NCBI GenBank assembly: GCA_963667035.1
Contig: OY762964.1
Location: 288,001 to 352,000 of the forward strand
DNA: 64,000 bases
Reading direction: 5' to 3'
Source: Candidatus Cloacimonadales bacterium
GTDB taxonomy: Bacteria > Cloacimonadota > Cloacimonadia > Cloacimonadales > JAFGVF01
The stretch's first letter is position 1, and the number at the start of each line of letters is the position of its first letter. A model generated the notes under the pieces. It had not been told where the DNA came from, made no database searches, and was given only the letters and a program-made list of their open reading frames with translations. Shown piece by piece: positions 1-64,000 of the stretch. The translations under genes and the position numbers were made by a program.

Positions 1-467
1 GCCTGGTCAGACCATTTCATGTCCGCAGCAGGAGCTAGATGTCCTCTGTCATACCCTGAGTTTTTATAATCTTTCACATTTGCGGAGTGAGTTGAAACAG
101 ATTTATCGGCTCTAAAGTTATCTTTGCGTTTTGCATTACCACTCAAATGTTCTTTTGTTAGTAAATAAGCAACCCAATCAGCCTGTTCATGTTTCTCATC
201 ATATTGAAGGGAATAAGCATAATGCTTAATAATCTCTTTGCCTGCTTCTTTTTTGGGGAAAAGATAGGTTTCGTAATCGGATTGATTAAGACTGGAGAAC
301 TTGAAATCAGTATCTATTTTAGCTAGTTCTTTTAACTCTTCGACCTGTTCGGAAGATGAAATTCGGTCGAAAACCTTATTTACCCGACCGGGATTTACTA
401 TGTAATAAGCGACTGCTAATACAATCGCTAACCAAATGACAGGTCGTTTACTCTTATGCTTGCTCAT
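1..467 (-). CDS. DNA/RNA non-specific endonuclease (NucA/EndoG family), membrane-anchored; 3' end runs off the window
   Basis: Not in the ORF track. Manual translation from ATG at 467 (GGGAG RBS upstream) gives MSKHKSKRPVIWLAIVLAVAYYIV...YSLQYDEKHEQADWVAY...DNFRAD...SGYDRGHLAPAADMKWS, including the DRGH catalytic motif. The frame is open to position 1. Confidence 0.9.
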   Translation of the reverse strand, partial: MSKHKSKRPVIWLAIVLAVAYYIVNPGRVNKVFDRISSSEQVEELKELAKIDTDFKFSSLNQSDYETYLFPKKEAGKEIIKHYAYSLQYDEKHEQADWVAYLLTKEHLSGNAKRKDNFRADKSVSTHSANVKDYKNSGYDRGHLAPAADMKWSDQ

Positions 468-501
468 TTGCACTCCCGAAAGAATTCATATTTCTACAAT
501 T

Positions 502-529
502 ATTATACTTGATAGAGCTTATATGTCAA
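502..529 (-). promoter_or_regulatory. sigma70-type promoter for the nuclease gene
   Basis: Minus strand reads TTGACA-16 nt-TATAAT, both hexamers perfect consensus, ending 34 nt upstream of the ATG. Confidence 0.7.
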
Positions 530-678
530 TATTAATATTAACTATTAGCTCTGATAGTACAGAGTAACGTTTTTCAGAATGAGAAGTTTTGCTATTACTC
601 AGATTTTCTTTAACAGCATGAAAATACTGTTCAGGGGATTTGGTGTAGAATTCAATTAATAGTTTTTCCTGCTTTACG

Positions 679-789
679 CTCCCTTACAACACACGGGACT
701 TACTCGGGAATCACACGGGACTTTACCCGAGAAATTCCCGGGATTTTCTCGAACAATTTCCGAAAGAATCCCGAGCGTTGTAAGAGACT
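679..789. repeat. 11-bp-phased CGGGA/TCCCG module bounded by an inverted repeat
   Basis: CG at 694, 705, 716 (CGGGA) and at 728, 739, 750, 761, 772 (CCCG-type). Flanking CTTACAAC...GTTGTAAG inverted repeat. Confidence 0.75.
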
Positions 790-830
790 GCAGAGAGAAC
801 ATTCTCCGGTTTTGAAACTAGTAAGAAATG

Positions 831-1733
831 CTATCTCTTTTTAGATGTAATCTGTATTAGAATGCCGTTCATAATGTGGTGTGATATTAAGTAGAAAACC
901 GTTGGTATAGCGGCTATAGGTGAGAATAGGCTAACACAAATCATGATTGATAGCAATGTATTTTTGTGTCCCAAAGCAACGGGTAGAGTTCTTTGCATAA
1001 TCGGATTCTTTCTTGAGACAATATATCCGAAACCATATAAGAAAAGGGTAATAATAAATGTTGAAAGAAACAAGATAACAACCTCATGAAAAGGAGTCTC
1101 ACGAATCTTTAAACTGGCAGATGATACTGCAACCATTACCATAAATATCTGTAAGATGTTCTTTCTCGAATCAATATGCAGGATTATCCAGTTCTTAGTC
1201 TTCTTGTAATGCTTAACTATCAGTGCCAATATCATAGGGATGAATACTACAATGACTACTCTCATAAGTATATCTATTGTTGGAATTTTAATACCTTCAT
1301 TACGGAATAACAGAGTTGGAATGAAAGAAAAAGTTAATGGTGAAAGGAGATTGTATATAACGACATTGCTCATCATAAACTCAAGATTACCCCTTGTGAT
1401 AGATATAATAATGGGTGAGCCTAAAGCTGGTGGAGTTATGACAGCGAAAAGTAATCCTATTCTGTAATCATTGGCTATTCCATTCGTTGCAAAGAAAACT
1501 AAAAGAGGTAGAACCAACCAATTGAAGATAGGGAAGAGGAGTAAGTTAGGATTTATGAAATGTTCAGGCTTGAAATCTACTCTTAAGAAGCTACAGAATA
1601 AAAGTAAGAGCAGAATGTAAAAGATTAATTGTTTAAAAACTGCTAATTGAGGAAAGACAAGCCCTATTATACAGGAAATAATAAGAAATATACCTGTATA
1701 CTGCTTTATGAAAGCTTCTATCTTGTAAAACAT
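831..1733 (-). CDS. bile acid:sodium symporter (BASS) family membrane protein
   Basis: 300 aa with about 9 hydrophobic segments; TPPALGS and GHKNT segments resemble the BASS crossover motifs. Confidence 0.7.
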   Translation of the reverse strand: MFYKIEAFIKQYTGIFLIISCIIGLVFPQLAVFKQLIFYILLLLLFCSFLRVDFKPEHFINPNLLLFPIFNWLVLPLLVFFATNGIANDYRIGLLFAVITPPALGSPIIISITRGNLEFMMSNVVIYNLLSPLTFSFIPTLLFRNEGIKIPTIDILMRVVIVVFIPMILALIVKHYKKTKNWIILHIDSRKNILQIFMVMVAVSSASLKIRETPFHEVVILFLSTFIITLFLYGFGYIVSRKNPIMQRTLPVALGHKNTLLSIMICVSLFSPIAAIPTVFYLISHHIMNGILIQITSKKR

Positions 1734-1735
1734 TC

Positions 1736-2500
1736 TCAGAATTTAACGATGTCTTGATTTAAATAATCAAGGCAATCTTCTATTGGAATGAGTAACTTGA
1801 TTTCTCCTTCAGAATAGGGAGCAACTTCATAAGGATTATAAATGAAGCAAAGAAACTGCTTTGATATAGAGAAATTCTCTGAAAGCTTAAATTTATTGTT
1901 TTCAAATTGATAGATTGTGTCTTCCAATCTCACGTCAGGAGCTAATCCTTTCTCCTTAACAAAAAATCTGTAGGCAATATCGGCGATGGCCTTAATATCT
2001 GTTACTATATCCGTGATAACAAGTTCATGGGCGGAAGCAGTGTCATAAGTCTTAAGTATTTTATAAGAGTTATCGTGAGCTCCTCCGGCATACGAAGATT
2101 CCATTGTAATAATTGTGACCGTAGAGTTAGTCCACGCATAGAAACCGGAATAACGATCTATGTACCAATCAGGAATATCGTCGTCAAAATCGGTAACAAA
2201 ATCATAGTATTCTTTTTGGAAATTATCATAATATAATGTTGTGTTATCTTTAGAACTGAGAGCATTATTCTTTATCAGCTTATTAAGCTTTACTAGAGAA
2301 GGATACCCCTCTATTTCAGGAAGGAACACAGCTTTTGCTTCCATTTTTAGATTTAATGAATCAGGGGATTCGTATGAATATAAGGTTTCAACTTCTCCCA
2401 AATTCTTAAATAAGTATTCGTCTAAAGGAGGATAATAGCTTTTTTTGTTACAAGCTGTAACAACTAATATCAAGAACAAAATCGGGATTAATCTTTTCAT
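1736..2500 (-). CDS. DUF3298/DUF4163 (RsiV-like) lipoprotein
   Basis: Start reassigned to MKRLIP at 2500, just after the upstream stop. Lipobox VTAC; motifs YAGGAH and FIYNPYEVAPYSEG. Confidence 0.8.
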   Translation of the reverse strand: MKRLIPILFLILVVTACNKKSYYPPLDEYLFKNLGEVETLYSYESPDSLNLKMEAKAVFLPEIEGYPSLVKLNKLIKNNALSSKDNTTLYYDNFQKEYYDFVTDFDDDIPDWYIDRYSGFYAWTNSTVTIITMESSYAGGAHDNSYKILKTYDTASAHELVITDIVTDIKAIADIAYRFFVKEKGLAPDVRLEDTIYQFENNKFKLSENFSISKQFLCFIYNPYEVAPYSEGEIKLLIPIEDCLDYLNQDIVKF

Positions 2501-2502
2501 AA

Positions 2503-3750
2503 CTACTCCGCTATCGAAACAGATTCTGCTGCAAGCCAAGCTGTCGACCATGCAATCTGAAGATTGTAACCTCCGGTATCAGCATCAAGATCCAGTAACT
2601 CGCCAATCACGTATAAACCCGGGATTAGTTTTGATTCCATAGTGGATTGTTGGATTTCCTTTAGACTAACACCACCGGCAGTTATAATTGCCTCTTCAAT
2701 ACTTCTTGTTGATTTAACCTTAAATCGTAAATCCTTACAGAAGCGATGCAGTCTGATTCTCTCTTTTGCTGTGATTTGACTGACAGGTTTGTTAAGTGGC
2801 ACTGAAATTCTCTTTGAACAGAATGGGACGACTTTCCCGGGGAATAGTGTTCTTAAAACTGATTCAAACTGGCGTTTATTCTTATCTTCGAACTCTCTTA
2901 GAAGTCTGGCTTTCAATTTCTCATCGTCGAGGGCAGGCTTGAAATCAATACTAATCTCAACTTCCTTTCCTTCAGATAAATATCTACTAACATATCGACT
3001 CAAAGTTAATATAATTGGTCCTGTCAAACCAAAATGGGCAAAAAGCATTTCTCCGAATTCGCTCTTAACTTTCTTACCATCAATGTAGATTGAAGCACTA
3101 ACATTTTTTAAACTAACACCCATTACATCCTCAACATCAGTTTCAACAGTGTTAAGCGGCACTAAAGAGGGAAGTATAGGATTAATGGTATGACCGTGAG
3201 CGGCTAGTATATTATAGCCTGAACCGTCTGTTCCTGTTAGAGGATAAGATGCTCCCCCTGTTGCAAGGATGACTTGATTAGCATAATGATGATTACCTTC
3301 AGTGTCAATTATACCAACTAACTTGTCTTCATGAAATAGTAAGTCTTCTATTGTCGTGTCATTAAGGATTTTAACATCATTATGAAGATTCCAGAAAAAC
3401 AGAGCATCAACAATATCTTGTGCTTTGTCTGATTCCGGAAAGAATCTTCCACCTCGTTCTTCCTTAACGGGAATGTCTAGAGTGTTTTCCACTAAGGATA
3501 TCATGTCTTTGTTAAAGAATTTCTTGAAGGCAGGATACAAGAATTTCGGATTAGGCTCAATATGTTCCATGAATTCTCTAAGAGAAGCTGAATTAGTAAT
3601 GTTACATCTACCTTTACCCGTTATTCTTAACTTACGTCCGCATTTCCCCATTTTTTCTATAATGAGAACTTTAGCACCTCTTTCGGCAGCATGACCGGCA
3701 GCTAACAAGCCGGCAGCTCCTCCACCTGCAACTATTACATCATATCTCAT
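2503..3750 (-). CDS. HI0933/YhiN family flavoprotein (NAD(P)/FAD-dependent oxidoreductase)
   Basis: GGGAAG, GRKLRITGKGRCNITN, LATGGASYP, TAGGV and GELLDLDADTGGYNLQIAWST motifs. Confidence 0.92.
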   Translation of the reverse strand: MRYDVIVAGGGAAGLLAAGHAAERGAKVLIIEKMGKCGRKLRITGKGRCNITNSASLREFMEHIEPNPKFLYPAFKKFFNKDMISLVENTLDIPVKEERGGRFFPESDKAQDIVDALFFWNLHNDVKILNDTTIEDLLFHEDKLVGIIDTEGNHHYANQVILATGGASYPLTGTDGSGYNILAAHGHTINPILPSLVPLNTVETDVEDVMGVSLKNVSASIYIDGKKVKSEFGEMLFAHFGLTGPIILTLSRYVSRYLSEGKEVEISIDFKPALDDEKLKARLLREFEDKNKRQFESVLRTLFPGKVVPFCSKRISVPLNKPVSQITAKERIRLHRFCKDLRFKVKSTRSIEEAIITAGGVSLKEIQQSTMESKLIPGLYVIGELLDLDADTGGYNLQIAWSTAWLAAESVSIAE

Positions 3751-5879
3751 AAATCAATGCCTAGAATATTCATAATGAAAGCATATTGAAAAGCCAATTC
3801 TTCGAAGTATTGATAGCGTCCCGAAGCTCCTTGATGTCCGGACATGTTAGTCCTAAGTAATAAAACGTTCTTGTCAGTCTTCATATATCTTAGTTTGGCA
3901 ACCCATTTAGCCGGTTCCCAGTAGTTTACTCTAGGGTCATAAAATCCTGCTATAACAAGCATGTGTGGATAATTACTTGTTCTTACATTGGTATAAGGAC
4001 AGTAAGAACTCATATAGTCAAAATACTTATCCTCTCCGGGATTTCCCCATTCTTCATATTCTGCTACAGTTGCAACTAAGGTAGTATCCAACATTGTGTT
4101 TATAATATCAACAAAAGGCACTTCAGCGATAGCTATCTCGCTAATATCAGGACGTTGATTTAAAACAGCACCGATTAGCAAGCCTCCGGCACTTCCACCA
4201 TCAATAACCAGTTTCTTGCGAGAGGTATAATTAGTTTTGACCAGATAATCACAACATGCAATGAAATCATTAAAAGTATTCTTTTTATTAAGAAGTCTAC
4301 CGGCATTGTACCAACTATCACCGTTTTCTCCACCACCACGAATATGAGCGATAGCATAAACAAATCCACGGTCAAGAAGACTAAGACGACTAGAAGAGAA
4401 GTAAGGTTCACTAATAGTTCCATAAGCTCCATAGCCTTCCAAATATAGTGGATTACTTCCATTCTTTTTAAACAATTGTTTGTTATAAACCAATGAAATG
4501 GGGATTAGGGTTCCATCATCGGCTTTAGCATATATCTTTTCAGATTCATAATTATTCTGGTCATAGCCGGAAGGAATCTCCCTTTTCTTTAACACCTTTC
4601 TCGATTTAGTTAACAGGTCATACTGATAGGCTATTTCAGGAGTAGTGAGAGATTCATAACTATATCTGAGACTAGTTGTGAAGAAGTCAGGATTTCCATG
4701 AGTATAATAAGTATAAGCAGGATCATCAAAATCAATATAATATTTTTCATTACTAATAAAATCATGAATTTTCATCATCATCTTACCGTCAATAATCTCA
4801 TTAAGAACCATGAATCTATCGAACAATTCAAAATAATCAAGGAAAATACTTGAGTCTTCTCTAACGAGTTCTTTCCAGTTTTCATAATCCGGATTATCTG
4901 ATTCTACAGTCATAAGTCTGTAGTTAGGTGCATTGTCATTTGTTAGGATATAGAATAGTCCATCTTTATGTGATAATGAATACTGTATACCGCTAATCCT
5001 TTGTCTCAATAACTTAAAACTAGGATTTATTGCATTAGCATCTGCGTAATAAATTTCATCTGTAATCTTGCTACTGGATCCGGCTATAAGATAACTCTTA
5101 TCTTTTGTTTTGTATAACCAGACAAGATATTTAGCATCATCTTCTTTCAACAAAAGAGCATCGTCTTCTTGTTTATCTCCAAGTCGATGTCTATATAGCG
5201 AGTCAGTGTAATTCTCTATTTGATTGTCTTTTGTATAATAGATATATTTACTATCATTACTCCACTCTACAGATGAGATTGAAGAGAGTGTATCAGGTAG
5301 GATTTTGCCATTTGCAATGTTCAGTACAACCAAATCATATATCTCTTCTCCGGTAGAATCATAAGCATAAGCAACAAGTTTATGATTAGGACTGACTGCG
5401 ATTACATCAAGAGAAAAGTAATCATGCCCTTTTGCAAGCTTGTTTATATCAATAATAATCTCTTCCGGTGATTCCATGGAGTCCTTACGTCGGCAATAGA
5501 TAGAGTAATCCTTGCCTGCTTCTTCTCTCATGTAATAGAAGTAACAATCGCGTTGAACAGGTAAGGATAAATCATCCTCATTCATTCTGGAAATCATTTC
5601 TTTGTACAGTTTATCTTGATTATCTACTGTAGGCTCCATGATCTTACTTGTATAAATGTTCTCTTGTTCTATGTAAGATATTACTCCCTCATTAGTTCTG
5701 GACTTATCCTTTAACCAATGATATGGATCTCTGATATAGTGATTATTTACTCTCTCGTAATAATCTGTACGCTTAGCTTTTGGAGGGGTTACTACACGTG
5801 CTAAATCTGATATATCAACTGCTCTTAGAATTGTTAATCCTAAGAGCAGTGAAGCTAAAATTATAAGCTTTCTATTCAT
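3747..5879 (-). CDS. ptrB: oligopeptidase B (S9A peptidase) with signal peptide
   Basis: DPYHWL, GGSAGG nucleophile, VPFVD, EYEEWGNP, DPRVNYWEPAKWVAKLR and GH motifs; hydrophobic N-terminal signal. Confidence 0.9.
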   Translation of the reverse strand: MNRKLIILASLLLGLTILRAVDISDLARVVTPPKAKRTDYYERVNNHYIRDPYHWLKDKSRTNEGVISYIEQENIYTSKIMEPTVDNQDKLYKEMISRMNEDDLSLPVQRDCYFYYMREEAGKDYSIYCRRKDSMESPEEIIIDINKLAKGHDYFSLDVIAVSPNHKLVAYAYDSTGEEIYDLVVLNIANGKILPDTLSSISSVEWSNDSKYIYYTKDNQIENYTDSLYRHRLGDKQEDDALLLKEDDAKYLVWLYKTKDKSYLIAGSSSKITDEIYYADANAINPSFKLLRQRISGIQYSLSHKDGLFYILTNDNAPNYRLMTVESDNPDYENWKELVREDSSIFLDYFELFDRFMVLNEIIDGKMMMKIHDFISNEKYYIDFDDPAYTYYTHGNPDFFTTSLRYSYESLTTPEIAYQYDLLTKSRKVLKKREIPSGYDQNNYESEKIYAKADDGTLIPISLVYNKQLFKKNGSNPLYLEGYGAYGTISEPYFSSSRLSLLDRGFVYAIAHIRGGGENGDSWYNAGRLLNKKNTFNDFIACCDYLVKTNYTSRKKLVIDGGSAGGLLIGAVLNQRPDISEIAIAEVPFVDIINTMLDTTLVATVAEYEEWGNPGEDKYFDYMSSYCPYTNVRTSNYPHMLVIAGFYDPRVNYWEPAKWVAKLRYMKTDKNVLLLRTNMSGHQGASGRYQYFEELAFQYAFIMNILGIDL

Positions 5880-5881
5880 AG

Positions 5882-8023
5882 TTATTTAATGATAATTGCC
5901 TTTGTTGATGTTGATTGGGTAGGGGAGTTCAGTTTAACAAAATAAATACCGGAACTAAGTTTTGCTGACCATTTAATCTCACTGATTCCCTTGTTAATGT
6001 TACCTTTAAAGATTTTGTCTACAAGTTGTCCTTTTACGTTGTAAACTCCAATCGTTGCTTCGTTTATCGAATTATCAGTTTTTACTTTAAGAGTTGATAA
6101 ACTAATCATAGGATTAGGATAGATACTCATGGATATCTGAGGAATTACAGATTGAATGTTTTCATCATTATCGACACCTGCGAACAAATGGAATCCAAGA
6201 TGAGAAAAGTCATCTGACTCATAAACATCCCACTCGCCATTATTTAGAGGGTCTGCTTGTCCTGCATGAGGAGTACTAACATGTAGTTTTCTTACTAATG
6301 TAACATTCTGAGCAAAGTTTGTGTCTCCTGAAATTCCTATCCTATCAAGTTCTTCTCCGTTCTTTAGCAACCTGATTTGATCGTTTCCATTAAAATTGAT
6401 TACTCCGTTGTTTGTAGCATCAGCTAAATATACCAAATCCTGACTTGCTTGAGAATTTGCTATAACTATAACATCATTATGACCTAGAGTTCCGGATAAA
6501 ATATATGTGTTACCGAATTCATCATTACCGTTAACATCTTTCTCAAGACTATATTGTGATAGGTCAATTGGCATTCCGGTTCCGTTATAAATCTCCAAAG
6601 CTTTGTTATAACTACTTCCTTCAACATACTCAGAGATTATTAGGTCTGTAGTAAAATACATAGAACCCGCTTCTGTTGTTACTGACATAATATTTGAATA
6701 CTCGCCATATGTATTATTATGGAAAGCTCTTACTCTATAGTAGTATGTGCTGGCAGGATATATGCCTGTAACTTCTATATGTTGATCATCAACTAGTAAG
6801 CCTTGATAACCGTTTACGTAAGTTGTAAAGGTATTATCGGTTGCAAGCTCGAATGAGTAAGAGTCAACTGTAGCTGATGATTGCCATTCTGCTCTAAAGC
6901 TATTGGATTCAACATTTATTGGGTTTAGGAGATTTATCTCAGGTAAGTCATTATCAATGATATTTAAGAGGAAAGTTGAAATAGGACCAGGTCCAGGATT
7001 GTTAGAACCGGTGAAATTTCGTAAACCGAATTGTATAGCTTCTGAACCTTCTACTAATGAATCATCGGTGATATCTATACTAATTGTCTGAGCTTCCTCT
7101 GAGTTTGCAGGGAAGACCACAACTTGAGGAGTAAAACCGTCTACATCAGAATTGTCACCGGATATGATATAGACTTCAACTGATGTTTGCTCATCTCCCG
7201 GATTAATTAGATTCAAGTTTACATTAATGCTACCATAACTCTCAGGAAGTGAGATTGAATTCATTGAAAATTGAATCACAGTGTTAGGAGAAGTTGAACC
7301 CCAAATATAATCAATATACTCAGGATGGTCAACAAATGGATTTCTGTTGTTTTGGTACCCCCAAATATCATCATTTCGTTGTTGCTCTGAAACATCTACG
7401 GGATCTAGAGCATTCCATTCCAATAGAGTATTCAGCATATCAATTCCACCTCTAGTTAATGATTCATTGTATCTGACATTGAAATAAAGTAAAGCTCTTG
7501 CTAAGTTACCTTTATGTTGATCTGCAGGCTCGAAGCATGTTGTCCCATTGATATTAGCACCTCTTTTGCTAACATATCCGTTAGCTGAAGAATACGTGTT
7601 ACCTACACTTGTAACATTATCAAATGGAAGGTTACCTCTTGATGAGTTAACAGTACTGTTTGACGGGAAAAGATGATGAATGTCAGCTTTTTTAGTAGTT
7701 GACTCACTTGAACCAAACCAGCTCTGAGCAAAAGTATGTTCACAGTTCAAATAAGTTTGATTTGGCATGGTACCTTGAGGTACACTATAATCTTGTCCTG
7801 TATATACACATCTGACGGTATTGTTGTGATTATCAATATATCCAAACATCTCATCTTTTGCACCATCGTAGCTTGTGTTGTGATTAGTTGAAATTATAGA
7901 ATGCAATCCATTTCTTAGAGCTTCTCCCGTAAGCCCTGAAACACTGTCATAATAGCCATTAGGCTCGGCAATTAATAATGTAAGACTAACTACCATTAGT
8001 AATAAAATGAAGATCTTTTTCAT
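5882..8023 (-). CDS. secreted endonuclease I family nuclease with Calx-beta, FN3, lamin-tail and C-terminal sorting domain
   Basis: NCEH, DIHHLFPS..NSSRGNLPF, KGNLARALLY and QNNRNPFVDHP motifs; LTD-like LIISEYVEGSSYNKALEIYNG; C-terminal IYPNP...YNVKGQLV...SSGIYFVKL. Confidence 0.88.
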   Translation of the reverse strand: MKKIFILLLMVVSLTLLIAEPNGYYDSVSGLTGEALRNGLHSIISTNHNTSYDGAKDEMFGYIDNHNNTVRCVYTGQDYSVPQGTMPNQTYLNCEHTFAQSWFGSSESTTKKADIHHLFPSNSTVNSSRGNLPFDNVTSVGNTYSSANGYVSKRGANINGTTCFEPADQHKGNLARALLYFNVRYNESLTRGGIDMLNTLLEWNALDPVDVSEQQRNDDIWGYQNNRNPFVDHPEYIDYIWGSTSPNTVIQFSMNSISLPESYGSINVNLNLINPGDEQTSVEVYIISGDNSDVDGFTPQVVVFPANSEEAQTISIDITDDSLVEGSEAIQFGLRNFTGSNNPGPGPISTFLLNIIDNDLPEINLLNPINVESNSFRAEWQSSATVDSYSFELATDNTFTTYVNGYQGLLVDDQHIEVTGIYPASTYYYRVRAFHNNTYGEYSNIMSVTTEAGSMYFTTDLIISEYVEGSSYNKALEIYNGTGMPIDLSQYSLEKDVNGNDEFGNTYILSGTLGHNDVIVIANSQASQDLVYLADATNNGVINFNGNDQIRLLKNGEELDRIGISGDTNFAQNVTLVRKLHVSTPHAGQADPLNNGEWDVYESDDFSHLGFHLFAGVDNDENIQSVIPQISMSIYPNPMISLSTLKVKTDNSINEATIGVYNVKGQLVDKIFKGNINKGISEIKWSAKLSSGIYFVKLNSPTQSTSTKAIIIK

Positions 8024-8055
8024 TTAAAACCTCTTATTCCTTTTCTCTTGAGTTT

Positions 8056-8083
8056 AAGCTAAAACTTCGATGAATAACGTCAA
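8056..8083 (-). promoter_or_regulatory. putative sigma70-type promoter for the endonuclease-ptrB operon
   Basis: Minus strand TTGACG-16 nt-TAGCTT upstream of the GAGG RBS. Confidence 0.4.
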
Positions 8084-8112
8084 TAAAAACTATAACTACC
8101 TTGTTTGCAGAC

Positions 8113-8142
8113 AAAAAGAAACCGCATGTACATGCGGTTTCT
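8113..8142 (-). terminator. intrinsic terminator
   Basis: Perfect palindrome AGAAACCGCATGTACATGCGGTTTCT followed by a U-tract on the minus strand, just after the stop at 8167. Confidence 0.8.
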
Positions 8143-8166
8143 ATAGAGTGCTATTTATGTTTATTC

Positions 8167-10947
8167 TTATTTTAAAAGCATAGCTTTTGTTACACCTTCG
8201 TAATCGGAAGTTTTCATACGTATGAAGTAAACACCACTTGAGACGCTCTTACCTGATTCATCTTTCCCATCCCAATCAATCTGATGAAAACCTTTGTCAT
8301 AATATCTATTAATTATGTCTCTAACCTTTTTCCCTCTAACATCATAGATATTTATTATTACATTATCTCCCTCAGCAAGATTGAACGAAATCTTGGTTGA
8401 AGGGTTGAATGGGTTAGGGTAACAAGTATTAATAGCTGTTTCCTCAATAATGACCGGAGGTCCATCTTCATAATCTCCTTCTAGATTTGCTACAACAGGA
8501 CCAAAGAGATGAGTTGTGCCATCTATGTCAACGCACTCTAACCAGTACCAGTAAGAATAACCTTCAAAAACTTCACTATCAGTGAATGAGTATGTCTTTT
8601 GAGTGTTCTGAACGCTTACCGGATTAGTAATCATGACATTGATTTTATCTGATAGTTCCCATTGTTCGGTTGCTGACCTATAAAGATAATATCCACTCAC
8701 TCCGTTTTCTGTCTCAGTAATCCAAGTTATCGTTACATTTTTATCTTCAGTACTTACTGCATTAAAGAATGAAAGTTCTACAGGTAATACGGATCCTTCA
8801 ACAGCTTCACCTATTGGGAAATTGCCTTGTATACCATTATCATATTCTCCTGATGCCGAAATGCCATCATTAGGTATTGTTGCTTTTATCACATGTCCCA
8901 TTACCGCAGTATCACTTAATGATGCTGTAAAGAAAATGTAACTTTCAGTAGAAGTTATGACGGCAGATAAGCCTGTCCAAATCAGATTTGCATTAAAGTC
9001 TTTTGATGTACCTATTTGAGTAGCAGTTGAAGTGCTGAAGGTAGGATTGCTACTATGCCAAATCTTGAAAGATCCTGCATCAAAATCACTTGTAACAACA
9101 CTACCAGATATATCAATGTCAAGTTGAGTTATACTGGTAGAACCGCAATTAGTGCTTAAATCTAACCTAAAATATGGACCTTGGGAACTATGCATAACAT
9201 AATCTGAAGCATATCCTGTATAAACAGCAGGCTTTAGGTATTTCTCGGTGACTGTCAATCCGGTAAAAGAGATATCTTCATTCATGGTTATGTCACTACT
9301 ATCAATTGAAAGTGATACATTGTCAGTATCATCAACAATATTACTTAATCTCATTGCAACAAATACAAAGCCACCATTAGAATCAAATGATTGGTTGAGT
9401 CCGGTGAATGCTACTAAAGAACTGTATGGTTGGCCTGTTCCAAGTTGGCTATCAGAAGCAACATTAAAATTGGAGTCTGTACTATAGAAAAGACCAATCC
9501 CGGCAGAGTGGAAATCTGAAGCAGAAGCAGTTCCACTAAAGTTAATATCTAATGCAGAAAGAGTAGCACTAGATGAGTTTGTCATTAAGTCTAAATATGC
9601 TATGGGTTGCCAATCACCTAAAGAGTAACCGTTTAACGGTTGTCCGGAATTTGTCTCGTACCCGGTTATTGTACATGTTACTGTTACTGCTACATAATGT
9701 ACCATGCTACTAGTGAACGACGTAATACTATTACCGGCTCTATCGTGAAATTCGATTTGGAAATAATAATCAGTATCGTCTGTTAATGTATTAAAGCCTG
9801 TTACATTTTCAACTGATGTTGTGCTTGCAATTAAATTAGAACCATCAAGAGTTATAGATTTAGCACCGGAAGTATAAATCCCATCCATTTGAACAGTAGA
9901 TACTTCAACTAAAGAGGAATTAAGAATTTTTACATAAATTCCATCATCAATGGATTGTTCATCCAAGTTAAAACTGATTGATATATCAGAGCCACTACCA
10001 TCTAAAACAACTAATGAGGATGGGCGATTGATAGATGTATCATATTGAAGTATATTCCAATCAGAGACTGCCTCAGTGTTTCCTGAAATATCCCTATAAC
10101 CTATAGCAACATAATAAGTTGTTCCATTAGTTAAACTTGATGCTCCGGTAACACTATCAATATCACTATCACTAGTTGAAATCGAACTTGCATTTATCTC
10201 AAAAGTCCTTGCTCCTACAGCTTCATGAGCCGAAGATAACTCAATTGTAGTTGACGGTGATGAACCATCGGAGTTAGTAGAAAAATATAGTTTTACACTA
10301 TTAGCTAATGCAGCTTCAGTCAGTGAGTAGCTAATCCCAAGACTACTATTATCATAAGTAGGGATAGTTGTACTTGAAGGTGTAGTTAATACAGGAGCTT
10401 CTGTTGAATTATCTATGACAGTTTCCAAATAACTTTGCCAACCTGCCTCCGGACTCCCAGATGTTAATGGGTATGAACCACTTATAGCAAAATGAGAAGA
10501 GTACCTTTGAGCATTATAGATATTGAAGTCACCATCTTCACCATAAAATCCGAGCATCAATTGAAATGATTGTGCTCCGGTTACTATCGTTGGCATAGTA
10601 AATGAAAATTCTGCTGTTTTGTCAGTACCGGTTACACCAGTATATGTGAAACCTGATATGTTTATTCCTACAGAAGAAATATAAGTCCCTGAAGAAGGGA
10701 CACTACTACTGTACCAATATAATCTTACTTTATCAAGATTAGTAGAACTAAAGTATGGTCCTAATATCGACTCCATCAAGACAGGATCATATTGTACTTT
10801 GACACTAATCTGTTCGCCAGCTTCAGCTCCAAAATCAGTGGTGCCTTCGCTACCATGCATACCAATCCAGTCCAGACTAATGGATTGAGCGTAAACACTA
10901 CCTATAAATACAAGGAGTATAATAACAAACAAATACCCTTTCTTCAT
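8167..10947 (-). CDS. secreted Ser/Thr-rich repeat protein with FlgD-Ig/T9SS-type C-terminal domain
   Basis: Signal peptide, two pairs of internal repeats, LPVELSFF domain and CYPNPFNP...WDGKDESGKSVSSGVYF C-terminus. No catalytic motif recognised. Confidence 0.8.
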   Translation of the reverse strand: MKKGYLFVIILLVFIGSVYAQSISLDWIGMHGSEGTTDFGAEAGEQISVKVQYDPVLMESILGPYFSSTNLDKVRLYWYSSSVPSSGTYISSVGINISGFTYTGVTGTDKTAEFSFTMPTIVTGAQSFQLMLGFYGEDGDFNIYNAQRYSSHFAISGSYPLTSGSPEAGWQSYLETVIDNSTEAPVLTTPSSTTIPTYDNSSLGISYSLTEAALANSVKLYFSTNSDGSSPSTTIELSSAHEAVGARTFEINASSISTSDSDIDSVTGASSLTNGTTYYVAIGYRDISGNTEAVSDWNILQYDTSINRPSSLVVLDGSGSDISISFNLDEQSIDDGIYVKILNSSLVEVSTVQMDGIYTSGAKSITLDGSNLIASTTSVENVTGFNTLTDDTDYYFQIEFHDRAGNSITSFTSSMVHYVAVTVTCTITGYETNSGQPLNGYSLGDWQPIAYLDLMTNSSSATLSALDINFSGTASASDFHSAGIGLFYSTDSNFNVASDSQLGTGQPYSSLVAFTGLNQSFDSNGGFVFVAMRLSNIVDDTDNVSLSIDSSDITMNEDISFTGLTVTEKYLKPAVYTGYASDYVMHSSQGPYFRLDLSTNCGSTSITQLDIDISGSVVTSDFDAGSFKIWHSSNPTFSTSTATQIGTSKDFNANLIWTGLSAVITSTESYIFFTASLSDTAVMGHVIKATIPNDGISASGEYDNGIQGNFPIGEAVEGSVLPVELSFFNAVSTEDKNVTITWITETENGVSGYYLYRSATEQWELSDKINVMITNPVSVQNTQKTYSFTDSEVFEGYSYWYWLECVDIDGTTHLFGPVVANLEGDYEDGPPVIIEETAINTCYPNPFNPSTKISFNLAEGDNVIINIYDVRGKKVRDIINRYYDKGFHQIDWDGKDESGKSVSSGVYFIRMKTSDYEGVTKAMLLK

Positions 10948-11191
10948 ACGCTTACCTTCCTTTTATTTATCACTTTAATATTATTCAAAAATCATTTCTC
11001 GCACATGTTAAAACATAATAATCAATATTTCTACCAAATCAACCTAATTCTTCCGAGAAATTTTGCCAAGTATTTTCTTTTTTTTCAAATTTTACAGAAA
11101 CTTAACCAACATTAAGAAGCCTTTATATGTTGATGTAGCTATTTTTACTTTACATATTACTAAGTATTTTTTGTTTGATACTGAGGTGATT

Positions 11192-12079
11192 ATGTATATA
11201 TTTCTAGTTTATAATAATGGAGCAGGAAATCTAAAAGCTAAGAAGCTATTTAATAGGGTAACAGAATTGTTAAGTATTCATGAAATTACTTATGATTTGT
11301 TCATTCCAAGGTACCATAAGCACGCAATTGATGAAGTACAATATAAAGAATTATCTAATTATGATGCGATTATCGCTGCCGGAGGGGATGGGACAATTTT
11401 CGAAGTAGTTAATGGTTACATGGCTAACTCATGTTTAACTAAGCCTCCATTAGGTTTTATACCCCTTGGTACAGGGAATGCTTTTACCAGAGAATTTTTT
11501 TCCGATGATAAATCTTGGGAAAAAGCGATTAAAGTGATTGCAAACAATAACATAAAGTATATTGATGTTATGAGAGCTACAAATTATAAACGGAGTTTTT
11601 ACTTTGTTGGAGTCATGGGATTTGGATTATTAACACTAGCTACAAGTATGGGAACGCCACTAAAAAAAATTGGACCATTAAGCTATGTCATCGCAGGAAT
11701 TTTTGCTTTGCTGTTACAAAAAAGTATTGAATTGGAGTTATCAATTGATAACGAGATAATCAAGACAACTTCCTTACTTTTGTGTTGCTCAAATACACAA
11801 TACATTTCAAATTTGTTAATTGCACCTAAAGCATCTCATCAGGACGGTCTTATTGATGTAGTAAATGTGAAGAATATGAGCAGATCAAAACTGCTTGGTT
11901 TAATTCCACTTGCGTTTTCCGGAAAACATGTTAACAGAAGTGAAGTGGAGTATTACAAAGCTGAAAGAGTTGCGATTGTCTCAAAACCTAAAATTATTCC
12001 TTCTCCGGATGGAGAGTTTGTTGAGAAAACTCCTATAAGTATTGAATGCTTAAAACAAATTCTTCCGGTGTTAGTCTAG
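11192..12079 (+). CDS. diacylglycerol kinase (YegS/DAGK) family lipid kinase
   Basis: Start reassigned to ATG 11192 after GAGGTG. GGDGT, IPLGTGNAF and DGE motifs. Confidence 0.88.
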   Translation: MYIFLVYNNGAGNLKAKKLFNRVTELLSIHEITYDLFIPRYHKHAIDEVQYKELSNYDAIIAAGGDGTIFEVVNGYMANSCLTKPPLGFIPLGTGNAFTREFFSDDKSWEKAIKVIANNNIKYIDVMRATNYKRSFYFVGVMGFGLLTLATSMGTPLKKIGPLSYVIAGIFALLLQKSIELELSIDNEIIKTTSLLLCCSNTQYISNLLIAPKASHQDGLIDVVNVKNMSRSKLLGLIPLAFSGKHVNRSEVEYYKAERVAIVSKPKIIPSPDGEFVEKTPISIECLKQILPVLV

Positions 12080-12861
12080 CTTGTTATTACAACTTCTAAA
12101 ATTCTAAAGAACTCATCTTTTGCTTCTTTTTCTCTCCAAGGATCATGTCCACAATTCTCTAATAGATAGAATTCATAATCCAAATCAGTCTCAAATAGAG
12201 GAAAATATACCCCTTCCCATGGATGGGGATCCCAATCACCATGGATAGCAATAATTTTACACTTTACTTGTAGCAACTTACTTATTAGTTTACCACTCTC
12301 TCTTAAAGCTGATGCTTCTCCCCAGACTTTAGTATGAATCTCAAAATTGAAGCCTTTGTCTTGAAATTTTTCTTCTAGTGGATTATAATTATCGTTCATA
12401 CATAAATATGAAGCATATTCCATGAACAATTTATCTTTAGCCTCATTTGGCAATGTTGCCATTTTTTCTTGTATTTTTTCAATTGCTTGTTTATCTTCAT
12501 CTGTCAATCTTGAGATTCTTGTTGGTGTTATAGATTTGGCATAAGAACACTGGAAAGGTCCACTACCAACTAAAATAAGCTTGTAAGTTAGTTCTGGATA
12601 TTTCGCAGATAATAGGATAATCAACCAAGCCCCCCAAGAATGTCCAATTAACACAACAGGAATCTCTGCATATTGTTTAATTAAAGATGCTAATTCCTCA
12701 ATTTGAGAATCGATACTAAACTTGGTCTGGATTGCTTCAATCACACCAAACCGTTGTTTTAAAGCATCAGCTATTGCTTCTAATCCTCCATTAGCTCCAG
12801 GTCCTCCATGAACAAGAATAACCTTGTATGGCATACTCCCATGTAATATCACATTACCCAT
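12076..12861 (-). CDS. alpha/beta hydrolase
   Basis: HGGPG, GHSWG nucleophile elbow, HGDWDP and CGHDPW motifs. Confidence 0.88.
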   Translation of the reverse strand: MGNVILHGSMPYKVILVHGGPGANGGLEAIADALKQRFGVIEAIQTKFSIDSQIEELASLIKQYAEIPVVLIGHSWGAWLIILLSAKYPELTYKLILVGSGPFQCSYAKSITPTRISRLTDEDKQAIEKIQEKMATLPNEAKDKLFMEYASYLCMNDNYNPLEEKFQDKGFNFEIHTKVWGEASALRESGKLISKLLQVKCKIIAIHGDWDPHPWEGVYFPLFETDLDYEFYLLENCGHDPWREKEAKDEFFRILEVVITS

Positions 12862-12943
12862 AACTTATCACCTTTTTACAGATTTTCATTGCCAGAGTTA
12901 TAATTCTTGTAATAATGCATTTTGAAAAGGAATTTATTATATC

Positions 12944-14023
12944 ATGGTTTTTAGTTATTATCTCATAAAAATACCGTATTGCATAGCATGGTATACTCTT
13001 AGAATATTCAGACGTAAAAGAAAAGGTTACTTTTATTGTGGCGATTTATTTGATATTGAGATTTTCAAATCTGTAAGCAAGTTTTTAGCAACAATTCCGG
13101 TAATTGCGAAAAACAAGAAAGTTAAAGAACAGCTTTCTAAAATGGGTATTAACTCTATATTACTTCCTCGCTTTCCCGATTATGTTATTATGACTAGACA
13201 TGCTGCCCATAAATTTCCTTGTAATAGAATTACTCGCATTGGAATGCGGCATGGTCCATATCATTTCAAAAATTATACTAATGCATCTAACTATAACATG
13301 TTTGATGTATACTTTATGACTAGTCCTGAGGATGTTAGAATTGGCTCTAAAAAAGGAATTAAGAGTGCTATCGGAGTCGGCTACCCTAAACTTGATTGTG
13401 CTTTCGATGGAACTTATACTCAGGATTATCTAGATTCCATAAGGCAAGAGTATTGTTTGGTTAAGCATAAACCTACCGTACTTTTTTCTGCTACATGGGA
13501 AGGATCCGGTATGTCAGCAATTGATAGATGGGCTAATAAATTATCATCACTCACTTCAAAATACAATGTGCTTGTTACTCTACACCCTTGGGTAAGTGAT
13601 AACTATCGTGAAATTATCTCTTTAACTGAGGGGGTTGTTGTAATTGAAGATAATGATCTAGTGCCTTGGATTATGATTTCTGATATATGTGTAGGTGATA
13701 CATCTTCAGTTCTTGCTGAGTTTTCAGCATTAAACAAACCAGTTATTACTTTTAAAGTACAACGAGCAAATAGACTTACTGAAGAGATAATCAAACTACT
13801 TGACTTCTTCACATATAGAGTAGACACTTTTGATGAGTTACGAATAAAATTAAGAGAAGTTATTCATACTGATAATTTAGATCAAGCAAGAATTCAAGCT
13901 AATAGGATAATGTTCAATCATTTGGATGGCTCAGCAGGATTAAGGATAGCTTCAACTATTGTTAAGTTAATACCTGAGTTAAAACTTCCACAGATTGATT
14001 ATTACTTGGAAAATGTTGATTGA
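12944..14023 (+). CDS. CDP-glycerol glycerophosphotransferase (TagF-like) family protein
   Basis: GYPKLD, LFSATW, LHP and SDICVGDTSS..EF..LNKPVI motifs. Confidence 0.8.
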   Translation: MVFSYYLIKIPYCIAWYTLRIFRRKRKGYFYCGDLFDIEIFKSVSKFLATIPVIAKNKKVKEQLSKMGINSILLPRFPDYVIMTRHAAHKFPCNRITRIGMRHGPYHFKNYTNASNYNMFDVYFMTSPEDVRIGSKKGIKSAIGVGYPKLDCAFDGTYTQDYLDSIRQEYCLVKHKPTVLFSATWEGSGMSAIDRWANKLSSLTSKYNVLVTLHPWVSDNYREIISLTEGVVVIEDNDLVPWIMISDICVGDTSSVLAEFSALNKPVITFKVQRANRLTEEIIKLLDFFTYRVDTFDELRIKLREVIHTDNLDQARIQANRIMFNHLDGSAGLRIASTIVKLIPELKLPQIDYYLENVD

Positions 14024-14696
14024 TTCACATTGCCATTTGTCCCATTTCGATAATCTTGATATTATTCTTCAAGATGCATATAGAAATGGAGTTAAGAAGA
14101 TTGTTACTAATGCATTGAATGAAAAAGAACTGATAGAATGTGATAACTCCTATGGTATAGAAATTGTTCAGTATGCAGGAGTACATCCTTACTCCAGGGA
14201 TATGTATAAGAGCTTGTTTGATAAACTTCCAGAATTGATTGAATTAAAGAAGATAAGGGGAATAGGAGAGGTCGGACTGGATTCTAGAGATAATAATCCG
14301 GCTTTTCAAAAAGAGTTATTGTGTAATCAATTGGATATAGCAGTTCAATATGATATTCCTGTTTCATTTCATTGTGTTAGGAAATATTATGAGTTAGCCG
14401 GGATTATTAAAAAGAGTTTCCCCAATGTAAGAGGTACACTTCACGGGTTTATAGGAAGCAAAGAAATTACTGATTTGTTTTTTCCATACAACATAAGATT
14501 TGGTATACATCCGGGAGTTCTTAGTTCAAGAAAAACACTTAGACAGTTATTATCATTATCAATTGCTAAAAAGCTATCTCTTGAAACAGATGCTCCATAT
14601 TCTCATCATAAGAATTATCAAATGGACATTATCCCATATACTACATTAAAACGATTTTGTTCACATTTATCTAGTGAATACGGTATCAACATCTGA
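14013..14696 (+). CDS. TatD family hydrolase
   Basis: IDSHCH, GVHP, GEVGLD and LETDAP motifs; start at ATG 14013 overlapping the upstream gene. Confidence 0.88.
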   Translation: MLIDSHCHLSHFDNLDIILQDAYRNGVKKIVTNALNEKELIECDNSYGIEIVQYAGVHPYSRDMYKSLFDKLPELIELKKIRGIGEVGLDSRDNNPAFQKELLCNQLDIAVQYDIPVSFHCVRKYYELAGIIKKSFPNVRGTLHGFIGSKEITDLFFPYNIRFGIHPGVLSSRKTLRQLLSLSIAKKLSLETDAPYSHHKNYQMDIIPYTTLKRFCSHLSSEYGINI

Positions 14697-14714
14697 TATG
14701 TTAATGCATAATTA

Positions 14715-14745
14715 TAAAAGCCCCTGATTTTCAGGGGCTTTATTT
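14715..14745. terminator. bidirectional intrinsic terminator
   Basis: AAAGCCCCTGA-ttt-TCAGGGGCTTT hairpin between convergent genes. Confidence 0.8.
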
Positions 14746-14762
14746 ATTTAGACGATTTTAGA

Positions 14763-17700
14763 CTACTTTATAAGTATCATCTTTCGTGATTTAGTATAAG
14801 TTCCAGAATGCATTTTATAGAAATAAACACCACTGGATACTTGTTTCCCGTTATTATCGATACCATTCCATACAACACTATGATGACCAGCATTGAAATC
14901 ACCGTCAGCCACAGTTGCTATTCTCTGACCTTTGATATTATAAACATCAATTGTTACAGGTGAGTTTTCTTTAAGGTCGAAGTTAATGGTGGTTTCCGGA
15001 TTGAATGGGTTAGGATAGTTACCACATAGGGCTGTTCTATCTGGGATAGCAACTTGTCCGTGTGAATCAAGTGTTGCACCGTTATTCATAACTTCAATAT
15101 CATCGATCATTAGGAAGAATGTTTCATCGGATATACAGTGGAAAGCAACACGAATCAGTTGAGTGGCATAATTATCAAGTTCGATATGATGCAGACTCCA
15201 TTCTTGAGATGCTTCGATTGGAGAATCTCCAGAAATAACTGTGAAGTCCTCAGGTTCATTTCCTCCGTTAGAGATTGCTACTTCAATAAGTTCAGGTCCA
15301 AACTGAGTTGTATATGAACGAACTTTGAAGTTAAGATAAGCAGTCTCATTGGTTAACTGAATCTTAGGAGTGATTAACCAGTCATCATTAGGACCGGATT
15401 CTGCAGAGAAGCAAGCCCCGTATTTATCTCCACTAAATGCATCAGCAAATTGTAGTGGTGGAGTTGTACTACTTGGATTGAATATGATAAATGACATTGG
15501 GTCAGTATCACCAGGGAATGAAATTCCGTTAGTAAAGCCAAATGTATCTTCTCCATCAACATCAAGAAGAGTCCAGTATTGCATAGAAGTTGCAAAATCA
15601 TCATAGCTTTCGAAATCTTCTGCTATAATAGGAGGATCAACTCCTATAAATGTTACCATCACTGAATCACTGGCTACAGATTCGCCGGCAGGTGCTGAGT
15701 ATATGGCTGTTATCTTGTATTCATATGTTTCATCAATTACTGGTGTTGTGTCAAGATAGAATAAAGATGTAACAGGATCAGTATTTATGATCGAATCATC
15801 ACGGTAGACATTGTAACCTTCAAGCTGTCTTGTTGCCGGGATAGGAGCTCCCCAAGTAAGATTAACTCCTTGATAAGTAATTGTATAGGCTAGATTTATC
15901 GGTTCATCAAATCCGGAAGGTCTAACAGGATTATCTGTTGAAATCCAAAGTTTGTAATCTCCTGTACTCCAACGAGTAGTTGGTTCTGTTGGTTCAGGAT
16001 GCTGTTCCAATATTTGATTATCTTTAGCCTTAGCTTTATTTATAGAGGAAGTTAATGTATTCTTATTACTACCAGCAAAACTATCATTTTTCGAAACTCT
16101 AACCTCTTCTTCTTCCGGTGAGTTATCGCTTCTGGCAATTCTGAGATAATAGAAACCGGAGGCTTCTGTATCGTCCGGTACATTATATACAATATGAGGA
16201 TTCATATTATCATTCCAACTATCATCATCAAAATCTACTGCCGAGAATTCATCTATGTCCATATTAGCTTCATCATAAGGACCATACAAGAATGCTGCTA
16301 AATCAATTGTTGAACCATTAGCGTTCTCGGTATGGATATCCAGTTCAGCAGGGGCTGTTTGCCAGAATACATACCAATCAACATCTGTTTCTGGCTGAAT
16401 AATTGCTTCATATTCCTCTACAAGGTCATCGTATAAAGCAAATTCAATCGCTTGAGTTGATGAATCGTTGGTATCTTGAACAAATCCGTAACCATGAAGA
16501 GATATCTCGTACGTATTACGAACTTCTTCTTCAGGAACAAAGTCATCTACAATAGTCAACATTCCTGTTTTATGACCTACAGATGTAGGAGAAAAAACTA
16601 TGTCCATTGTTGCTTGGGTTCCTTGAGCTATACTCAAAGGATAAGTATTATTGTCAGTAATCTCGAATTGATCGATATCATCTCCGGTTAGTGTAGGTTG
16701 ATTGGCTATCACTATAGTAGTATCAGTAAAGTTACGCATCCTCAGTTGGAATACATCTGAATCATCGTTTACTGTCACAACATTAAACTCAATGTCAGTT
16801 GGTATCATCAAGCCGTTTCCTCCATCGGAAAGATCGCCTGGTGTCTGTGCATAGCAAATAGCCATTGGATCATTGATAGGACCACCAACACCGTTATTTC
16901 TATATTGATGTCCGATTGTACCGTCTGCATTTTCAATTCCTACACAAGTATCTCCGATAATGGAATTTAAATCTATATCTCCATTAGGGTTAACATAGTT
17001 ACGATATTGAATTTTAATTCTTCCACTCTGATAAAGGATAACCTGAACGTCTATATACTCAGCAGGGTCATTGTAATCATCATACATTAAGGCTGTATAT
17101 ACAAAATTACCCTCTTCATCATTACCATAAGTAAGAGTAGATGGAATATCCTCCGGATCAGAGTCCATAGCCAAGAATGCTATTAAATCATTAGGAGCTT
17201 CACTATTAGGTATTGCTAGATTGGTATGTGCAACATGATTAGAATTATAATTAGAGAACTGTATTGTTCCATTAGAACAAATTGATAGTTCTGTGTAGTC
17301 ATTTCCAAAGAAGTTAAAAGTAAATCCAATAGGAACAGTCCAATAGCCATCATCGTAGCTTCCTGTCGTTATATTTGCACCATTAAGAGTTGTTTCATTA
17401 TCCGATATTTCAACCCATTCAAATAGCGGCTGATGTCCAAGTCCATTACCGGCATCAGTACTATTGGCAAAGTAATAACCTCCATATAAAGTACCATCTC
17501 CGCCATAGTTCTGATTAGAGTTAGTAGTAAATGACCAGATAGGACAATTTATTGCATCTCCAACAAAGTTGTAAGGAACAATTTGCCAGTAATATGTTGT
17601 TTCGAACTGAAGAGGTGTGGTAACTTCATATGAGGTAACTAAACCTAAATCCAAGCCGTTATTAATATCGGTTGGAGGATTATCTGATCCCAAGTATAGT

Positions 17701-20210
17701 TTGTATCCGTCAGGGAAGTTATCAGCAGGATTCCATGATAGTGTAGGCAATTCTGGAACAGATTCCGCTAGGTTAGCAGGTGCAATAGCTGTTGTAGCTA
17801 GGGGTAACTCATTGAATGTAGTAAAAGACCAAATAGGGCAATTAGATGCATTCCCATTTGGATTGTAAGGGATTACTTGCCAATAGTAAGTTACTCCTGC
17901 CTGCAAGCCTGCATAGCTCAAAGAAGTTGTATTTCCAACATCTTCAGTATTATAAACGTCGGTAGGGGGATTATCTGTTCCTAATGAGACATAGTAACCG
18001 GAAGTACCTTGAGTGGTATTCCATACTAAATCACCAGTCATTGCAACACCGGTTTCGGTATCGGTAGGAGAGATTAGTGTAGTAGGAGCAGGAGGTGCTG
18101 AATTATCATACAAAGCTATATCGTCTACGCAGATATCACCATAGAAATCTCCCGCGGTTTCCATTGCTCTGAAATCTATAATAACAGTTTGATTTATATA
18201 ATCTGCTAATGATACTTCATAATATGCCCATTCGGTTGCCCCGTCGGGATCGCTTATTACCGCTAAATCACTTGTTGTGTTACCGCCAACCGAAACATCA
18301 ATATTTATGGTTGATGTATTGGCTGCATCTCCTATCCAATAATTGAATGCAAGGATAGGGTTAGTGAGGCCCGATAAATTAAATGGGGGAGAATACAGAT
18401 GAGCAGGTATAGTATCGGGGTCAGAATCATCAACTCCGATATAGTAACCATTGTTACCTGTTGCTTCATTTGGAGCTCCATGCCCACCGAATTCATTATT
18501 TGCAAGTACCCAACTATCATCAACAGGATTTACTGTCCATTCAATAGGATATTCATCAGTATCGAAGGTCTGTGAATAAGGATAAGACGATACAGTCGCT
18601 TCAAATCCGGTTCCTGTAATGGTAACATCATGACTAATTCGTGTTACATCGTCAGTTATTGTTATGGTACTGCTTATAGGACCATCAACTACTGGATTAA
18701 AAATAACTTCGAAAGTACTTAAAATAGTAGAGTCAAGAGTTAATGGATAAGTGTTATTATCGACTAATGAGAAATTTGATGTATCATTAAGGACAACAGA
18801 AGATACATTAAGAGAACTTCCACCTATATTTTGCATAGTAATTGTTACAGGATCGGAAGATGCTTCAACGAATACAATTCCAAAGTCAATAGAATCAGGA
18901 TATACTGCTAATTCTCCGTTCGGGTTTACGTCCCCGAAGGTCAATCTTGTATTTGGAATAATGCTAGATGTTCCATTAGCTGTTAACGGAGAAACAGGAT
19001 CAGTATCTGTCGTATCATTGTAGTAGAAAATACTTCTTTGATCTGTTACGGTTGTTCCGTAGAATTCTTCTGTTGTAAGACCAAAATCTTGCTGATTTTC
19101 TTCAACAGCTATTACTAAATTATCAATATTATTATATACGAAAGGAGCTGTTAAATTGAATTCAATCCAACCATCAGCAGGAATTGTTGGTAATGGACCT
19201 GTATACACGACTTGGAATTGATCAATAGGGAGCCATGAATCATTTCCATTATAAGATGTGTTAGATGTGTGTCCCATATAAATAACCCACTCATTACAGT
19301 TGTTAAGTGTGTTATCCATATTGTAATGATAAGCTACTTTTTCAATTCTTCTACCCTGAACATCTATTTCACTTTGAAGATAAATGGTTTGGGTATAGGA
19401 ATAGCCATAATACGGTTCAATCGGAAGATGTGTATTTGTTTCAGTACCACTTCCTATTGTTAAGACATCGTCACCTAGAGTAGTTTGAAAAGTTAGATTT
19501 GCTATTGAGGTAGTGGTTGTTAGAGTATTATGACCAACAACTTTCCAATAATACCAAGTTCCCAGAGCTAAATCAGATGTGGGAGTATAGGAACCGTTTG
19601 CTCCTGCAACATCACCGCTGACAACCTGAGTTACAGGTGGATAGACAGTATCTAGATAAACATCATAAGTCTCAGTATTAGCTCCAAAATCCCAAGATAA
19701 AGTTGGTATTGTATCAACATTTACAGCTCCATTAACAGGTAAAATGTTTGAAATTTGAGCGGGAGCATCGGCATCATTAATGGTTCCTGCTTGATCAGCA
19801 ATAACATTCATGACATAAGAACCATTGTAAGTACTGTATCCTTCTACACAGATAAAGTAATCTACATAAGGATCAAGAGTCAAACCTGATAGCAGAGATG
19901 TTGAGTCGACACCACTGTCATCATCAGACCATAGTTCTGTATGATTCGAGTCATAAACTGTGAGGTAAGTATCAAATGATGATCCTGTTAGATCAATAGA
20001 AACATTTGTTAATTGAGTAACTGCATTGATTACATAGAATGCATCATTTGAATCGTAACCTATTACATTTGTTAAATTTGTTGTATCCCCTGTATCGTTG
20101 TATGGTAGTGCCGTAATTGGAACTGCCAAGTTGAAATCATCACCGCCTATAGCAAGTAAAGATCCCATTACAAGAATTGAGATGATAAAAAACACTAATT
20201 TCTTACTCAT
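14763..20210 (-). CDS. 1815-aa secreted multidomain adhesin-like protein (PPC-like, FN3-like repeats, Ig-like, MAM-like, cleaved-adhesin and FlgD-Ig CTD)
   Basis: Signal peptide; three YYW.VV/IP.N FN3-like repeats; gingipain-type EDFESY..W...DVDG...DDWLITP domain; NYPNPFNPET...VSSGVYFY C-terminus. Confidence 0.8.
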   Translation of the reverse strand: MSKKLVFFIISILVMGSLLAIGGDDFNLAVPITALPYNDTGDTTNLTNVIGYDSNDAFYVINAVTQLTNVSIDLTGSSFDTYLTVYDSNHTELWSDDDSGVDSTSLLSGLTLDPYVDYFICVEGYSTYNGSYVMNVIADQAGTINDADAPAQISNILPVNGAVNVDTIPTLSWDFGANTETYDVYLDTVYPPVTQVVSGDVAGANGSYTPTSDLALGTWYYWKVVGHNTLTTTTSIANLTFQTTLGDDVLTIGSGTETNTHLPIEPYYGYSYTQTIYLQSEIDVQGRRIEKVAYHYNMDNTLNNCNEWVIYMGHTSNTSYNGNDSWLPIDQFQVVYTGPLPTIPADGWIEFNLTAPFVYNNIDNLVIAVEENQQDFGLTTEEFYGTTVTDQRSIFYYNDTTDTDPVSPLTANGTSSIIPNTRLTFGDVNPNGELAVYPDSIDFGIVFVEASSDPVTITMQNIGGSSLNVSSVVLNDTSNFSLVDNNTYPLTLDSTILSTFEVIFNPVVDGPISSTITITDDVTRISHDVTITGTGFEATVSSYPYSQTFDTDEYPIEWTVNPVDDSWVLANNEFGGHGAPNEATGNNGYYIGVDDSDPDTIPAHLYSPPFNLSGLTNPILAFNYWIGDAANTSTINIDVSVGGNTTSDLAVISDPDGATEWAYYEVSLADYINQTVIIDFRAMETAGDFYGDICVDDIALYDNSAPPAPTTLISPTDTETGVAMTGDLVWNTTQGTSGYYVSLGTDNPPTDVYNTEDVGNTTSLSYAGLQAGVTYYWQVIPYNPNGNASNCPIWSFTTFNELPLATTAIAPANLAESVPELPTLSWNPADNFPDGYKLYLGSDNPPTDINNGLDLGLVTSYEVTTPLQFETTYYWQIVPYNFVGDAINCPIWSFTTNSNQNYGGDGTLYGGYYFANSTDAGNGLGHQPLFEWVEISDNETTLNGANITTGSYDDGYWTVPIGFTFNFFGNDYTELSICSNGTIQFSNYNSNHVAHTNLAIPNSEAPNDLIAFLAMDSDPEDIPSTLTYGNDEEGNFVYTALMYDDYNDPAEYIDVQVILYQSGRIKIQYRNYVNPNGDIDLNSIIGDTCVGIENADGTIGHQYRNNGVGGPINDPMAICYAQTPGDLSDGGNGLMIPTDIEFNVVTVNDDSDVFQLRMRNFTDTTIVIANQPTLTGDDIDQFEITDNNTYPLSIAQGTQATMDIVFSPTSVGHKTGMLTIVDDFVPEEEVRNTYEISLHGYGFVQDTNDSSTQAIEFALYDDLVEEYEAIIQPETDVDWYVFWQTAPAELDIHTENANGSTIDLAAFLYGPYDEANMDIDEFSAVDFDDDSWNDNMNPHIVYNVPDDTEASGFYYLRIARSDNSPEEEEVRVSKNDSFAGSNKNTLTSSINKAKAKDNQILEQHPEPTEPTTRWSTGDYKLWISTDNPVRPSGFDEPINLAYTITYQGVNLTWGAPIPATRQLEGYNVYRDDSIINTDPVTSLFYLDTTPVIDETYEYKITAIYSAPAGESVASDSVMVTFIGVDPPIIAEDFESYDDFATSMQYWTLLDVDGEDTFGFTNGISFPGDTDPMSFIIFNPSSTTPPLQFADAFSGDKYGACFSAESGPNDDWLITPKIQLTNETAYLNFKVRSYTTQFGPELIEVAISNGGNEPEDFTVISGDSPIEASQEWSLHHIELDNYATQLIRVAFHCISDETFFLMIDDIEVMNNGATLDSHGQVAIPDRTALCGNYPNPFNPETTINFDLKENSPVTIDVYNIKGQRIATVADGDFNAGHHSVVWNGIDNNGKQVSSGVYFYKMHSGTYTKSRKMILIK

Positions 20211-20590
20211 AAATTCCTCCTTAAATAAGAAATCCTTTCATCAATAAATAATGCACTGGAATTGATTATTTTTCTCCCTATGCATCAATAACGTTTACCC
20301 ATCTCAGCTAACCACAGCAATTCTCATAGTTTGGAATAATACTGTCAAACCATTTTTTTGAAGAAGTTTATATCCTATATTATCTTTTGAAGTAAGCAAA
20401 TCCTGAATAAACGATTGTAACTAATAGTGAGCGTCATTTGGAAGATAATTATTTCTTTATGAAAAATTTGTACTTGTAAGATATTTTGAGTTCTGTTTAT
20501 CTAGTCTAAGCAGGCAATTTATCAAGAATTATCTTTACTAGTAAATATTTATGTGGAATTATTGATTAATTACTTTTATTAGGAGGAATC

Positions 20591-20872
20591 ATGATTAAAA
20601 AAATCATCATTGTACTTTTGATTGTATCCATGTTTCTTATGCTCTCCGGTTGCTTTGCAGGGACAAAGGATTCAGATGATAAACCCGCTGGATTTTTCTT
20701 AGGTATCTGGCATGGTTGGATAGCACCACTTTCTCTTATACTAGAGGTCTTTAGCTCAACAATAAAAATCTATGAGCCTCACAATCGAGGTTTTCTCTAT
20801 GACCTTGGATTCTATATGGCAATTATTGCCGGTTTTGGAGGATTATCACTTATAAGAAAGTCAAAGAAATAG
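20591..20872 (+). CDS. small conserved membrane lipoprotein
   Basis: AGGAGG RBS, lipobox LSGC, and GFFLGIWHGWIAP...YE..N.G..YD.GF pattern. Confidence 0.75.
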   Translation: MIKKIIIVLLIVSMFLMLSGCFAGTKDSDDKPAGFFLGIWHGWIAPLSLILEVFSSTIKIYEPHNRGFLYDLGFYMAIIAGFGGLSLIRKSKK

Positions 20873-20922
20873 TTTGTCTTCAATCAACAACACTTAAGAT
20901 ACTTTTCATCAAAGGAGATTCA

Positions 20923-22038
20923 ATGAACTGTCCGATTTGTTTCTCAGAACTAGAACCCAAGCATGATGATAACCATATACTATATCACTGTCCAAGATGT
21001 GAACTGGCCTATACAAGCATTACATACTTGAAGAACAATGGCAAGAAGGAGAAGAATCTACTCCACTTAAGGAACAAGATTCTCTCAGAAGGTAGAGAAT
21101 CGCATGCTTGTCCTAATTGTAATAGAACGATGAAAGGACTCAAAATCCCTGAATTCAACGGTGAACCTGAGGTTGAGGTTTGCAAGATGTGTAACTATTT
21201 CTTTATGCCGGATGGTGCGGTTTCTGAGCTTCCAAATGATCTTCGTAAAGCAAGGGATAACGTTCCTGTCAGTAAATCCACAGAAAGGAAAGCAGTTCAT
21301 TCTCATCGAACAATGGACATAGCTAAAACTAAAAGGTATGAGTACTCCAGTACTATTGAAAGAGCCGGTACTATAAGGCAACTATTTTTCCCGGAGATGA
21401 TTAATCCCCCGAATATTTCTACTCCTGCATATATTACTTACATTTATACATTAGGAACTATCCTAGTTTCATTACTAGTGCTGTTTAAGGTTATTCCATA
21501 TTTCAAAAATGATTATTCGGATGTACAGAATGTTCTTACATCATTCTTTGTATTCAGGAATATGGTCCATGTTTTGTATCTTTATTTCTTTATTTTGATG
21601 GGATATTATGTGGAAGCTGTACTTGGAAGAATTATATACATTATCCTAATTTGCTCAGGGTTCTTAATCAATCTGTTTTTAGGATCAACTTTATCCCAAT
21701 GGCATATTACAGGTCCGGATATGGTAATAGGCTTAACTATTTTTACTTTTGTATTCCTTTTCCCATTCAAAGAATTCGACACCGGTTCGATAATATTTTT
21801 AAGAGCTTATTATTTTAGGGTGCAGGCTTGGATTATGGTTACATTCTTTATTATAGTTAGAGTATTTACAAGACATCTACAGGGAAGAAACTTATCTTTT
21901 TTTGAACAGTTTACTTGGTTGGTTATCTCGCTAACAGTTTCATTTGTTTTAGTTCAAATTTTGGGAGGTCGCAAGGTAGCTTTAACCCGTAAGGGTATAG
22001 AAGCTGAAGATAATCCTGCTTGCACTTCAAAAGATTAG
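20923..22038 (+). CDS. double zinc-ribbon plus rhomboid-like membrane protein, apparently lacking catalytic residues
   Basis: CPIC/CPRC and CPNC/CKMC pairs; about 6 TM segments with H...MG..VE..LG. GASG position reads GPDM and the AHxGG position reads EQFTW. Confidence 0.6.
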   Translation: MNCPICFSELEPKHDDNHILYHCPRCELAYTSITYLKNNGKKEKNLLHLRNKILSEGRESHACPNCNRTMKGLKIPEFNGEPEVEVCKMCNYFFMPDGAVSELPNDLRKARDNVPVSKSTERKAVHSHRTMDIAKTKRYEYSSTIERAGTIRQLFFPEMINPPNISTPAYITYIYTLGTILVSLLVLFKVIPYFKNDYSDVQNVLTSFFVFRNMVHVLYLYFFILMGYYVEAVLGRIIYIILICSGFLINLFLGSTLSQWHITGPDMVIGLTIFTFVFLFPFKEFDTGSIIFLRAYYFRVQAWIMVTFFIIVRVFTRHLQGRNLSFFEQFTWLVISLTVSFVLVQILGGRKVALTRKGIEAEDNPACTSKD

Positions 22039-22124
22039 TGTAAATATAACTTATTCTCAGTATATGGTTTGACAGATAACCCTATTCTTATTTCTTTGCC
22101 GAAATACCACTAAAGGAGTACTAA

Positions 22125-22871
22125 ATGGAAAATAAAGTTTTAGCTAAAGTTAACGGTAAAGAGATTACTCAGAACGATGTCAACATCTTCATCGAAAGAT
22201 TAGGACCACAGCACGCAGCTCAATTTCAGGGTGAAGCAGGACAGAAACAAATTCTTGATGAACTCGTGAATCAGAGCCTTTTTTGTGCCGATGCTGTTGA
22301 AAATAAAATCAACGAAACTGATGCTTACAAAGATGAAATGGCAAAGATGAGTGACATGGTTCTCACTCAGATTAATGTTTCTAACCTTGTTAACTCAATT
22401 CAAGTAACTGATGAAGAAGCAGCTAATTATTTTGAAATGGCAAAAGCTAACTTTGCTCAACCTGCAACAGCAGATACAAGTCACATTCTTGTAGCTGATG
22501 AAGAAACATGTAAAGATTTAAGAAACAAGATTATAAATGAAGAGATCTCATTCGAAGATGCAGCAAAAGAACACTCATCATGCCCATCAAAGGATAATGG
22601 TGGACGTTTAGGAAGCTACCCTAAAGGTCAGATGGTTCCCGAGTATGATGCAGTTTCATTTGAGATGAGTGAAGGTGAAATCAGTGAACCTGTCCAAACT
22701 CAGTTTGGTTATCACCTTATTCGCTTAAACAGCAAAACCGAGGGTGGAGAAGCTGTTTATGAAGAAGTTAAAGACAGAGTTCAAAAAGAACTTCTTACTC
22801 AGAAGCAGCGTGAAGCTTATGTTGCGAAAATTGCTGATATGAAAGCTAAGCATAGTGTAGAATATCTTTAA
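22125..22871 (+). CDS. parvulin-type peptidyl-prolyl isomerase, no signal peptide
   Basis: SHILV, FEDAAKEHSSCPS..GG.LG, GQMVPE and PVQTQFGYHLI motifs. Confidence 0.9.
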   Translation: MENKVLAKVNGKEITQNDVNIFIERLGPQHAAQFQGEAGQKQILDELVNQSLFCADAVENKINETDAYKDEMAKMSDMVLTQINVSNLVNSIQVTDEEAANYFEMAKANFAQPATADTSHILVADEETCKDLRNKIINEEISFEDAAKEHSSCPSKDNGGRLGSYPKGQMVPEYDAVSFEMSEGEISEPVQTQFGYHLIRLNSKTEGGEAVYEEVKDRVQKELLTQKQREAYVAKIADMKAKHSVEYL

Positions 22872-22894
22872 TAGATTACTAATTGTTTAGATTT

Positions 22895-22922
22895 AAGGCA
22901 GAGTGATAAGCTCTGCCTTTTA
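22895..22922 (+). terminator. intrinsic terminator
   Basis: AAGGCAGAG-7 nt-CTCTGCCTT followed by T residues. Confidence 0.8.
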
Positions 22923-23042
22923 TATTTGAAAGTTTCTTATACCAATAGTATTGCAGTGGAAGTCATACTGCAATCTACGGATAACCAATGGTTTCCCTTG
23001 ATTGGGTTTCGTTGCCTCATTGATGCAATAACTTAATAGAAA

Positions 23043-23074
23043 AGAGCTTACTAACAAATTTATTAGTAAGCTCT
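23043..23074. terminator. terminator-like hairpin, probably the original terminator of the GWxTD genes
   Basis: AGAGCTTACTAA-8 nt-TTAGTAAGCTCT, perfect 12-bp stem with an A-tract on the left; the IS200 lies between it and the stop at 23804. Confidence 0.6.
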
Positions 23075-23084
23075 CTTAATGTGT

Positions 23085-23790
23085 AACGAAATCCACCTGC
23101 TCTGCAGGTGGTTCCCCAAAGCTTTAGCTATGCACAAAAATTCCTCCATCGTAACTTTGTAGTGTCAGCTGCAAAATAAACAAAGGAGGAGTAATGGATA
23201 ATAGTACATTATCACATACTACATGGAATTGTAAATACCACATAGTCTTTTCACCTAAGTATCGACGACAGGTAATTTATCGCAAACTAAAAAAAGATAT
23301 TGGTGAGATACTGCGAGTATTATGTGAACGGAAACAGATTGAAATCATTGAATCAGAGGCTTGCCCCGATCACATTCACATGTTGATAAAAATACCACCG
23401 AAATATAGTGTTTCATCAATAATGGGATATCTTAAAGGTAAGAGTAGCCTGATGATTTTTTGACCGACATGCTCAACTGAAATACAAGTATGGTCAACGT
23501 CGATTTTGGTGTCGAGGCTACTTTGTCGATACCGTTGGCAAAAATGAACAGCGAATAGCAAATTATGTCAGGTCACAACTCCAAGAAGATGTACTCTCTG
23601 ATTAGATGACAATCAAAGAGTTTATTGACCCGTTTACGGGTAAGCAAGAAAACTAAGGCATTCAAATAACCCCTTTAGGGGTATCCGGAAATAGTTGTGC
23701 AGCTGACATTTTCTCAGAGGGCGAGAGCCTGGTCAGTGTCTGCCCTTATAGGGCGAGTCCAAACCACCAGCTGAGCTGGTGGTCATGATT
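23085..23790 (+). mobile_element. IS200/IS605 family element (tnpA only), inactivated
   Basis: Subterminal hairpins CCACCTGC-TCT-GCAGGTGG (left) and ACCACCAGC-TGA-GCTGGTGGT (right) flank a tnpA pseudogene. Ends are approximate. Confidence 0.85.
23194..23656 (+). pseudogene. tnpA: IS200 Y1 transposase pseudogene
   Basis: CKYHIVF.PKYRR and DHIHML (HUH). One extra T in the run at 23456-23461 shifts the frame, which continues DRHAQLKYKYGQRRFWCRGYFVDTVG. A further in-frame TAG sits at 23603-23605. Confidence 0.92.
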
Positions 23791-23803
23791 GATAAGATTA
23801 TTT

Positions 23804-25120
23804 CTATTCCATGTCACTGACGTCAAAGTCAGATCCCATATATTCTTTCCACTTTGGGTCAGATGATTCATTTTCGTCATTTAAGACATGGACGATTCTG
23901 TAATTCTTGTTCATTTGCATATCTAGGAAGAGATAAGATGGTCGGTTTTTACTTTCATACTTCCAGATTTCATAATCTTTCTTTACTAGATATGTTCCTT
24001 CGGCAGTAGTTTGTCCGATGATGATTTCATCAGGTTCTCCATGAAGAATATATATTCTTCCTCTATCAGTCAGCCAACCTCTCTTGAATTTGTAATCATA
24101 TTTTGAAGAGTCAGCAACTCTCTTACGAAGGAAGCTAATATAATCTTCAATTTCCATCCGATTTTCTATAGCTTTTTGTGTCCAAAACTTAGTAGCGAAG
24201 CGCTTCTTAGCATCTGGAGAATTGAGTCTATGCCATCTTGAAGTTTCGTTGTTATTACCGAAGTACTTTATTAGCACATATTCATCTTCTAATTTTTCTG
24301 TTACAGTATAAATATCACGTTTGATTCTTTTTATAACTAAATAGCTATTTGCTAGCATGTTATTTTCTGTATCCTTAATAACAATTTCATAAAAACCGTT
24401 ATCAAACTTGTTTAACTTTATAGGGAATGCACCGCTAGAGTCTTCTTTAAGCTTTAGCGATTTGACTAACTCATCCTTTCTATAAATCTCTAATTTACTA
24501 GATGTTAAGTCAAAATCTGGTTTGGTATCAATGCTAAGATAAGCATGTTCTGTAGTTTGTAGATCTATGATATGGGAAGGTTCAACTTTATAAATAAATC
24601 CCTCTCTTTGAAATTTCTTGAGATAATCACTTTTAGCTGGAATCACTTTAGATGAAATCTCAATATCACCAACTAGAGCATCTTTAGCCAAAGCAATCAA
24701 CTCTGTTTCCCATTCAAATTCACTAGTTGTTGATGGTTCGGTGAATACTAATCTTAAACCAACATCATCGCCTTTAAAGGTATAATTAAGCTTATCCAGA
24801 TAACCTTTATCGCTTAGTTGAGTATCAAATTCATTAGACACTGCAATATGAAAAGTATTTGTTGTATTATAAAATATAGAATCTGCTTTAGTGAAAGTAA
24901 TATCAAGATCAACAACCGAAACAAAATAGTTTTCCCTTTTTTCAAATTCTAATGAGTTATAAGGGATATAGAAATTGATATCAAAAGAAGTTTTATCAGC
25001 TATATTGAATGATCGAACCAGTTCAATTTGCATTGGTAACTCTATAGCTATTGCTATAGATGAAAAAATAAGAAATACAAATAGGAGACTAATACTCATC
25101 TTGTGTATTTTGTAATTCAT
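23804..25120 (-). CDS. GWxTD domain-containing exported protein
   Basis: Signal-like N-terminus; KFW...RVA...GWLTDRGRIYILHGEPDE...YEIWKY. Start uncertain (25120 or 25099). Confidence 0.85.
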   Translation of the reverse strand: MNYKIHKMSISLLFVFLIFSSIAIAIELPMQIELVRSFNIADKTSFDINFYIPYNSLEFEKRENYFVSVVDLDITFTKADSIFYNTTNTFHIAVSNEFDTQLSDKGYLDKLNYTFKGDDVGLRLVFTEPSTTSEFEWETELIALAKDALVGDIEISSKVIPAKSDYLKKFQREGFIYKVEPSHIIDLQTTEHAYLSIDTKPDFDLTSSKLEIYRKDELVKSLKLKEDSSGAFPIKLNKFDNGFYEIVIKDTENNMLANSYLVIKRIKRDIYTVTEKLEDEYVLIKYFGNNNETSRWHRLNSPDAKKRFATKFWTQKAIENRMEIEDYISFLRKRVADSSKYDYKFKRGWLTDRGRIYILHGEPDEIIIGQTTAEGTYLVKKDYEIWKYESKNRPSYLFLDMQMNKNYRIVHVLNDENESSDPKWKEYMGSDFDVSDME

Positions 25121-26195
25121 AATCACCAAATCCTTTTATGTCCTGAAACAGGAAATTTTTGTTAATGTTGTAATAGTACCAAATGATGTATGGCTTAGTT
25201 CCTATTGGTAGAGCTTCTTTCAAGATTTCATCAGGCTCTCCGTATTTTATGAGAATTCTACCTCTGTCAGTCATCCATCCCTTTTTATATTTTCTAAATG
25301 AAAATCTGTTATCTGCTTCAATAACTCTTTTGTAAAAAGTTGAACGCATACTTTCCGGACCTGCATCTGTTTCACTATAGGCATCCCAGAATTTATTAAT
25401 TCCTGCCTCTATTTCATTATCTTTCTTAAGCTTTCTGAGATGCCTCCACTGATTCTGGGTTGTGATATAGCGTAATTGAGCAAGTTTGTGTTTCCAAGAA
25501 TAGAGTCCTGAATAGAGAACTTCAACTTGCTTGCTTCCCAGAGTCAGTCTAGTAGTCTGACCCTTAAGATTGAAAACAAAATGACTTGAAGGATTCAATT
25601 GCTGCCTAATCTCTTTTTTAGGAGAATAAACAATTAAGGTGTCCGATTCTATATCAATAGAAAGACTATCATTACATTGCAGTGATATAGCATCCGGAGT
25701 AAATTTAAATGCAAAATAGAAAACTAATTCCTGTAGGGAACCATATTGCTTAATATCATCTACAATCTGCATTGTGAAAGGATTGACTGCAATAGGTGCT
25801 ACATAGTCTACGGAACTATTAATTTTAAAACTAACGCTGTCTTTAAATCTATTTCCTAAAGCGTCATTGAAGAAATTGAAGTAAAGGGTATAATTACCCT
25901 TTGATAACGTTGTATTGTAAATTGAGATAAAGGTTTCACGTTTTCTAAAATTATCATCATGAATGATAATATCACGAAAGTCTCTGTAAACAACTTGTTC
26001 ATCTTCATTCTCTATCGTTATTGCTATACCGTTTTTTGAGATGTTAATGCCATTGGGAAAATTTATATAATCTCCATTAAGATATAAGACTAATCTCTGA
26101 TAATTCCCCAAGTTATCTACTTTTATAGATTGGGCTGATAGCAAAGAAAATCCTAACAATAAAGCAATGATTATTAAATATGTATATATCTTCAT
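25089..26195 (-). CDS. GWxTD domain-containing exported protein
   Basis: Signal peptide MKIYTYLIIIALLLGFSLLSA; KFW...FYKRVIEADNRF...GWMTDRGRILIKYGEPDE...PYIIWYY. Confidence 0.85.
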   Translation of the reverse strand: MKIYTYLIIIALLLGFSLLSAQSIKVDNLGNYQRLVLYLNGDYINFPNGINISKNGIAITIENEDEQVVYRDFRDIIIHDDNFRKRETFISIYNTTLSKGNYTLYFNFFNDALGNRFKDSVSFKINSSVDYVAPIAVNPFTMQIVDDIKQYGSLQELVFYFAFKFTPDAISLQCNDSLSIDIESDTLIVYSPKKEIRQQLNPSSHFVFNLKGQTTRLTLGSKQVEVLYSGLYSWKHKLAQLRYITTQNQWRHLRKLKKDNEIEAGINKFWDAYSETDAGPESMRSTFYKRVIEADNRFSFRKYKKGWMTDRGRILIKYGEPDEILKEALPIGTKPYIIWYYYNINKNFLFQDIKGFGDYELQNTQDEY

Positions 26196-26196
26196 T

Positions 26197-29100
26197 CTAT
26201 TCATCAAAAACCAAGTTGAAGTTTAAGCTAATATCATTTAAAGTGTCAATAATATTCTTTGTAAGGTCTATCTTCAAATTCTTAGGTGTCAACTCTAATA
26301 TACCAAAATCCTTAGTAGTTGTTTCAATAACGAAATTGAATTTACCAAGCTCATTGTGTAACTTTACTAACTCATCGGCAAAAATTCCATTAAGCTTGTA
26401 ACTCTCTACCTTGAGCATAATCTTACCGCTATTGGAGGTTAAGACTTCATCTATAGGCACAATCTGTTTAGGTTTTATCTTAAGGAGCTTTTCTCCTTCA
26501 AATGATGAATTGAAACCTTTTACGAAAAGAATATCACCAATGCTGATTTTGTCGAAGAAGAGATCAAAGTCTTTACCGAATAAGGATACTTCAAACTTTC
26601 CGTGCATGTCTTCCAGAGCAACAATACCAAAGATGTTACCCTTTCTTGATTTCTTACGTTGACATGAAGATACAATACCTACGATTCTTATTGTATTAGG
26701 GACATGCCCTTCACTAATGGTATTGGAATATGTGTTGGAAAAGTGTTTAATAATGTACTCATACTCAAAAAGTGGATGTCCCGAAAGATAGAATCCAAGA
26801 ACGTTTTTTTCATTCTCAAGTCTATCCATATAACTCCATTCCTCTCTTTGTTCAAGTTCGGGGAAGTAATCATTTTCATCATCGTCATCTTCTCCCAGCA
26901 TATCGAACAAAGTAATCTGTCCGCCTCTTTTGTCTTTCATTGCTTGAGCAGAGTAGTTAACAGCCATTTCAACAGAAGCGAAGTGGGATGCTCTGTTACC
27001 TTCGAATGAATCCAAAGCTCCGGCTGAGATTAAGCTCTCTAAAACGGTTTTGTTTACTGAAGATGAATCACATCTACCCATAAGGTCAAACATGCATTTA
27101 TATGGACCTTTTTCATCCCTCTCGGCAATAATAGCTCTTATGGCAGCAGAACCTACATTCTTAATTCCTTTGAATCCAAAGAGTATTTTGTTGTCTTTAA
27201 CACTAAAATCCCTTTCTGATAAGTTTATATGAGGAGTAATCACTTCAATCTTCATTTTTCTGCATTCTTCCAGGAACTTGGTAATATCCTCGGGATTCTC
27301 AGACATTGAGAGGTTAGCAGCCATGAATTCAACGGGATAATGTGCTTTTAGATAGGCTGTCTGATATGCTACATAAGCGTAGCAAGCAGCATGAGATTTA
27401 TTGAAAGCATAGTTTGCAAAGGTTTTCCAGTCTTCCCAAACTTTATCGATTATCTTTCTTTCAATTCCGTTTTCTGTACAGCCTTTTAAGAATAGGTTGT
27501 ACATATCCGCTAGCATCTTGGCTTTCTTTTTTGAAATAGCTTTTCTCAAAGTCCCGGCTTCTGCACTGGAGAAGTTTGCCATTATTTTAGAGAGTTGCAT
27601 CACCTGCTCTTGATAGACTGTAACCCCGTAAGTCTCCTTTAAAACTTCTTCCATAGAAGGATGCTCGTAAGTAATGGGTTCCTGTCCGTATTTACGCTTA
27701 ATGAAGGAGGGAATATTATCCATAGGACCTGGACGGTAAAGTGCAACCATAGCTATCAAGTCTTCGAACACATTAGGTTTTAACTCTCTGAGGTATCTTT
27801 GCATACCTTTAGATTCATACTGGAATACACCTCCGGTATGTCCTTCGGAAAGTAAGTCATAAGTGTCTTTATCTTCTAGAGAGATGTTATTTATATCAAT
27901 ATCTATTCCACGGTCTGCTTTGAGCATTTTTAGGGCTTTATCAATTACAGTAAGTGTCTTTAAACCGAGAAAATCCATCTTCAGCATTTTTAAATCATCA
28001 AGCCATTTACCTTCATATTGAACTAGAATGCTCTTCTCTCCGTCTTTCTGTTGTGATACAGCTAAAGGTACGAAATTACTTAAATCATCAGGACCAATAA
28101 CAACACCGGCAGCATGTATACCTGTTTGTCTGACTAATCCCTCAAGAACCATACCATGTCTAAGAATACTCCTGTAAAGATCATTACTTTCCATAAGGTT
28201 CTTGAATTCCGGTGATTTCTCAAGAGCTTTCTCTAAAGTAACTTTTGGACCATCAGGTATTAGCTTTGTCATCTGATTAGCATCAGCAACGCTAACTTCT
28301 AAAGCTCTTGCAATGTCTTTTATGACAGACTTGGCTTTTAGTGTTCCGAATGTGATGATTTGAGAAACACTTTTACGTCCGTATTTTTGTACAACGTAAT
28401 CAATAATTTTAGCTCTGCCTTCAGCACAGAAATCGATATCAATATCAGGCATTCCGACTCGCTTAAGATCAAGGAATCTTTCAAACAACAGCCCGTATTT
28501 AAGGGGTTCAAGACGGGTAATATCAAGACAATATGCAACAATAGAGCCGGCTGCAGAACCTCTTCCCGGACCTACTGGTACATCTTGAGCTCTGGCAGCA
28601 TCAATGAAGTCTTTAACCACCAAGAAATATGCATTATAGCCCATTTTACTAATAATACCAAGCTCAAAGTCTATTCTATCCGTGACTTCTTGAGTTAGCT
28701 TTTCATATCTTTCTTTAGCACCTTCATATACAAGATGTCTTATATAATCATCGGTATTGTCATTGAATTGAGCGGGAACATCTGTTTTAGGGAATAAAAA
28801 CTTATCGTATTTAAGCTCTAGTTGAATTTTGTCAGCAATCTTTACAGTATTATCATAAGCTTCAGGAACATTCGGAAACAATTTACGCATTTCATCTTCA
28901 TTCTTGAAATATAGCTCTGTAGTTTCGTATTTAAGCCTGTTTACATCATTAACTGTTTTAGATTCTTGCATGGCGAGCATCACATCGTGTGATTCCCAGT
29001 CTTCTTTATCAATATAGTGACAGTCGTTGGTCACAACCATTGGAGTATTAGTTTTTTTAGCCAGTTCTATCAATTGTGGCATAACTTTCTTTTCTTCAGA

Positions 29101-29631
29101 AAGACCATGGGCTTGTAGCTCAATATAAAAGTCATCTCCAAACATATCCTTGTAATCACTGATATATGCTTCGGCTTGCTCAACATTACCTTGTAAGATT
29201 GAGTAAGGTACGTCTCCTTGAATACATGCCGTTAAACAAACAATTCCATCTGCATGTTCTCTAAGTGTCTTCTTATCAATTCTAGGTTTATAGTAAAAAC
29301 CGTCTGTGAAGGAGTAAGAGGATAACTTGATGAGATTCTGATAGCCTGTTTGGTTTTTCGCCAGTAAGATGATGTGATGACGCTTAAGCTTTTTAGATGC
29401 TTCCTCATTTACGTCACCGTTTATTATATATGCTTCCAGACCGATAATTGGCTTAATATCATTATTAATACAGGTATTATAAAAATCTATAGTTCCATAC
29501 ATATTACCATGATCAGTCATAGCAACGGCAGGCATTCCGAGTTCTTTAGCTTTTTTGACGATTCTATCAACACGACAAGCACCGTCTAATAGGGAGTATT
29601 GCGTATGATTGTGCAAATGAACAAAGGACAT
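26197..29631 (-). CDS. dnaE: DNA polymerase III alpha subunit
   Basis: PHP motif HLHNHTQYSLLDG, GPGRGSAAGS, MPDIDIDF, YAFNKSHAACY and a C-terminal OB fold. Confidence 0.98.
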   Translation of the reverse strand: MSFVHLHNHTQYSLLDGACRVDRIVKKAKELGMPAVAMTDHGNMYGTIDFYNTCINNDIKPIIGLEAYIINGDVNEEASKKLKRHHIILLAKNQTGYQNLIKLSSYSFTDGFYYKPRIDKKTLREHADGIVCLTACIQGDVPYSILQGNVEQAEAYISDYKDMFGDDFYIELQAHGLSEEKKVMPQLIELAKKTNTPMVVTNDCHYIDKEDWESHDVMLAMQESKTVNDVNRLKYETTELYFKNEDEMRKLFPNVPEAYDNTVKIADKIQLELKYDKFLFPKTDVPAQFNDNTDDYIRHLVYEGAKERYEKLTQEVTDRIDFELGIISKMGYNAYFLVVKDFIDAARAQDVPVGPGRGSAAGSIVAYCLDITRLEPLKYGLLFERFLDLKRVGMPDIDIDFCAEGRAKIIDYVVQKYGRKSVSQIITFGTLKAKSVIKDIARALEVSVADANQMTKLIPDGPKVTLEKALEKSPEFKNLMESNDLYRSILRHGMVLEGLVRQTGIHAAGVVIGPDDLSNFVPLAVSQQKDGEKSILVQYEGKWLDDLKMLKMDFLGLKTLTVIDKALKMLKADRGIDIDINNISLEDKDTYDLLSEGHTGGVFQYESKGMQRYLRELKPNVFEDLIAMVALYRPGPMDNIPSFIKRKYGQEPITYEHPSMEEVLKETYGVTVYQEQVMQLSKIMANFSSAEAGTLRKAISKKKAKMLADMYNLFLKGCTENGIERKIIDKVWEDWKTFANYAFNKSHAACYAYVAYQTAYLKAHYPVEFMAANLSMSENPEDITKFLEECRKMKIEVITPHINLSERDFSVKDNKILFGFKGIKNVGSAAIRAIIAERDEKGPYKCMFDLMGRCDSSSVNKTVLESLISAGALDSFEGNRASHFASVEMAVNYSAQAMKDKRGGQITLFDMLGEDDDDENDYFPELEQREEWSYMDRLENEKNVLGFYLSGHPLFEYEYIIKHFSNTYSNTISEGHVPNTIRIVGIVSSCQRKKSRKGNIFGIVALEDMHGKFEVSLFGKDFDLFFDKISIGDILFVKGFNSSFEGEKLLKIKPKQIVPIDEVLTSNSGKIMLKVESYKLNGIFADELVKLHNELGKFNFVIETTTKDFGILELTPKNLKIDLTKNIIDTLNDISLNFNLVFDE

Positions 29632-29796
29632 TAATTAACTCCAAATGATATTTTTTATACTTAATGTACTTGTCCCGATTATTGTCAAACTCTTTACAAG
29701 ATTTTCTGAGATAGGGGAGACTTAATATTAATAATGCTTTATCATAGAGTAATTTATCTTATGAGAAACAAAAAAGCCTGTTACTTGTAACAGGCT

Positions 29797-31458
29797 CAGA
29801 CTGTTGACAAAGCTATGAGTAAGATTTCATAGCTTTGTCTTTTTTTAGCTTAAAATAAGAACATCAATCATTGACAAAAACCCCCTTAGTTTATACTTAA
29901 ACCATCATAATTAGAGGTGGTTATGCTTAAAAAAGTTTCTGACACACAGTCCCAAATGGAATTTGTAATAATAGATGATCTTGTCCCGGAAGATCATATT
30001 CTACGCAAGATTGACAGGGTAATAGATTTTAGTTTTATTATGGACCGAACTGCTCATTTGTATTGCCCCGACAACGGTCGTCCCCCAGTGCATCCCATAA
30101 CTTTCTTCAAAATGCTTTTTATTGGTTATCTATTTGGTATCCGTTCTGAGCGACAACTAATCAGAGAGATTCAGGTCAATGTAGCATATCGCTGGTTCTT
30201 AGGGTATGGGCTTACTGATAAAATACCGAGTCATTCTCTCTTCAGCCAGAATCGTCGCAGACGCTTTACTGATAGCACTGTTTTTGAAGAGATTTTCATT
30301 GATATTGTAAAACTTGGTATCGAGAATGGTTTGGTAGATGGCAAGGTTCTTTATAGCGATTCAACTCATCTGAAAGCTAATGCTAATAAAGGCAAATATG
30401 AATCAATTAAAGTAGAGACCACACCTCAGAGTTATCTTGAAGATCTAAATAAAACAGTGGATGAAAACCGAAAAGCTCACGGTAAGAAGCCACTCCCACC
30501 TAAAGACAATGACTTTAAAGGCGGTTCGTCACCCAAAGTTAAAGAGATTAAGTCTAGTAAAACAGATCCTGACAGTGGTTTCATGACGCGAGACAAGAAA
30601 CCACAAGGTTTCTTCTATCTTGATCATAGAACCGTAGATCCTAAAGTAAACTTCATAACAGATGTTCATATTACCGCCGGCAATGTGAATGACAGTTCTT
30701 GCTATATTGATAGGCTAAAAGTGCAGCAAGAGCGTTTTGGTTTTGATGTCCTGGCAGTAGGTCTTGATGCCGGGTATGATACAGCTAATATATGCAAAGA
30801 ATTAGTAGATATGGGAATCATGGGAGTAATAGGTTATCGTCGACTTGGAGGTAAAAAAGGTCTTTTCAAGAAGCGTGATTTTAAGTTCATTTCAGATAGA
30901 GACATATACATCTGTCCAGAAGGGAAAGAGCTTAAATATCGAACAACAAACCGTAACGGTTATGATGAATATGCATCCGAGAGTAGCTATTGTAAAAACT
31001 GTCCAATGCTTAACAAATGCACCGAGAGCAAGAACCATCAAAAAGTTATCATGCGTCATGTATGGGAAGACAGTAGAGAGATTATCCATAAAAACAGGTT
31101 AACCTTTTGTGGCAAAGAGATATACAAAAAACGAAAAGAAACCATTGAGAGAAGCTTTGCAAATGCAAAGCAACTTCATGGTTATCGGTATGCGAAATAT
31201 CGAGGTATAGAACGAGTTCGAGAACAAGCATATATGACATCAGTAGTTCAAAACATAAAGAAACTGGTTAAATACCTTTTCAATGGCATATCAGGGAAAG
31301 TGGCATCAATGTTATTAGCTTTTTATGTTAATATATGCTCTGGTTTAGACGAATATAGAGCTAAATCTCATTATCCTGATATTGTACTCAACTAATCAGA
31401 AATAAACTTACAATGTAAAAACCCAGTCATTTTCATAACTGGGTTTGTAAACGGTCTG
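29797..31458 (+). mobile_element. IS1182 family insertion sequence, apparently intact
   Basis: Terminal IRs CAGACTGTTGACAAA and TTTGTAAACGGTCTG (13/15), flanked by identical 22-bp repeats AGCCTGTTACTTGTAACAGGCT at 29775-29796 and 31459-31480. Confidence 0.92.
29923..31395 (+). CDS. IS1182 family DDE transposase
   Basis: LVPEDHILRKID, GRP, GIRSERQL, DSTHLKANA, DAGY, CPEG..C..C..C and RKETIERSFA motifs. Confidence 0.95.
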   Translation: MLKKVSDTQSQMEFVIIDDLVPEDHILRKIDRVIDFSFIMDRTAHLYCPDNGRPPVHPITFFKMLFIGYLFGIRSERQLIREIQVNVAYRWFLGYGLTDKIPSHSLFSQNRRRRFTDSTVFEEIFIDIVKLGIENGLVDGKVLYSDSTHLKANANKGKYESIKVETTPQSYLEDLNKTVDENRKAHGKKPLPPKDNDFKGGSSPKVKEIKSSKTDPDSGFMTRDKKPQGFFYLDHRTVDPKVNFITDVHITAGNVNDSSCYIDRLKVQQERFGFDVLAVGLDAGYDTANICKELVDMGIMGVIGYRRLGGKKGLFKKRDFKFISDRDIYICPEGKELKYRTTNRNGYDEYASESSYCKNCPMLNKCTESKNHQKVIMRHVWEDSREIIHKNRLTFCGKEIYKKRKETIERSFANAKQLHGYRYAKYRGIERVREQAYMTSVVQNIKKLVKYLFNGISGKVASMLLAFYVNICSGLDEYRAKSHYPDIVLN

Positions 31459-31504
31459 AGCCTGTTACTTGTAACAGGCTTTTAACACTTATATGATGTG
31501 ACTA

Positions 31505-33307
31505 TTATTTAAAACCGAAAGCTTCTCTGTTATCAATGATTTTCGCATTGTCACGAAGCCCTCTCCACCAGTCACCGTAATACTTATTCTGTTCTCTTTC
31601 AAGAGTAGTTTTAAGAAGTTCATCTTTTTCTGCTTCAAACTTGTCCATATCAGGTTTTGTATGTTTGTTAACTTCAGCTAAATAAACGCCTTTGTCAGTT
31701 TTAACAACATTAGTCCATTGACCTTCTTCGGTTAAAAGCATTGCATCATTAAGCTCTTTTACCATTCCAAGACCTGTAATAGAAGCTTTCACATTAATAT
31801 CTTCAGCATCAGCAAGCTTAAGATTCATTTCTTTAGCTTTAACTAAATATTGATCAGGTTGGTTATCTTTAACAAACTTCAAAGCTTCTTCATAAGCTAA
31901 CTCAAGTTTCTTCTCACGTTTAAGTCTGTTCTCAATTCCGCCCTTAGCTTTTTCAAGCTCTTGGTAATGCTGACCTTTACGCTCGGATACTACATAAACA
32001 TAGTAGAATTTCTCATTATTATCTGTATAAACTTCAGATACTTTACCGACTTTCTGATGCTTAATAAAATCTATCACTTCTTCATTGTTACCAATACCGG
32101 GAACGTAAGTTGAGTTTTCTCTGATTTCTGATGTTTCTCTTGATTCGAAACCCCTTGCTTCAGCTTCTTTGTCAAAGTTCTCGATATTTGCAATTTCTGC
32201 GAAGTTATTAACTGCATCAATCTGTTTCTGTTTTGAATCTTCACCGGCTTCAACTTTGAGAAGAATATGACGAGCCCAAACTTCATCTTTTCCCTTATCA
32301 TCTTTTCTGTCGCCAAGCTTCTGAATAATGTGCCAACCGAATTTAGTTTTAACAGGTTCAGAAATCTCATCTTTCTTTAAAGCAAAAGCAACATCTTCAA
32401 ATTCTTTAACCATTCTACGACGTCCAAAATAACCTAAGTCTCCACCCTTATCCTTATTGGAATCATCTTGGGAAAATTCTTTAGCCATTTCAGCAAAGTC
32501 AGCACCGTCTTTAATTTTTTTGTAAAGCTCATCGGCTTTATCTTTAATAACTTTATAATCAGCATCTGTTGGAGCTGTAATGTCAACTCTTACATACTTT
32601 GCTTTTGAATATGGTTCTCTCTTGAACTCTTCTTTATTGTCATCATAATATGATTTGATTTCTTCGTCTGAAATTGTAATATCTTTGATATCCATAGAGT
32701 TAAAATCAATTACTTTTCCTGAAACTCTTGTGTTATCTTCAATATAGTCAGCTTTAACGCTATCTTCTGTTACAACAACTTCATTCTTGATTTTCTCTTC
32801 TAAGATTGAGTAAGGAAGAGTTTCGTTCATATATGCTTCAATACTTGCACCGAACTGTGGGTTGTCAGCTAACATAGAAGCAAGCTTGTTGTAGTCATAA
32901 ACACCATCAGTTTGTGCTTGTGGTAAAGATTTAATATCCTCAGGAGGATCGTTTTTAAGTCTGTCGATGATAATATCTTTATCAATCTTAATATTGCTCT
33001 TCTTCAATTCTTTGCTAAGAAGAATACGAGCCATAAATCTTTCCCATGTTTGATTCATGAGACGTTTTTCAGTCGCTTCATCTAACTCTTTGTCTTTGTT
33101 TGCTTCCTGAGAAGCCCATGCCTGAACTTCGGCACGATAGTTATCAACAAACTCTTTTCTCTCAATCTTTACACCATTGATTTTACCTACATAACCGGGT
33201 CGTCCGTTAAACAAACCTGTTATACCTCCAACTGCCATACCTACAATAAATACAAAAACAATAACGTAAATTACTACTTTCTGTTTCTCACGAAATTTCT
33301 CAAGCAT
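31505..33307 (-). CDS. PpiD/SurA-like membrane-anchored periplasmic peptidyl-prolyl isomerase
   Basis: MLEKFR plus N-terminal TM, SurA-N-like region, and parvulin motifs FAEMAKEFSQD..GGDLG...PVKTKFGWHII, ARHIL. Confidence 0.88.
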   Translation of the reverse strand: MLEKFREKQKVVIYVIVFVFIVGMAVGGITGLFNGRPGYVGKINGVKIERKEFVDNYRAEVQAWASQEANKDKELDEATEKRLMNQTWERFMARILLSKELKKSNIKIDKDIIIDRLKNDPPEDIKSLPQAQTDGVYDYNKLASMLADNPQFGASIEAYMNETLPYSILEEKIKNEVVVTEDSVKADYIEDNTRVSGKVIDFNSMDIKDITISDEEIKSYYDDNKEEFKREPYSKAKYVRVDITAPTDADYKVIKDKADELYKKIKDGADFAEMAKEFSQDDSNKDKGGDLGYFGRRRMVKEFEDVAFALKKDEISEPVKTKFGWHIIQKLGDRKDDKGKDEVWARHILLKVEAGEDSKQKQIDAVNNFAEIANIENFDKEAEARGFESRETSEIRENSTYVPGIGNNEEVIDFIKHQKVGKVSEVYTDNNEKFYYVYVVSERKGQHYQELEKAKGGIENRLKREKKLELAYEEALKFVKDNQPDQYLVKAKEMNLKLADAEDINVKASITGLGMVKELNDAMLLTEEGQWTNVVKTDKGVYLAEVNKHTKPDMDKFEAEKDELLKTTLEREQNKYYGDWWRGLRDNAKIIDNREAFGFK

Positions 33308-33500
33308 ATATATTCCTCCAGCTTAATATCATTTTAGCATTACCAAATGCAATAACAAAAAAGAACTCTTTTTGTTCAAGTAATTTTTTCAGAATGTTGA
33401 TTTTATATGGATGTGATAATTTATAATCTCTTAAGGAGTTTCTGTTAATGGGGGCGGGAGTAATCCGACAGATGTGTAAAAATTGGAGCTTTTTACTCTC

Positions 33501-33665
33501 TCTATTTTCATTCCTTTAGCAATCCCACCAACTACGTATTTTTTTCAAGATTTTCTCTCATTTTTCTCCGGTTTCTCTCCCGTTGCGAGCAACGGGAGAC
33601 CAACGGGAGAGCAACGGGAGAGCAACGGGAGACTAACCCGAAAGAAACCCGTGGTTGGTGGACGC
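33501..33665. repeat. 11-bp tandem repeat module (4 x CAACGGGAGAS) within inverted repeats
   Basis: Units at 33590, 33601, 33612 and 33623; hairpin TCTCCCGTTGC-GA-GCAACGGGAGA; outer IR at 33525-33536 and 33650-33661. A homologous copy lies at 58323-58487. Confidence 0.9.
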
Positions 33666-33763
33666 CTAAAAGGAGTCATTCAAGAAATGAAAATAAGATA
33701 AAATAGGAGATAAATAGGAAGGAAATGGGAGTCGAAAACCAGAGCAAATATGTGTCTTTACAA

Positions 33764-34606
33764 CGTCCTAAATAAAGTAGACACATATATAACTGAGAGA
33801 AATTAAAGGTTTACAGAAAATGAAACAGAAAACAGCATTATGCTATAGTGAAGTATTTAAACGCAAAGTAGTTAAAGAAATTGAAGATGGAGTCCTAACT
33901 ATCTCCCAAGCAAGAACTATTTACAACATAGGTGGCTCCTCAACTTTGAAACGTTGGATTAATGAATACGGAATAAATGATTGCATGGGAAGGACGGTAC
34001 ACTTGGATGCAGCCGAAAAGCTACTACAAAGAGAAGAAAGCCTTAGAGCAAAAGATAGATTTTGAAGAGAAGGTAATCTCTAAAGTTATGGTTATACGTT
34101 CAGTAATTCCAGAGACCGGAGGTCGTAAATTACAGGAGCATCTTCCTGATCCTGAATATGGAGTTCCAATCACAGTTGGACGCGATAAGCTTTTTGATAT
34201 ACTCAGAGCTCAAGGTTTGTTGTTTAAACATAAGCCTCGTAAGGTATATACATCTGTCTCTGACCCGGATCATCAAGTATATCTAAATTTATTAGAGAAT
34301 CTGACAGTAACTCGACCTAATCAGGTTTGGGTAACAGATATAACCTATTTGCAGTTAGTAAATGGTAAGCATTGCTATCTATCAATAATGATTGATTACT
34401 ACAGTCGTAAGATTGTGGGTTTTACAGTACAGAAAGACATGACGGCAGAAAGTACACTTGCAACCTTCAATAAAGCTTATAAGAGTATCAAGCCTGCACC
34501 CGGCTTGATACACCACTCTGATAAAGGTTCTCAATACACTTCAGGAGTCTATACTAATCGATTGCAAGAGTGTGGAGTAGATATAAGCATGACCGGTCCT
34601 AACAAA
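33764..34606 (+). mobile_element. IS3 family element remnant (internally deleted, 3' truncated)
   Basis: OrfA HTH (YSEVFKRKVVKEI...TLKRW) and OrfB rve (RPNQVWVTDITYL, HHSDKGSQY). Similarity stops at SMTGPNK, before the catalytic Glu region; no right IR seen. Confidence 0.85.
33820..34606 (+). pseudogene. IS3 orfA/orfB transposase pseudogene
   Basis: OrfA appears to lack its C-terminal helix. OrfB is in the +1 rather than the usual -1 frame and lacks the DNAxxE segment. Confidence 0.8.
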
Positions 34607-34626
34607 TCAAAGACCATAAAATTCGT

Positions 34627-34663
34627 AAAAGAAAAACCCCAAGTTTATTTCGAAACTTGGGGT
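34627..34663 (-). terminator. intrinsic terminator of the glpK-esterase-pepA unit
   Basis: ACCCCAAGTTT-6 nt-AAACTTGGGGT, 11-bp stem with a U-tract on the minus strand. Confidence 0.8.
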
Positions 34664-34691
34664 AAACTGATTTATCGTTCTTATGCTTTAT

Positions 34692-36146
34692 TTATTCAGC
34701 TAAGTTCTCTATTAGAGCAGTAATTAGTCTAACTCCCCAGCCGGTAGCACCGGATGGAGTATACCCTTTATCTTTTGCACTTAAAGCAAGTCCCGCCATA
34801 TCAACATGGAGCCAAGGCTTGCCCTGTACGAATTCTTCAATAAACATTCCTGCAGTTATAGTCCCCGCTTCTCTGCCACCAACATTTTTAATGTCAGCAA
34901 TGTTAGATTTGAGAAGATCTTTGTATTCTTCAAAGTTTGGGAGAGGCCATATTTTTTCACCTGTAATGTCTGAAGCAGCATCAAGAGCTTCCAGAAGACC
35001 TTCATCATTAGTTACAACAGCCGAAGCAACTGTTCCTAAGCAAACCACTTGTGCTCCTGTAAGAGTAGCTATATCGAGAAGTCCGTAAACATTTTCTTTT
35101 TCAATTGCATAGTGAATAGCATCTACAAGAGTTAATCTTCCTTCAGCATCGGTATTAATAACTTCAATGGTTTTGCCGGCCATTGAACCGATTATATCTC
35201 CGGTACGATAGGCATCTCCTGAAATCATATTTTCACAAGTTGCAATTATAGCGGTCACATTAACTTTTGGTCTGAGCTGTCCGATGGCACACATAGCACC
35301 AATAACAGCTGCAGAACCACCCATATCAGCTTTCATTGTTACCATTCCGTCTGCTGTTTTTATGCAATATCCGCCACTATCGTAAGTTAATCCCTTACCG
35401 ATAAGACCAAATGTTTTGTCAGTATCAGGGTCACCTTTATATCTCATGATAATAAGTTTTGGTTCTTCTGTAGCACCTTTAGCAACTGACCAGAAAGCAT
35501 CCATTTTATTGGCATGAATATATTCTTTACTATGAACCTCAACATGTAATCCTGATTCAGTACCCATTTCGTGAGCTCTTCTTGCTAATTCAGTCGGAGT
35601 AACAACATTTGCAGGTTCATTAACCAGGTCTCTGGCAAAGTTGGTTGTTTTACCAAGAATTTGACCTTCATAGATTCCATCTTCCATATCAAGATTAGTC
35701 TCACTTAAGAGATATATTATTTTTAAATTGCTATCATTTTTCTTTTCCTGGAACTTGTCGAATTTATAAAGTGCCAATTCAACAGCTTCTCCGATAACTC
35801 TACCGAATAATTTGTAGTCGTCTGTGTGTGGGTACTGAGCAATTATGCATTCATCCACAGGCTTAAACTTGGCAATTGCCTTAATGCTGGTAGCAATTGC
35901 ATTCCTAAGAATGTCCGGTCCGTATTTATCTTCTTTTCCAAGTCCCACAAATATAGTGTCAATTCTACCCTTATCGATTCTATCTATAAAAGTGTAACTC
36001 TGACCTTTCTTAAAATTGAATTCGGAAGCTATCAATTCTTGCTTTTGAGCTTCAGTAACCCATTCCGGATAACCTTCTTGTTCGAAATCAAGTTTAAGAT
36101 ATACCTTCGCTGTATCAGGTATCCGGGAGATTAGTTTAATATTCAT
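34692..36146 (-). CDS. pepA: leucyl aminopeptidase (M17)
   Basis: GKGLTYDSGG, MKADMGG, NTDAEGRL and DIATLTGA motifs. Confidence 0.95.
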   Translation of the reverse strand: MNIKLISRIPDTAKVYLKLDFEQEGYPEWVTEAQKQELIASEFNFKKGQSYTFIDRIDKGRIDTIFVGLGKEDKYGPDILRNAIATSIKAIAKFKPVDECIIAQYPHTDDYKLFGRVIGEAVELALYKFDKFQEKKNDSNLKIIYLLSETNLDMEDGIYEGQILGKTTNFARDLVNEPANVVTPTELARRAHEMGTESGLHVEVHSKEYIHANKMDAFWSVAKGATEEPKLIIMRYKGDPDTDKTFGLIGKGLTYDSGGYCIKTADGMVTMKADMGGSAAVIGAMCAIGQLRPKVNVTAIIATCENMISGDAYRTGDIIGSMAGKTIEVINTDAEGRLTLVDAIHYAIEKENVYGLLDIATLTGAQVVCLGTVASAVVTNDEGLLEALDAASDITGEKIWPLPNFEEYKDLLKSNIADIKNVGGREAGTITAGMFIEEFVQGKPWLHVDMAGLALSAKDKGYTPSGATGWGVRLITALIENLAE

Positions 36147-36159
36147 TATTCCTCCATCA

Positions 36160-36909
36160 TTAATTATTCAAGACTGATTTAAAGAACTCATCGGCACATT
36201 CAATAATAATATCTTTATCATAGTCCATAGTTGCCACATGATAAGAATTATCTAACCAGATAAGTTTCTTCATATTTGAGCGGATGTTCTCATAAGTCCA
36301 TTCTGCACTTACAACAGGGACGACATGATCATCTTTAGACTTGAATATAATAACCGGTTGTGTCAATTTGTGCAAGTCCAATCTTACCGCTGTTATTAAC
36401 TTAAGCATTTGATGAATTCCTTCTAGAGGAGTTTTTTCATAGGCTATCTCTTTTTGAGATTTATCTTTAATGTCTGATGCTATAGGTTTAGTCGTTCTTT
36501 TGATACTTTTGAGAAATGGTATCCACTTCATCATTGGATTCGTAAAAATCATAGCATGATTAATTAGAGCAGCACCTTTTAGAATGGGATATATTTCCAG
36601 CATCCGCATTGAAAGGGTTCCTCCCATAGATAAACCTAGAATGAATACGTTCTTCGTTCTTTTCATACAGTCATCAATGCCCTTTTCTACATCTTTAATC
36701 CAGTCTGTGTATTGAGTGTTCTCAAGGTCTTGCCAGTCTGTTCCATGCCCGCTCAGAGGGGGCATCTCTACGTGATACCCTTTCTCAGCAAACCTTTCTG
36801 CTACGTAAAGCATACTGGAAGTTGTCGAAGTGAAACCATGTACAATAACAACGCCTATGTCTTCTGTTCCTTCATAACTGAACTCATGGTGATGTTTTAA
36901 CAAACTCAT
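36160..36909 (-). CDS. carboxylesterase / monoacylglycerol lipase-like alpha/beta hydrolase
   Basis: HGFT, GHGT, GLSMGG, EIAYEKTP, DDHVVP and NSYHVATMDYD; resembles Bacillus monoacylglycerol lipase. Confidence 0.85.
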   Translation of the reverse strand: MSLLKHHHEFSYEGTEDIGVVIVHGFTSTTSSMLYVAERFAEKGYHVEMPPLSGHGTDWQDLENTQYTDWIKDVEKGIDDCMKRTKNVFILGLSMGGTLSMRMLEIYPILKGAALINHAMIFTNPMMKWIPFLKSIKRTTKPIASDIKDKSQKEIAYEKTPLEGIHQMLKLITAVRLDLHKLTQPVIIFKSKDDHVVPVVSAEWTYENIRSNMKKLIWLDNSYHVATMDYDKDIIIECADEFFKSVLNN

Positions 36910-36917
36910 TGTTCCTC

Positions 36918-38420
36918 CTATACTGTAATTGATTTTCTAATAGCTCTTTGCCAGCCATTAACTAATCTATCTATCTCTTTCTTTGAACCCTTGGGTTCCC
37001 ATGCAATATCCCTTTTCTGTATTAACAGTAATTCCTCTTTGCTCCAAAAACCTGATGCAAGTCCTGAGCCAAAAGCTGCTCCTAAACATGTCGTTTCACT
37101 AATTTTAGGTTTAATAACTTCACATTCCAAAATATCCGATAGAAACTGCATAAGTAAAGAGTTAACTGTCATACCACCATCAACTTTCAGTTGTTTAAGC
37201 TCTATCCCTGTATCTGCTTCCATCGCTTTGAATACATCATAAGTCTGATATGCAGTAGCCTCTAACACTGCTCTTGCTAAATGAGAGGAATTGCTATAAT
37301 GAGTGATTCCTGTTATTAAACCTTGAGCATTTGAGTTCCAATAAGGAGCGAATAATCCACTGAAAGCGGGGACACAATATACGCCTCCATTATCTGATGC
37401 TTTTGAGGCAAGAGTCTCAATATCAGCAGATTGTTTTATTAATCCAATGTTATCTCTAAACCATTGAACTAACGAACCGGCTAAAGCAATTGAACCTTCT
37501 AAAGCATAGACAGGTTCTTTATCTTCAATAGAATAAGCAGGAGTTGTTAACAGCCCATTCTCAGAAAGATAAAAATCATGACCAATATTCATTAACAGAA
37601 AAGCTCCTGTACCATAAGTACTTTTAGCTTCTCCTTTTATATAGCAATTCTGTCCGAATAAAGCTGCTTGTTGATCTCCTAAAACAGTGTTAATCATAAC
37701 ACTTGTTTCTTTACCCTTCCATACCAATTTGCCATAACCCTTAGGAGTTATTGAAGGTTTCACTTCAGGTAAAGCAGATCTTGGAACGGAGAAGATATCT
37801 AACAACTCGTCATCCCAATCAAAATCCCTTATATTATATAAGAGAGTTCTTCCTGCATTAGTAACATCTGTAGCATGAACATGTTTTGTTAGATTCCAAA
37901 GCAACCAACTATCCATGGTTCCAATCAATGCATTATCATTCCTTAGAGCAGACTTTACATCACTATTATTATCTATTAACCACTTGATTTTAGATCCTGA
38001 GAAATAAGTAGCAGGGGGTAGTCCTGTCTTCTCTCTGAAAAAATTCTTGCCGTATTTATTATCTAGCTTCTCACATAACTCTGCAGTTCGTGTATCTTGC
38101 CATACTATTGCATTGTAAAGTGGTTTGCCTGTGTGTTTATCCCATATTGTGACAGTTTCTCTTTGATTTGTAATACCTATTGATACTAATTCATTAACTG
38201 AGATTGATGCTTTTGACAATGTTTTGTTAATTGCTTTCTTAGTATTTTCAAGAATCTCTGTAGGGTCTTGTTCAACCCAACCGGGATTTGGATAATATTG
38301 TTTATGTTCTATTTGAGTACTACAAACAATATCTCCTTTATGATTGAAGATTATGAATCTAGAACTTGTTGTTCCTTGGTCAATTGCACCGATATACTTA
38401 TTTGTCTGTAATTTCACCAT
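36918..38420 (-). CDS. glpK: glycerol kinase
   Basis: DQGTTSSR, GITNQRET, WQDTRT, YFSG.K, GDQQAALFGQ, KSTYGTG and VDGG motifs. Confidence 0.96.
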   Translation of the reverse strand: MVKLQTNKYIGAIDQGTTSSRFIIFNHKGDIVCSTQIEHKQYYPNPGWVEQDPTEILENTKKAINKTLSKASISVNELVSIGITNQRETVTIWDKHTGKPLYNAIVWQDTRTAELCEKLDNKYGKNFFREKTGLPPATYFSGSKIKWLIDNNSDVKSALRNDNALIGTMDSWLLWNLTKHVHATDVTNAGRTLLYNIRDFDWDDELLDIFSVPRSALPEVKPSITPKGYGKLVWKGKETSVMINTVLGDQQAALFGQNCYIKGEAKSTYGTGAFLLMNIGHDFYLSENGLLTTPAYSIEDKEPVYALEGSIALAGSLVQWFRDNIGLIKQSADIETLASKASDNGGVYCVPAFSGLFAPYWNSNAQGLITGITHYSNSSHLARAVLEATAYQTYDVFKAMEADTGIELKQLKVDGGMTVNSLLMQFLSDILECEVIKPKISETTCLGAAFGSGLASGFWSKEELLLIQKRDIAWEPKGSKKEIDRLVNGWQRAIRKSITV

Positions 38421-38488
38421 AAGAACTTTGTAACTATATAAATTTATTAGTCAAGAATAATCTCTTTATATGAACAAGAAGAAAAAAA

Positions 38489-40852
38489 CTACAGAAGACT
38501 TATCGGGTCAATATCCAAAGTAGAATGAATAGTTGTTAATTTTGGTCCGTTAGTAAGAATATAATCAATAGCTTTATGTAGCAGAGCTATGCTAGGAGCT
38601 CTAACTATGACATGGTATCTGTAATTATTATTAACTTTGGGAATAGGAGCTTCAATAGGTCCATTTATTATGACTTTGTTATCCAATGTATCGGCGATTA
38701 TCTTAAACATAGGTTGTAAACCAATCATTGATTTTTGGAGTGAATTCTGATTTTTACACTGGTAAACGATTCTTGCCATTTTATAGAATGGGGCATACTT
38801 TAGAGCTTTTCTTAACTCAAGCTCTTCTTTTACAAACAAAGATTGATCTCTCGCCACAGCATATCTAATGGAGTAATGTTCCGGTAGATAAGATTGAATA
38901 ACCACTTCACCGACTTTATCAGCTCTACCCGGGCGTCCTGCAATTTGTATTAGTAACTGGAATGCACGCTCTGAAGCCCTAAAATCAGGGAAACTGAGTG
39001 ATAAATCTGCCGAAATGACTACTGCTAAGGTTACATTGGGAAAATCTAATCCTTTAGCAATCATCTGTGTCCCAAGCAATATGTCAACACTACCTGAAAT
39101 CATTGATTCAAAAAGCTCTTCATGAGCATTTCGTTTTTTTGATGTATCTGAATCTATACGGAGTATGCTTGCTTCGGGAAATCTCTCCTTTAAAATCTCT
39201 TCAATTCTCTGAGTACCGGGAGTTCCAAGTCTAAATTCATAGGAACCACAATTACTGCATTTACGAGGAGGAGGTGTTTCTAATCCGCAATAATGGCACA
39301 CGAGCTTATTCAAGTCCTTATGATAGTGCATGCTGATATCACAGTTATTGCATTTTACTATTTCACCACAAGAAGTGCATTGGATGTAAGCGGAAAAAGC
39401 TCTTCTGTTATGAAGTATCATGATTTGTTCTTTTGCTTTCAAACGATCCGCAATCTTATTGATAAGATATGGGGAAAATATAGTTCCCTTTGCTTCTTTT
39501 CTCATGTCTACCAGAGTAATTTTAGGCTCTTTATGCTTAGTTGGTCTGTGAGTCAATTTCAAGAGCTTGTACTTACTTGTGAAGACATTATTGAACGACT
39601 CCAAACTTGGGGTAGCACTTCCTAAAATTACAGGACAATTATGAGCTTTTGCTCTCACGATAGCAATATCTCTTGCATTATAGCGAGGAGCAATATCTTG
39701 CTTATAACTTTGATCGTGCTCTTCATCAACAACAATCAAACCAAGATTGGCTAAAGGAGCAAAAATTGCGCTTCTTACTCCTACTACTATTCTTGTGAAA
39801 CCATTGTTTATTCTTTTCCACTCTTCATACCGAGCTCTATCTGAAAGACCGCTATGTAGAATAGATACACTGTTTCCAAAGACAGCTTTAAATCTGGTTG
39901 CAGTTTGGGGTGTAAGAGAGATTTCAGGTATTAATACAATACCTGTTTTACCATTATTCAGTACCTCTTTCAGCACTCTGATATACACTTCTGTTTTACC
40001 ACTTCCTGTAATTCCGTGTAAAAGGAATGGAGAAAACTCTTTAAGATTGGAAGTGACTTTCCCAATGGCTTCTTCTTGCTCTTTTGAGAGTTGTATGCTT
40101 TCGTCTTGTTTATAAGATCTATCTAATTGAAACCCATCAGGACAAGGTAGTGAAACAGCCTTAATTGCACCTTTTTTCTCCAAGGCTCTTATCACATAAG
40201 AAGAGAATCTCTTATTAAGAGAATTCTTTGGATACATTCCATCTTTCTCAAGTAAGAAATCCATTACTATTGTTTGCAAATCAGTAAGTTTTACTTCTCG
40301 GTTATTTATCTTTAAGTAAGTGCAAACTTTATCATTTACTTTCTGAGGATATCTACGCTCAATTTGTATCAGATCTTGTTGTTCTAATTCTAGTATTCTG
40401 GAATAGAAGTTACCTGTTTTTGATTCACGTCGGATTTTATTCAGCTTATGCTTTTTATTCTTGTCTAGCTCTGAAAGGTATTGAGTGAGATTATCAATAA
40501 TTGGAAAATCCTTCAGAACAATAACATCTTGCATTATCTCAAGATTAAAGGCTGGCGGAAGAATCGAAAAAAGAGCTTTCCCAAGACTGCAAAAGTAGTA
40601 ATTGCTTATCCATGAGGCTAGTTTATAGAGTTGTGTATTTATTAAGGGGTCTTCATCAATAATCTCTATGACAGGTTTATACTTAATGGTAGAATCAAGA
40701 ATTGATTCATCAACTTCTTCTCCGGCTATTCCAACTTTAATGATATTCTGGAAAGGAACGATCAATCTCGCTCCTTTCTTAATTGGAGTAAAGGAGTAAT
40801 AATGAAAAGTGGTATCAATATCAATATTCAAGTATACTTCATAATAAATCAT
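38489..40852 (-). CDS. priA: primosomal protein N' (replication restart helicase)
   Basis: GITGSGKTEVY, PEISLTPQ, DEEH, four CxxC motifs and GTQMIAKGLDFP. Confidence 0.96.
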   Translation of the reverse strand: MIYYEVYLNIDIDTTFHYYSFTPIKKGARLIVPFQNIIKVGIAGEEVDESILDSTIKYKPVIEIIDEDPLINTQLYKLASWISNYYFCSLGKALFSILPPAFNLEIMQDVIVLKDFPIIDNLTQYLSELDKNKKHKLNKIRRESKTGNFYSRILELEQQDLIQIERRYPQKVNDKVCTYLKINNREVKLTDLQTIVMDFLLEKDGMYPKNSLNKRFSSYVIRALEKKGAIKAVSLPCPDGFQLDRSYKQDESIQLSKEQEEAIGKVTSNLKEFSPFLLHGITGSGKTEVYIRVLKEVLNNGKTGIVLIPEISLTPQTATRFKAVFGNSVSILHSGLSDRARYEEWKRINNGFTRIVVGVRSAIFAPLANLGLIVVDEEHDQSYKQDIAPRYNARDIAIVRAKAHNCPVILGSATPSLESFNNVFTSKYKLLKLTHRPTKHKEPKITLVDMRKEAKGTIFSPYLINKIADRLKAKEQIMILHNRRAFSAYIQCTSCGEIVKCNNCDISMHYHKDLNKLVCHYCGLETPPPRKCSNCGSYEFRLGTPGTQRIEEILKERFPEASILRIDSDTSKKRNAHEELFESMISGSVDILLGTQMIAKGLDFPNVTLAVVISADLSLSFPDFRASERAFQLLIQIAGRPGRADKVGEVVIQSYLPEHYSIRYAVARDQSLFVKEELELRKALKYAPFYKMARIVYQCKNQNSLQKSMIGLQPMFKIIADTLDNKVIINGPIEAPIPKVNNNYRYHVIVRAPSIALLHKAIDYILTNGPKLTTIHSTLDIDPISLL

Positions 40853-40884
40853 GATTCCAACCAATTTAGCTTTTAATAAAAGTC

Positions 40885-40919
40885 AAAAAAAAACAGCTTT
40901 GCTAAAGCAAAGCTGTTTT
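40885..40919 (-). terminator. intrinsic terminator closing the 8-gene operon
   Basis: AAAACAGCTTTGCT-AA-AGCAAAGCTGTTTT hairpin with a long U-tract on the minus strand. Confidence 0.85.
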
Positions 40920-40934
40920 ATAATTATAAGATTC

Positions 40935-42437
40935 CTAGCTACGAAGCATAAGCTTAAATCCATAGCCGAGAGATTCTTTAAGTTTCATAGGGAACTTCCA
41001 ACCAAGAACTATGTCTCTTGCTTTCTTTAAGAAGTCAGGAGTAAATACACTACCTGCTGAGCCTTCAATTCCTGCTTCAGTAATGTTACCGTTAACATCA
41101 ACCTCAATAGTAACATTGAGGATACCATAGATGTTTTGGATCTGACGTTCTTTCTCAAAAAGCTGAACAATCTGTTTCTTTCGAATATTCACGAAACGTT
41201 TAATTCTTTCAAAGTTACCTTTTTCCTGAGCACTTAGCTCTTCTTTAGGACCTTCTTCACTAACAACTTTAATGTTCCTAGCTTTGAAACTAGCTATCAT
41301 AGCAACAGCAGTTTTACCACTCAATACTTGAACATTACCTGCTGTAATTGAAGCACCGCCTCCTGCTAATTGTGAAAGGTCAGTTATGGCTGATCCTGCA
41401 CCTTTGAGCTCTGATTGAGTCATTAGAGATGCTGCCCCAACTTGTGAAAGAACAGCTGCGGAGTTATCTAAACCGCCGGCTCCTCCACCAATGCCAGGAC
41501 CTGCACCAGGACCACCACCAGGTTTACCGGGACCTTTGCCTTTACCTTTTCCTGGACCTCGTCCACCACCGCTACCTCCGGCAGCTGCAGCGACAATAGT
41601 CTCAGAAGTAACAGCAAATGCTGGTCCTTTTACTTCAACAAGATCCTTTGTCTCTGATACATCGAAACCTAGAAGAGATTGTGCCATAGCAGCAGCTGCA
41701 GCACTTCTTTCTCCGGCTGACATTTCAGAAATACTTGGACCTTTTTCAGTAACTTCTTCTGTAGGTATTTCTTCATCAGTTTGAGCCTGACCTGTATCTT
41801 GTTCAAGATCTGCAAAACTAGTTCCAATTTGAGATTTAGTGGCAGCTTGAGATTCTCTAATTGCAGCAAGTCTGCTTTCAAGAGTATTCTCAAATACCGG
41901 TGGCCTGTAAGTTCTACTGAATACTGCCATACCGATAAACGAGATTATCATAGCAATAATAATAAAGTTTCTTGTAAATCGTGCTTCTGAAGTTAATTCC
42001 TCAAAACGATGATATTGCTTAATGATTGTCTCCTGCTGTTTTGTATAAGTAGGAGTATAAGGATCACCAAAGCTATAGGTGATTTCATAATCATCATTTA
42101 GTTGTATTGTACCACTTGTTTCCGGTGATAAAACAAATTTGGTACCGTTAAGAAGGTTCTTCTTCTTTAACTCATCCAAAGTCATTTCTTGATTATCACC
42201 TTTAACAATGTTAAGCTTCATATCTTTTGTGAGCATTACATTGAAAGTATTGCTTTGCTTAACAACGAAAAGATGCTTATCAGGAAATTTGGGGTCTATA
42301 ATCTGCCAGAACATTTTGCTATCTTTACCAAGATACATTTTATTCGCAATTAATGACTCCTTATTTCCTATGGATGCGGCATAATTAATCTGTTTACCAC
42401 GGAAGTAAAGGCGCATTCTTAATACTTTTTCACTCAT
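40935..42437 (-). CDS. TonB-like energy transducer with AgmX/PglI-type C-terminal domain (GltG-like)
   Basis: Cytoplasmic beta-rich N-domain, single TM (FIIIAMIISFIGMAVF), Gly/Pro/Lys linker, and C-terminal I.R.V......I...FE......G...V...V...G.I.....I..WKFP. Confidence 0.75.
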   Translation of the reverse strand: MSEKVLRMRLYFRGKQINYAASIGNKESLIANKMYLGKDSKMFWQIIDPKFPDKHLFVVKQSNTFNVMLTKDMKLNIVKGDNQEMTLDELKKKNLLNGTKFVLSPETSGTIQLNDDYEITYSFGDPYTPTYTKQQETIIKQYHRFEELTSEARFTRNFIIIAMIISFIGMAVFSRTYRPPVFENTLESRLAAIRESQAATKSQIGTSFADLEQDTGQAQTDEEIPTEEVTEKGPSISEMSAGERSAAAAAMAQSLLGFDVSETKDLVEVKGPAFAVTSETIVAAAAGGSGGGRGPGKGKGKGPGKPGGGPGAGPGIGGGAGGLDNSAAVLSQVGAASLMTQSELKGAGSAITDLSQLAGGGASITAGNVQVLSGKTAVAMIASFKARNIKVVSEEGPKEELSAQEKGNFERIKRFVNIRKKQIVQLFEKERQIQNIYGILNVTIEVDVNGNITEAGIEGSAGSVFTPDFLKKARDIVLGWKFPMKLKESLGYGFKLMLRS

Positions 42438-42448
42438 AGTATACTCCT

Positions 42449-43012
42449 CTAAATCTTCGAAGGCATAGTAAGCACACTTGCTCTATTTTCTTCATGTTTT
42501 GAAGCAAAATAAATATTAGAGAACTTTGCTTTAGCTGCAATATAAACCAGTTCAGTAATAATTTGACAAGGTGTTGAATAATCAGCCTGAATAATTAAGA
42601 GGGGAGCAAGATCAGGATTAGAACTTATAAGTGCCTCAACCTCAGTTTCAAGATATGTCTTCAGATTTTCTCTGGTATTCTGATCATTGACAATCTGTTC
42701 TAATGTACCAACAGGAGTATTGTCAGTACCCACATATATATTATCGGGATATACTTTCACAAGTAATGTTCTTGTAGAGCTCTCATCATACTCTTCTTGA
42801 GTCAGAGTTGTAGGGAACTCTAATCCCTTGGGTTGACTTAAGACCTGTGCAGTCATGTTAACATTCTTAATCAGGAAAACAAGTAGGATAGTGAGGATAT
42901 CAACCAGTGAGGTAATGTTCAACTGTTTGACTTTACCTTTGTTATTCTTAGCACGTGCATAACCTTCTTCTTCAAAATCATCTTCAAGTTCAAAGTTTCT
43001 ATTTCTTAACAT
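42449..43012 (-). CDS. ExbD/TolR family protein (AglS-like)
   Basis: TM LNITSLVDILTILLVFLIK with the conserved Asp; periplasmic LIIQAD motif. Start at ATG 43012 after GAGG. Confidence 0.88.
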   Translation of the reverse strand: MLRNRNFELEDDFEEEGYARAKNNKGKVKQLNITSLVDILTILLVFLIKNVNMTAQVLSQPKGLEFPTTLTQEEYDESSTRTLLVKVYPDNIYVGTDNTPVGTLEQIVNDQNTRENLKTYLETEVEALISSNPDLAPLLIIQADYSTPCQIITELVYIAAKAKFSNIYFASKHEENRASVLTMPSKI

Positions 43013-43023
43013 ATGCACCTCTG

Positions 43024-43548
43024 CTATTGCATTTGAACGAGTTTACGACGTTGATAAGCAACATCTGGGAATCTTACTTTTCCGTCTTCAGTAGACATCT
43101 TGCAAATATCAATTATTCTTAGTAAATGCTCATATTTAACATTATCATAAGGAGTAATTTTAATAGTTTGCTGTTCAGGATTCCTTTTCTTAACTCCATC
43201 AAGGTATTTATCCAATTCTACATAATTGAAATCATCTATGAACTTACGTTTCTTATCAAGCTCTTCAATAACTTCAATTCCTCGAGTAAACTTACCGTCT
43301 ACTTCGTCATTATATATGACTAGGTCAACGGCATATACTTTTTCATCTTCACCGCCTCCACCGTCTCCTGAACCTCCTGCATCCGCGCCTGAAAAATTCA
43401 GAGCAAGAAGTGTTACTTGCACGGATACAACCATGAAAAGCAACATCGGAATGATGGTTAAAAAGAGATTCATGATCGGCACAAGGTTTGGCGGATCAGT
43501 TGAGTGGGAAGCTTTATTGCTTCTACTTTGAGACGGTCTATAAGCCAT
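43024..43548 (-). CDS. ExbD/TolR family protein (AglQ-position) with Asn at the TM Asp site
   Basis: TM PNLVPIMNLFLTIIPMLL; periplasmic ITP..NVKYEHLLRIID...FP. Confidence 0.85.
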   Translation of the reverse strand: MAYRPSQSRSNKASHSTDPPNLVPIMNLFLTIIPMLLFMVVSVQVTLLALNFSGADAGGSGDGGGGEDEKVYAVDLVIYNDEVDGKFTRGIEVIEELDKKRKFIDDFNYVELDKYLDGVKKRNPEQQTIKITPYDNVKYEHLLRIIDICKMSTEDGKVRFPDVAYQRRKLVQMQ

Positions 43549-43550
43549 TA

Positions 43551-44285
43551 TTATTCCTTAATATTAGCGTTAATCTTATTAATCATTTTAACACTGTATT
43601 CATCAATGTCATTCATGATTTTTTCTGCTCTGTTTCTAAGGGCACCTTGAATCAATGTTGTAGGGATAGCAACGATAAGACCCATACCTGTTGTACCCAT
43701 CGCAGCTTTAATACCACCGGTAAGAGCTTCTTGTTGTTCTGTACCAACTTTACCTTCAAGAGAACTGAAAGCAAGGATAAGACCGTAAATAGTACCAAGA
43801 AGACCGGTAAGAGTAGAAATATTAGCGATGATTTCAAACCAGAAAAGACCGGACTCAATTTTTGGAATCTTCTGTAACGAAGCTTCATCAAATGCTCTTT
43901 GAACTGATCTTTTGAGTTCCATACCTTTTACACCGCTTTTCTGCTGATCAACAAACACTTTCAAACCACTCCAGAAGATAAATCCAAGTGTAGTTTTCTT
44001 GAATGCTTCTGTAATTTTGATAGCTTCATTGTAGTTTTCTGATTTAACATACCCTTGTAACTTCAAGTAGAAATTACGAGTATCAATTTTTTCATCGAGG
44101 AAGAGTTTTTTGAATTTAACAAATCCATAAACTATAGCAATTATAAGATAGCCGAGGATGATATAAGCCCAGAATGATGACTCTTTCCATACTGATGCAA
44201 AATCCAATCCACCGGTTGGAGCTGCAAATAATGATACTCCCATTAATATCAGCAATGCAACTAAAAACAATCTCTTACTTTTCAT
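43551..44285 (-). CDS. MotA/TolQ/ExbB proton channel protein (AglR-like)
   Basis: IANISTLTGLLGTIYGLI.AF and GIKAAMGTTGMGLIVAIP helices. Confidence 0.92.
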   Translation of the reverse strand: MKSKRLFLVALLILMGVSLFAAPTGGLDFASVWKESSFWAYIILGYLIIAIVYGFVKFKKLFLDEKIDTRNFYLKLQGYVKSENYNEAIKITEAFKKTTLGFIFWSGLKVFVDQQKSGVKGMELKRSVQRAFDEASLQKIPKIESGLFWFEIIANISTLTGLLGTIYGLILAFSSLEGKVGTEQQEALTGGIKAAMGTTGMGLIVAIPTTLIQGALRNRAEKIMNDIDEYSVKMINKINANIKE

Positions 44286-44299
44286 GCTTTCTCCTTTTT

Positions 44300-44512
44300 C
44301 TAATATAAATTTCTATTCGACTCTTTTAACTTCATTAGTAGAAACTTATGATACTTGTTATTGTATTCGGTTTTCTTACGGAGAAGGTTTGATTCAATCT
44401 TTGGAGCTTTTCGGATTTCAGCTTCAAATACTTCAGTTTCCGTAAAGGTAACCGATTTCACTAATGAAAAAGCCAAAACTAATAGTAAAACTGAGAGAAT
44501 CTTCTTCTTCAT
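44300..44512 (-). CDS. small secreted protein (GltF-like position and size)
   Basis: 70 aa with a signal peptide; ATG overlaps the upstream TAA; GGAGG/GGAG RBS. Confidence 0.7.
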   Translation of the reverse strand: MKKKILSVLLLVLAFSLVKSVTFTETEVFEAEIRKAPKIESNLLRKKTEYNNKYHKFLLMKLKESNRNLY

Positions 44513-47500
44513 TATTCTCCTCCCTTTTTATAAACAAGGTTCATATCAAGAATCAGGGCAGTTTGCTTTTTGCTACTCTCAACCTTAACCACTATCGAGT
44601 TAAGCTCACTATTGAAACCGGCAGGATCAATGTCAACAGGGTTTGAGAAGATTGCATTATTCTCTTCATCAGTAAATGCTTCTATCTCCTCCGATATCAT
44701 TATGCCATTTAACCAGATAGTTGCCTTTTCAACAGCAGCAAATTTCAAACTTGCTTTTATAACTTCTTGGTATCCTATGAAGTCCTTCTTAAAGTATTTC
44801 ACATAAGTTTTTGTTTCTTCGGTAGGAATTTCTTCTATTGCCAGGCTATCAGTTAGAGTTGTATCTGAAACAGCAATCTCAGTAATTTCTTCTCTAACAA
44901 TTGTGCTATCTATCTCTGCTTTTTGCATAACAGTACTAGTAGCATATATCCATCTGGCAGATGTAGACTCCATATCATAAATCTTATCAGTAGGATATAT
45001 CTGTTCGAATGATTCAACGGCAATCCATTCACTATTAGCGGTACTCATAGAATCTGACGGAATATAAATATCTGACATTTTCCATTCACTACCTGATATA
45101 ATCTTATCTTCAGCAGTTGTTCTATGATAATTTAAGGTTTCGCTGTCAAAGGCAACTTGCATATTTAATGCCAATACAGCTGTTGTATCTGAGATATTGT
45201 CTGCTTTAACCTCGAACTTATTAGTTCCTTCTTTTAACATTGAATAATCAATTTTATATAGATAGTGAGGTGTTATCTGATTGTTAATTGTTAAAGAATC
45301 AACAAAAACAGGTAGTTGCTTAACTATCGTATCATTAACCCAGAACTTAATGTTTGCAGTATCAGGATAAGCAAATTGAATATAAGCTTTCGCAGGAAGA
45401 ATCTCTGCACTTGTAGTGCAACTTGCAAAGACACTGTTGTAAGGTCTTATCTCAAAACCACTCAATACTAGATTTCGAGGTGTTACAAATTGGCTAATCT
45501 CATTATAACTTTTTGTTGGTACATAGAGTGAATCAGGTGATTCTAAAAGATTGTTCTCAACAAACCATGATGTATCAGGGGGCATGTCATTAACATCAAG
45601 TTGTGGTACTAAATCTGCAATCTTAGGCATCATCGTTTCAATATTCTTATCTGTATAACCTGTGCCATCAACAAAGAAGTTGTACAAATTGAGGTATCTC
45701 TTTCTTGATTCTTCGCGATATAGCTCTACAAAGCTATCTGTCATTGGTTTCAATTGAAGCTCAATAACATTATCAACTTGGTCTTTTCCTGACGCTTGTT
45801 TAAGATTGTAAATTTCATTAGATTGAGTGAAGTAGAATTCCATTCTGCGATCAACAACTTTTGCTGCATGTTCCCAAATCTCTCCTGATATATATAGCAA
45901 CCTTACTTTTCTAGGAATATCAATATTCCATTCAGCAGCTTCTTGAAGAAGCTTTACCAACTCGCCTTCTTTTTTGGAGGCTAATTGATAAACATATTGA
46001 ATTCTGTTATTATCTTTAGAAACTGTTTGATTAGTTTTATTTAATACATGAGTTCTAAACTTAGTGTTATGATTAACTCTAAAAATATCTTTGTCATTTG
46101 CGTTTAGCCATGAATTTCTAAGGTTAGTAAGACGTTTATCATAGCTAGCAAGAAAATCTGCTCTGTCTTTTAGATATTGCTGATATTCCTGCCATGCTTT
46201 GTATTCCGCAGCATAGTAATCGAACCATTTATTAATCTCAGGCATAATCTCAGTGAGGTTGACGCCTTTCTTGGAATAATAACTTTCAAGTTTTCTTACT
46301 TCATCAATTTTAGCATTCATGCTATCCCAGTCTTCGGACTTAAAGGCAACATCGGCTTCCTTAACAACCTTATCAATCTTCTGAAATGCTATTGCACTAT
46401 ATAAATCGACAGAAGGATCTTTTTCATAGATGTAATGAGCAATCTGTTCATACTTATCCTTATCAGTATCATAGTAGGCTTTTGCTATAAACTTCAAATA
46501 ATCCATAGAACTTGGATCATCAGGATAAATTTTTTCGAATTTACTCATTAACGAAATCAAAGTATCTTGATTCGCTGTTTCATCTTGAAGGTAAATATTG
46601 ATAGCCATTTTATAGATATCTTCTGTTTTATTTTCACCAATGTCTATTTTGCCATTCTTAGCAGTGTTATGTAGTTCTAAATATCCTGCAGCTGCATCAT
46701 ATTTATATGTACCTGAGTTTTCTTTTTCCTTTAACTGATTAAGGATTATAGTAAAAGACTCATTGGATTCAGGGAACTTTGAGACAAATCTATTTTGAAT
46801 AGATATTACTTGTGTTGTATCTGACAAAACAGTATCAGCTATAGCCCAAGCGTTGTAATATAATGAATGAATATCTTTAAGCTCGGTTTTAAACTCAGCA
46901 TTCTCTAATAGTATATCAATAGAATTCTGATAATCTCCACCTTTAAAGAATAGCTGACGTGCCTTATCCCTTAAATCATAAACCCTATCTTTGTCTGTTT
47001 TAGGGTCGAACTTAGATGCTAATCTAAGCTGTTCATTAGCCGCTGTTATATAATCTGCAGTATCAGCTAATCTGTCTACATTCTTGTTAATTTGAGCTAA
47101 GTAGCTTTGTTTAAGCTCTTTCTGGTCTTCTTCATCATTAGCATACTTTTGAGCTTCAGCATAATACCCCTCTGATTGGTTGAACTCAGACTTCTTCTCG
47201 TGTAATTGAGCCAAAAGCACGTAGATATCTCTAGTTCTAACCTTCTCATTCTGATATTTCAATAGTTCATTTAAATCAGCTACAACCATATCGTCATTTT
47301 CAAGCTCTCTATTTATAATACTTCTGTTCCAAAGAATACTCTTTATCACATTGTCTTGTTCAGGAGTATAGAACTCATTGCTTGTTATGACTTCATAAAA
47401 TCTACTTGCCCCGGCAACATATAAGCTATCGAGATAAGACTTTGTAATCTCAATATTGTTAATTTCGTCGAAGTAAGTCGAATCTGCTACTATTGGACTA

Positions 47501-48996
47501 AGCTTGTTATAGGCATAATCGGTTGCTGAAAAAAGCATATATTCTTTTTCATAGCTAACAGTAGTATCTGATGAAGCTGCTTCTTGTGTTAGGATAAGAT
47601 TCTGTGTAAAAAGGTAGTATTCAGTTTGACCAGTATTCTCAGCCAAGTTGAAACCAAAATTTATCATCTTATCACTTTTGTCTGTTAACCAAGCAATGCC
47701 TGCCTCATCTTTAAATTCAGGAATTTCAGCATAGGCATTGATCAAATCAATATAGCGTTTATAGTTTTCGACAGATGCTTGATTAATGAGGTCATTACTA
47801 TAGAATGTTTCAAGTCTTTCAAACTTATTTCTTACGGAGTTGAAATAGCTCATGAATTCATGATTGTTTCTATTAGCATTGTACCAATCAGAGTTATAGC
47901 CATAAGATGAAATAGCGTATAATGATTTCTCCTTAACAACATCTCTATATTCTTTACCATCCCTAATGTAGCTGGCATAAGTTGAATATAAATCCAATAC
48001 TGAATCAATATAAGTAGGATTGCTGATATTTAATGAATCCAAGCTAATACGAGCAAAATAGTAATCGCCTGCTTGCATAGGAGCATTCAAATCGAGTTTA
48101 AGATTAATAACTTCGTCAAAGATGCGTTGATTTATTGAAAGGGTAAAAAGAGATGCATAATTGTTTATAAAGGCATCTGCTGATTTAGCATAATCTAAAT
48201 AATTAGTACTATCTATACCCACCAAAGAGTAAGCAACATTCTCAACCGCAAAATCATGATAATAGAGTTTTGTATAGTCTCTGTCGTCTTTTAAGATTGA
48301 TGCAAAGTCAGTGATAGCATTATCCCAATCGGACATTTGGTAATATGCCCATGCTCTTTGGAATAAAGCATCTGTTTTCATGTTACTAATTTCATCATCA
48401 CGATTAATCAATATCGAAAGAAAAGCTGCTGATTTCTTGTAGTAATTTAAAGGGATTTCAGCATTCGTGGCTATATCTGAGAATATAAGTGCAAGTTTGA
48501 ATATGCTTTCATCATAATAATCCGTATAACTGTACTCTTCAATAACTTTTGCATAAAAGTCCTTGGCTTCGGAAAACACTTCATTTGAGTATTTTAAAGA
48601 GTCTGGCCAAGTAACAAAAGTCGGATTAGCTTCTTCATATAATGGTCTGCCATCATCAATCCTATCTTTTGCCATTTTATAACTGTAATATGCGATATTG
48701 TATAAGATAATCTCTTTGTCATAGAAATTAGGATCCGCCTCAAGTACTTTCTTATACCAATTTAAAGTAATGGAGGGGGTCTCACGGTATAAGCTCGAGC
48801 TTATCTCTGCTAAGTTATAATACAACTTAGGAAGATTAGGACTATTAGGATTATCTAGAATAAACTGTTGTGTTTGTCTATAAATATCCGCTTTATAATT
48901 CTGAACCTCTTCAAATTGATCTTTAAGACTTTTTTGTCCCCACAACCCACTTAATGCAAGTAAAAATAAAATAATAACAACACTACATTTTTTCAT
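44512..48996 (-). CDS. 1494-aa exported TPR protein with C-terminal jelly-roll domains (GltD-like position)
   Basis: Signal peptide; TPR-like helices (YYNLAE, LYNIAY, IFKLA, LFQRAWAYY, FV.KFPES); beta-rich C-terminal region of about 350 aa. Confidence 0.8.
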   Translation of the reverse strand: MKKCSVVIILFLLALSGLWGQKSLKDQFEEVQNYKADIYRQTQQFILDNPNSPNLPKLYYNLAEISSSLYRETPSITLNWYKKVLEADPNFYDKEIILYNIAYYSYKMAKDRIDDGRPLYEEANPTFVTWPDSLKYSNEVFSEAKDFYAKVIEEYSYTDYYDESIFKLALIFSDIATNAEIPLNYYKKSAAFLSILINRDDEISNMKTDALFQRAWAYYQMSDWDNAITDFASILKDDRDYTKLYYHDFAVENVAYSLVGIDSTNYLDYAKSADAFINNYASLFTLSINQRIFDEVINLKLDLNAPMQAGDYYFARISLDSLNISNPTYIDSVLDLYSTYASYIRDGKEYRDVVKEKSLYAISSYGYNSDWYNANRNNHEFMSYFNSVRNKFERLETFYSNDLINQASVENYKRYIDLINAYAEIPEFKDEAGIAWLTDKSDKMINFGFNLAENTGQTEYYLFTQNLILTQEAASSDTTVSYEKEYMLFSATDYAYNKLSPIVADSTYFDEINNIEITKSYLDSLYVAGASRFYEVITSNEFYTPEQDNVIKSILWNRSIINRELENDDMVVADLNELLKYQNEKVRTRDIYVLLAQLHEKKSEFNQSEGYYAEAQKYANDEEDQKELKQSYLAQINKNVDRLADTADYITAANEQLRLASKFDPKTDKDRVYDLRDKARQLFFKGGDYQNSIDILLENAEFKTELKDIHSLYYNAWAIADTVLSDTTQVISIQNRFVSKFPESNESFTIILNQLKEKENSGTYKYDAAAGYLELHNTAKNGKIDIGENKTEDIYKMAINIYLQDETANQDTLISLMSKFEKIYPDDPSSMDYLKFIAKAYYDTDKDKYEQIAHYIYEKDPSVDLYSAIAFQKIDKVVKEADVAFKSEDWDSMNAKIDEVRKLESYYSKKGVNLTEIMPEINKWFDYYAAEYKAWQEYQQYLKDRADFLASYDKRLTNLRNSWLNANDKDIFRVNHNTKFRTHVLNKTNQTVSKDNNRIQYVYQLASKKEGELVKLLQEAAEWNIDIPRKVRLLYISGEIWEHAAKVVDRRMEFYFTQSNEIYNLKQASGKDQVDNVIELQLKPMTDSFVELYREESRKRYLNLYNFFVDGTGYTDKNIETMMPKIADLVPQLDVNDMPPDTSWFVENNLLESPDSLYVPTKSYNEISQFVTPRNLVLSGFEIRPYNSVFASCTTSAEILPAKAYIQFAYPDTANIKFWVNDTIVKQLPVFVDSLTINNQITPHYLYKIDYSMLKEGTNKFEVKADNISDTTAVLALNMQVAFDSETLNYHRTTAEDKIISGSEWKMSDIYIPSDSMSTANSEWIAVESFEQIYPTDKIYDMESTSARWIYATSTVMQKAEIDSTIVREEITEIAVSDTTLTDSLAIEEIPTEETKTYVKYFKKDFIGYQEVIKASLKFAAVEKATIWLNGIMISEEIEAFTDEENNAIFSNPVDIDPAGFNSELNSIVVKVESSKKQTALILDMNLVYKKGGE

Positions 48997-48998
48997 GC

Positions 48999-51041
48999 CT
49001 ACTTGCCTCCCGGTGATGAGTTACTACTATTATCTCTTGCTTTTATAAAGGCATCATCTTGCTTGACTGTATCAATGTAAAGCAAGTCGATAATAGTATA
49101 ATCAAACTCTGATTTTACTCTATTTATGTCTGACCTAATATTTGCAACTACAGCGGTATGGTCATCAATAACCACATCCTGTTTAACAGCGTCCTTTTCA
49201 GTTCTTCTTAACAAGATTGCAGCTAAACGCTCATTAAAGCTTTCAGCAACGAATTTACGAATTTCGAGAAGGTCCTGTCTATCCTCTAAGAGGCTGTTTA
49301 GCTCAGTTTCAAGTTCATTAGCTGTTTCTTTGTTAATCCAGTAATCACTGTAACGTAATTCCATTTCATTTTCAAGATTAGCAATGCTCTTGTGCAAATC
49401 CAAAATATATTGGTCAATAGATTCAATCTTAGCTTGATTATCTTTAGTTCTAATAAGGTCTTTAACATTTCCCCACATTTGAATCATTTTCTTAGATTCA
49501 TATATTTCACTTGCTACTGACAAAGCAATGTTGAGATCATTTTGAGATACAGTTTCCATATCCAAAAGGAATCTCTTAGCCAAAGCAAGAACGTACAGTT
49601 GATCTGTATATAAAATGACATCGTCAACCATAGATACTCTGCTGTCATTAGGTTGTTCACCAAGAACATGCAAATGCAACACTTCTTCAACTATACTATT
49701 TACTGAGTCAATATAATCATTTTCCATTGTCCAAAGTTCACGAAGCTTTTCCTCGTCTGCACCTGATGCTGTTGTGAGCATCTTTTCTGAAGCTAGAGAT
49801 ATCTTATCTTCTGCACTTTGGATTTTTGTTATTAAATCAAGTTTTTCTTCTTTTGACTCTGCATCGAAAAGTTGCATTTTTAAGTTTTGCAGCTCTTCCA
49901 CTTTCTTATGTTTAGCAATAAGAATATCTAGATATAGATTGGCGAAATCCATTGCTGAATCAACAATCTCTTTTTGCTCACTAAGTGATTTATCCTTATA
50001 ATCCATAGTTGCAAGGAGGTAAACACATGCAGTATAATATTCATTATTAAATGGGTTAGCCTGAATATCTTCCAGTAACGCTTTAGCCATTTCCAAATCA
50101 CCGTTATTCATATTCATTACAGCGATTTCGAATTTAACTTCAGCAGTCATCTTGCCTGTTACACTAACTATAGAGTTGTATTGAGAATAGTACTTAGTTG
50201 CACTCTCAATATCACCTCTTTGAGCTTGGATACGGGCAATACTCAATGGTATATATTCATAATAAGGAGTATTTACCGGGTATGCTTGCATAAGGAGTAA
50301 AAATGACTCTAAACCTGCTTCAAGTGGCTCTGTAAATGATGAAATCAAGGCGATCATAAACTGTGACCTAAAGCCAAAAGTCTGATCTTCTGTTAAGGTT
50401 TCAAATACATTAACTGCATCTATGTACTTATTCTCATTGTATAAAGTTTGCCCATACCAATAATCTTGTGAACTAGATTTATCCCAGACATATTCCTCGT
50501 ATGATTTGAGGAATTTCTCATTCTGCCCACTCTTAATATAAATATTCTGCAAAGTATAATTTGCAGATTTATATTTAGAAGATGCAGGATACTTATTTAT
50601 CAGATTCTCAAGTTTGGTTTGAGCTCTAGAATAGTCTTTTTTCTGGAAATCAATCAGGGCTCCATAGAAAAGGAATTCATCGTTGACAGCACTTGTACTC
50701 TTGTAAGCAAGCTTTAAATCTTCAAGTAGCAAAATTGTCTTAGACAAATCCTTCTCAACCAAGCTGCTTTTCAAAGTAGACTCATCTTCTTTGAAAAGCT
50801 CTTTTATCTGGTCATAAAGCCCTTGTTTCTCTAGGTTCTTAACTTGACGTTTTCTTAAGGCTACGGTTCTTAATTGATCTATCTGATCTTCCAAATCAAC
50901 TACATCACTAAGTTCGTCCTTAATAATCTGAACCCTATCAGACTGTTCTAAACCGTTCCACTGGTTCTCACTAATCTCAGCATACGCTAAAACGCTCAGG
51001 TACAATGAAATCAATAAGAAAAGATATGATATCTTTCTCAT
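48999..51041 (-). CDS. exported TPR and coiled-coil protein (GltC-like position)
   Basis: Signal peptide; TPR segments (FLFYGALIDFQKKDY..A...LE.LI.KYP.S, YWYGQTLY) followed by long coiled-coil helices. Confidence 0.75.
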   Translation of the reverse strand: MRKISYLFLLISLYLSVLAYAEISENQWNGLEQSDRVQIIKDELSDVVDLEDQIDQLRTVALRKRQVKNLEKQGLYDQIKELFKEDESTLKSSLVEKDLSKTILLLEDLKLAYKSTSAVNDEFLFYGALIDFQKKDYSRAQTKLENLINKYPASSKYKSANYTLQNIYIKSGQNEKFLKSYEEYVWDKSSSQDYWYGQTLYNENKYIDAVNVFETLTEDQTFGFRSQFMIALISSFTEPLEAGLESFLLLMQAYPVNTPYYEYIPLSIARIQAQRGDIESATKYYSQYNSIVSVTGKMTAEVKFEIAVMNMNNGDLEMAKALLEDIQANPFNNEYYTACVYLLATMDYKDKSLSEQKEIVDSAMDFANLYLDILIAKHKKVEELQNLKMQLFDAESKEEKLDLITKIQSAEDKISLASEKMLTTASGADEEKLRELWTMENDYIDSVNSIVEEVLHLHVLGEQPNDSRVSMVDDVILYTDQLYVLALAKRFLLDMETVSQNDLNIALSVASEIYESKKMIQMWGNVKDLIRTKDNQAKIESIDQYILDLHKSIANLENEMELRYSDYWINKETANELETELNSLLEDRQDLLEIRKFVAESFNERLAAILLRRTEKDAVKQDVVIDDHTAVVANIRSDINRVKSEFDYTIIDLLYIDTVKQDDAFIKARDNSSNSSPGGK

Positions 51042-51074
51042 TACTTCCTACTTAAAAAGTTGAGAGTGGTTAAT

Positions 51075-52055
51075 TTATTCAGACTCTTCGAGAATTCTTC
51101 TGATATCTTCAAGTTCCTGTTGAGCCTTTTGTCTTCTTTCTCTAATTGCTCTTAACTCTTGAAGAAGATCGTCTGTTTCTCCTAACTGGTCTTGATTTGT
51201 AATAACTCTAGTTCCTCTGATAGCATCTTTGTTGCTACCTGCAATCCTTGGTTGCTTGGATTCTTTTACATAGTCGTTAAATGTATAAGAAAGAGCAAAA
51301 GTGAAATTCAGTTTATCATATGAATCATCACCTTTGAAATATTCATCTAACTCAGTAAATGCCATTCTAAGAGCAAAATCATTATAATTTAAATCTATTC
51401 CGGCATTAACCATGGATCCATCAACTTCACCGATTACACCAAACCACTTATTAGGGCGGAAAAGAACAGAAGCGAATAACCCGCTGAAATCTGATGATAA
51501 ATCACCGACTCCTTGATATTTTTGCTTTGAACCGATACCTAATGAAGCTACAGTCTCAATGTAACTAAATACAGGTAAACCACGAATTACGGTTGACTTG
51601 GTAGCAACAGCATAGAATGCGTTCTTCTCGAAATATCTTGAATAATAGCCGTACTTATCTACGTCTCTATTGGGTGCGTCACCAGAGTCTGCATCACGTC
51701 CAATAGGTGAGCCGATATTATCCATACCGAAAGATACTGCAGGAAACTTTACTGTTTCTTCAAAAACTTTAACCTTTGCATTAGCAAAGGCTAGTCCGTC
51801 ACAGTCATCTGTGTATACAACTCCTACTTCAATTCTGTCCCAAAGACCGCCTGAAATCGCACCTACAAGCTTACTTTCAAGTTTGCCGTTACCGTCGTCA
51901 CGTGTGTAAGTAGCAAAAGTTCCGGTAAATTCTGTGTGAGGCACTACATAGCCATTTGGTGTTCTAATAGCTGAGCCTAAAGATGTAAACGGTGCTGCTA
52001 TCAGTGAACAGATGAAAAGCATTACAAATACAATAAGGTAAATTTTCTTCATCAA
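51075..52055 (-). CDS. YjbH-like outer-membrane beta-barrel protein with C-terminal coiled coil
   Basis: Signal peptide, IRTPNGY N-terminal motif, amphipathic strands (RIEVGVVY, ANAKVKVF, PAVSFGMD, NAGIDLNY, FALSYTF) and a charged helical tail. Confidence 0.7.
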   Translation of the reverse strand: MMKKIYLIVFVMLFICSLIAAPFTSLGSAIRTPNGYVVPHTEFTGTFATYTRDDGNGKLESKLVGAISGGLWDRIEVGVVYTDDCDGLAFANAKVKVFEETVKFPAVSFGMDNIGSPIGRDADSGDAPNRDVDKYGYYSRYFEKNAFYAVATKSTVIRGLPVFSYIETVASLGIGSKQKYQGVGDLSSDFSGLFASVLFRPNKWFGVIGEVDGSMVNAGIDLNYNDFALRMAFTELDEYFKGDDSYDKLNFTFALSYTFNDYVKESKQPRIAGSNKDAIRGTRVITNQDQLGETDDLLQELRAIRERRQKAQQELEDIRRILEESE

Positions 52056-52119
52056 TTCCCCCTCCTAGGGATTATTTTTTTTCCATATTTAAATCAATAA
52101 ATTAGACTTTATCAGTAAT

Positions 52120-52147
52120 AAAATACAATTGACAATTATTTAGTCAA
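52120..52147 (-). promoter_or_regulatory. putative sigma70-type promoter for the 8-gene operon
   Basis: Minus strand TTGACT-16 nt-TATTTT, overlapping an opposing TTGACA (52129-52134) upstream of the YraN gene. Confidence 0.4.
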
Positions 52148-52173
52148 GGAATTTCTATAATACTGAGGTTAGT

Positions 52174-52542
52174 ATGAAAAATGATTTAGGCACCCAAGGA
52201 GAAATAGTTTCTCTTAAACATCTATCCCGCAAAGGATACCAAATAATTTTCAAGAACTTCCATTCACGTTATGGGGAGATAGACTTGATTGCAAAGAAAG
52301 GAACGTTGTTGGCGTTTGTTGAAGTAAAAACTCGCACCAATACCCCTTTTTATCAAATACAAACGGCTATCTCCAGAGCTAAGCAAAATAAAATATCTTT
52401 AACAGTTATGGAATTCCTGAATTGCTATCCGCAATACGAAAACTCAGAAATTCGTCTAGATATGATACTTTGCAATTATATCTCAATGTCAAATGAATTC
52501 TCGGTTAAGCATATTGAGAATGCTTTTGATTTAACATTCTAA
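52174..52542 (+). CDS. YraN family (UPF0102) PD-(D/E)XK protein
   Basis: G..GE...L...GY.I...N....GEIDLIA...FVEVKTR and RLD motifs. Confidence 0.92.
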   Translation: MKNDLGTQGEIVSLKHLSRKGYQIIFKNFHSRYGEIDLIAKKGTLLAFVEVKTRTNTPFYQIQTAISRAKQNKISLTVMEFLNCYPQYENSEIRLDMILCNYISMSNEFSVKHIENAFDLTF

Positions 52543-52989
52543 CTGTCTTTGAAATTATTCCAATTTAGCTAAACCTCAAATTAATGAGAACTAAGACAAT
52601 ATAGTGTGATTCAAAATTTGAGGCAAATTATAGTCAATATTTTTTTCTTTTTTCCATTTTTCCATTTCAATAACATCCTGCTCCAATTTTGTTTCTTGGG
52701 ATAAAAGTAAATATCTGTAATTCATATTTTGGGCTTGTTTTCAAACTCTTAATTAGTAATATGGAATCCACCTAAAATTAGATTCTTAACATCTGGGCTA
52801 ACGTGGAATATCTTATGCTGAGTTTGCTACTCTTTGCAGAAATCTATACTAGAACTTCAAACTGAATGTGTTATATTCTGAAGCCGAATTAAGTTTATCT
52901 GTATGAACGAAATTAAAACTGATGCAATCTTTTAAGCTTGACATCCAAGTAGAGGGAGCGAGTTAAGTTAAAGTCAGAGGTTAGACATA

Positions 52990-53637
52990 ATGCTAAACAA
53001 TGATAAATATAAACTACCTGATATTGATTTGTTACAATCCGATATTGTCGGATTAAGCTTTCTTGTATGGCGACCGGATAACTACTATGCTGTTCTTGGA
53101 GCTTCAAATAACCCCGAGACAAGTTTACATCAAGATGCAATTTCCGAAGATGCAGTAATTGTTCAAAAAAGACCTAGTGGTGGAGAGTCGGTACTTCTTA
53201 CTCCAAACACTCTAGTTGTTTCATTTAACCTTCATACAAAACAAAAGGTTAACCCTAAAGCATTCTTTGCCTATGTCAATCTTACTATCATAGCAACGCT
53301 AGAGAATATCGGTTTTGGAGATCTCTCGGTAAAGGGAGTATCGGATATTTGCATAGGTGACAAGAAAATTTTAGGTTGTTCTATATATAAAAACACTTAT
53401 GGTATTTTGTATCAATCGGTGCTTAATGTCTGCGAAGATCCTGCTTTATTCAGTAAATATTTGAAACATCCTGAGAGAGAACCAGATTATAGAAAAGGAA
53501 GAAATCACGAAGAATTTGTAACTTCGCTTAAAACAGTTAATCCGAAGACGGATATAGAAACTATTGAAAATGAGATTCGCTCGGTAATAGATTTGCTAAT
53601 AAAAGATTTCAATATGGAGGATATAAATGCAATATAG
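52990..53637 (+). CDS. lipoate-protein ligase family (catalytic domain only)
   Basis: KRPSGGESV, G.SDI..GDKKILG and YL.HP.REPDYRKGR.H.EFVT motifs. Confidence 0.8.
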   Translation: MLNNDKYKLPDIDLLQSDIVGLSFLVWRPDNYYAVLGASNNPETSLHQDAISEDAVIVQKRPSGGESVLLTPNTLVVSFNLHTKQKVNPKAFFAYVNLTIIATLENIGFGDLSVKGVSDICIGDKKILGCSIYKNTYGILYQSVLNVCEDPALFSKYLKHPEREPDYRKGRNHEEFVTSLKTVNPKTDIETIENEIRSVIDLLIKDFNMEDINAI

Positions 53638-54754
53638 GAAGATGCCAAAGTTAGATGATGAGCTATCGATATTAGGTTTAGGATGCATGAGATTACCGAT
53701 GACCGAAGAGAAGAAGATAGATGAAGAACAAGCATTTGCTATGATGAAGCAGTCAATTGACTCAGGTATCAACTATTTTGATACTGCTTGGCCTTATCAT
53801 CAAGGAGAAAGTGAACTTGTAGTCGGTAAGTTTTTAGCCCAAGGTTATCGAGACAAAGTATTGCTTGCTACCAAATTGCCTTCTTGGCTTATAAATACAA
53901 GAGAAGATATGGATGAGTATCTTAACAAACAACTTGAGAGATTGCAGACAGATCACATTGATTATTATCTTGTACATGCTTTGAATAACAATCTTTGGAA
54001 GAACCTTTTAAAGCATGGTATATTTGATTTTTTGGAAAAGGCTAAAGCAGATGGAAAGATAGTTAATATCGGATTCTCGTTTCATGATAAATATCCTGTA
54101 TTCAGTAAGATAATTAATGCCTATGACTGGGATTTCTGTCAGATACAATTGAATTTCTTTGATACAACTTATCAAGCAGGATTAAGAGGTATGAGATTAG
54201 CTGCTTCAAAAGGTATTGGAGTTATAGTAATGGAACCGTTAAGAGGAGGTAAACTTGTTAGCAATATTCCTCCTGAGATAGAGGATTTATGGAATAAGTC
54301 TTCTTATAAATCAAGTCCTGCAGAAAGAGCACTTCGTTGGGTATGGAACCAGCCTGAGGTGCAAATTATACTTAGTGGAATGAGCAATATGGAACAGTTG
54401 CAAGAGAATATAAAATCTGCAGATGTATGCCAAGAGGGTCAGTTGTCACCTAAAGAACTCAGATTATATCAGAAAGCTAGAAAGACTTATCTGGAGAGGA
54501 TGGCTGTCGGTTGTACTTCTTGTGCTTATTGTATGCCATGTCCTCATGGAGTTAACATACCTATGTGTCTAGGTTTATACAATAATGGATATATGTTTGG
54601 CGATAAAACTCAAGCAAAACGTGAATACTTAGGATTTGTTAGAGAAGAAAGCAGAGCGGATAAGTGTGTAAATTGCGGTATCTGTCTGGAGAAATGCCCT
54701 CAGCAAATTAATATTCCTAAGCAGTTAAGAGACGTTGTTAAGTACTTTGAATAG
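53627..54754 (+). CDS. aldo/keto reductase with C-terminal 4Fe-4S domain
   Basis: LGLGCMRLP, NYFDTAWPYH, ATKLP, MEPLRGG; CTSCAYCMPCP and CVNCGICLEKCPQ. Confidence 0.93.
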   Translation: MQYRKMPKLDDELSILGLGCMRLPMTEEKKIDEEQAFAMMKQSIDSGINYFDTAWPYHQGESELVVGKFLAQGYRDKVLLATKLPSWLINTREDMDEYLNKQLERLQTDHIDYYLVHALNNNLWKNLLKHGIFDFLEKAKADGKIVNIGFSFHDKYPVFSKIINAYDWDFCQIQLNFFDTTYQAGLRGMRLAASKGIGVIVMEPLRGGKLVSNIPPEIEDLWNKSSYKSSPAERALRWVWNQPEVQIILSGMSNMEQLQENIKSADVCQEGQLSPKELRLYQKARKTYLERMAVGCTSCAYCMPCPHGVNIPMCLGLYNNGYMFGDKTQAKREYLGFVREESRADKCVNCGICLEKCPQQINIPKQLRDVVKYFE

Positions 54755-54790
54755 AGTATTGTAATAATTGATATAGCTTTTGATAGAATT

Positions 54791-54824
54791 ACACAAACCC
54801 GAATTTATTGATTCGGGTTTGTGT
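54791..54824. terminator. terminator-like hairpin
   Basis: ACACAAACCCGAAT-6 nt-ATTCGGGTTTGTGT, perfect 14-bp stem after the AKR stop. Confidence 0.65.
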
Positions 54825-54976
54825 GATTTATGAGTAGCCACTTTACTTAGATGTATCTTTACTAAGCAGGCAAGTAATCTTTGTTTAATCATGCTTAACG
54901 AAAAAATGATGCAGGAAGGCAAAGAAAAAGTTGTCATCATTAATGAAATCATAAAAGTAACAAAAAAACATAAACA

Positions 54977-56284
54977 ATGAGGAACAAAATGAAAAAACTT
55001 AGGGTACTAATCATTATCCTGATAATAGCAGGATTAGCTTTTGCCGGCTTCAAAATATTCGGCAAAAAAGATAAAGCTGATGGAGACAGTAGCTTTGAGT
55101 TCACAAATGTGAAGAAAGGAAATATTGAGAATATAGTTTCCTGCACAGGAACTATTGAACCGTTAGGTTCAGTAGATGTTGGTACCGAGCTATCGGGAAC
55201 AATAGAGAAAGTACTTGTAGATTTTAATGATGTTGTAAAAAAGAATCAGGTTCTAGCTATTCTTGATACTACTCAATTAGCAATTAATGTTAAGACTTCG
55301 AAAGCTGATTTATTAAGAGCTCAAGCACAGTTTGACTTGGCTAAAATGACTTATGAAAGCGATATGGAACTCTTTAAGAAAGGTTTTATCTCTGAAATAG
55401 ATTTACAATCATCAAAGACAAGCTTCCATTCTGCTCAAGCTTCTATGATTTCTTCCGAATCAAACTATGAGAAAAGCTATAACAATCTTCATAAATATGC
55501 TATTATACGCTCTCCAATAGACGGTACAATCATTAACAGAAATGTTGATCCCGGTCAGACAGTTGCTGCAAGCTATTCTACTCCAACGCTTTTTACTGTT
55601 GCTGAGAATCTGGATAATGTCAAGATTGAAGCTCTTGTGGATGAGAGTGATATAGGTCAGATTAGAGAAGGAATGGAAGTAGTGTTTACTGTAGAAAGCT
55701 ATCCTGATGAAGAATTCAAAGGTAAAGCTGAACAGATTAGATTACAGCCTCAGACTGTTTCTAATGTAGTAAACTATACAGTTATTGTTGAAGCTCAGAA
55801 CAAGAATGGCATTCTTTTACCCGGTATGACAGCAACTGTAGAATTCATCATTGAACAGAAGCTTGATGTTCTTATGGTTCAAACTTCTGCAATTAAATTC
55901 CAACCTGACCGTTTTCTTATGGCTGATATTATGCAAAGACAACAACAGAGCATGAGCTCAGAACAAAAAACTGAAATGGAGAAGAGACGTGCAGCCTTTG
56001 CTAACATGAGTCAGTCAGAGAGACAAGCAGCAATGCAGAAATTACGTGAAGGCAATGGAAACGGTATGCAAGGACGTGGAAATATGAATGGTCAGAATAA
56101 GAACATGGCACGAGTCTGGTACATTGATGAATCTGGTAATCCCTCAGTATTAAGAGTATTTACAGGAGTTACTGATGGAGCAAATACAGAGATATACGGT
56201 GATAATGTTAAAGAAGGAATGCAGTTAATCTATAAACAAAACACTTCTTCAGTACCTAACCATATGAGAAGGAGACTATTTTAG
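54977..56284 (+). CDS. efflux periplasmic adaptor (MacA-like)
   Basis: N-terminal TM, VGTELSG.I..V.VDFND.VKK.Q, IRSPIDG, GQTVAAS...PTLF, VDESDIG and LLPGMTA motifs. Confidence 0.92.
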   Translation: MRNKMKKLRVLIIILIIAGLAFAGFKIFGKKDKADGDSSFEFTNVKKGNIENIVSCTGTIEPLGSVDVGTELSGTIEKVLVDFNDVVKKNQVLAILDTTQLAINVKTSKADLLRAQAQFDLAKMTYESDMELFKKGFISEIDLQSSKTSFHSAQASMISSESNYEKSYNNLHKYAIIRSPIDGTIINRNVDPGQTVAASYSTPTLFTVAENLDNVKIEALVDESDIGQIREGMEVVFTVESYPDEEFKGKAEQIRLQPQTVSNVVNYTVIVEAQNKNGILLPGMTATVEFIIEQKLDVLMVQTSAIKFQPDRFLMADIMQRQQQSMSSEQKTEMEKRRAAFANMSQSERQAAMQKLREGNGNGMQGRGNMNGQNKNMARVWYIDESGNPSVLRVFTGVTDGANTEIYGDNVKEGMQLIYKQNTSSVPNHMRRRLF

Positions 56285-56293
56285 GAAGCGTTT

Positions 56294-57028
56294 ATGGCAA
56301 ATAAGATAATAGAGATGTTTAATCTTAAAAAGAACTATAACATGGGAACACAAGTAGTTAAAGCTCTTCAAGGTGTCGATTTATCAATAGAAGAGGGAGA
56401 GTTTGTTGCCATAATGGGTTCTTCCGGTTCAGGAAAGTCAACTTTGATGAACATCGTAGGATGTTTAGATAAGATTACTGAAGGAACATATCTTCTTGAT
56501 GGTGTTGATGTGAAGGACTTGAATAAAAACCAGTATGCTGACATTAGAAATCAAAAGATAGGATTTGTATTCCAAGGATTTAACCTGCTTCCTAGGACAA
56601 CAGCTTTAGAGAACGTTGAACTTCCGCTTTTATACGATAGACAAGGTCGCATCACTAATCCGATTGAGAAAGCCAGGAATGCATTAAAGAAAGTGGGATT
56701 GGAAGAAAGAATGGACCATGAACCTAACCAGTTATCCGGTGGACAACAACAGAGAGTGGCAATAGCCCGAGCTCTTGTTACAGAACCTGCTCTTTTACTT
56801 GCGGACGAACCGACAGGAAACTTGGACACAAAAACATCTACTGAGGTTATGGCTCTTTTCCAAGAACTCAATGACCAAGGCATCACTATAGTATTAGTTA
56901 CTCACGAGTCTGATATTGCTCAGTATGCAAAGAGGAACATAATCTTAAGAGATGGCAAAATAATTGAAGACCATTTAGTGAAAGACAGATTAATCGCAAG
57001 TGAAGGAGTTCAAAATGAAGTGGTCTAA
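56294..57028 (+). CDS. ABC transporter ATP-binding protein (MacB/LolD type)
   Basis: GSSGSGKST, LSGGQQQRVAIARAL, ADEPTGNLD and VTH motifs. Confidence 0.96.
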   Translation: MANKIIEMFNLKKNYNMGTQVVKALQGVDLSIEEGEFVAIMGSSGSGKSTLMNIVGCLDKITEGTYLLDGVDVKDLNKNQYADIRNQKIGFVFQGFNLLPRTTALENVELPLLYDRQGRITNPIEKARNALKKVGLEERMDHEPNQLSGGQQQRVAIARALVTEPALLLADEPTGNLDTKTSTEVMALFQELNDQGITIVLVTHESDIAQYAKRNIILRDGKIIEDHLVKDRLIASEGVQNEVV

Positions 57029-58235
57029 TCTGCAAAAAGTAGCAATAAAGAGCTTATTAAAGAACAAAATGAGGAGTTTACTGACTTCTCTGGGTGTAAT
57101 TATCGGTGTAAGCTCGGTTATTGTAATGGTTGCAATAGGTGAAGGGTCTCAAAGACGAATTCAACAATCCTTTAGCTCGATGGGTACAAACATGTTAATG
57201 ATTTCTCCCAACTGGCATAGAACTCAAGGAGTAAGTCAGGGTGCTAGTGGATCAAGATACAGACTATCTTATGACGATATTGATTATATAAAGGAAAGTT
57301 GTCCTAACGTGGCAGCTGTATCCGCTATTATTCGTTCCAGTGGACAGTTAATAGGTGGAATAGGTAATTGGAGTAGTTCTGTAGAAGGTGTAGACCCGGG
57401 TTACTTCGAGATTCGTGATTGGGAACTTACTAGCGGTACTATATTCACTAATCGTGATGTTGAATCAAAAAAGAAAGTATGTATAATCGGACAAACTATA
57501 GCAAATGAATTATTCCCATACGAGGATCCGGTTGGAAAGAAACTTAGGATTAGAAACATTCCTTTTAAGATTATCGGTGTACTTGCAGAAAAAGGTGATA
57601 ACTCATGGGGACAGGATCAAGATGATGTTGTACTCGCTCCTTCCAAGACTGTTTTATATAGACTTAAAGGTCAACGGGATGTAGATAGAATATATGTTAG
57701 TGCCTTATCGGAAGATGCAATGGATGAAGCAGAAAGAGAAGTTGATGAAGCACTGAGAACAATGCATAAACTGTCTCCCGGAGAAGAAGCCGATTTTAGA
57801 ATAAGAAATCAGACTGAAATGCTTGAGATGGCTTCCGAAACAGGTAAAACCCTTACTATGCTTTTAGGCTCAATTGCCGGAGTTTCTCTTCTTGTGGGAG
57901 GAATCGGTATTATGAACATAATGCTTGTTTCTGTTACCGAAAGAACTCGTGAGATAGGTATCAGACTATCTCTTGGAGCCAGAAGTCAAGATGTCTTATT
58001 ACAATTCTTAACCGAAGCTATAGTACTTAGTTTAAGCGGGGGGATATTAGGAATTGCATTAGCCTTCGGCATATCGGCAATTGTGGAGCGAGCGTCCGAG
58101 CTTACTCCATACATTAACCCTTTAATAGCTTTGATGGCATTCGGATTCTCAGGAGCTGTCGGAATTTTCTTTGGATATTATCCCGCAAGAAAAGCTTCTA
58201 ATCTCAATCCGATTGATGCTTTAAGATATGAGTAA
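57015..58235 (+). CDS. MacB-type ABC permease
   Basis: RSLLTSLGVIIGV, GGIGIMNIMLVSVTERTREIG and YPARKAS.L.PIDALRYE motifs; start at ATG 57015. Confidence 0.95.
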   Translation: MKWSNLQKVAIKSLLKNKMRSLLTSLGVIIGVSSVIVMVAIGEGSQRRIQQSFSSMGTNMLMISPNWHRTQGVSQGASGSRYRLSYDDIDYIKESCPNVAAVSAIIRSSGQLIGGIGNWSSSVEGVDPGYFEIRDWELTSGTIFTNRDVESKKKVCIIGQTIANELFPYEDPVGKKLRIRNIPFKIIGVLAEKGDNSWGQDQDDVVLAPSKTVLYRLKGQRDVDRIYVSALSEDAMDEAEREVDEALRTMHKLSPGEEADFRIRNQTEMLEMASETGKTLTMLLGSIAGVSLLVGGIGIMNIMLVSVTERTREIGIRLSLGARSQDVLLQFLTEAIVLSLSGGILGIALAFGISAIVERASELTPYINPLIALMAFGFSGAVGIFFGYYPARKASNLNPIDALRYE

Positions 58236-58322
58236 CCATAGAATGTATTGATATTATAAATGCGTGATTGATATAATTTGGGGTCCTTTTTATAGGACTC
58301 TTTTTTTATTTCATGAGAGCAA

Positions 58323-58487
58323 TCTATTTTGCATCCTTCAGCACGTCCACCAACCACAAATTTACTACAAGTATTTCTCTCATTTTTCTCCCGTTTCTAT
58401 CTCGTTGCGAGCAACGGGAGACCAACGGGAGACCAACGGGAGAGCAACGGGAGACTAACCCGAGAGAAACCTCCGGTTGGAGGACGA
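58323..58487. repeat. second copy of the 11-bp tandem repeat module (4 x CAACGGGAGAS)
   Basis: Units at 58412, 58423, 58434 and 58445; outer IR at 58344-58355 and 58475-58486. Homologous to 33501-33665. Confidence 0.9.
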
Positions 58488-58517
58488 CCGGAAGGAGCTT
58501 GGTACAACGTCCTATAT

Positions 58518-58755
58518 CGTCCAGAATAAAGTAGACACATATATAACTTAGAGAAACTAACGGTTTACAGAAAATGAAACAGAAAACAGCATTATGTTAT
58601 AATGAAGTGTTTAAACGCAAAGTAGTTAAAGAAATTGAAGAAGGAGTCCTAACTATCTCCCAAGCAAGAACTATTTACAACATAGGTGGCTCCTCTACTC
58701 TTCAATGCCGGATTGAAGAATACAGAATAAATGATCGCATAGGAAGGACGGTACA
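58518..58755 (+). pseudogene. IS3 left end and orfA fragment
   Basis: Near-identical to 33764-34001 (MKQKTALCY.EVFKRKVVKEIE); no orfB follows. Confidence 0.85.
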
Positions 58756-58824
58756 TTACTCCTATAGGAGCATGAAATATCCATATCTCACACAAGGTTA
58801 TATGCTAATTTAATGATGAAGAAA

Positions 58825-59721
58825 CTAATTTTGAGTCATAATCTCATCACACAATTGTCGAGTAAAGAGGATAGCTCCTTCCTTGTTAAGATGAGAAGGA
58901 TCTCTATAGTACTCATTCTGGGAGGATAGTAGATTATCTTCACCAAGATTAATAAGAGTAATATCTTTAAGTTTTTTAAGATATTCTATAGACGGACTTG
59001 AGACATAGCTTTTTGAGAAGTCGGGAGAAATAACAATATAAATCTTACTTCCTTTCAAACCATTTATGAAGCTTTCGAAATAAGCTACTGTGTCTTGATT
59101 CAAATCTCTGGAATAATTAACAACTTGAGTTTCCTTATATTCAATAGGATATTTACCAATTCTTGGCTTCCAGCCTTTATCAGCTCTTCTACCATCCAAA
59201 TCTTTAATAATAAAAGATCGGAGTAGATAATAAAAAGATGAGTTATAAGCATAAAGTCTGGAGTTTAAAAGAAACTTTTCATGAGGAGAGATTCTATCAA
59301 TAACTTCATGAATCTCGGGATGAGATCTATAAAAAGGTCTTAGAAATCCTGCCTTTTCAAAAGATAAGCCTTGTTCAAGGAAATAGGGTTCGACATTGAC
59401 AATGATAATCTTAGGATTATATCTGTCGACAACGCCCCTTCCCATTGCATTCCAAAATGGGAGAATCTGTCCTCCACGTCCGGTAGTCCAACACGATAAC
59501 CCCAGTTTTTCCTCAATTACATGTGGAACATAATTAGTTTCAGCTCGGGAGCTTCCGAGGATAATCACATCTTCAGTTGATTCCTCAAGGCTATATCTCG
59601 CTTTGTAATATCTTCCGTTATCAGAATGAGAAACAACTTGATCCATACCTACCCCAATGAGAAAATCAAGTATAAAGAAAGCAATTAACAGGATAAATAT
59701 CTTAAGAAATAATCTCTTCAT
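58825..59721 (-). CDS. membrane-anchored SGNH-like protein, partner of the MBOAT
   Basis: N-terminal TM, IILGSSRA (GxS block) and YRDPSHLN..GA (DxxH); 8 nt downstream of the MBOAT gene. Confidence 0.75.
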   Translation of the reverse strand: MKRLFLKIFILLIAFFILDFLIGVGMDQVVSHSDNGRYYKARYSLEESTEDVIILGSSRAETNYVPHVIEEKLGLSCWTTGRGGQILPFWNAMGRGVVDRYNPKIIIVNVEPYFLEQGLSFEKAGFLRPFYRSHPEIHEVIDRISPHEKFLLNSRLYAYNSSFYYLLRSFIIKDLDGRRADKGWKPRIGKYPIEYKETQVVNYSRDLNQDTVAYFESFINGLKGSKIYIVISPDFSKSYVSSPSIEYLKKLKDITLINLGEDNLLSSQNEYYRDPSHLNKEGAILFTRQLCDEIMTQN

Positions 59722-59729
59722 GGACTCTC

Positions 59730-61130
59730 CTAAAACTGAAAATAGATGAACTGACTTTGGTCAAATACACCCAATGAAACAATATATATCAAGATGAACA
59801 ACATTGATGCGTATCTAACTACTATATTAGGATTGCTAAACAACTTAAGTTCAGGTTTAAACTCTCCCAAATAGTCGTTTATGAAAAGAATGAAAATTGC
59901 CATAACAGAGAATGAGAATATCCCGATATCTCCTGTATAAAGACTCATACTATTAAAGCTTAATATCTTTTTAATGATTTCAAATGCTGCACCAACAGAT
60001 GGAGCTCGGAAGAATATCCAAGCAAAAGAAACAAGAACAAACACAACAGCAATTCTGATAAGTTTAGGAACTTTAATCTTACTAAGTGATTTTTCAATAA
60101 TCAGATAGAGACCGTGTAAAGCTCCCCATACGATAAAAGTCCAATTAGCACCATGCCAAAATCCGCTCACAACAAAGGTAATAAACAGATTTCTCTTAGT
60201 CTTAAAGGCACCGGCACGACTTCCTCCAATCGGAATATAGAGATAGTCCCTAAACCATGAGGAAAGAGATATATGCCATCTTTGCCAAAACTCCTTAAAG
60301 GAAGTTGCAAGATATGGACGATTGAAGTTCTGCATTAATGAGAAACCGAAGAGCTTAGCGCATCCAATAGCTATTAATGAATATCCGCCGAAATCGCAAT
60401 ATATCTGAACAGCAAAGAATACCGTTGCAACTATCAAAGATATGCTTGAGTGCATTGGAACATTACCATAGACATTATCTACATAAAGAGATATTCTATC
60501 AGCGATACCTACTTTCATGAACATACCCCATAACATCATTTTAAGTCCTGCGGAGGCATTATCATAATCGAATTTACGTGGTTTATAGAATTGAGGAAGC
60601 AGATGTGTAGCTCTTTCAATAGGACCTGCAACCAGTTGTGGGAAGAAACTAACAAAAGCACCGAAAGCAATGAAATCTTTTGTAGGTTGTAACTTACGAT
60701 TATACACATCGATAGTATAGCTAAGAGTTTGGAAGGTGTAGAAGCTTATCCCAACAGGAAGAATGATGCTAAGCGTTCGAGCGTTTAGGGTAAAACCGAA
60801 GAAAGTGAAAGCATTAATAAAACTATCCAGAAAGAAGTTGTAGTACTTAAAGAACATTAGAAATCCGAGATTAACTATTATGCTAGTCCACAATAACATC
60901 CTTCGAGGTCGCTTTTGCTCATACTTTGATAATCCCAAACCTACTGAGTAATCAACAATTGTACTAAAGGCAATTAGTGAAAGAAATCTCCAATCCCACC
61001 ATCCGTAAAAGACATAACTTGAAACAAGGATAAGTAGGTTTTGCGATTTAAGGTTTTTGTTTGTTACAAACCAATACAGAAAGAAAACAACAACCAGAAA
61101 TATTCCGAACTCAAAAGAATTAAATAACAT
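59730..61130 (-). CDS. MBOAT family O-acyltransferase (AlgI/DltB-like)
   Basis: MLFNS..F, LPVGISFYTFQ, FFPQLVAGPIER, QIYCDFGGYS, FWQRWHISLS.WFRDYLYIP, SGFWHGA and FIYFQF motifs. Confidence 0.95.
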   Translation of the reverse strand: MLFNSFEFGIFLVVVFFLYWFVTNKNLKSQNLLILVSSYVFYGWWDWRFLSLIAFSTIVDYSVGLGLSKYEQKRPRRMLLWTSIIVNLGFLMFFKYYNFFLDSFINAFTFFGFTLNARTLSIILPVGISFYTFQTLSYTIDVYNRKLQPTKDFIAFGAFVSFFPQLVAGPIERATHLLPQFYKPRKFDYDNASAGLKMMLWGMFMKVGIADRISLYVDNVYGNVPMHSSISLIVATVFFAVQIYCDFGGYSLIAIGCAKLFGFSLMQNFNRPYLATSFKEFWQRWHISLSSWFRDYLYIPIGGSRAGAFKTKRNLFITFVVSGFWHGANWTFIVWGALHGLYLIIEKSLSKIKVPKLIRIAVVFVLVSFAWIFFRAPSVGAAFEIIKKILSFNSMSLYTGDIGIFSFSVMAIFILFINDYLGEFKPELKLFSNPNIVVRYASMLFILIYIVSLGVFDQSQFIYFQF

Positions 61131-61332
61131 ATATACACCTAATTATGATTACTCTTATATTTTATATGAAACAGCTTACATCCCATTTTCAAATACAGAT
61201 AACCGAAATAGCTGTCAATTATTATTGTAAAGTTCACTAATTTGTTAATAAAGGAATAGATATATGATTTATTGGTAAAGCATTTATGAACAAGATTAAA
61301 CTTGGGGAGACACGTCCGCACAACTTGCATTG

Positions 61333-63831
61333 CTATTTCATGATGATTAGCTTTATAGTTTTACTACTCCTTACTTCCACAGGTCTAACCAGATATAATC
61401 CATTAGGAGCAATATTGCCATTCTTAGTATAACCGTCCCACTCATTTGTACCGCTTAAAACATTTACGATTTGCCCTCTTAGATTATATATCTCCCAACC
61501 TACTTTATCATCTTTAGAATCAATTCGACAGATTCCCTTATATGGGTTGAAAGGATTAGGATAAATACTTATAGAATCTTGTACGGGAGGAACGGAACCT
61601 CCATTCGATTGTGAAGCATTTAAGACAATATTGTATAGTTGACCTGATGAAACCGGCATTGAGTTCTCAAATGTAGAAATCGCATCACCGGAGTAATCAT
61701 GATACTTAAACTCAATTACCGTACCATTTTGTGGTATTTGAACAAGCATAGTGCAGTAAATATTAGCTTCATAAATAATCGGAGATGCTATACCCAAGCA
61801 TTCTTCTCCAGCAAAAGCACCAACCCAATCGTTTGGTTCAGGAGTGAGGTTATTTAACTCAATGTATAATGTTGCAGTATTGTTCGGATAGACTGATAGT
61901 TCCCAGAGTGGCGACTCTCTATCACTAAATGCTACTGGAGTGGAATCATTATATACTAAACTTGTGTTATTACTAAGATTCATCCAATAGCCGTTTCCCG
62001 GAATCATCTCATCCAGAGTGTTGAAATATTCAGGCATTGTCGGATCGTAAGAATGATTTAAGTCTTTAACTTGAATTATACTACTAATTATGGATTGAAG
62101 AGCAATAGTAGGAGATAATGCAATCTGAGGCTTATATCCGACCATATTCCATCCGCCTTGCAAGTTAATATTGGATGATACATTTGTAGCAAATCCGGCA
62201 ATCTCAATGATTGCTTCCTCGTCCATGTTCACCCAGTAAGCATTATCAGTGTTTAAAAGGTTTAAAGTGTTGAAATGGTCAGGCATAGAAGGGTCATAAG
62301 ATTGAGTTAGATTCTTGACTTGAACAAGGTTTTCAGAGACTGATGCAAAAACTGTAGCAGGATTCATATCAGTCGATTCAGTGTTAAATGAAACAAGGTT
62401 CCATCCGGAATCTAAATCAATATTCTGCGTGATTCCTGTAACTCCGAATGTTACATTAAGGTTAGTTATACTACCATTTAAAACTTCAACATTGTTAAAG
62501 GTCTGATCAGGATATCCGGAGCAACTAACTGTAACATTGTATATACCTTCTGCTATAGGTCTATAAAAATCACCATTATCAGATTGAGAATGAACTGCTG
62601 AATTAGCATTATCATGTAAATTAATGAATATTTCTGCTTCAAGTGGATTCCCTAATTCATCTGTAACAACACCTCTAATCCCATATTGAGCTTCTTTTAA
62701 AAAATCAATGAAGGCTTGTCTGTTGTAATTATAGTAATCCGGTAGTAATGTGTTGTTAAGTAGCTTTGTACCTGAAATTTCAATAGTAACTTCTCTGCAT
62801 TGTTGAAAGTAATTCATCCAGTCTTGGCGACAGCCATCAGTTGTATACCAATCATAACCGTTAGTGATCCCATTGTTTTGTTCCGTGAAATATCCTGACG
62901 GAGAATCGTTTTGAACTGAAGTCGCATAGTTTCGACTAATATATTGGTACCAAGTGTCATCAACATGTCTTGTTGACCAAGTATCCCATGGATAGTTTAC
63001 TAGCTCCGCTCCCCCATGAAAATTAGCAGATAAAGTAAAATTATGTGCATTGGCAAAATCCATCTGACATTGATTTTCCTGAGCAGTTGGATTGCTGTCA
63101 CCGTTTGTATTACTTCCAGGGTCAATAAAGTTTCTATTCAAATCAATATCGTTTGTATTATAACGTCTTGCACTGTTTACGGTTTCATTCCCCCCATAGA
63201 AAGTACCGTCAGGGTTAGCAAGAGGATTTATAAAAATCTCCATATTGTTAACCATGTCGGTAAGCTCTATATCAGTGTTATAACTTTCACATAACTCATA
63301 AGCAAAACGTAATAATGCTACCCAACCAAGAGTTTCATCTCCATGCATAGTAGAAGTGTAATAAACTTCAGGTTCAGCTTCTTGAGTGTTAACATTATCA
63401 GATATCTTTAGAACCTGGATATCTCTTCCATCTTCCGAATATCCGATATGAATCAATTGGCAAATATCAGAATAGTTTGTAGATAGGCTCGATAACATTT
63501 GTTGATATACGCTATAAGTCGGATAAAGGTTCCAGTTATCCATTTGCGATATAGAAGTTGCCATAGAAACCCTTGAAGTACTATATGGTAATGGGATTTC
63601 TTGATATCTGATATTGTTTGTATTGAGGTTAGCCACTTCTCCAGGTAAAGCAAAAGCGTATACAAACTGACCATCTACTCTGTCAATAGAACATAAATCA
63701 GATAAAACATCAATTTCTGCTCTAGATTCAACTTTTATCTTAACATAAATCTCAGGACGCTGTTTTTCCCCTGCAAATACCTGTAATGCTATAAGCATAA
63801 TTGTTAAGAAGCTGACTAAGCGGTTCATCAT
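61333..63831 (-). CDS. secreted M14 zinc carboxypeptidase with C-terminal sorting domain
   Basis: Signal peptide and prodomain; HGDE, NPDG, DLNRNF, NFHGG and EVTIE motifs; two L..GWN.V repeats; IYPNPFNP...YNLRGQ...GLYLV C-terminus. Confidence 0.9.
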   Translation of the reverse strand: MMNRLVSFLTIMLIALQVFAGEKQRPEIYVKIKVESRAEIDVLSDLCSIDRVDGQFVYAFALPGEVANLNTNNIRYQEIPLPYSTSRVSMATSISQMDNWNLYPTYSVYQQMLSSLSTNYSDICQLIHIGYSEDGRDIQVLKISDNVNTQEAEPEVYYTSTMHGDETLGWVALLRFAYELCESYNTDIELTDMVNNMEIFINPLANPDGTFYGGNETVNSARRYNTNDIDLNRNFIDPGSNTNGDSNPTAQENQCQMDFANAHNFTLSANFHGGAELVNYPWDTWSTRHVDDTWYQYISRNYATSVQNDSPSGYFTEQNNGITNGYDWYTTDGCRQDWMNYFQQCREVTIEISGTKLLNNTLLPDYYNYNRQAFIDFLKEAQYGIRGVVTDELGNPLEAEIFINLHDNANSAVHSQSDNGDFYRPIAEGIYNVTVSCSGYPDQTFNNVEVLNGSITNLNVTFGVTGITQNIDLDSGWNLVSFNTESTDMNPATVFASVSENLVQVKNLTQSYDPSMPDHFNTLNLLNTDNAYWVNMDEEAIIEIAGFATNVSSNINLQGGWNMVGYKPQIALSPTIALQSIISSIIQVKDLNHSYDPTMPEYFNTLDEMIPGNGYWMNLSNNTSLVYNDSTPVAFSDRESPLWELSVYPNNTATLYIELNNLTPEPNDWVGAFAGEECLGIASPIIYEANIYCTMLVQIPQNGTVIEFKYHDYSGDAISTFENSMPVSSGQLYNIVLNASQSNGGSVPPVQDSISIYPNPFNPYKGICRIDSKDDKVGWEIYNLRGQIVNVLSGTNEWDGYTKNGNIAPNGLYLVRPVEVRSSKTIKLIIMK

Positions 63832-64000
63832 CTATACCTCCAATATCCTAACATGTTACTCCGTATTAACAAACTTATCATGTCAAATTAATTCTTTTGC
63901 AAACTTATCTAGTTTTTACTTGCTAAGATATTTATAGTTGTTTTGATAGCCTCAGAAAAGTAACTAAACTCATCGATTAGAATTAACAAGTTTTAGTAAG

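Follow-up and report, generated by a model that had tools for sequence, protein, structure and literature searches.

The Agl-Glt and Agl-Nfs machines of Myxococcus move surface polysaccharide (PMC3858216), and what the Agl-Glt core does in bacteria other than myxobacteria has been a standing question since 2011. A gene cluster of this type was already published in that year for the FCB bacterium Fibrobacter succinogenes (PMC3169522), for which Table S3 gives the core as Fisuc_1892-1897 (GltC, GltD, AglR, one entry of uncertain name, AglS and GltG) and gives no GltE. Luciano et al. argue that the core by itself does not drive motility (PMC3169522). In F. succinogenes, FSU_2396-2403 (OmpA, TPR, TPR, MotA, ExbD, ExbD, TonB) were reported to be up on cellulose, and FSU_2396/2397 to co-purify with cellulases in vesicles (PMC6851124). 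From the matching annotations we infer that Fisuc_1892-1897 correspond to FSU_2397-2403, with the OmpA-family FSU_2396 upstream.

The operon described here bears on this question. With a probability of roughly 75%, we consider it to be an Agl-Glt 'core complex' in a Cloacimonadota version; this core is the ancestral module behind the gliding (Agl-Glt) and spore-coat (Agl-Nfs) machines of Myxococcus. Those parts of the core (Group B genes of Luciano 2011) that are represented here are clustered in one locus.

Organization and conservation of the operon

Within the window (the whole stretch of 64,000 nucleotides that was analysed), ORF calling returned eight minus-strand open reading frames at 40935-52055. 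Their coordinates and order are exactly those of the earlier note, which had described eight co-oriented genes with tight spacing; the gaps between successive genes from g1 to g8, computed from the coordinates, are 33, 2, -1, 14, 2, 5 and 11 nt. The features of the region are as follows:

52174-52542, plus strand: YraN-family gene, flank on the upstream side of the operon
52106-52147, minus strand: two overlapping sigma-70-like promoter candidates (9/12 matches), upstream of g1
51075-52055, minus strand: g1, 326 aa, predicted secreted outer-membrane beta-barrel
48999-51041, minus strand: g2, 680 aa, secreted TPR protein, helical over its long C-terminal half, probably GltC-like
44512-48996, minus strand: g3, 1494 aa, secreted, GltD-like TPR/helical body and C-terminal beta-rich extension
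44300-44512, minus strand: g4, 70 aa, secreted, GltF-like
43551-44285, minus strand: g5, 244 aa, MotA/TolQ/ExbB-family channel subunit, AglR-like
43024-43548, minus strand: g6, 174 aa, TolR/ExbD-like subunit in which Asn replaces the essential transmembrane (TM) Asp
42449-43018, minus strand: g7, 189 aa, TolR/ExbD-like subunit with the TM Asp kept (D40)
40935-42437, minus strand: g8, 500 aa, GltG-like transducer
40890-40919, minus strand: intrinsic-terminator-like hairpin of 13 pairs followed by a T-run, 15 nt past the g8 stop
38489-40864, minus strand: priA, flank on the downstream side of the operon

The protein sizes fit those published for Glt and Agl proteins (GltC 673, GltD 1191, GltF 89, AglR 245, AglQ 162 and AglS 194 aa; PMC3169522), as for g2 and GltC. 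The hairpin directly after g8 agrees with the strong terminator that had been claimed. The upstream promoter candidate fared less well: promoter-like matches across the region number 42, as against 48.6 +/- 5.5 in shuffles, so that a promoter upstream of g1 is unsupported. Pfam and NCBIfam scans of the flanks, which consist of priA and the YraN-family gene, found no TonB-dependent receptor, tolB or pal adjoining the operon, as had been noted.

The gene order is identical in 20/20 loci taken from 19 other genomes of the phylum, and the arrangement is therefore conserved in relatives far beyond chance. A homolog of g1 occupies the equivalent position in 19/20 of these loci, g2 and g3 are fused in six of the 20, and the neighbours include yraN (15/20) and priA (10/20). 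Scored by a strong match to the g7 profile, the operon occurs in 114 of 151 Cloacimonadota genomes; it was not found by this profile in the other 37 and is thus not essential to the phylum. The Agl-Glt core would accordingly be a stable, near-ancestral trait of an uncultivated FCB phylum, with a fixed chromosomal place. Across the same 151 genomes, neither GldL (Gld models ran without a positive control) nor TolB scored over cut-off in any.

Predicted motor subunits and transducer

For comparison, a set of 80 Myxococcota loci (6317 ORFs) was used, in which the references are proteins from metagenome-assembled genomes (MAGs) labelled by synteny and by sub-cut-off NCBIfam matches, and not the M. 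xanthus proteins themselves. The Myxococcota clusters are ordered GltC-GltD-GltE-small-AglR-ExbD-ExbD-GltG. Window-family HMMs matched adjacent genes in these loci with the order preserved (g5 1.6e-50, g3 1.1e-38, g6 8e-27, g7 2e-26, g2 1.2e-22, g8 5e-22), and NCBIfam labelled these neighbours GltC-like, GltE-like and GltG-like, all under the equivalog cut-offs (the GltC-like family matches NF033756, GltC, at 1e-29). Profile-profile comparison with hhalign gave collinear full-length matches between window and Myxococcota families, and in the reverse direction the best matches of Myxococcota profiles in the window genome were g5, g6 and g7. Taken with synteny and the tree described below, this ties seven of the eight genes (g2-g8) to the Myxococcota clusters.

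The channel subunit g5 matches MotA_ExbB (PF01618, 1e-22); its best NCBIfam match is TolQ, at 69.5 bits against a cut-off of 221, and it scores 30 bits against the ExbB model (cut-off 206). Against the Myxococcota AglR-like family, hhalign gave 9.7e-46, and the reverse HMM from that family retrieved g5 at 122 bits, with the next paralog of the window genome at 86 bits. A maximum-likelihood tree splits 40 rows from 26 with support 100/99. On one side stand the g5 proteins of Cloacimonadota and the AglR-like MAG proteins of Myxococcota (synteny-labelled), 20 of each; on the other stand TolQ and ExbB of E. coli, Myxococcota TolQ (five), further ExbB-like proteins (16) and three paralogs from the window genome. 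The channel protein thus does not group with canonical ExbBD/TolQR.

By sequence comparison, g6 and g7 are two distinct TolR-like subunits, each specific to one Myxococcota family. The match of g6 to ExbD in Pfam is under cut-off (1.6e-4), and by hhalign it matches the first Myxococcota ExbD family at 1.4e-22 and the second at 5.6e-4. Conversely, g7 matches ExbD at 1.7e-12, the TolR model at 21.6 bits (cut-off 127.3), and the second family at 3.9e-26 versus 4.1e-5 for the first. The essential TM Asp of TolR is D23; in this alignment column, g6 has Asn in 19/19 sequences, whereas g7 has the Asp in 20/20. The Myxococcota loci show N in 14/20 for their first ExbD-like gene and D in 17/21 for the second. 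This suggests that the two TolR-like subunits already differed (TM Asp versus Asn) before the versions of Cloacimonadota and Myxococcota parted.

The transducer g8 comprises a cytoplasmic FHA-fold (approximately residues 1-125), a TM helix (150-176), a disordered Gly/Pro-rich periplasmic linker (203-379) and a C-terminal TonB-like domain of the AgmX/PglI type (400-500), a layout of FHA, TM, linker and TonB-like domain that is published for GltG (PMC3169522 Table 1; PMC11761067). Its AF2 model (pLDDT 62.8) retrieved FHA domains in Foldseek (E 2e-3 to 5e-2, probability approximately 1.0), and the family profile retrieved TonB C-terminal domains from the PDB (E 0.003). The match to the AgmX/PglI C-terminal model NF033768 is weak (E 2e-4; 21.4 bits, cut-off 40), and the model was found in 12/18 orthologs at E<=0.01; PF03544 (TonB_C) gave no match in g8 at E<=0.1. 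Against the Myxococcota GltG-like family, hhalign gave 3.6e-23 over 424 columns, and the HMM of that family had no match in the window genome. A single g8 ortholog matches the GltG model NF033760 at 5.5e-24, and the best Cloacimonadota protein reaches 84.7 bits; because the equivalog cut-off of 650 bits is reached by none of them, we call g8 GltG-like and not GltG proper. Among 1.84 billion representatives, the nearest outgroup of the g8 profile is GltG-like, and most of the 39 outgroup proteins scanned match NF033760 (down to 1e-59) and NF033768 over cut-off. The architecture of g8 is that of GltG and not of an ordinary TonB or TolA.

These results bear on two other readings. The MotA/ExbB, ExbD and TonB-like folds, together with an outer-membrane barrel within the operon, would suit a specialised Ton system in which ExbB-ExbD-ExbD-TonB energises the uptake of large solutes, such as oligosaccharides, through g1, a reading that Raut et al. 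published for F. succinogenes FSU_2400-2403 (PMC6851124). However, the 12-strand barrel of g1 is small, lacks a plug domain and matches no TonB-dependent receptor, no Plug domain or receptor was found in or beside the operon, g5 stands apart from ExbB in score and in the tree, and PF03544 was not detected in g8. Elsewhere in the genome there are ordinary Ton loci, of which one encodes a receptor with a Plug domain and a canonical TonB (PF03544), and a Ton system leaves the two large periplasmic TPR proteins and the FHA domain unexplained. We regard this reading as very unlikely.

Alternatively, a TolQ/TolR/TolA-like motor with CpoB-like TPR partners might tether the outer membrane and constrict it as cells grow and divide, standing in for Tol-Pal in a phylum that lacks the canonical system. 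TolB scored over cut-off in 0/151 genomes (the control matched in E. coli and Caulobacter), TolQ is the top NCBIfam match of g5 and its cut-off is reached by none of the other ExbB-like paralogs of the genome, YbgF/CpoB-type and BamD-type TPR models match g2, g3 and their orthologs, and the yraN and priA neighbourhood is a stable, housekeeping one. Against this, g5 lies in the Agl-like clade away from TolQ, the FHA and AgmX/PglI-type domains of g8 are unlike TolA, and the TolQ and TolR models score far below their cut-offs on g5 and g7. No Pal or TolB partner lies in or beside the operon, and TolB did not reach cut-off in the window genome either. Moreover, the 37 genomes without the operon are also without TolB, and the phylum can therefore live with neither. 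A Tol-Pal stand-in is hence unlikely. The view that this is not an ordinary Ton or Tol-Pal locus is upheld by the tree position of g5, the GltG-like g8 and the flanks, and the Agl-Glt core remains the preferred reading.

Predicted periplasmic scaffold and outer-membrane barrel

In Pfam, g2 and g3 match TPR models only. By hhalign, g2 matches the Myxococcota GltC-like family at 1.5e-21 over 284 columns, and the GltD-like family more weakly at 6.9e-9; g3 matches the GltD-like family at 1.9e-48 over 948 collinear columns (45-1160 versus 88-1106 of 1157). The reverse GltD-like HMM did not retrieve g3 in the window genome, and the reverse GltC-like HMM ranked g2 third, behind two other TPR proteins, so that the assignments of both proteins rest on hhalign and position. 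On these grounds g3 is assigned as GltD-like and g2, tentatively, as GltC-like. The TPR proteins had been likened to GltC/D/E; the likeness to GltD holds and that to GltC is probable, but there is no ninth gene for a GltE-type TPR lipoprotein and no NF033758 match among the g2 and g3 orthologs. The C-terminal extension of g3 (approximately 1160-1494) is beta-rich and resembles galactose-binding-type sandwiches, with rhamnosidase-N-like matches in three orthologs (1e-15; Atlas leads 0.85-0.91).

An alignment of 16 positional orthologs of g4 shows a Pro that is invariant and, at the C-terminus, the motif ...SN(K/R)LLY, and the motif [IV]xGx[IV]xKPxA[MLF] is shared with GltF-like proteins. Among the 6317 ORFs of the Myxococcota loci, the g4 HMM gave four matches (9e-5 to 5e-4), each of which (4/4) is the small ORF immediately upstream of an AglR-like or GltG-like gene. 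By position and common motif, g4 is therefore classed as GltF-like, which suggests that the range of this small protein is not limited to myxobacteria.

For g1, the window protein has no Pfam or NCBIfam match. Its AF2 model (20-sequence alignment) has 12 strands (pLDDT 68.7, pTM 0.64), and its best Foldseek matches in the PDB are outer-membrane barrels (FapF at 8e-6, a designed 12-strand barrel with TMt 0.58, and porins), in line with the barrel that had been called from the sequence. Conserved parts are an N-terminal periplasmic segment, APFTxLG...PxxYVxP, and a C-terminal helix (residues 294-325). PF06082 (YjbH) is weakly matched in 8/20 orthologs (best E 6.8e-4; Atlas lead 0.94), and the g1 HMM has no match in the 80 Myxococcota loci. 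As modelled, g1 is specific to the lineage, an outer-membrane barrel of 12 strands that weakly resembles YjbH. The Agl-Glt module thus appears able to include a barrel of its own in the outer membrane as well as a glycan-binding-like domain, and the hhalign matches, synteny, 100/99 tree, g8 architecture and g1 barrel together bear out the proposal of a lineage-specific core with its own barrel.

Proposed mechanism and relation to known systems

The homology, architecture, operon conservation and Asp/Asn asymmetry seen here are consistent with a motor that probably uses the membrane ion gradient, its presumed energy source, to exert a pull on a complex in the outer membrane. By analogy with TolQRA, ExbBD-TonB and AglRQS-GltG, g5 would form a ring-shaped ion channel in the inner membrane that encloses a g6/g7 heterodimer, a putative stoichiometry; of the two, g7 alone has the protonatable TM Asp. 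Ion flow would drive g8, seated on the motor via its TM helix and cytoplasmic FHA domain, and its long disordered linker would span the peptidoglycan. The TonB-like domain may dock on a periplasmic scaffold of g3, g4 and g2, which in turn would be coupled to the barrel g1, all of these contacts being putative. The output would be mechanical work done on a cargo in the outer membrane or at the surface: most likely the moving or holding of a surface polymer or a surface-anchored enzyme or adhesin complex, over nutrient import or secretion.

The earlier note had raised export of CTD proteins. The operon could be the missing inner-membrane motor of a type IX secretion system (T9SS) in a phylum without GldL/GldM: in the window genome SprA scores over cut-off, a PorV-like protein is present and CTD matches number 144, with no match to GldL, GldM or GldN and GldK only sub-cut-off, and SprA reaches cut-off in 141/151 genomes as against 0/151 for GldL. 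The Gld models behind these counts, and behind the absence of GldL/GldM from the window genome, ran without a positive control. However, 31 genomes with an SprA match have no strong g7 match, and first-look counts of CTD candidates in these equal or exceed those of operon-bearing genomes (e.g., 304, 285 and 248); since they have SprA and many CTD proteins yet lack the operon, T9SS coupling is unlikely. The operon is also never beside T9SS genes in the 20 loci, and we consider a role as T9SS motor highly improbable.

A more specific form of the Agl-Glt reading, which we put forward as a speculative and rather doubtful proposal, is that the core in Cloacimonadota, and by homology in Fibrobacter, acts as a PMF-driven surface conveyor that moves or tensions a surface polymer or a T9SS-anchored enzyme/adhesin coat via the YjbH-like g1 and the glycan-binding-like tail of g3, and that this was the ancestral job of a module later turned into the myxobacterial gliding engine. 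If true, supposedly non-motile, Tol-Pal-less bacteria would actively attach to, or glide over, insoluble substrates. With the published proteomics of the Fibrobacter cluster, the locus directs experiments at surface-coat and adhesion phenotypes, not at motility or uptake.

The operon shares with Tol-Pal the motor superfamily, CpoB-type TPR partner(s) and a transducer that crosses the membrane once and has a long linker and small C-terminal domain, but differs in the lack of TolB and of an adjoining Pal, the separate tree clade, the two different TolR-like subunits and the FHA domain on the transducer. With ExbBD-TonB it has in common the motor superfamily and the TonB-like C-terminal fold; it differs in the lack of a TonB-dependent receptor, the AgmX/PglI-type C-terminal domain and the TPR scaffold proteins. 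The M. xanthus Agl-Glt and Agl-Nfs machines are closer, with an AglR/Q/S-like motor including two non-equivalent TolR-like subunits, a GltG-like FHA/TonB-like transducer and periplasmic parts that are GltD-like, GltF-like and probably GltC-like. Unlike in M. xanthus, the genes here are all in one operon with its own barrel g1 and without GltE, GltA/B/H/K, GltI/J, CglB or the cytoplasmic AglZ/MglA platform. The Fibrobacter core, judged from published gene lists and annotations and not from sequences, is likewise a single operon in an FCB host, with GltC-like and GltD-like TPR proteins, an AglR-like protein, two TolR-like subunits and a GltG-like protein, with GltE absent and an outer-membrane protein gene directly upstream. 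In Fibrobacter the latter encodes an OmpA-family protein, whereas g1 combines a 12-strand barrel with a C-terminal helix and shows weak YjbH likeness; Fisuc_1897 is given as 308 aa, whereas g8 has 500 aa with an FHA domain; and the Cloacimonadota operon carries a beta-sandwich C-terminal extension on g3 and a GltF-like small gene.

Gene layout and protein architecture

The operon occupies positions 40935–52055 of the window (G000:C1:288001-352000, G000 being the genome of origin) and comprises eight open reading frames, all called on the minus strand within the window:

g1, minus strand, 326 aa, predicted outer-membrane barrel
g2, minus strand, 680 aa, TPR protein, probably GltC-like
g3, minus strand, 1494 aa, GltD-like TPR protein
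g4, minus strand, 70 aa, GltF-like protein
g5, minus strand, 244 aa, AglR-like protein
g6, minus strand, 174 aa, TolR/ExbD-like protein
g7, minus strand, 189 aa, TolR/ExbD-like protein
g8, minus strand, 500 aa, GltG-like protein

From g1 to g8 the intergenic gaps are 33, 2, -1, 14, 2, 5, and 11 nt. Downstream of g8 lies a hairpin of 13 bp followed by a T-run, and two weak sigma-70-like matches, of a type not enriched over shuffled sequences, lie 5' of g1. The operon is flanked by priA on one side and a YraN-family gene on the other (Pfam/NCBIfam). The same libraries identified MotA_ExbB in g5, ExbD in g7 and weakly in g6, and generic TPR in g2 and g3, and gave no family match for g1 and g4. 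For g8, the sole match was the AgmX/PglI C-terminal model (NF033768), below cut-off; among its orthologs, 12 of 18 match this model at E≤0.01.

The AlphaFold model of g8 (pLDDT 62.8) contains an N-terminal beta domain, which Foldseek relates to FHA domains, a helix at residues 150–176, a disordered stretch (203–379) and a small alpha/beta C-terminal domain. A profile of the g8 family searched against the PDB retrieved TonB C-terminal domains (E about 0.003). The published GltG architecture is the same (PMC3169522, Table 1; PMC11761067). Modeling of g1 yields 12 strands and a C-terminal helix, with outer-membrane barrels as best structural matches (e.g., FapF, 12-strand barrels); YjbH is weakly matched by 8/20 g1 orthologs. 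Members of the g4 family are short and secreted, and share an invariant proline and a conserved C-terminus. A complex prediction of g2 (residues 21–680) with g1 (21–326) scored 0.01 against a mark of 0.32, to which we attach no weight for or against contact.

The earlier note had described CTD-tagged proteins in the window, CTD being the C-terminal tag of type IX secretion (T9SS) cargo. This was borne out, as four of the Por_Secre_tail matches of the genome fall inside it:

5891-6124, minus strand, CTD (Por_Secre_tail) match
8191-8421, minus strand, CTD (Por_Secre_tail) match
14775-15017, minus strand, CTD (Por_Secre_tail) match
61342-61566, minus strand, CTD (Por_Secre_tail) match

At window positions 33820-34723, on the plus strand, two overlapping ORFs of 81 and 248 aa are present, which, judged by their translations, resemble a two-part insertion-sequence transposase.

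Relationship to the Agl-Glt families

We read the operon as a Cloacimonadota version of the Agl-Glt core complex, based on a comparison with Myxococcota locus proteins rather than with M. xanthus or Fibrobacter sequences. A profile built from g8 orthologs, run on 1.84 billion representatives, extended beyond its own clade to proteins roughly 440-480 aa long; of the 39 scanned, most match the GltG model (NF033760, down to 1e-59) and also NF033768 above cut-off. Four of these GltG-like outgroup proteins were used as seed and led to 80 loci, almost all from Myxococcota; core loci from Fibrobacter or gammaproteobacteria were not among them. HMMs of the Cloacimonadota families match the neighbourhoods of these GltG-like genes for g5 (1.6e-50), g3 (1.1e-38), g6 (8e-27), g7 (2e-26), g2 (1.2e-22), g8 (5e-22), and g4 (9e-5), and the g1 HMM found no match in these 80, almost all Myxococcota, loci. 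All four matches of the g4 HMM fall on the short ORF that occupies the GltF position, and they have in common the motif [IV]xGx[IV]xKPxA[MLF]. In the five loci that were mapped the gene order is GltC-like, GltD-like, GltE-like, small ORF, AglR-like, ExbD, ExbD, GltG-like; NCBIfam backs the GltC, GltE, and GltG readings of the Myxococcota neighbours, below the equivalog cut-offs.

Alignment of profiles with hhalign related g3 to the GltD-like family (1.9e-48, 948 collinear columns), g5 to AglR-like (9.7e-46), g8 to GltG-like (3.6e-23, 424 columns), and g2 to GltC-like (1.5e-21). Of the two ExbD families in Myxococcota, g6 and g7 each match one specifically. When reverse profiles were run on G000, g5 ranked first (122 vs 86 bits), as did g6 and g7; g2 was third-ranked, and g3 and g8 were not retrieved. 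Single-sequence reverse searches on the same genome recovered only g5, g6, and g7, those with the Myxococcota TPR and GltG-like proteins not finding g2, g3, or g8.

A careful maximum likelihood tree separates Cloacimonadota g5 and Myxococcota AglR-like proteins (40 rows) from 26 other rows, comprising E. coli TolQ/ExbB, Myxococcota TolQ, ExbB-like proteins and the paralogs of G000 itself, with 100/99 support, and a quick tree rooted on MotA gives a support of 89 for the same clade. The column equivalent to D23 of TolR holds aspartate in 20/20 g7 and asparagine in 19/19 g6 proteins, and a similar bias is seen in the corresponding ExbD families of Myxococcota (N in 14/20 and D in 17/21, respectively).

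Conservation across the phylum

Conservation was assessed in 20 kb around g5 orthologs from 19 other genomes of the phylum, giving 20 loci as one genome carries two copies. The order g1, g2/g3, small ORF, g5, g6, g7, g8 is found in 20/20 loci, two of which stop short of g8 at a contig edge. Upstream, yraN is present in 15/20 loci, and downstream, priA in 10/20. In six of the 20 (L038, L039, L042, L043, L054, and L055) g2 and g3 form a single gene of 1953-2149 aa. Such naturally occurring GltC-GltD-like fusions suggest that the two TPR proteins associate physically.

Across a sample of 151 genomes of the phylum, profile counts give a g5 match at E≤1.3e-34 in 112, a match at paralog level only in 24 and none in 15; the g7 profile, to which ordinary ExbD proteins do not cross-match, gives strong matches (E≤3.8e-28) in 114/151. 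Within this sample, families f7 (0/6), f12 (0/6), and f14 (0/1) yielded no operon, nor did 11/13 genomes of f13 and 12/31 of f5. The g8 homologs obtained by sequence search (6 proteins) are, where named, all from Cloacimonadota, and Cloacimonetes is the sole name given among the ten distant g8 relatives looked at. Similarly, a homolog search with the g1 alignment yielded 8 proteins, the named ones all from Candidatus Cloacimonetes/Cloacimonadota; g1 shares 83% identity with a Ca. Zophobacter franzmannii protein.

One class-level relative (G065) carries the operon in two copies on two contigs (L050 and L051). The second of these, and also the copies at L052 and L053, are nearer to the Myxococcota type; the g8 protein of L051 matches the GltG model over positions 199-646 (5.5e-24) and NF033768 above cut-off.

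Candidate functions and published counterparts

Since G000 contains other ExbB loci, one of which has the arrangement receptor-ExbB-ExbD-TonB, ordinary Ton function is covered elsewhere in the genome, and we rejected the operon as an ordinary Ton system. The ordinary Ton locus (L178, G000:C1:243422-255268) encodes a CarboxypepD_reg and Plug receptor, ExbB, ExbD, and a PF03544 TonB, followed 3' by an uncharacterised 1018-aa protein, a member of the PorV family and a protein with a CTD tag. At a separate locus (L005, G000:C1:2799986-2801372) a MotA/PomA-like protein (148 bits with the MotP model, below cut-off) has a partner gene of 218 aa, and the genes after this pair encode 278, 853, 360, and 240 aa. 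Such a flagellar-stator-like pair would not be expected in this phylum.

Less probably, the operon might act in a Tol-like role. TolB (TIGR02800) exceeds the cut-off in 0/151 genomes, with positive controls in E. coli and Caulobacter, and none of the ExbB-like paralogs of G000 reaches the TolQ cut-off; judged by these models, canonical Tol-Pal may be absent from the phylum. However, the 37 genomes that lack the operon are also without TolB.

A further alternative, a general motor for type IX secretion, we largely reject on phyletic grounds. G000 does contain T9SS parts (a SprA above the cut-off, one PorV-like protein, and CTDs with 144 matches to TIGR04183), and across the 151 genomes SprA is over cut-off in 141 and CTD in 145. 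Nevertheless, in 31 SprA-bearing genomes the operon is missing although CTD candidates are numerous, which argues against this general role. With Gld models run without a positive control, GldL, GldM, and GldN gave no match in G000, GldK reached only 74 bits (cut-off 350), and GldL was over cut-off in 0/151 genomes; as far as these models indicate, T9SS occurs here without its known motor and ring.

The best reading of the operon would be that of a force transducer acting on surface cargo, based on its homology with the Agl-Glt/Nfs machines, which move surface polymers (PMC3858216). The weak likeness of g1 to YjbH and the galactose-binding-like tail predicted for g3 point in this direction too.

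Our literature search found no text treating Cloacimonadota together with AglR, and none naming the phylum among the matches listed on gliding motility and TolQ; two publications on Cloacimonadota and type IX secretion, one of them PMC8542988, do not appear to deal with the operon. The published core complex consists of gltD, E, G, and C with aglR, Q, and S in one locus, and is carried by certain proteobacteria as well as by F. succinogenes (Luciano et al., 2011, PMC3169522). For the latter, Table S3 of that study gives Fisuc_1892 (746 aa, GltC), 1893 (1292 aa, GltD), 1894 (212 aa, AglR), 1896 (164 aa, AglS), and 1897 (308 aa, GltG). In the same species, FSU_2396 (OmpA), 2397/2398 (TPR), 2400 (MotA/ExbB), 2401/2402 (ExbD), and 2403 (TonB) are upregulated on cellulose, and FSU_2396/2397 are found within a vesicle complex with cellulases (Raut et al., 2019, PMC6851124). 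We infer that the Fisuc and FSU tags denote one cluster.
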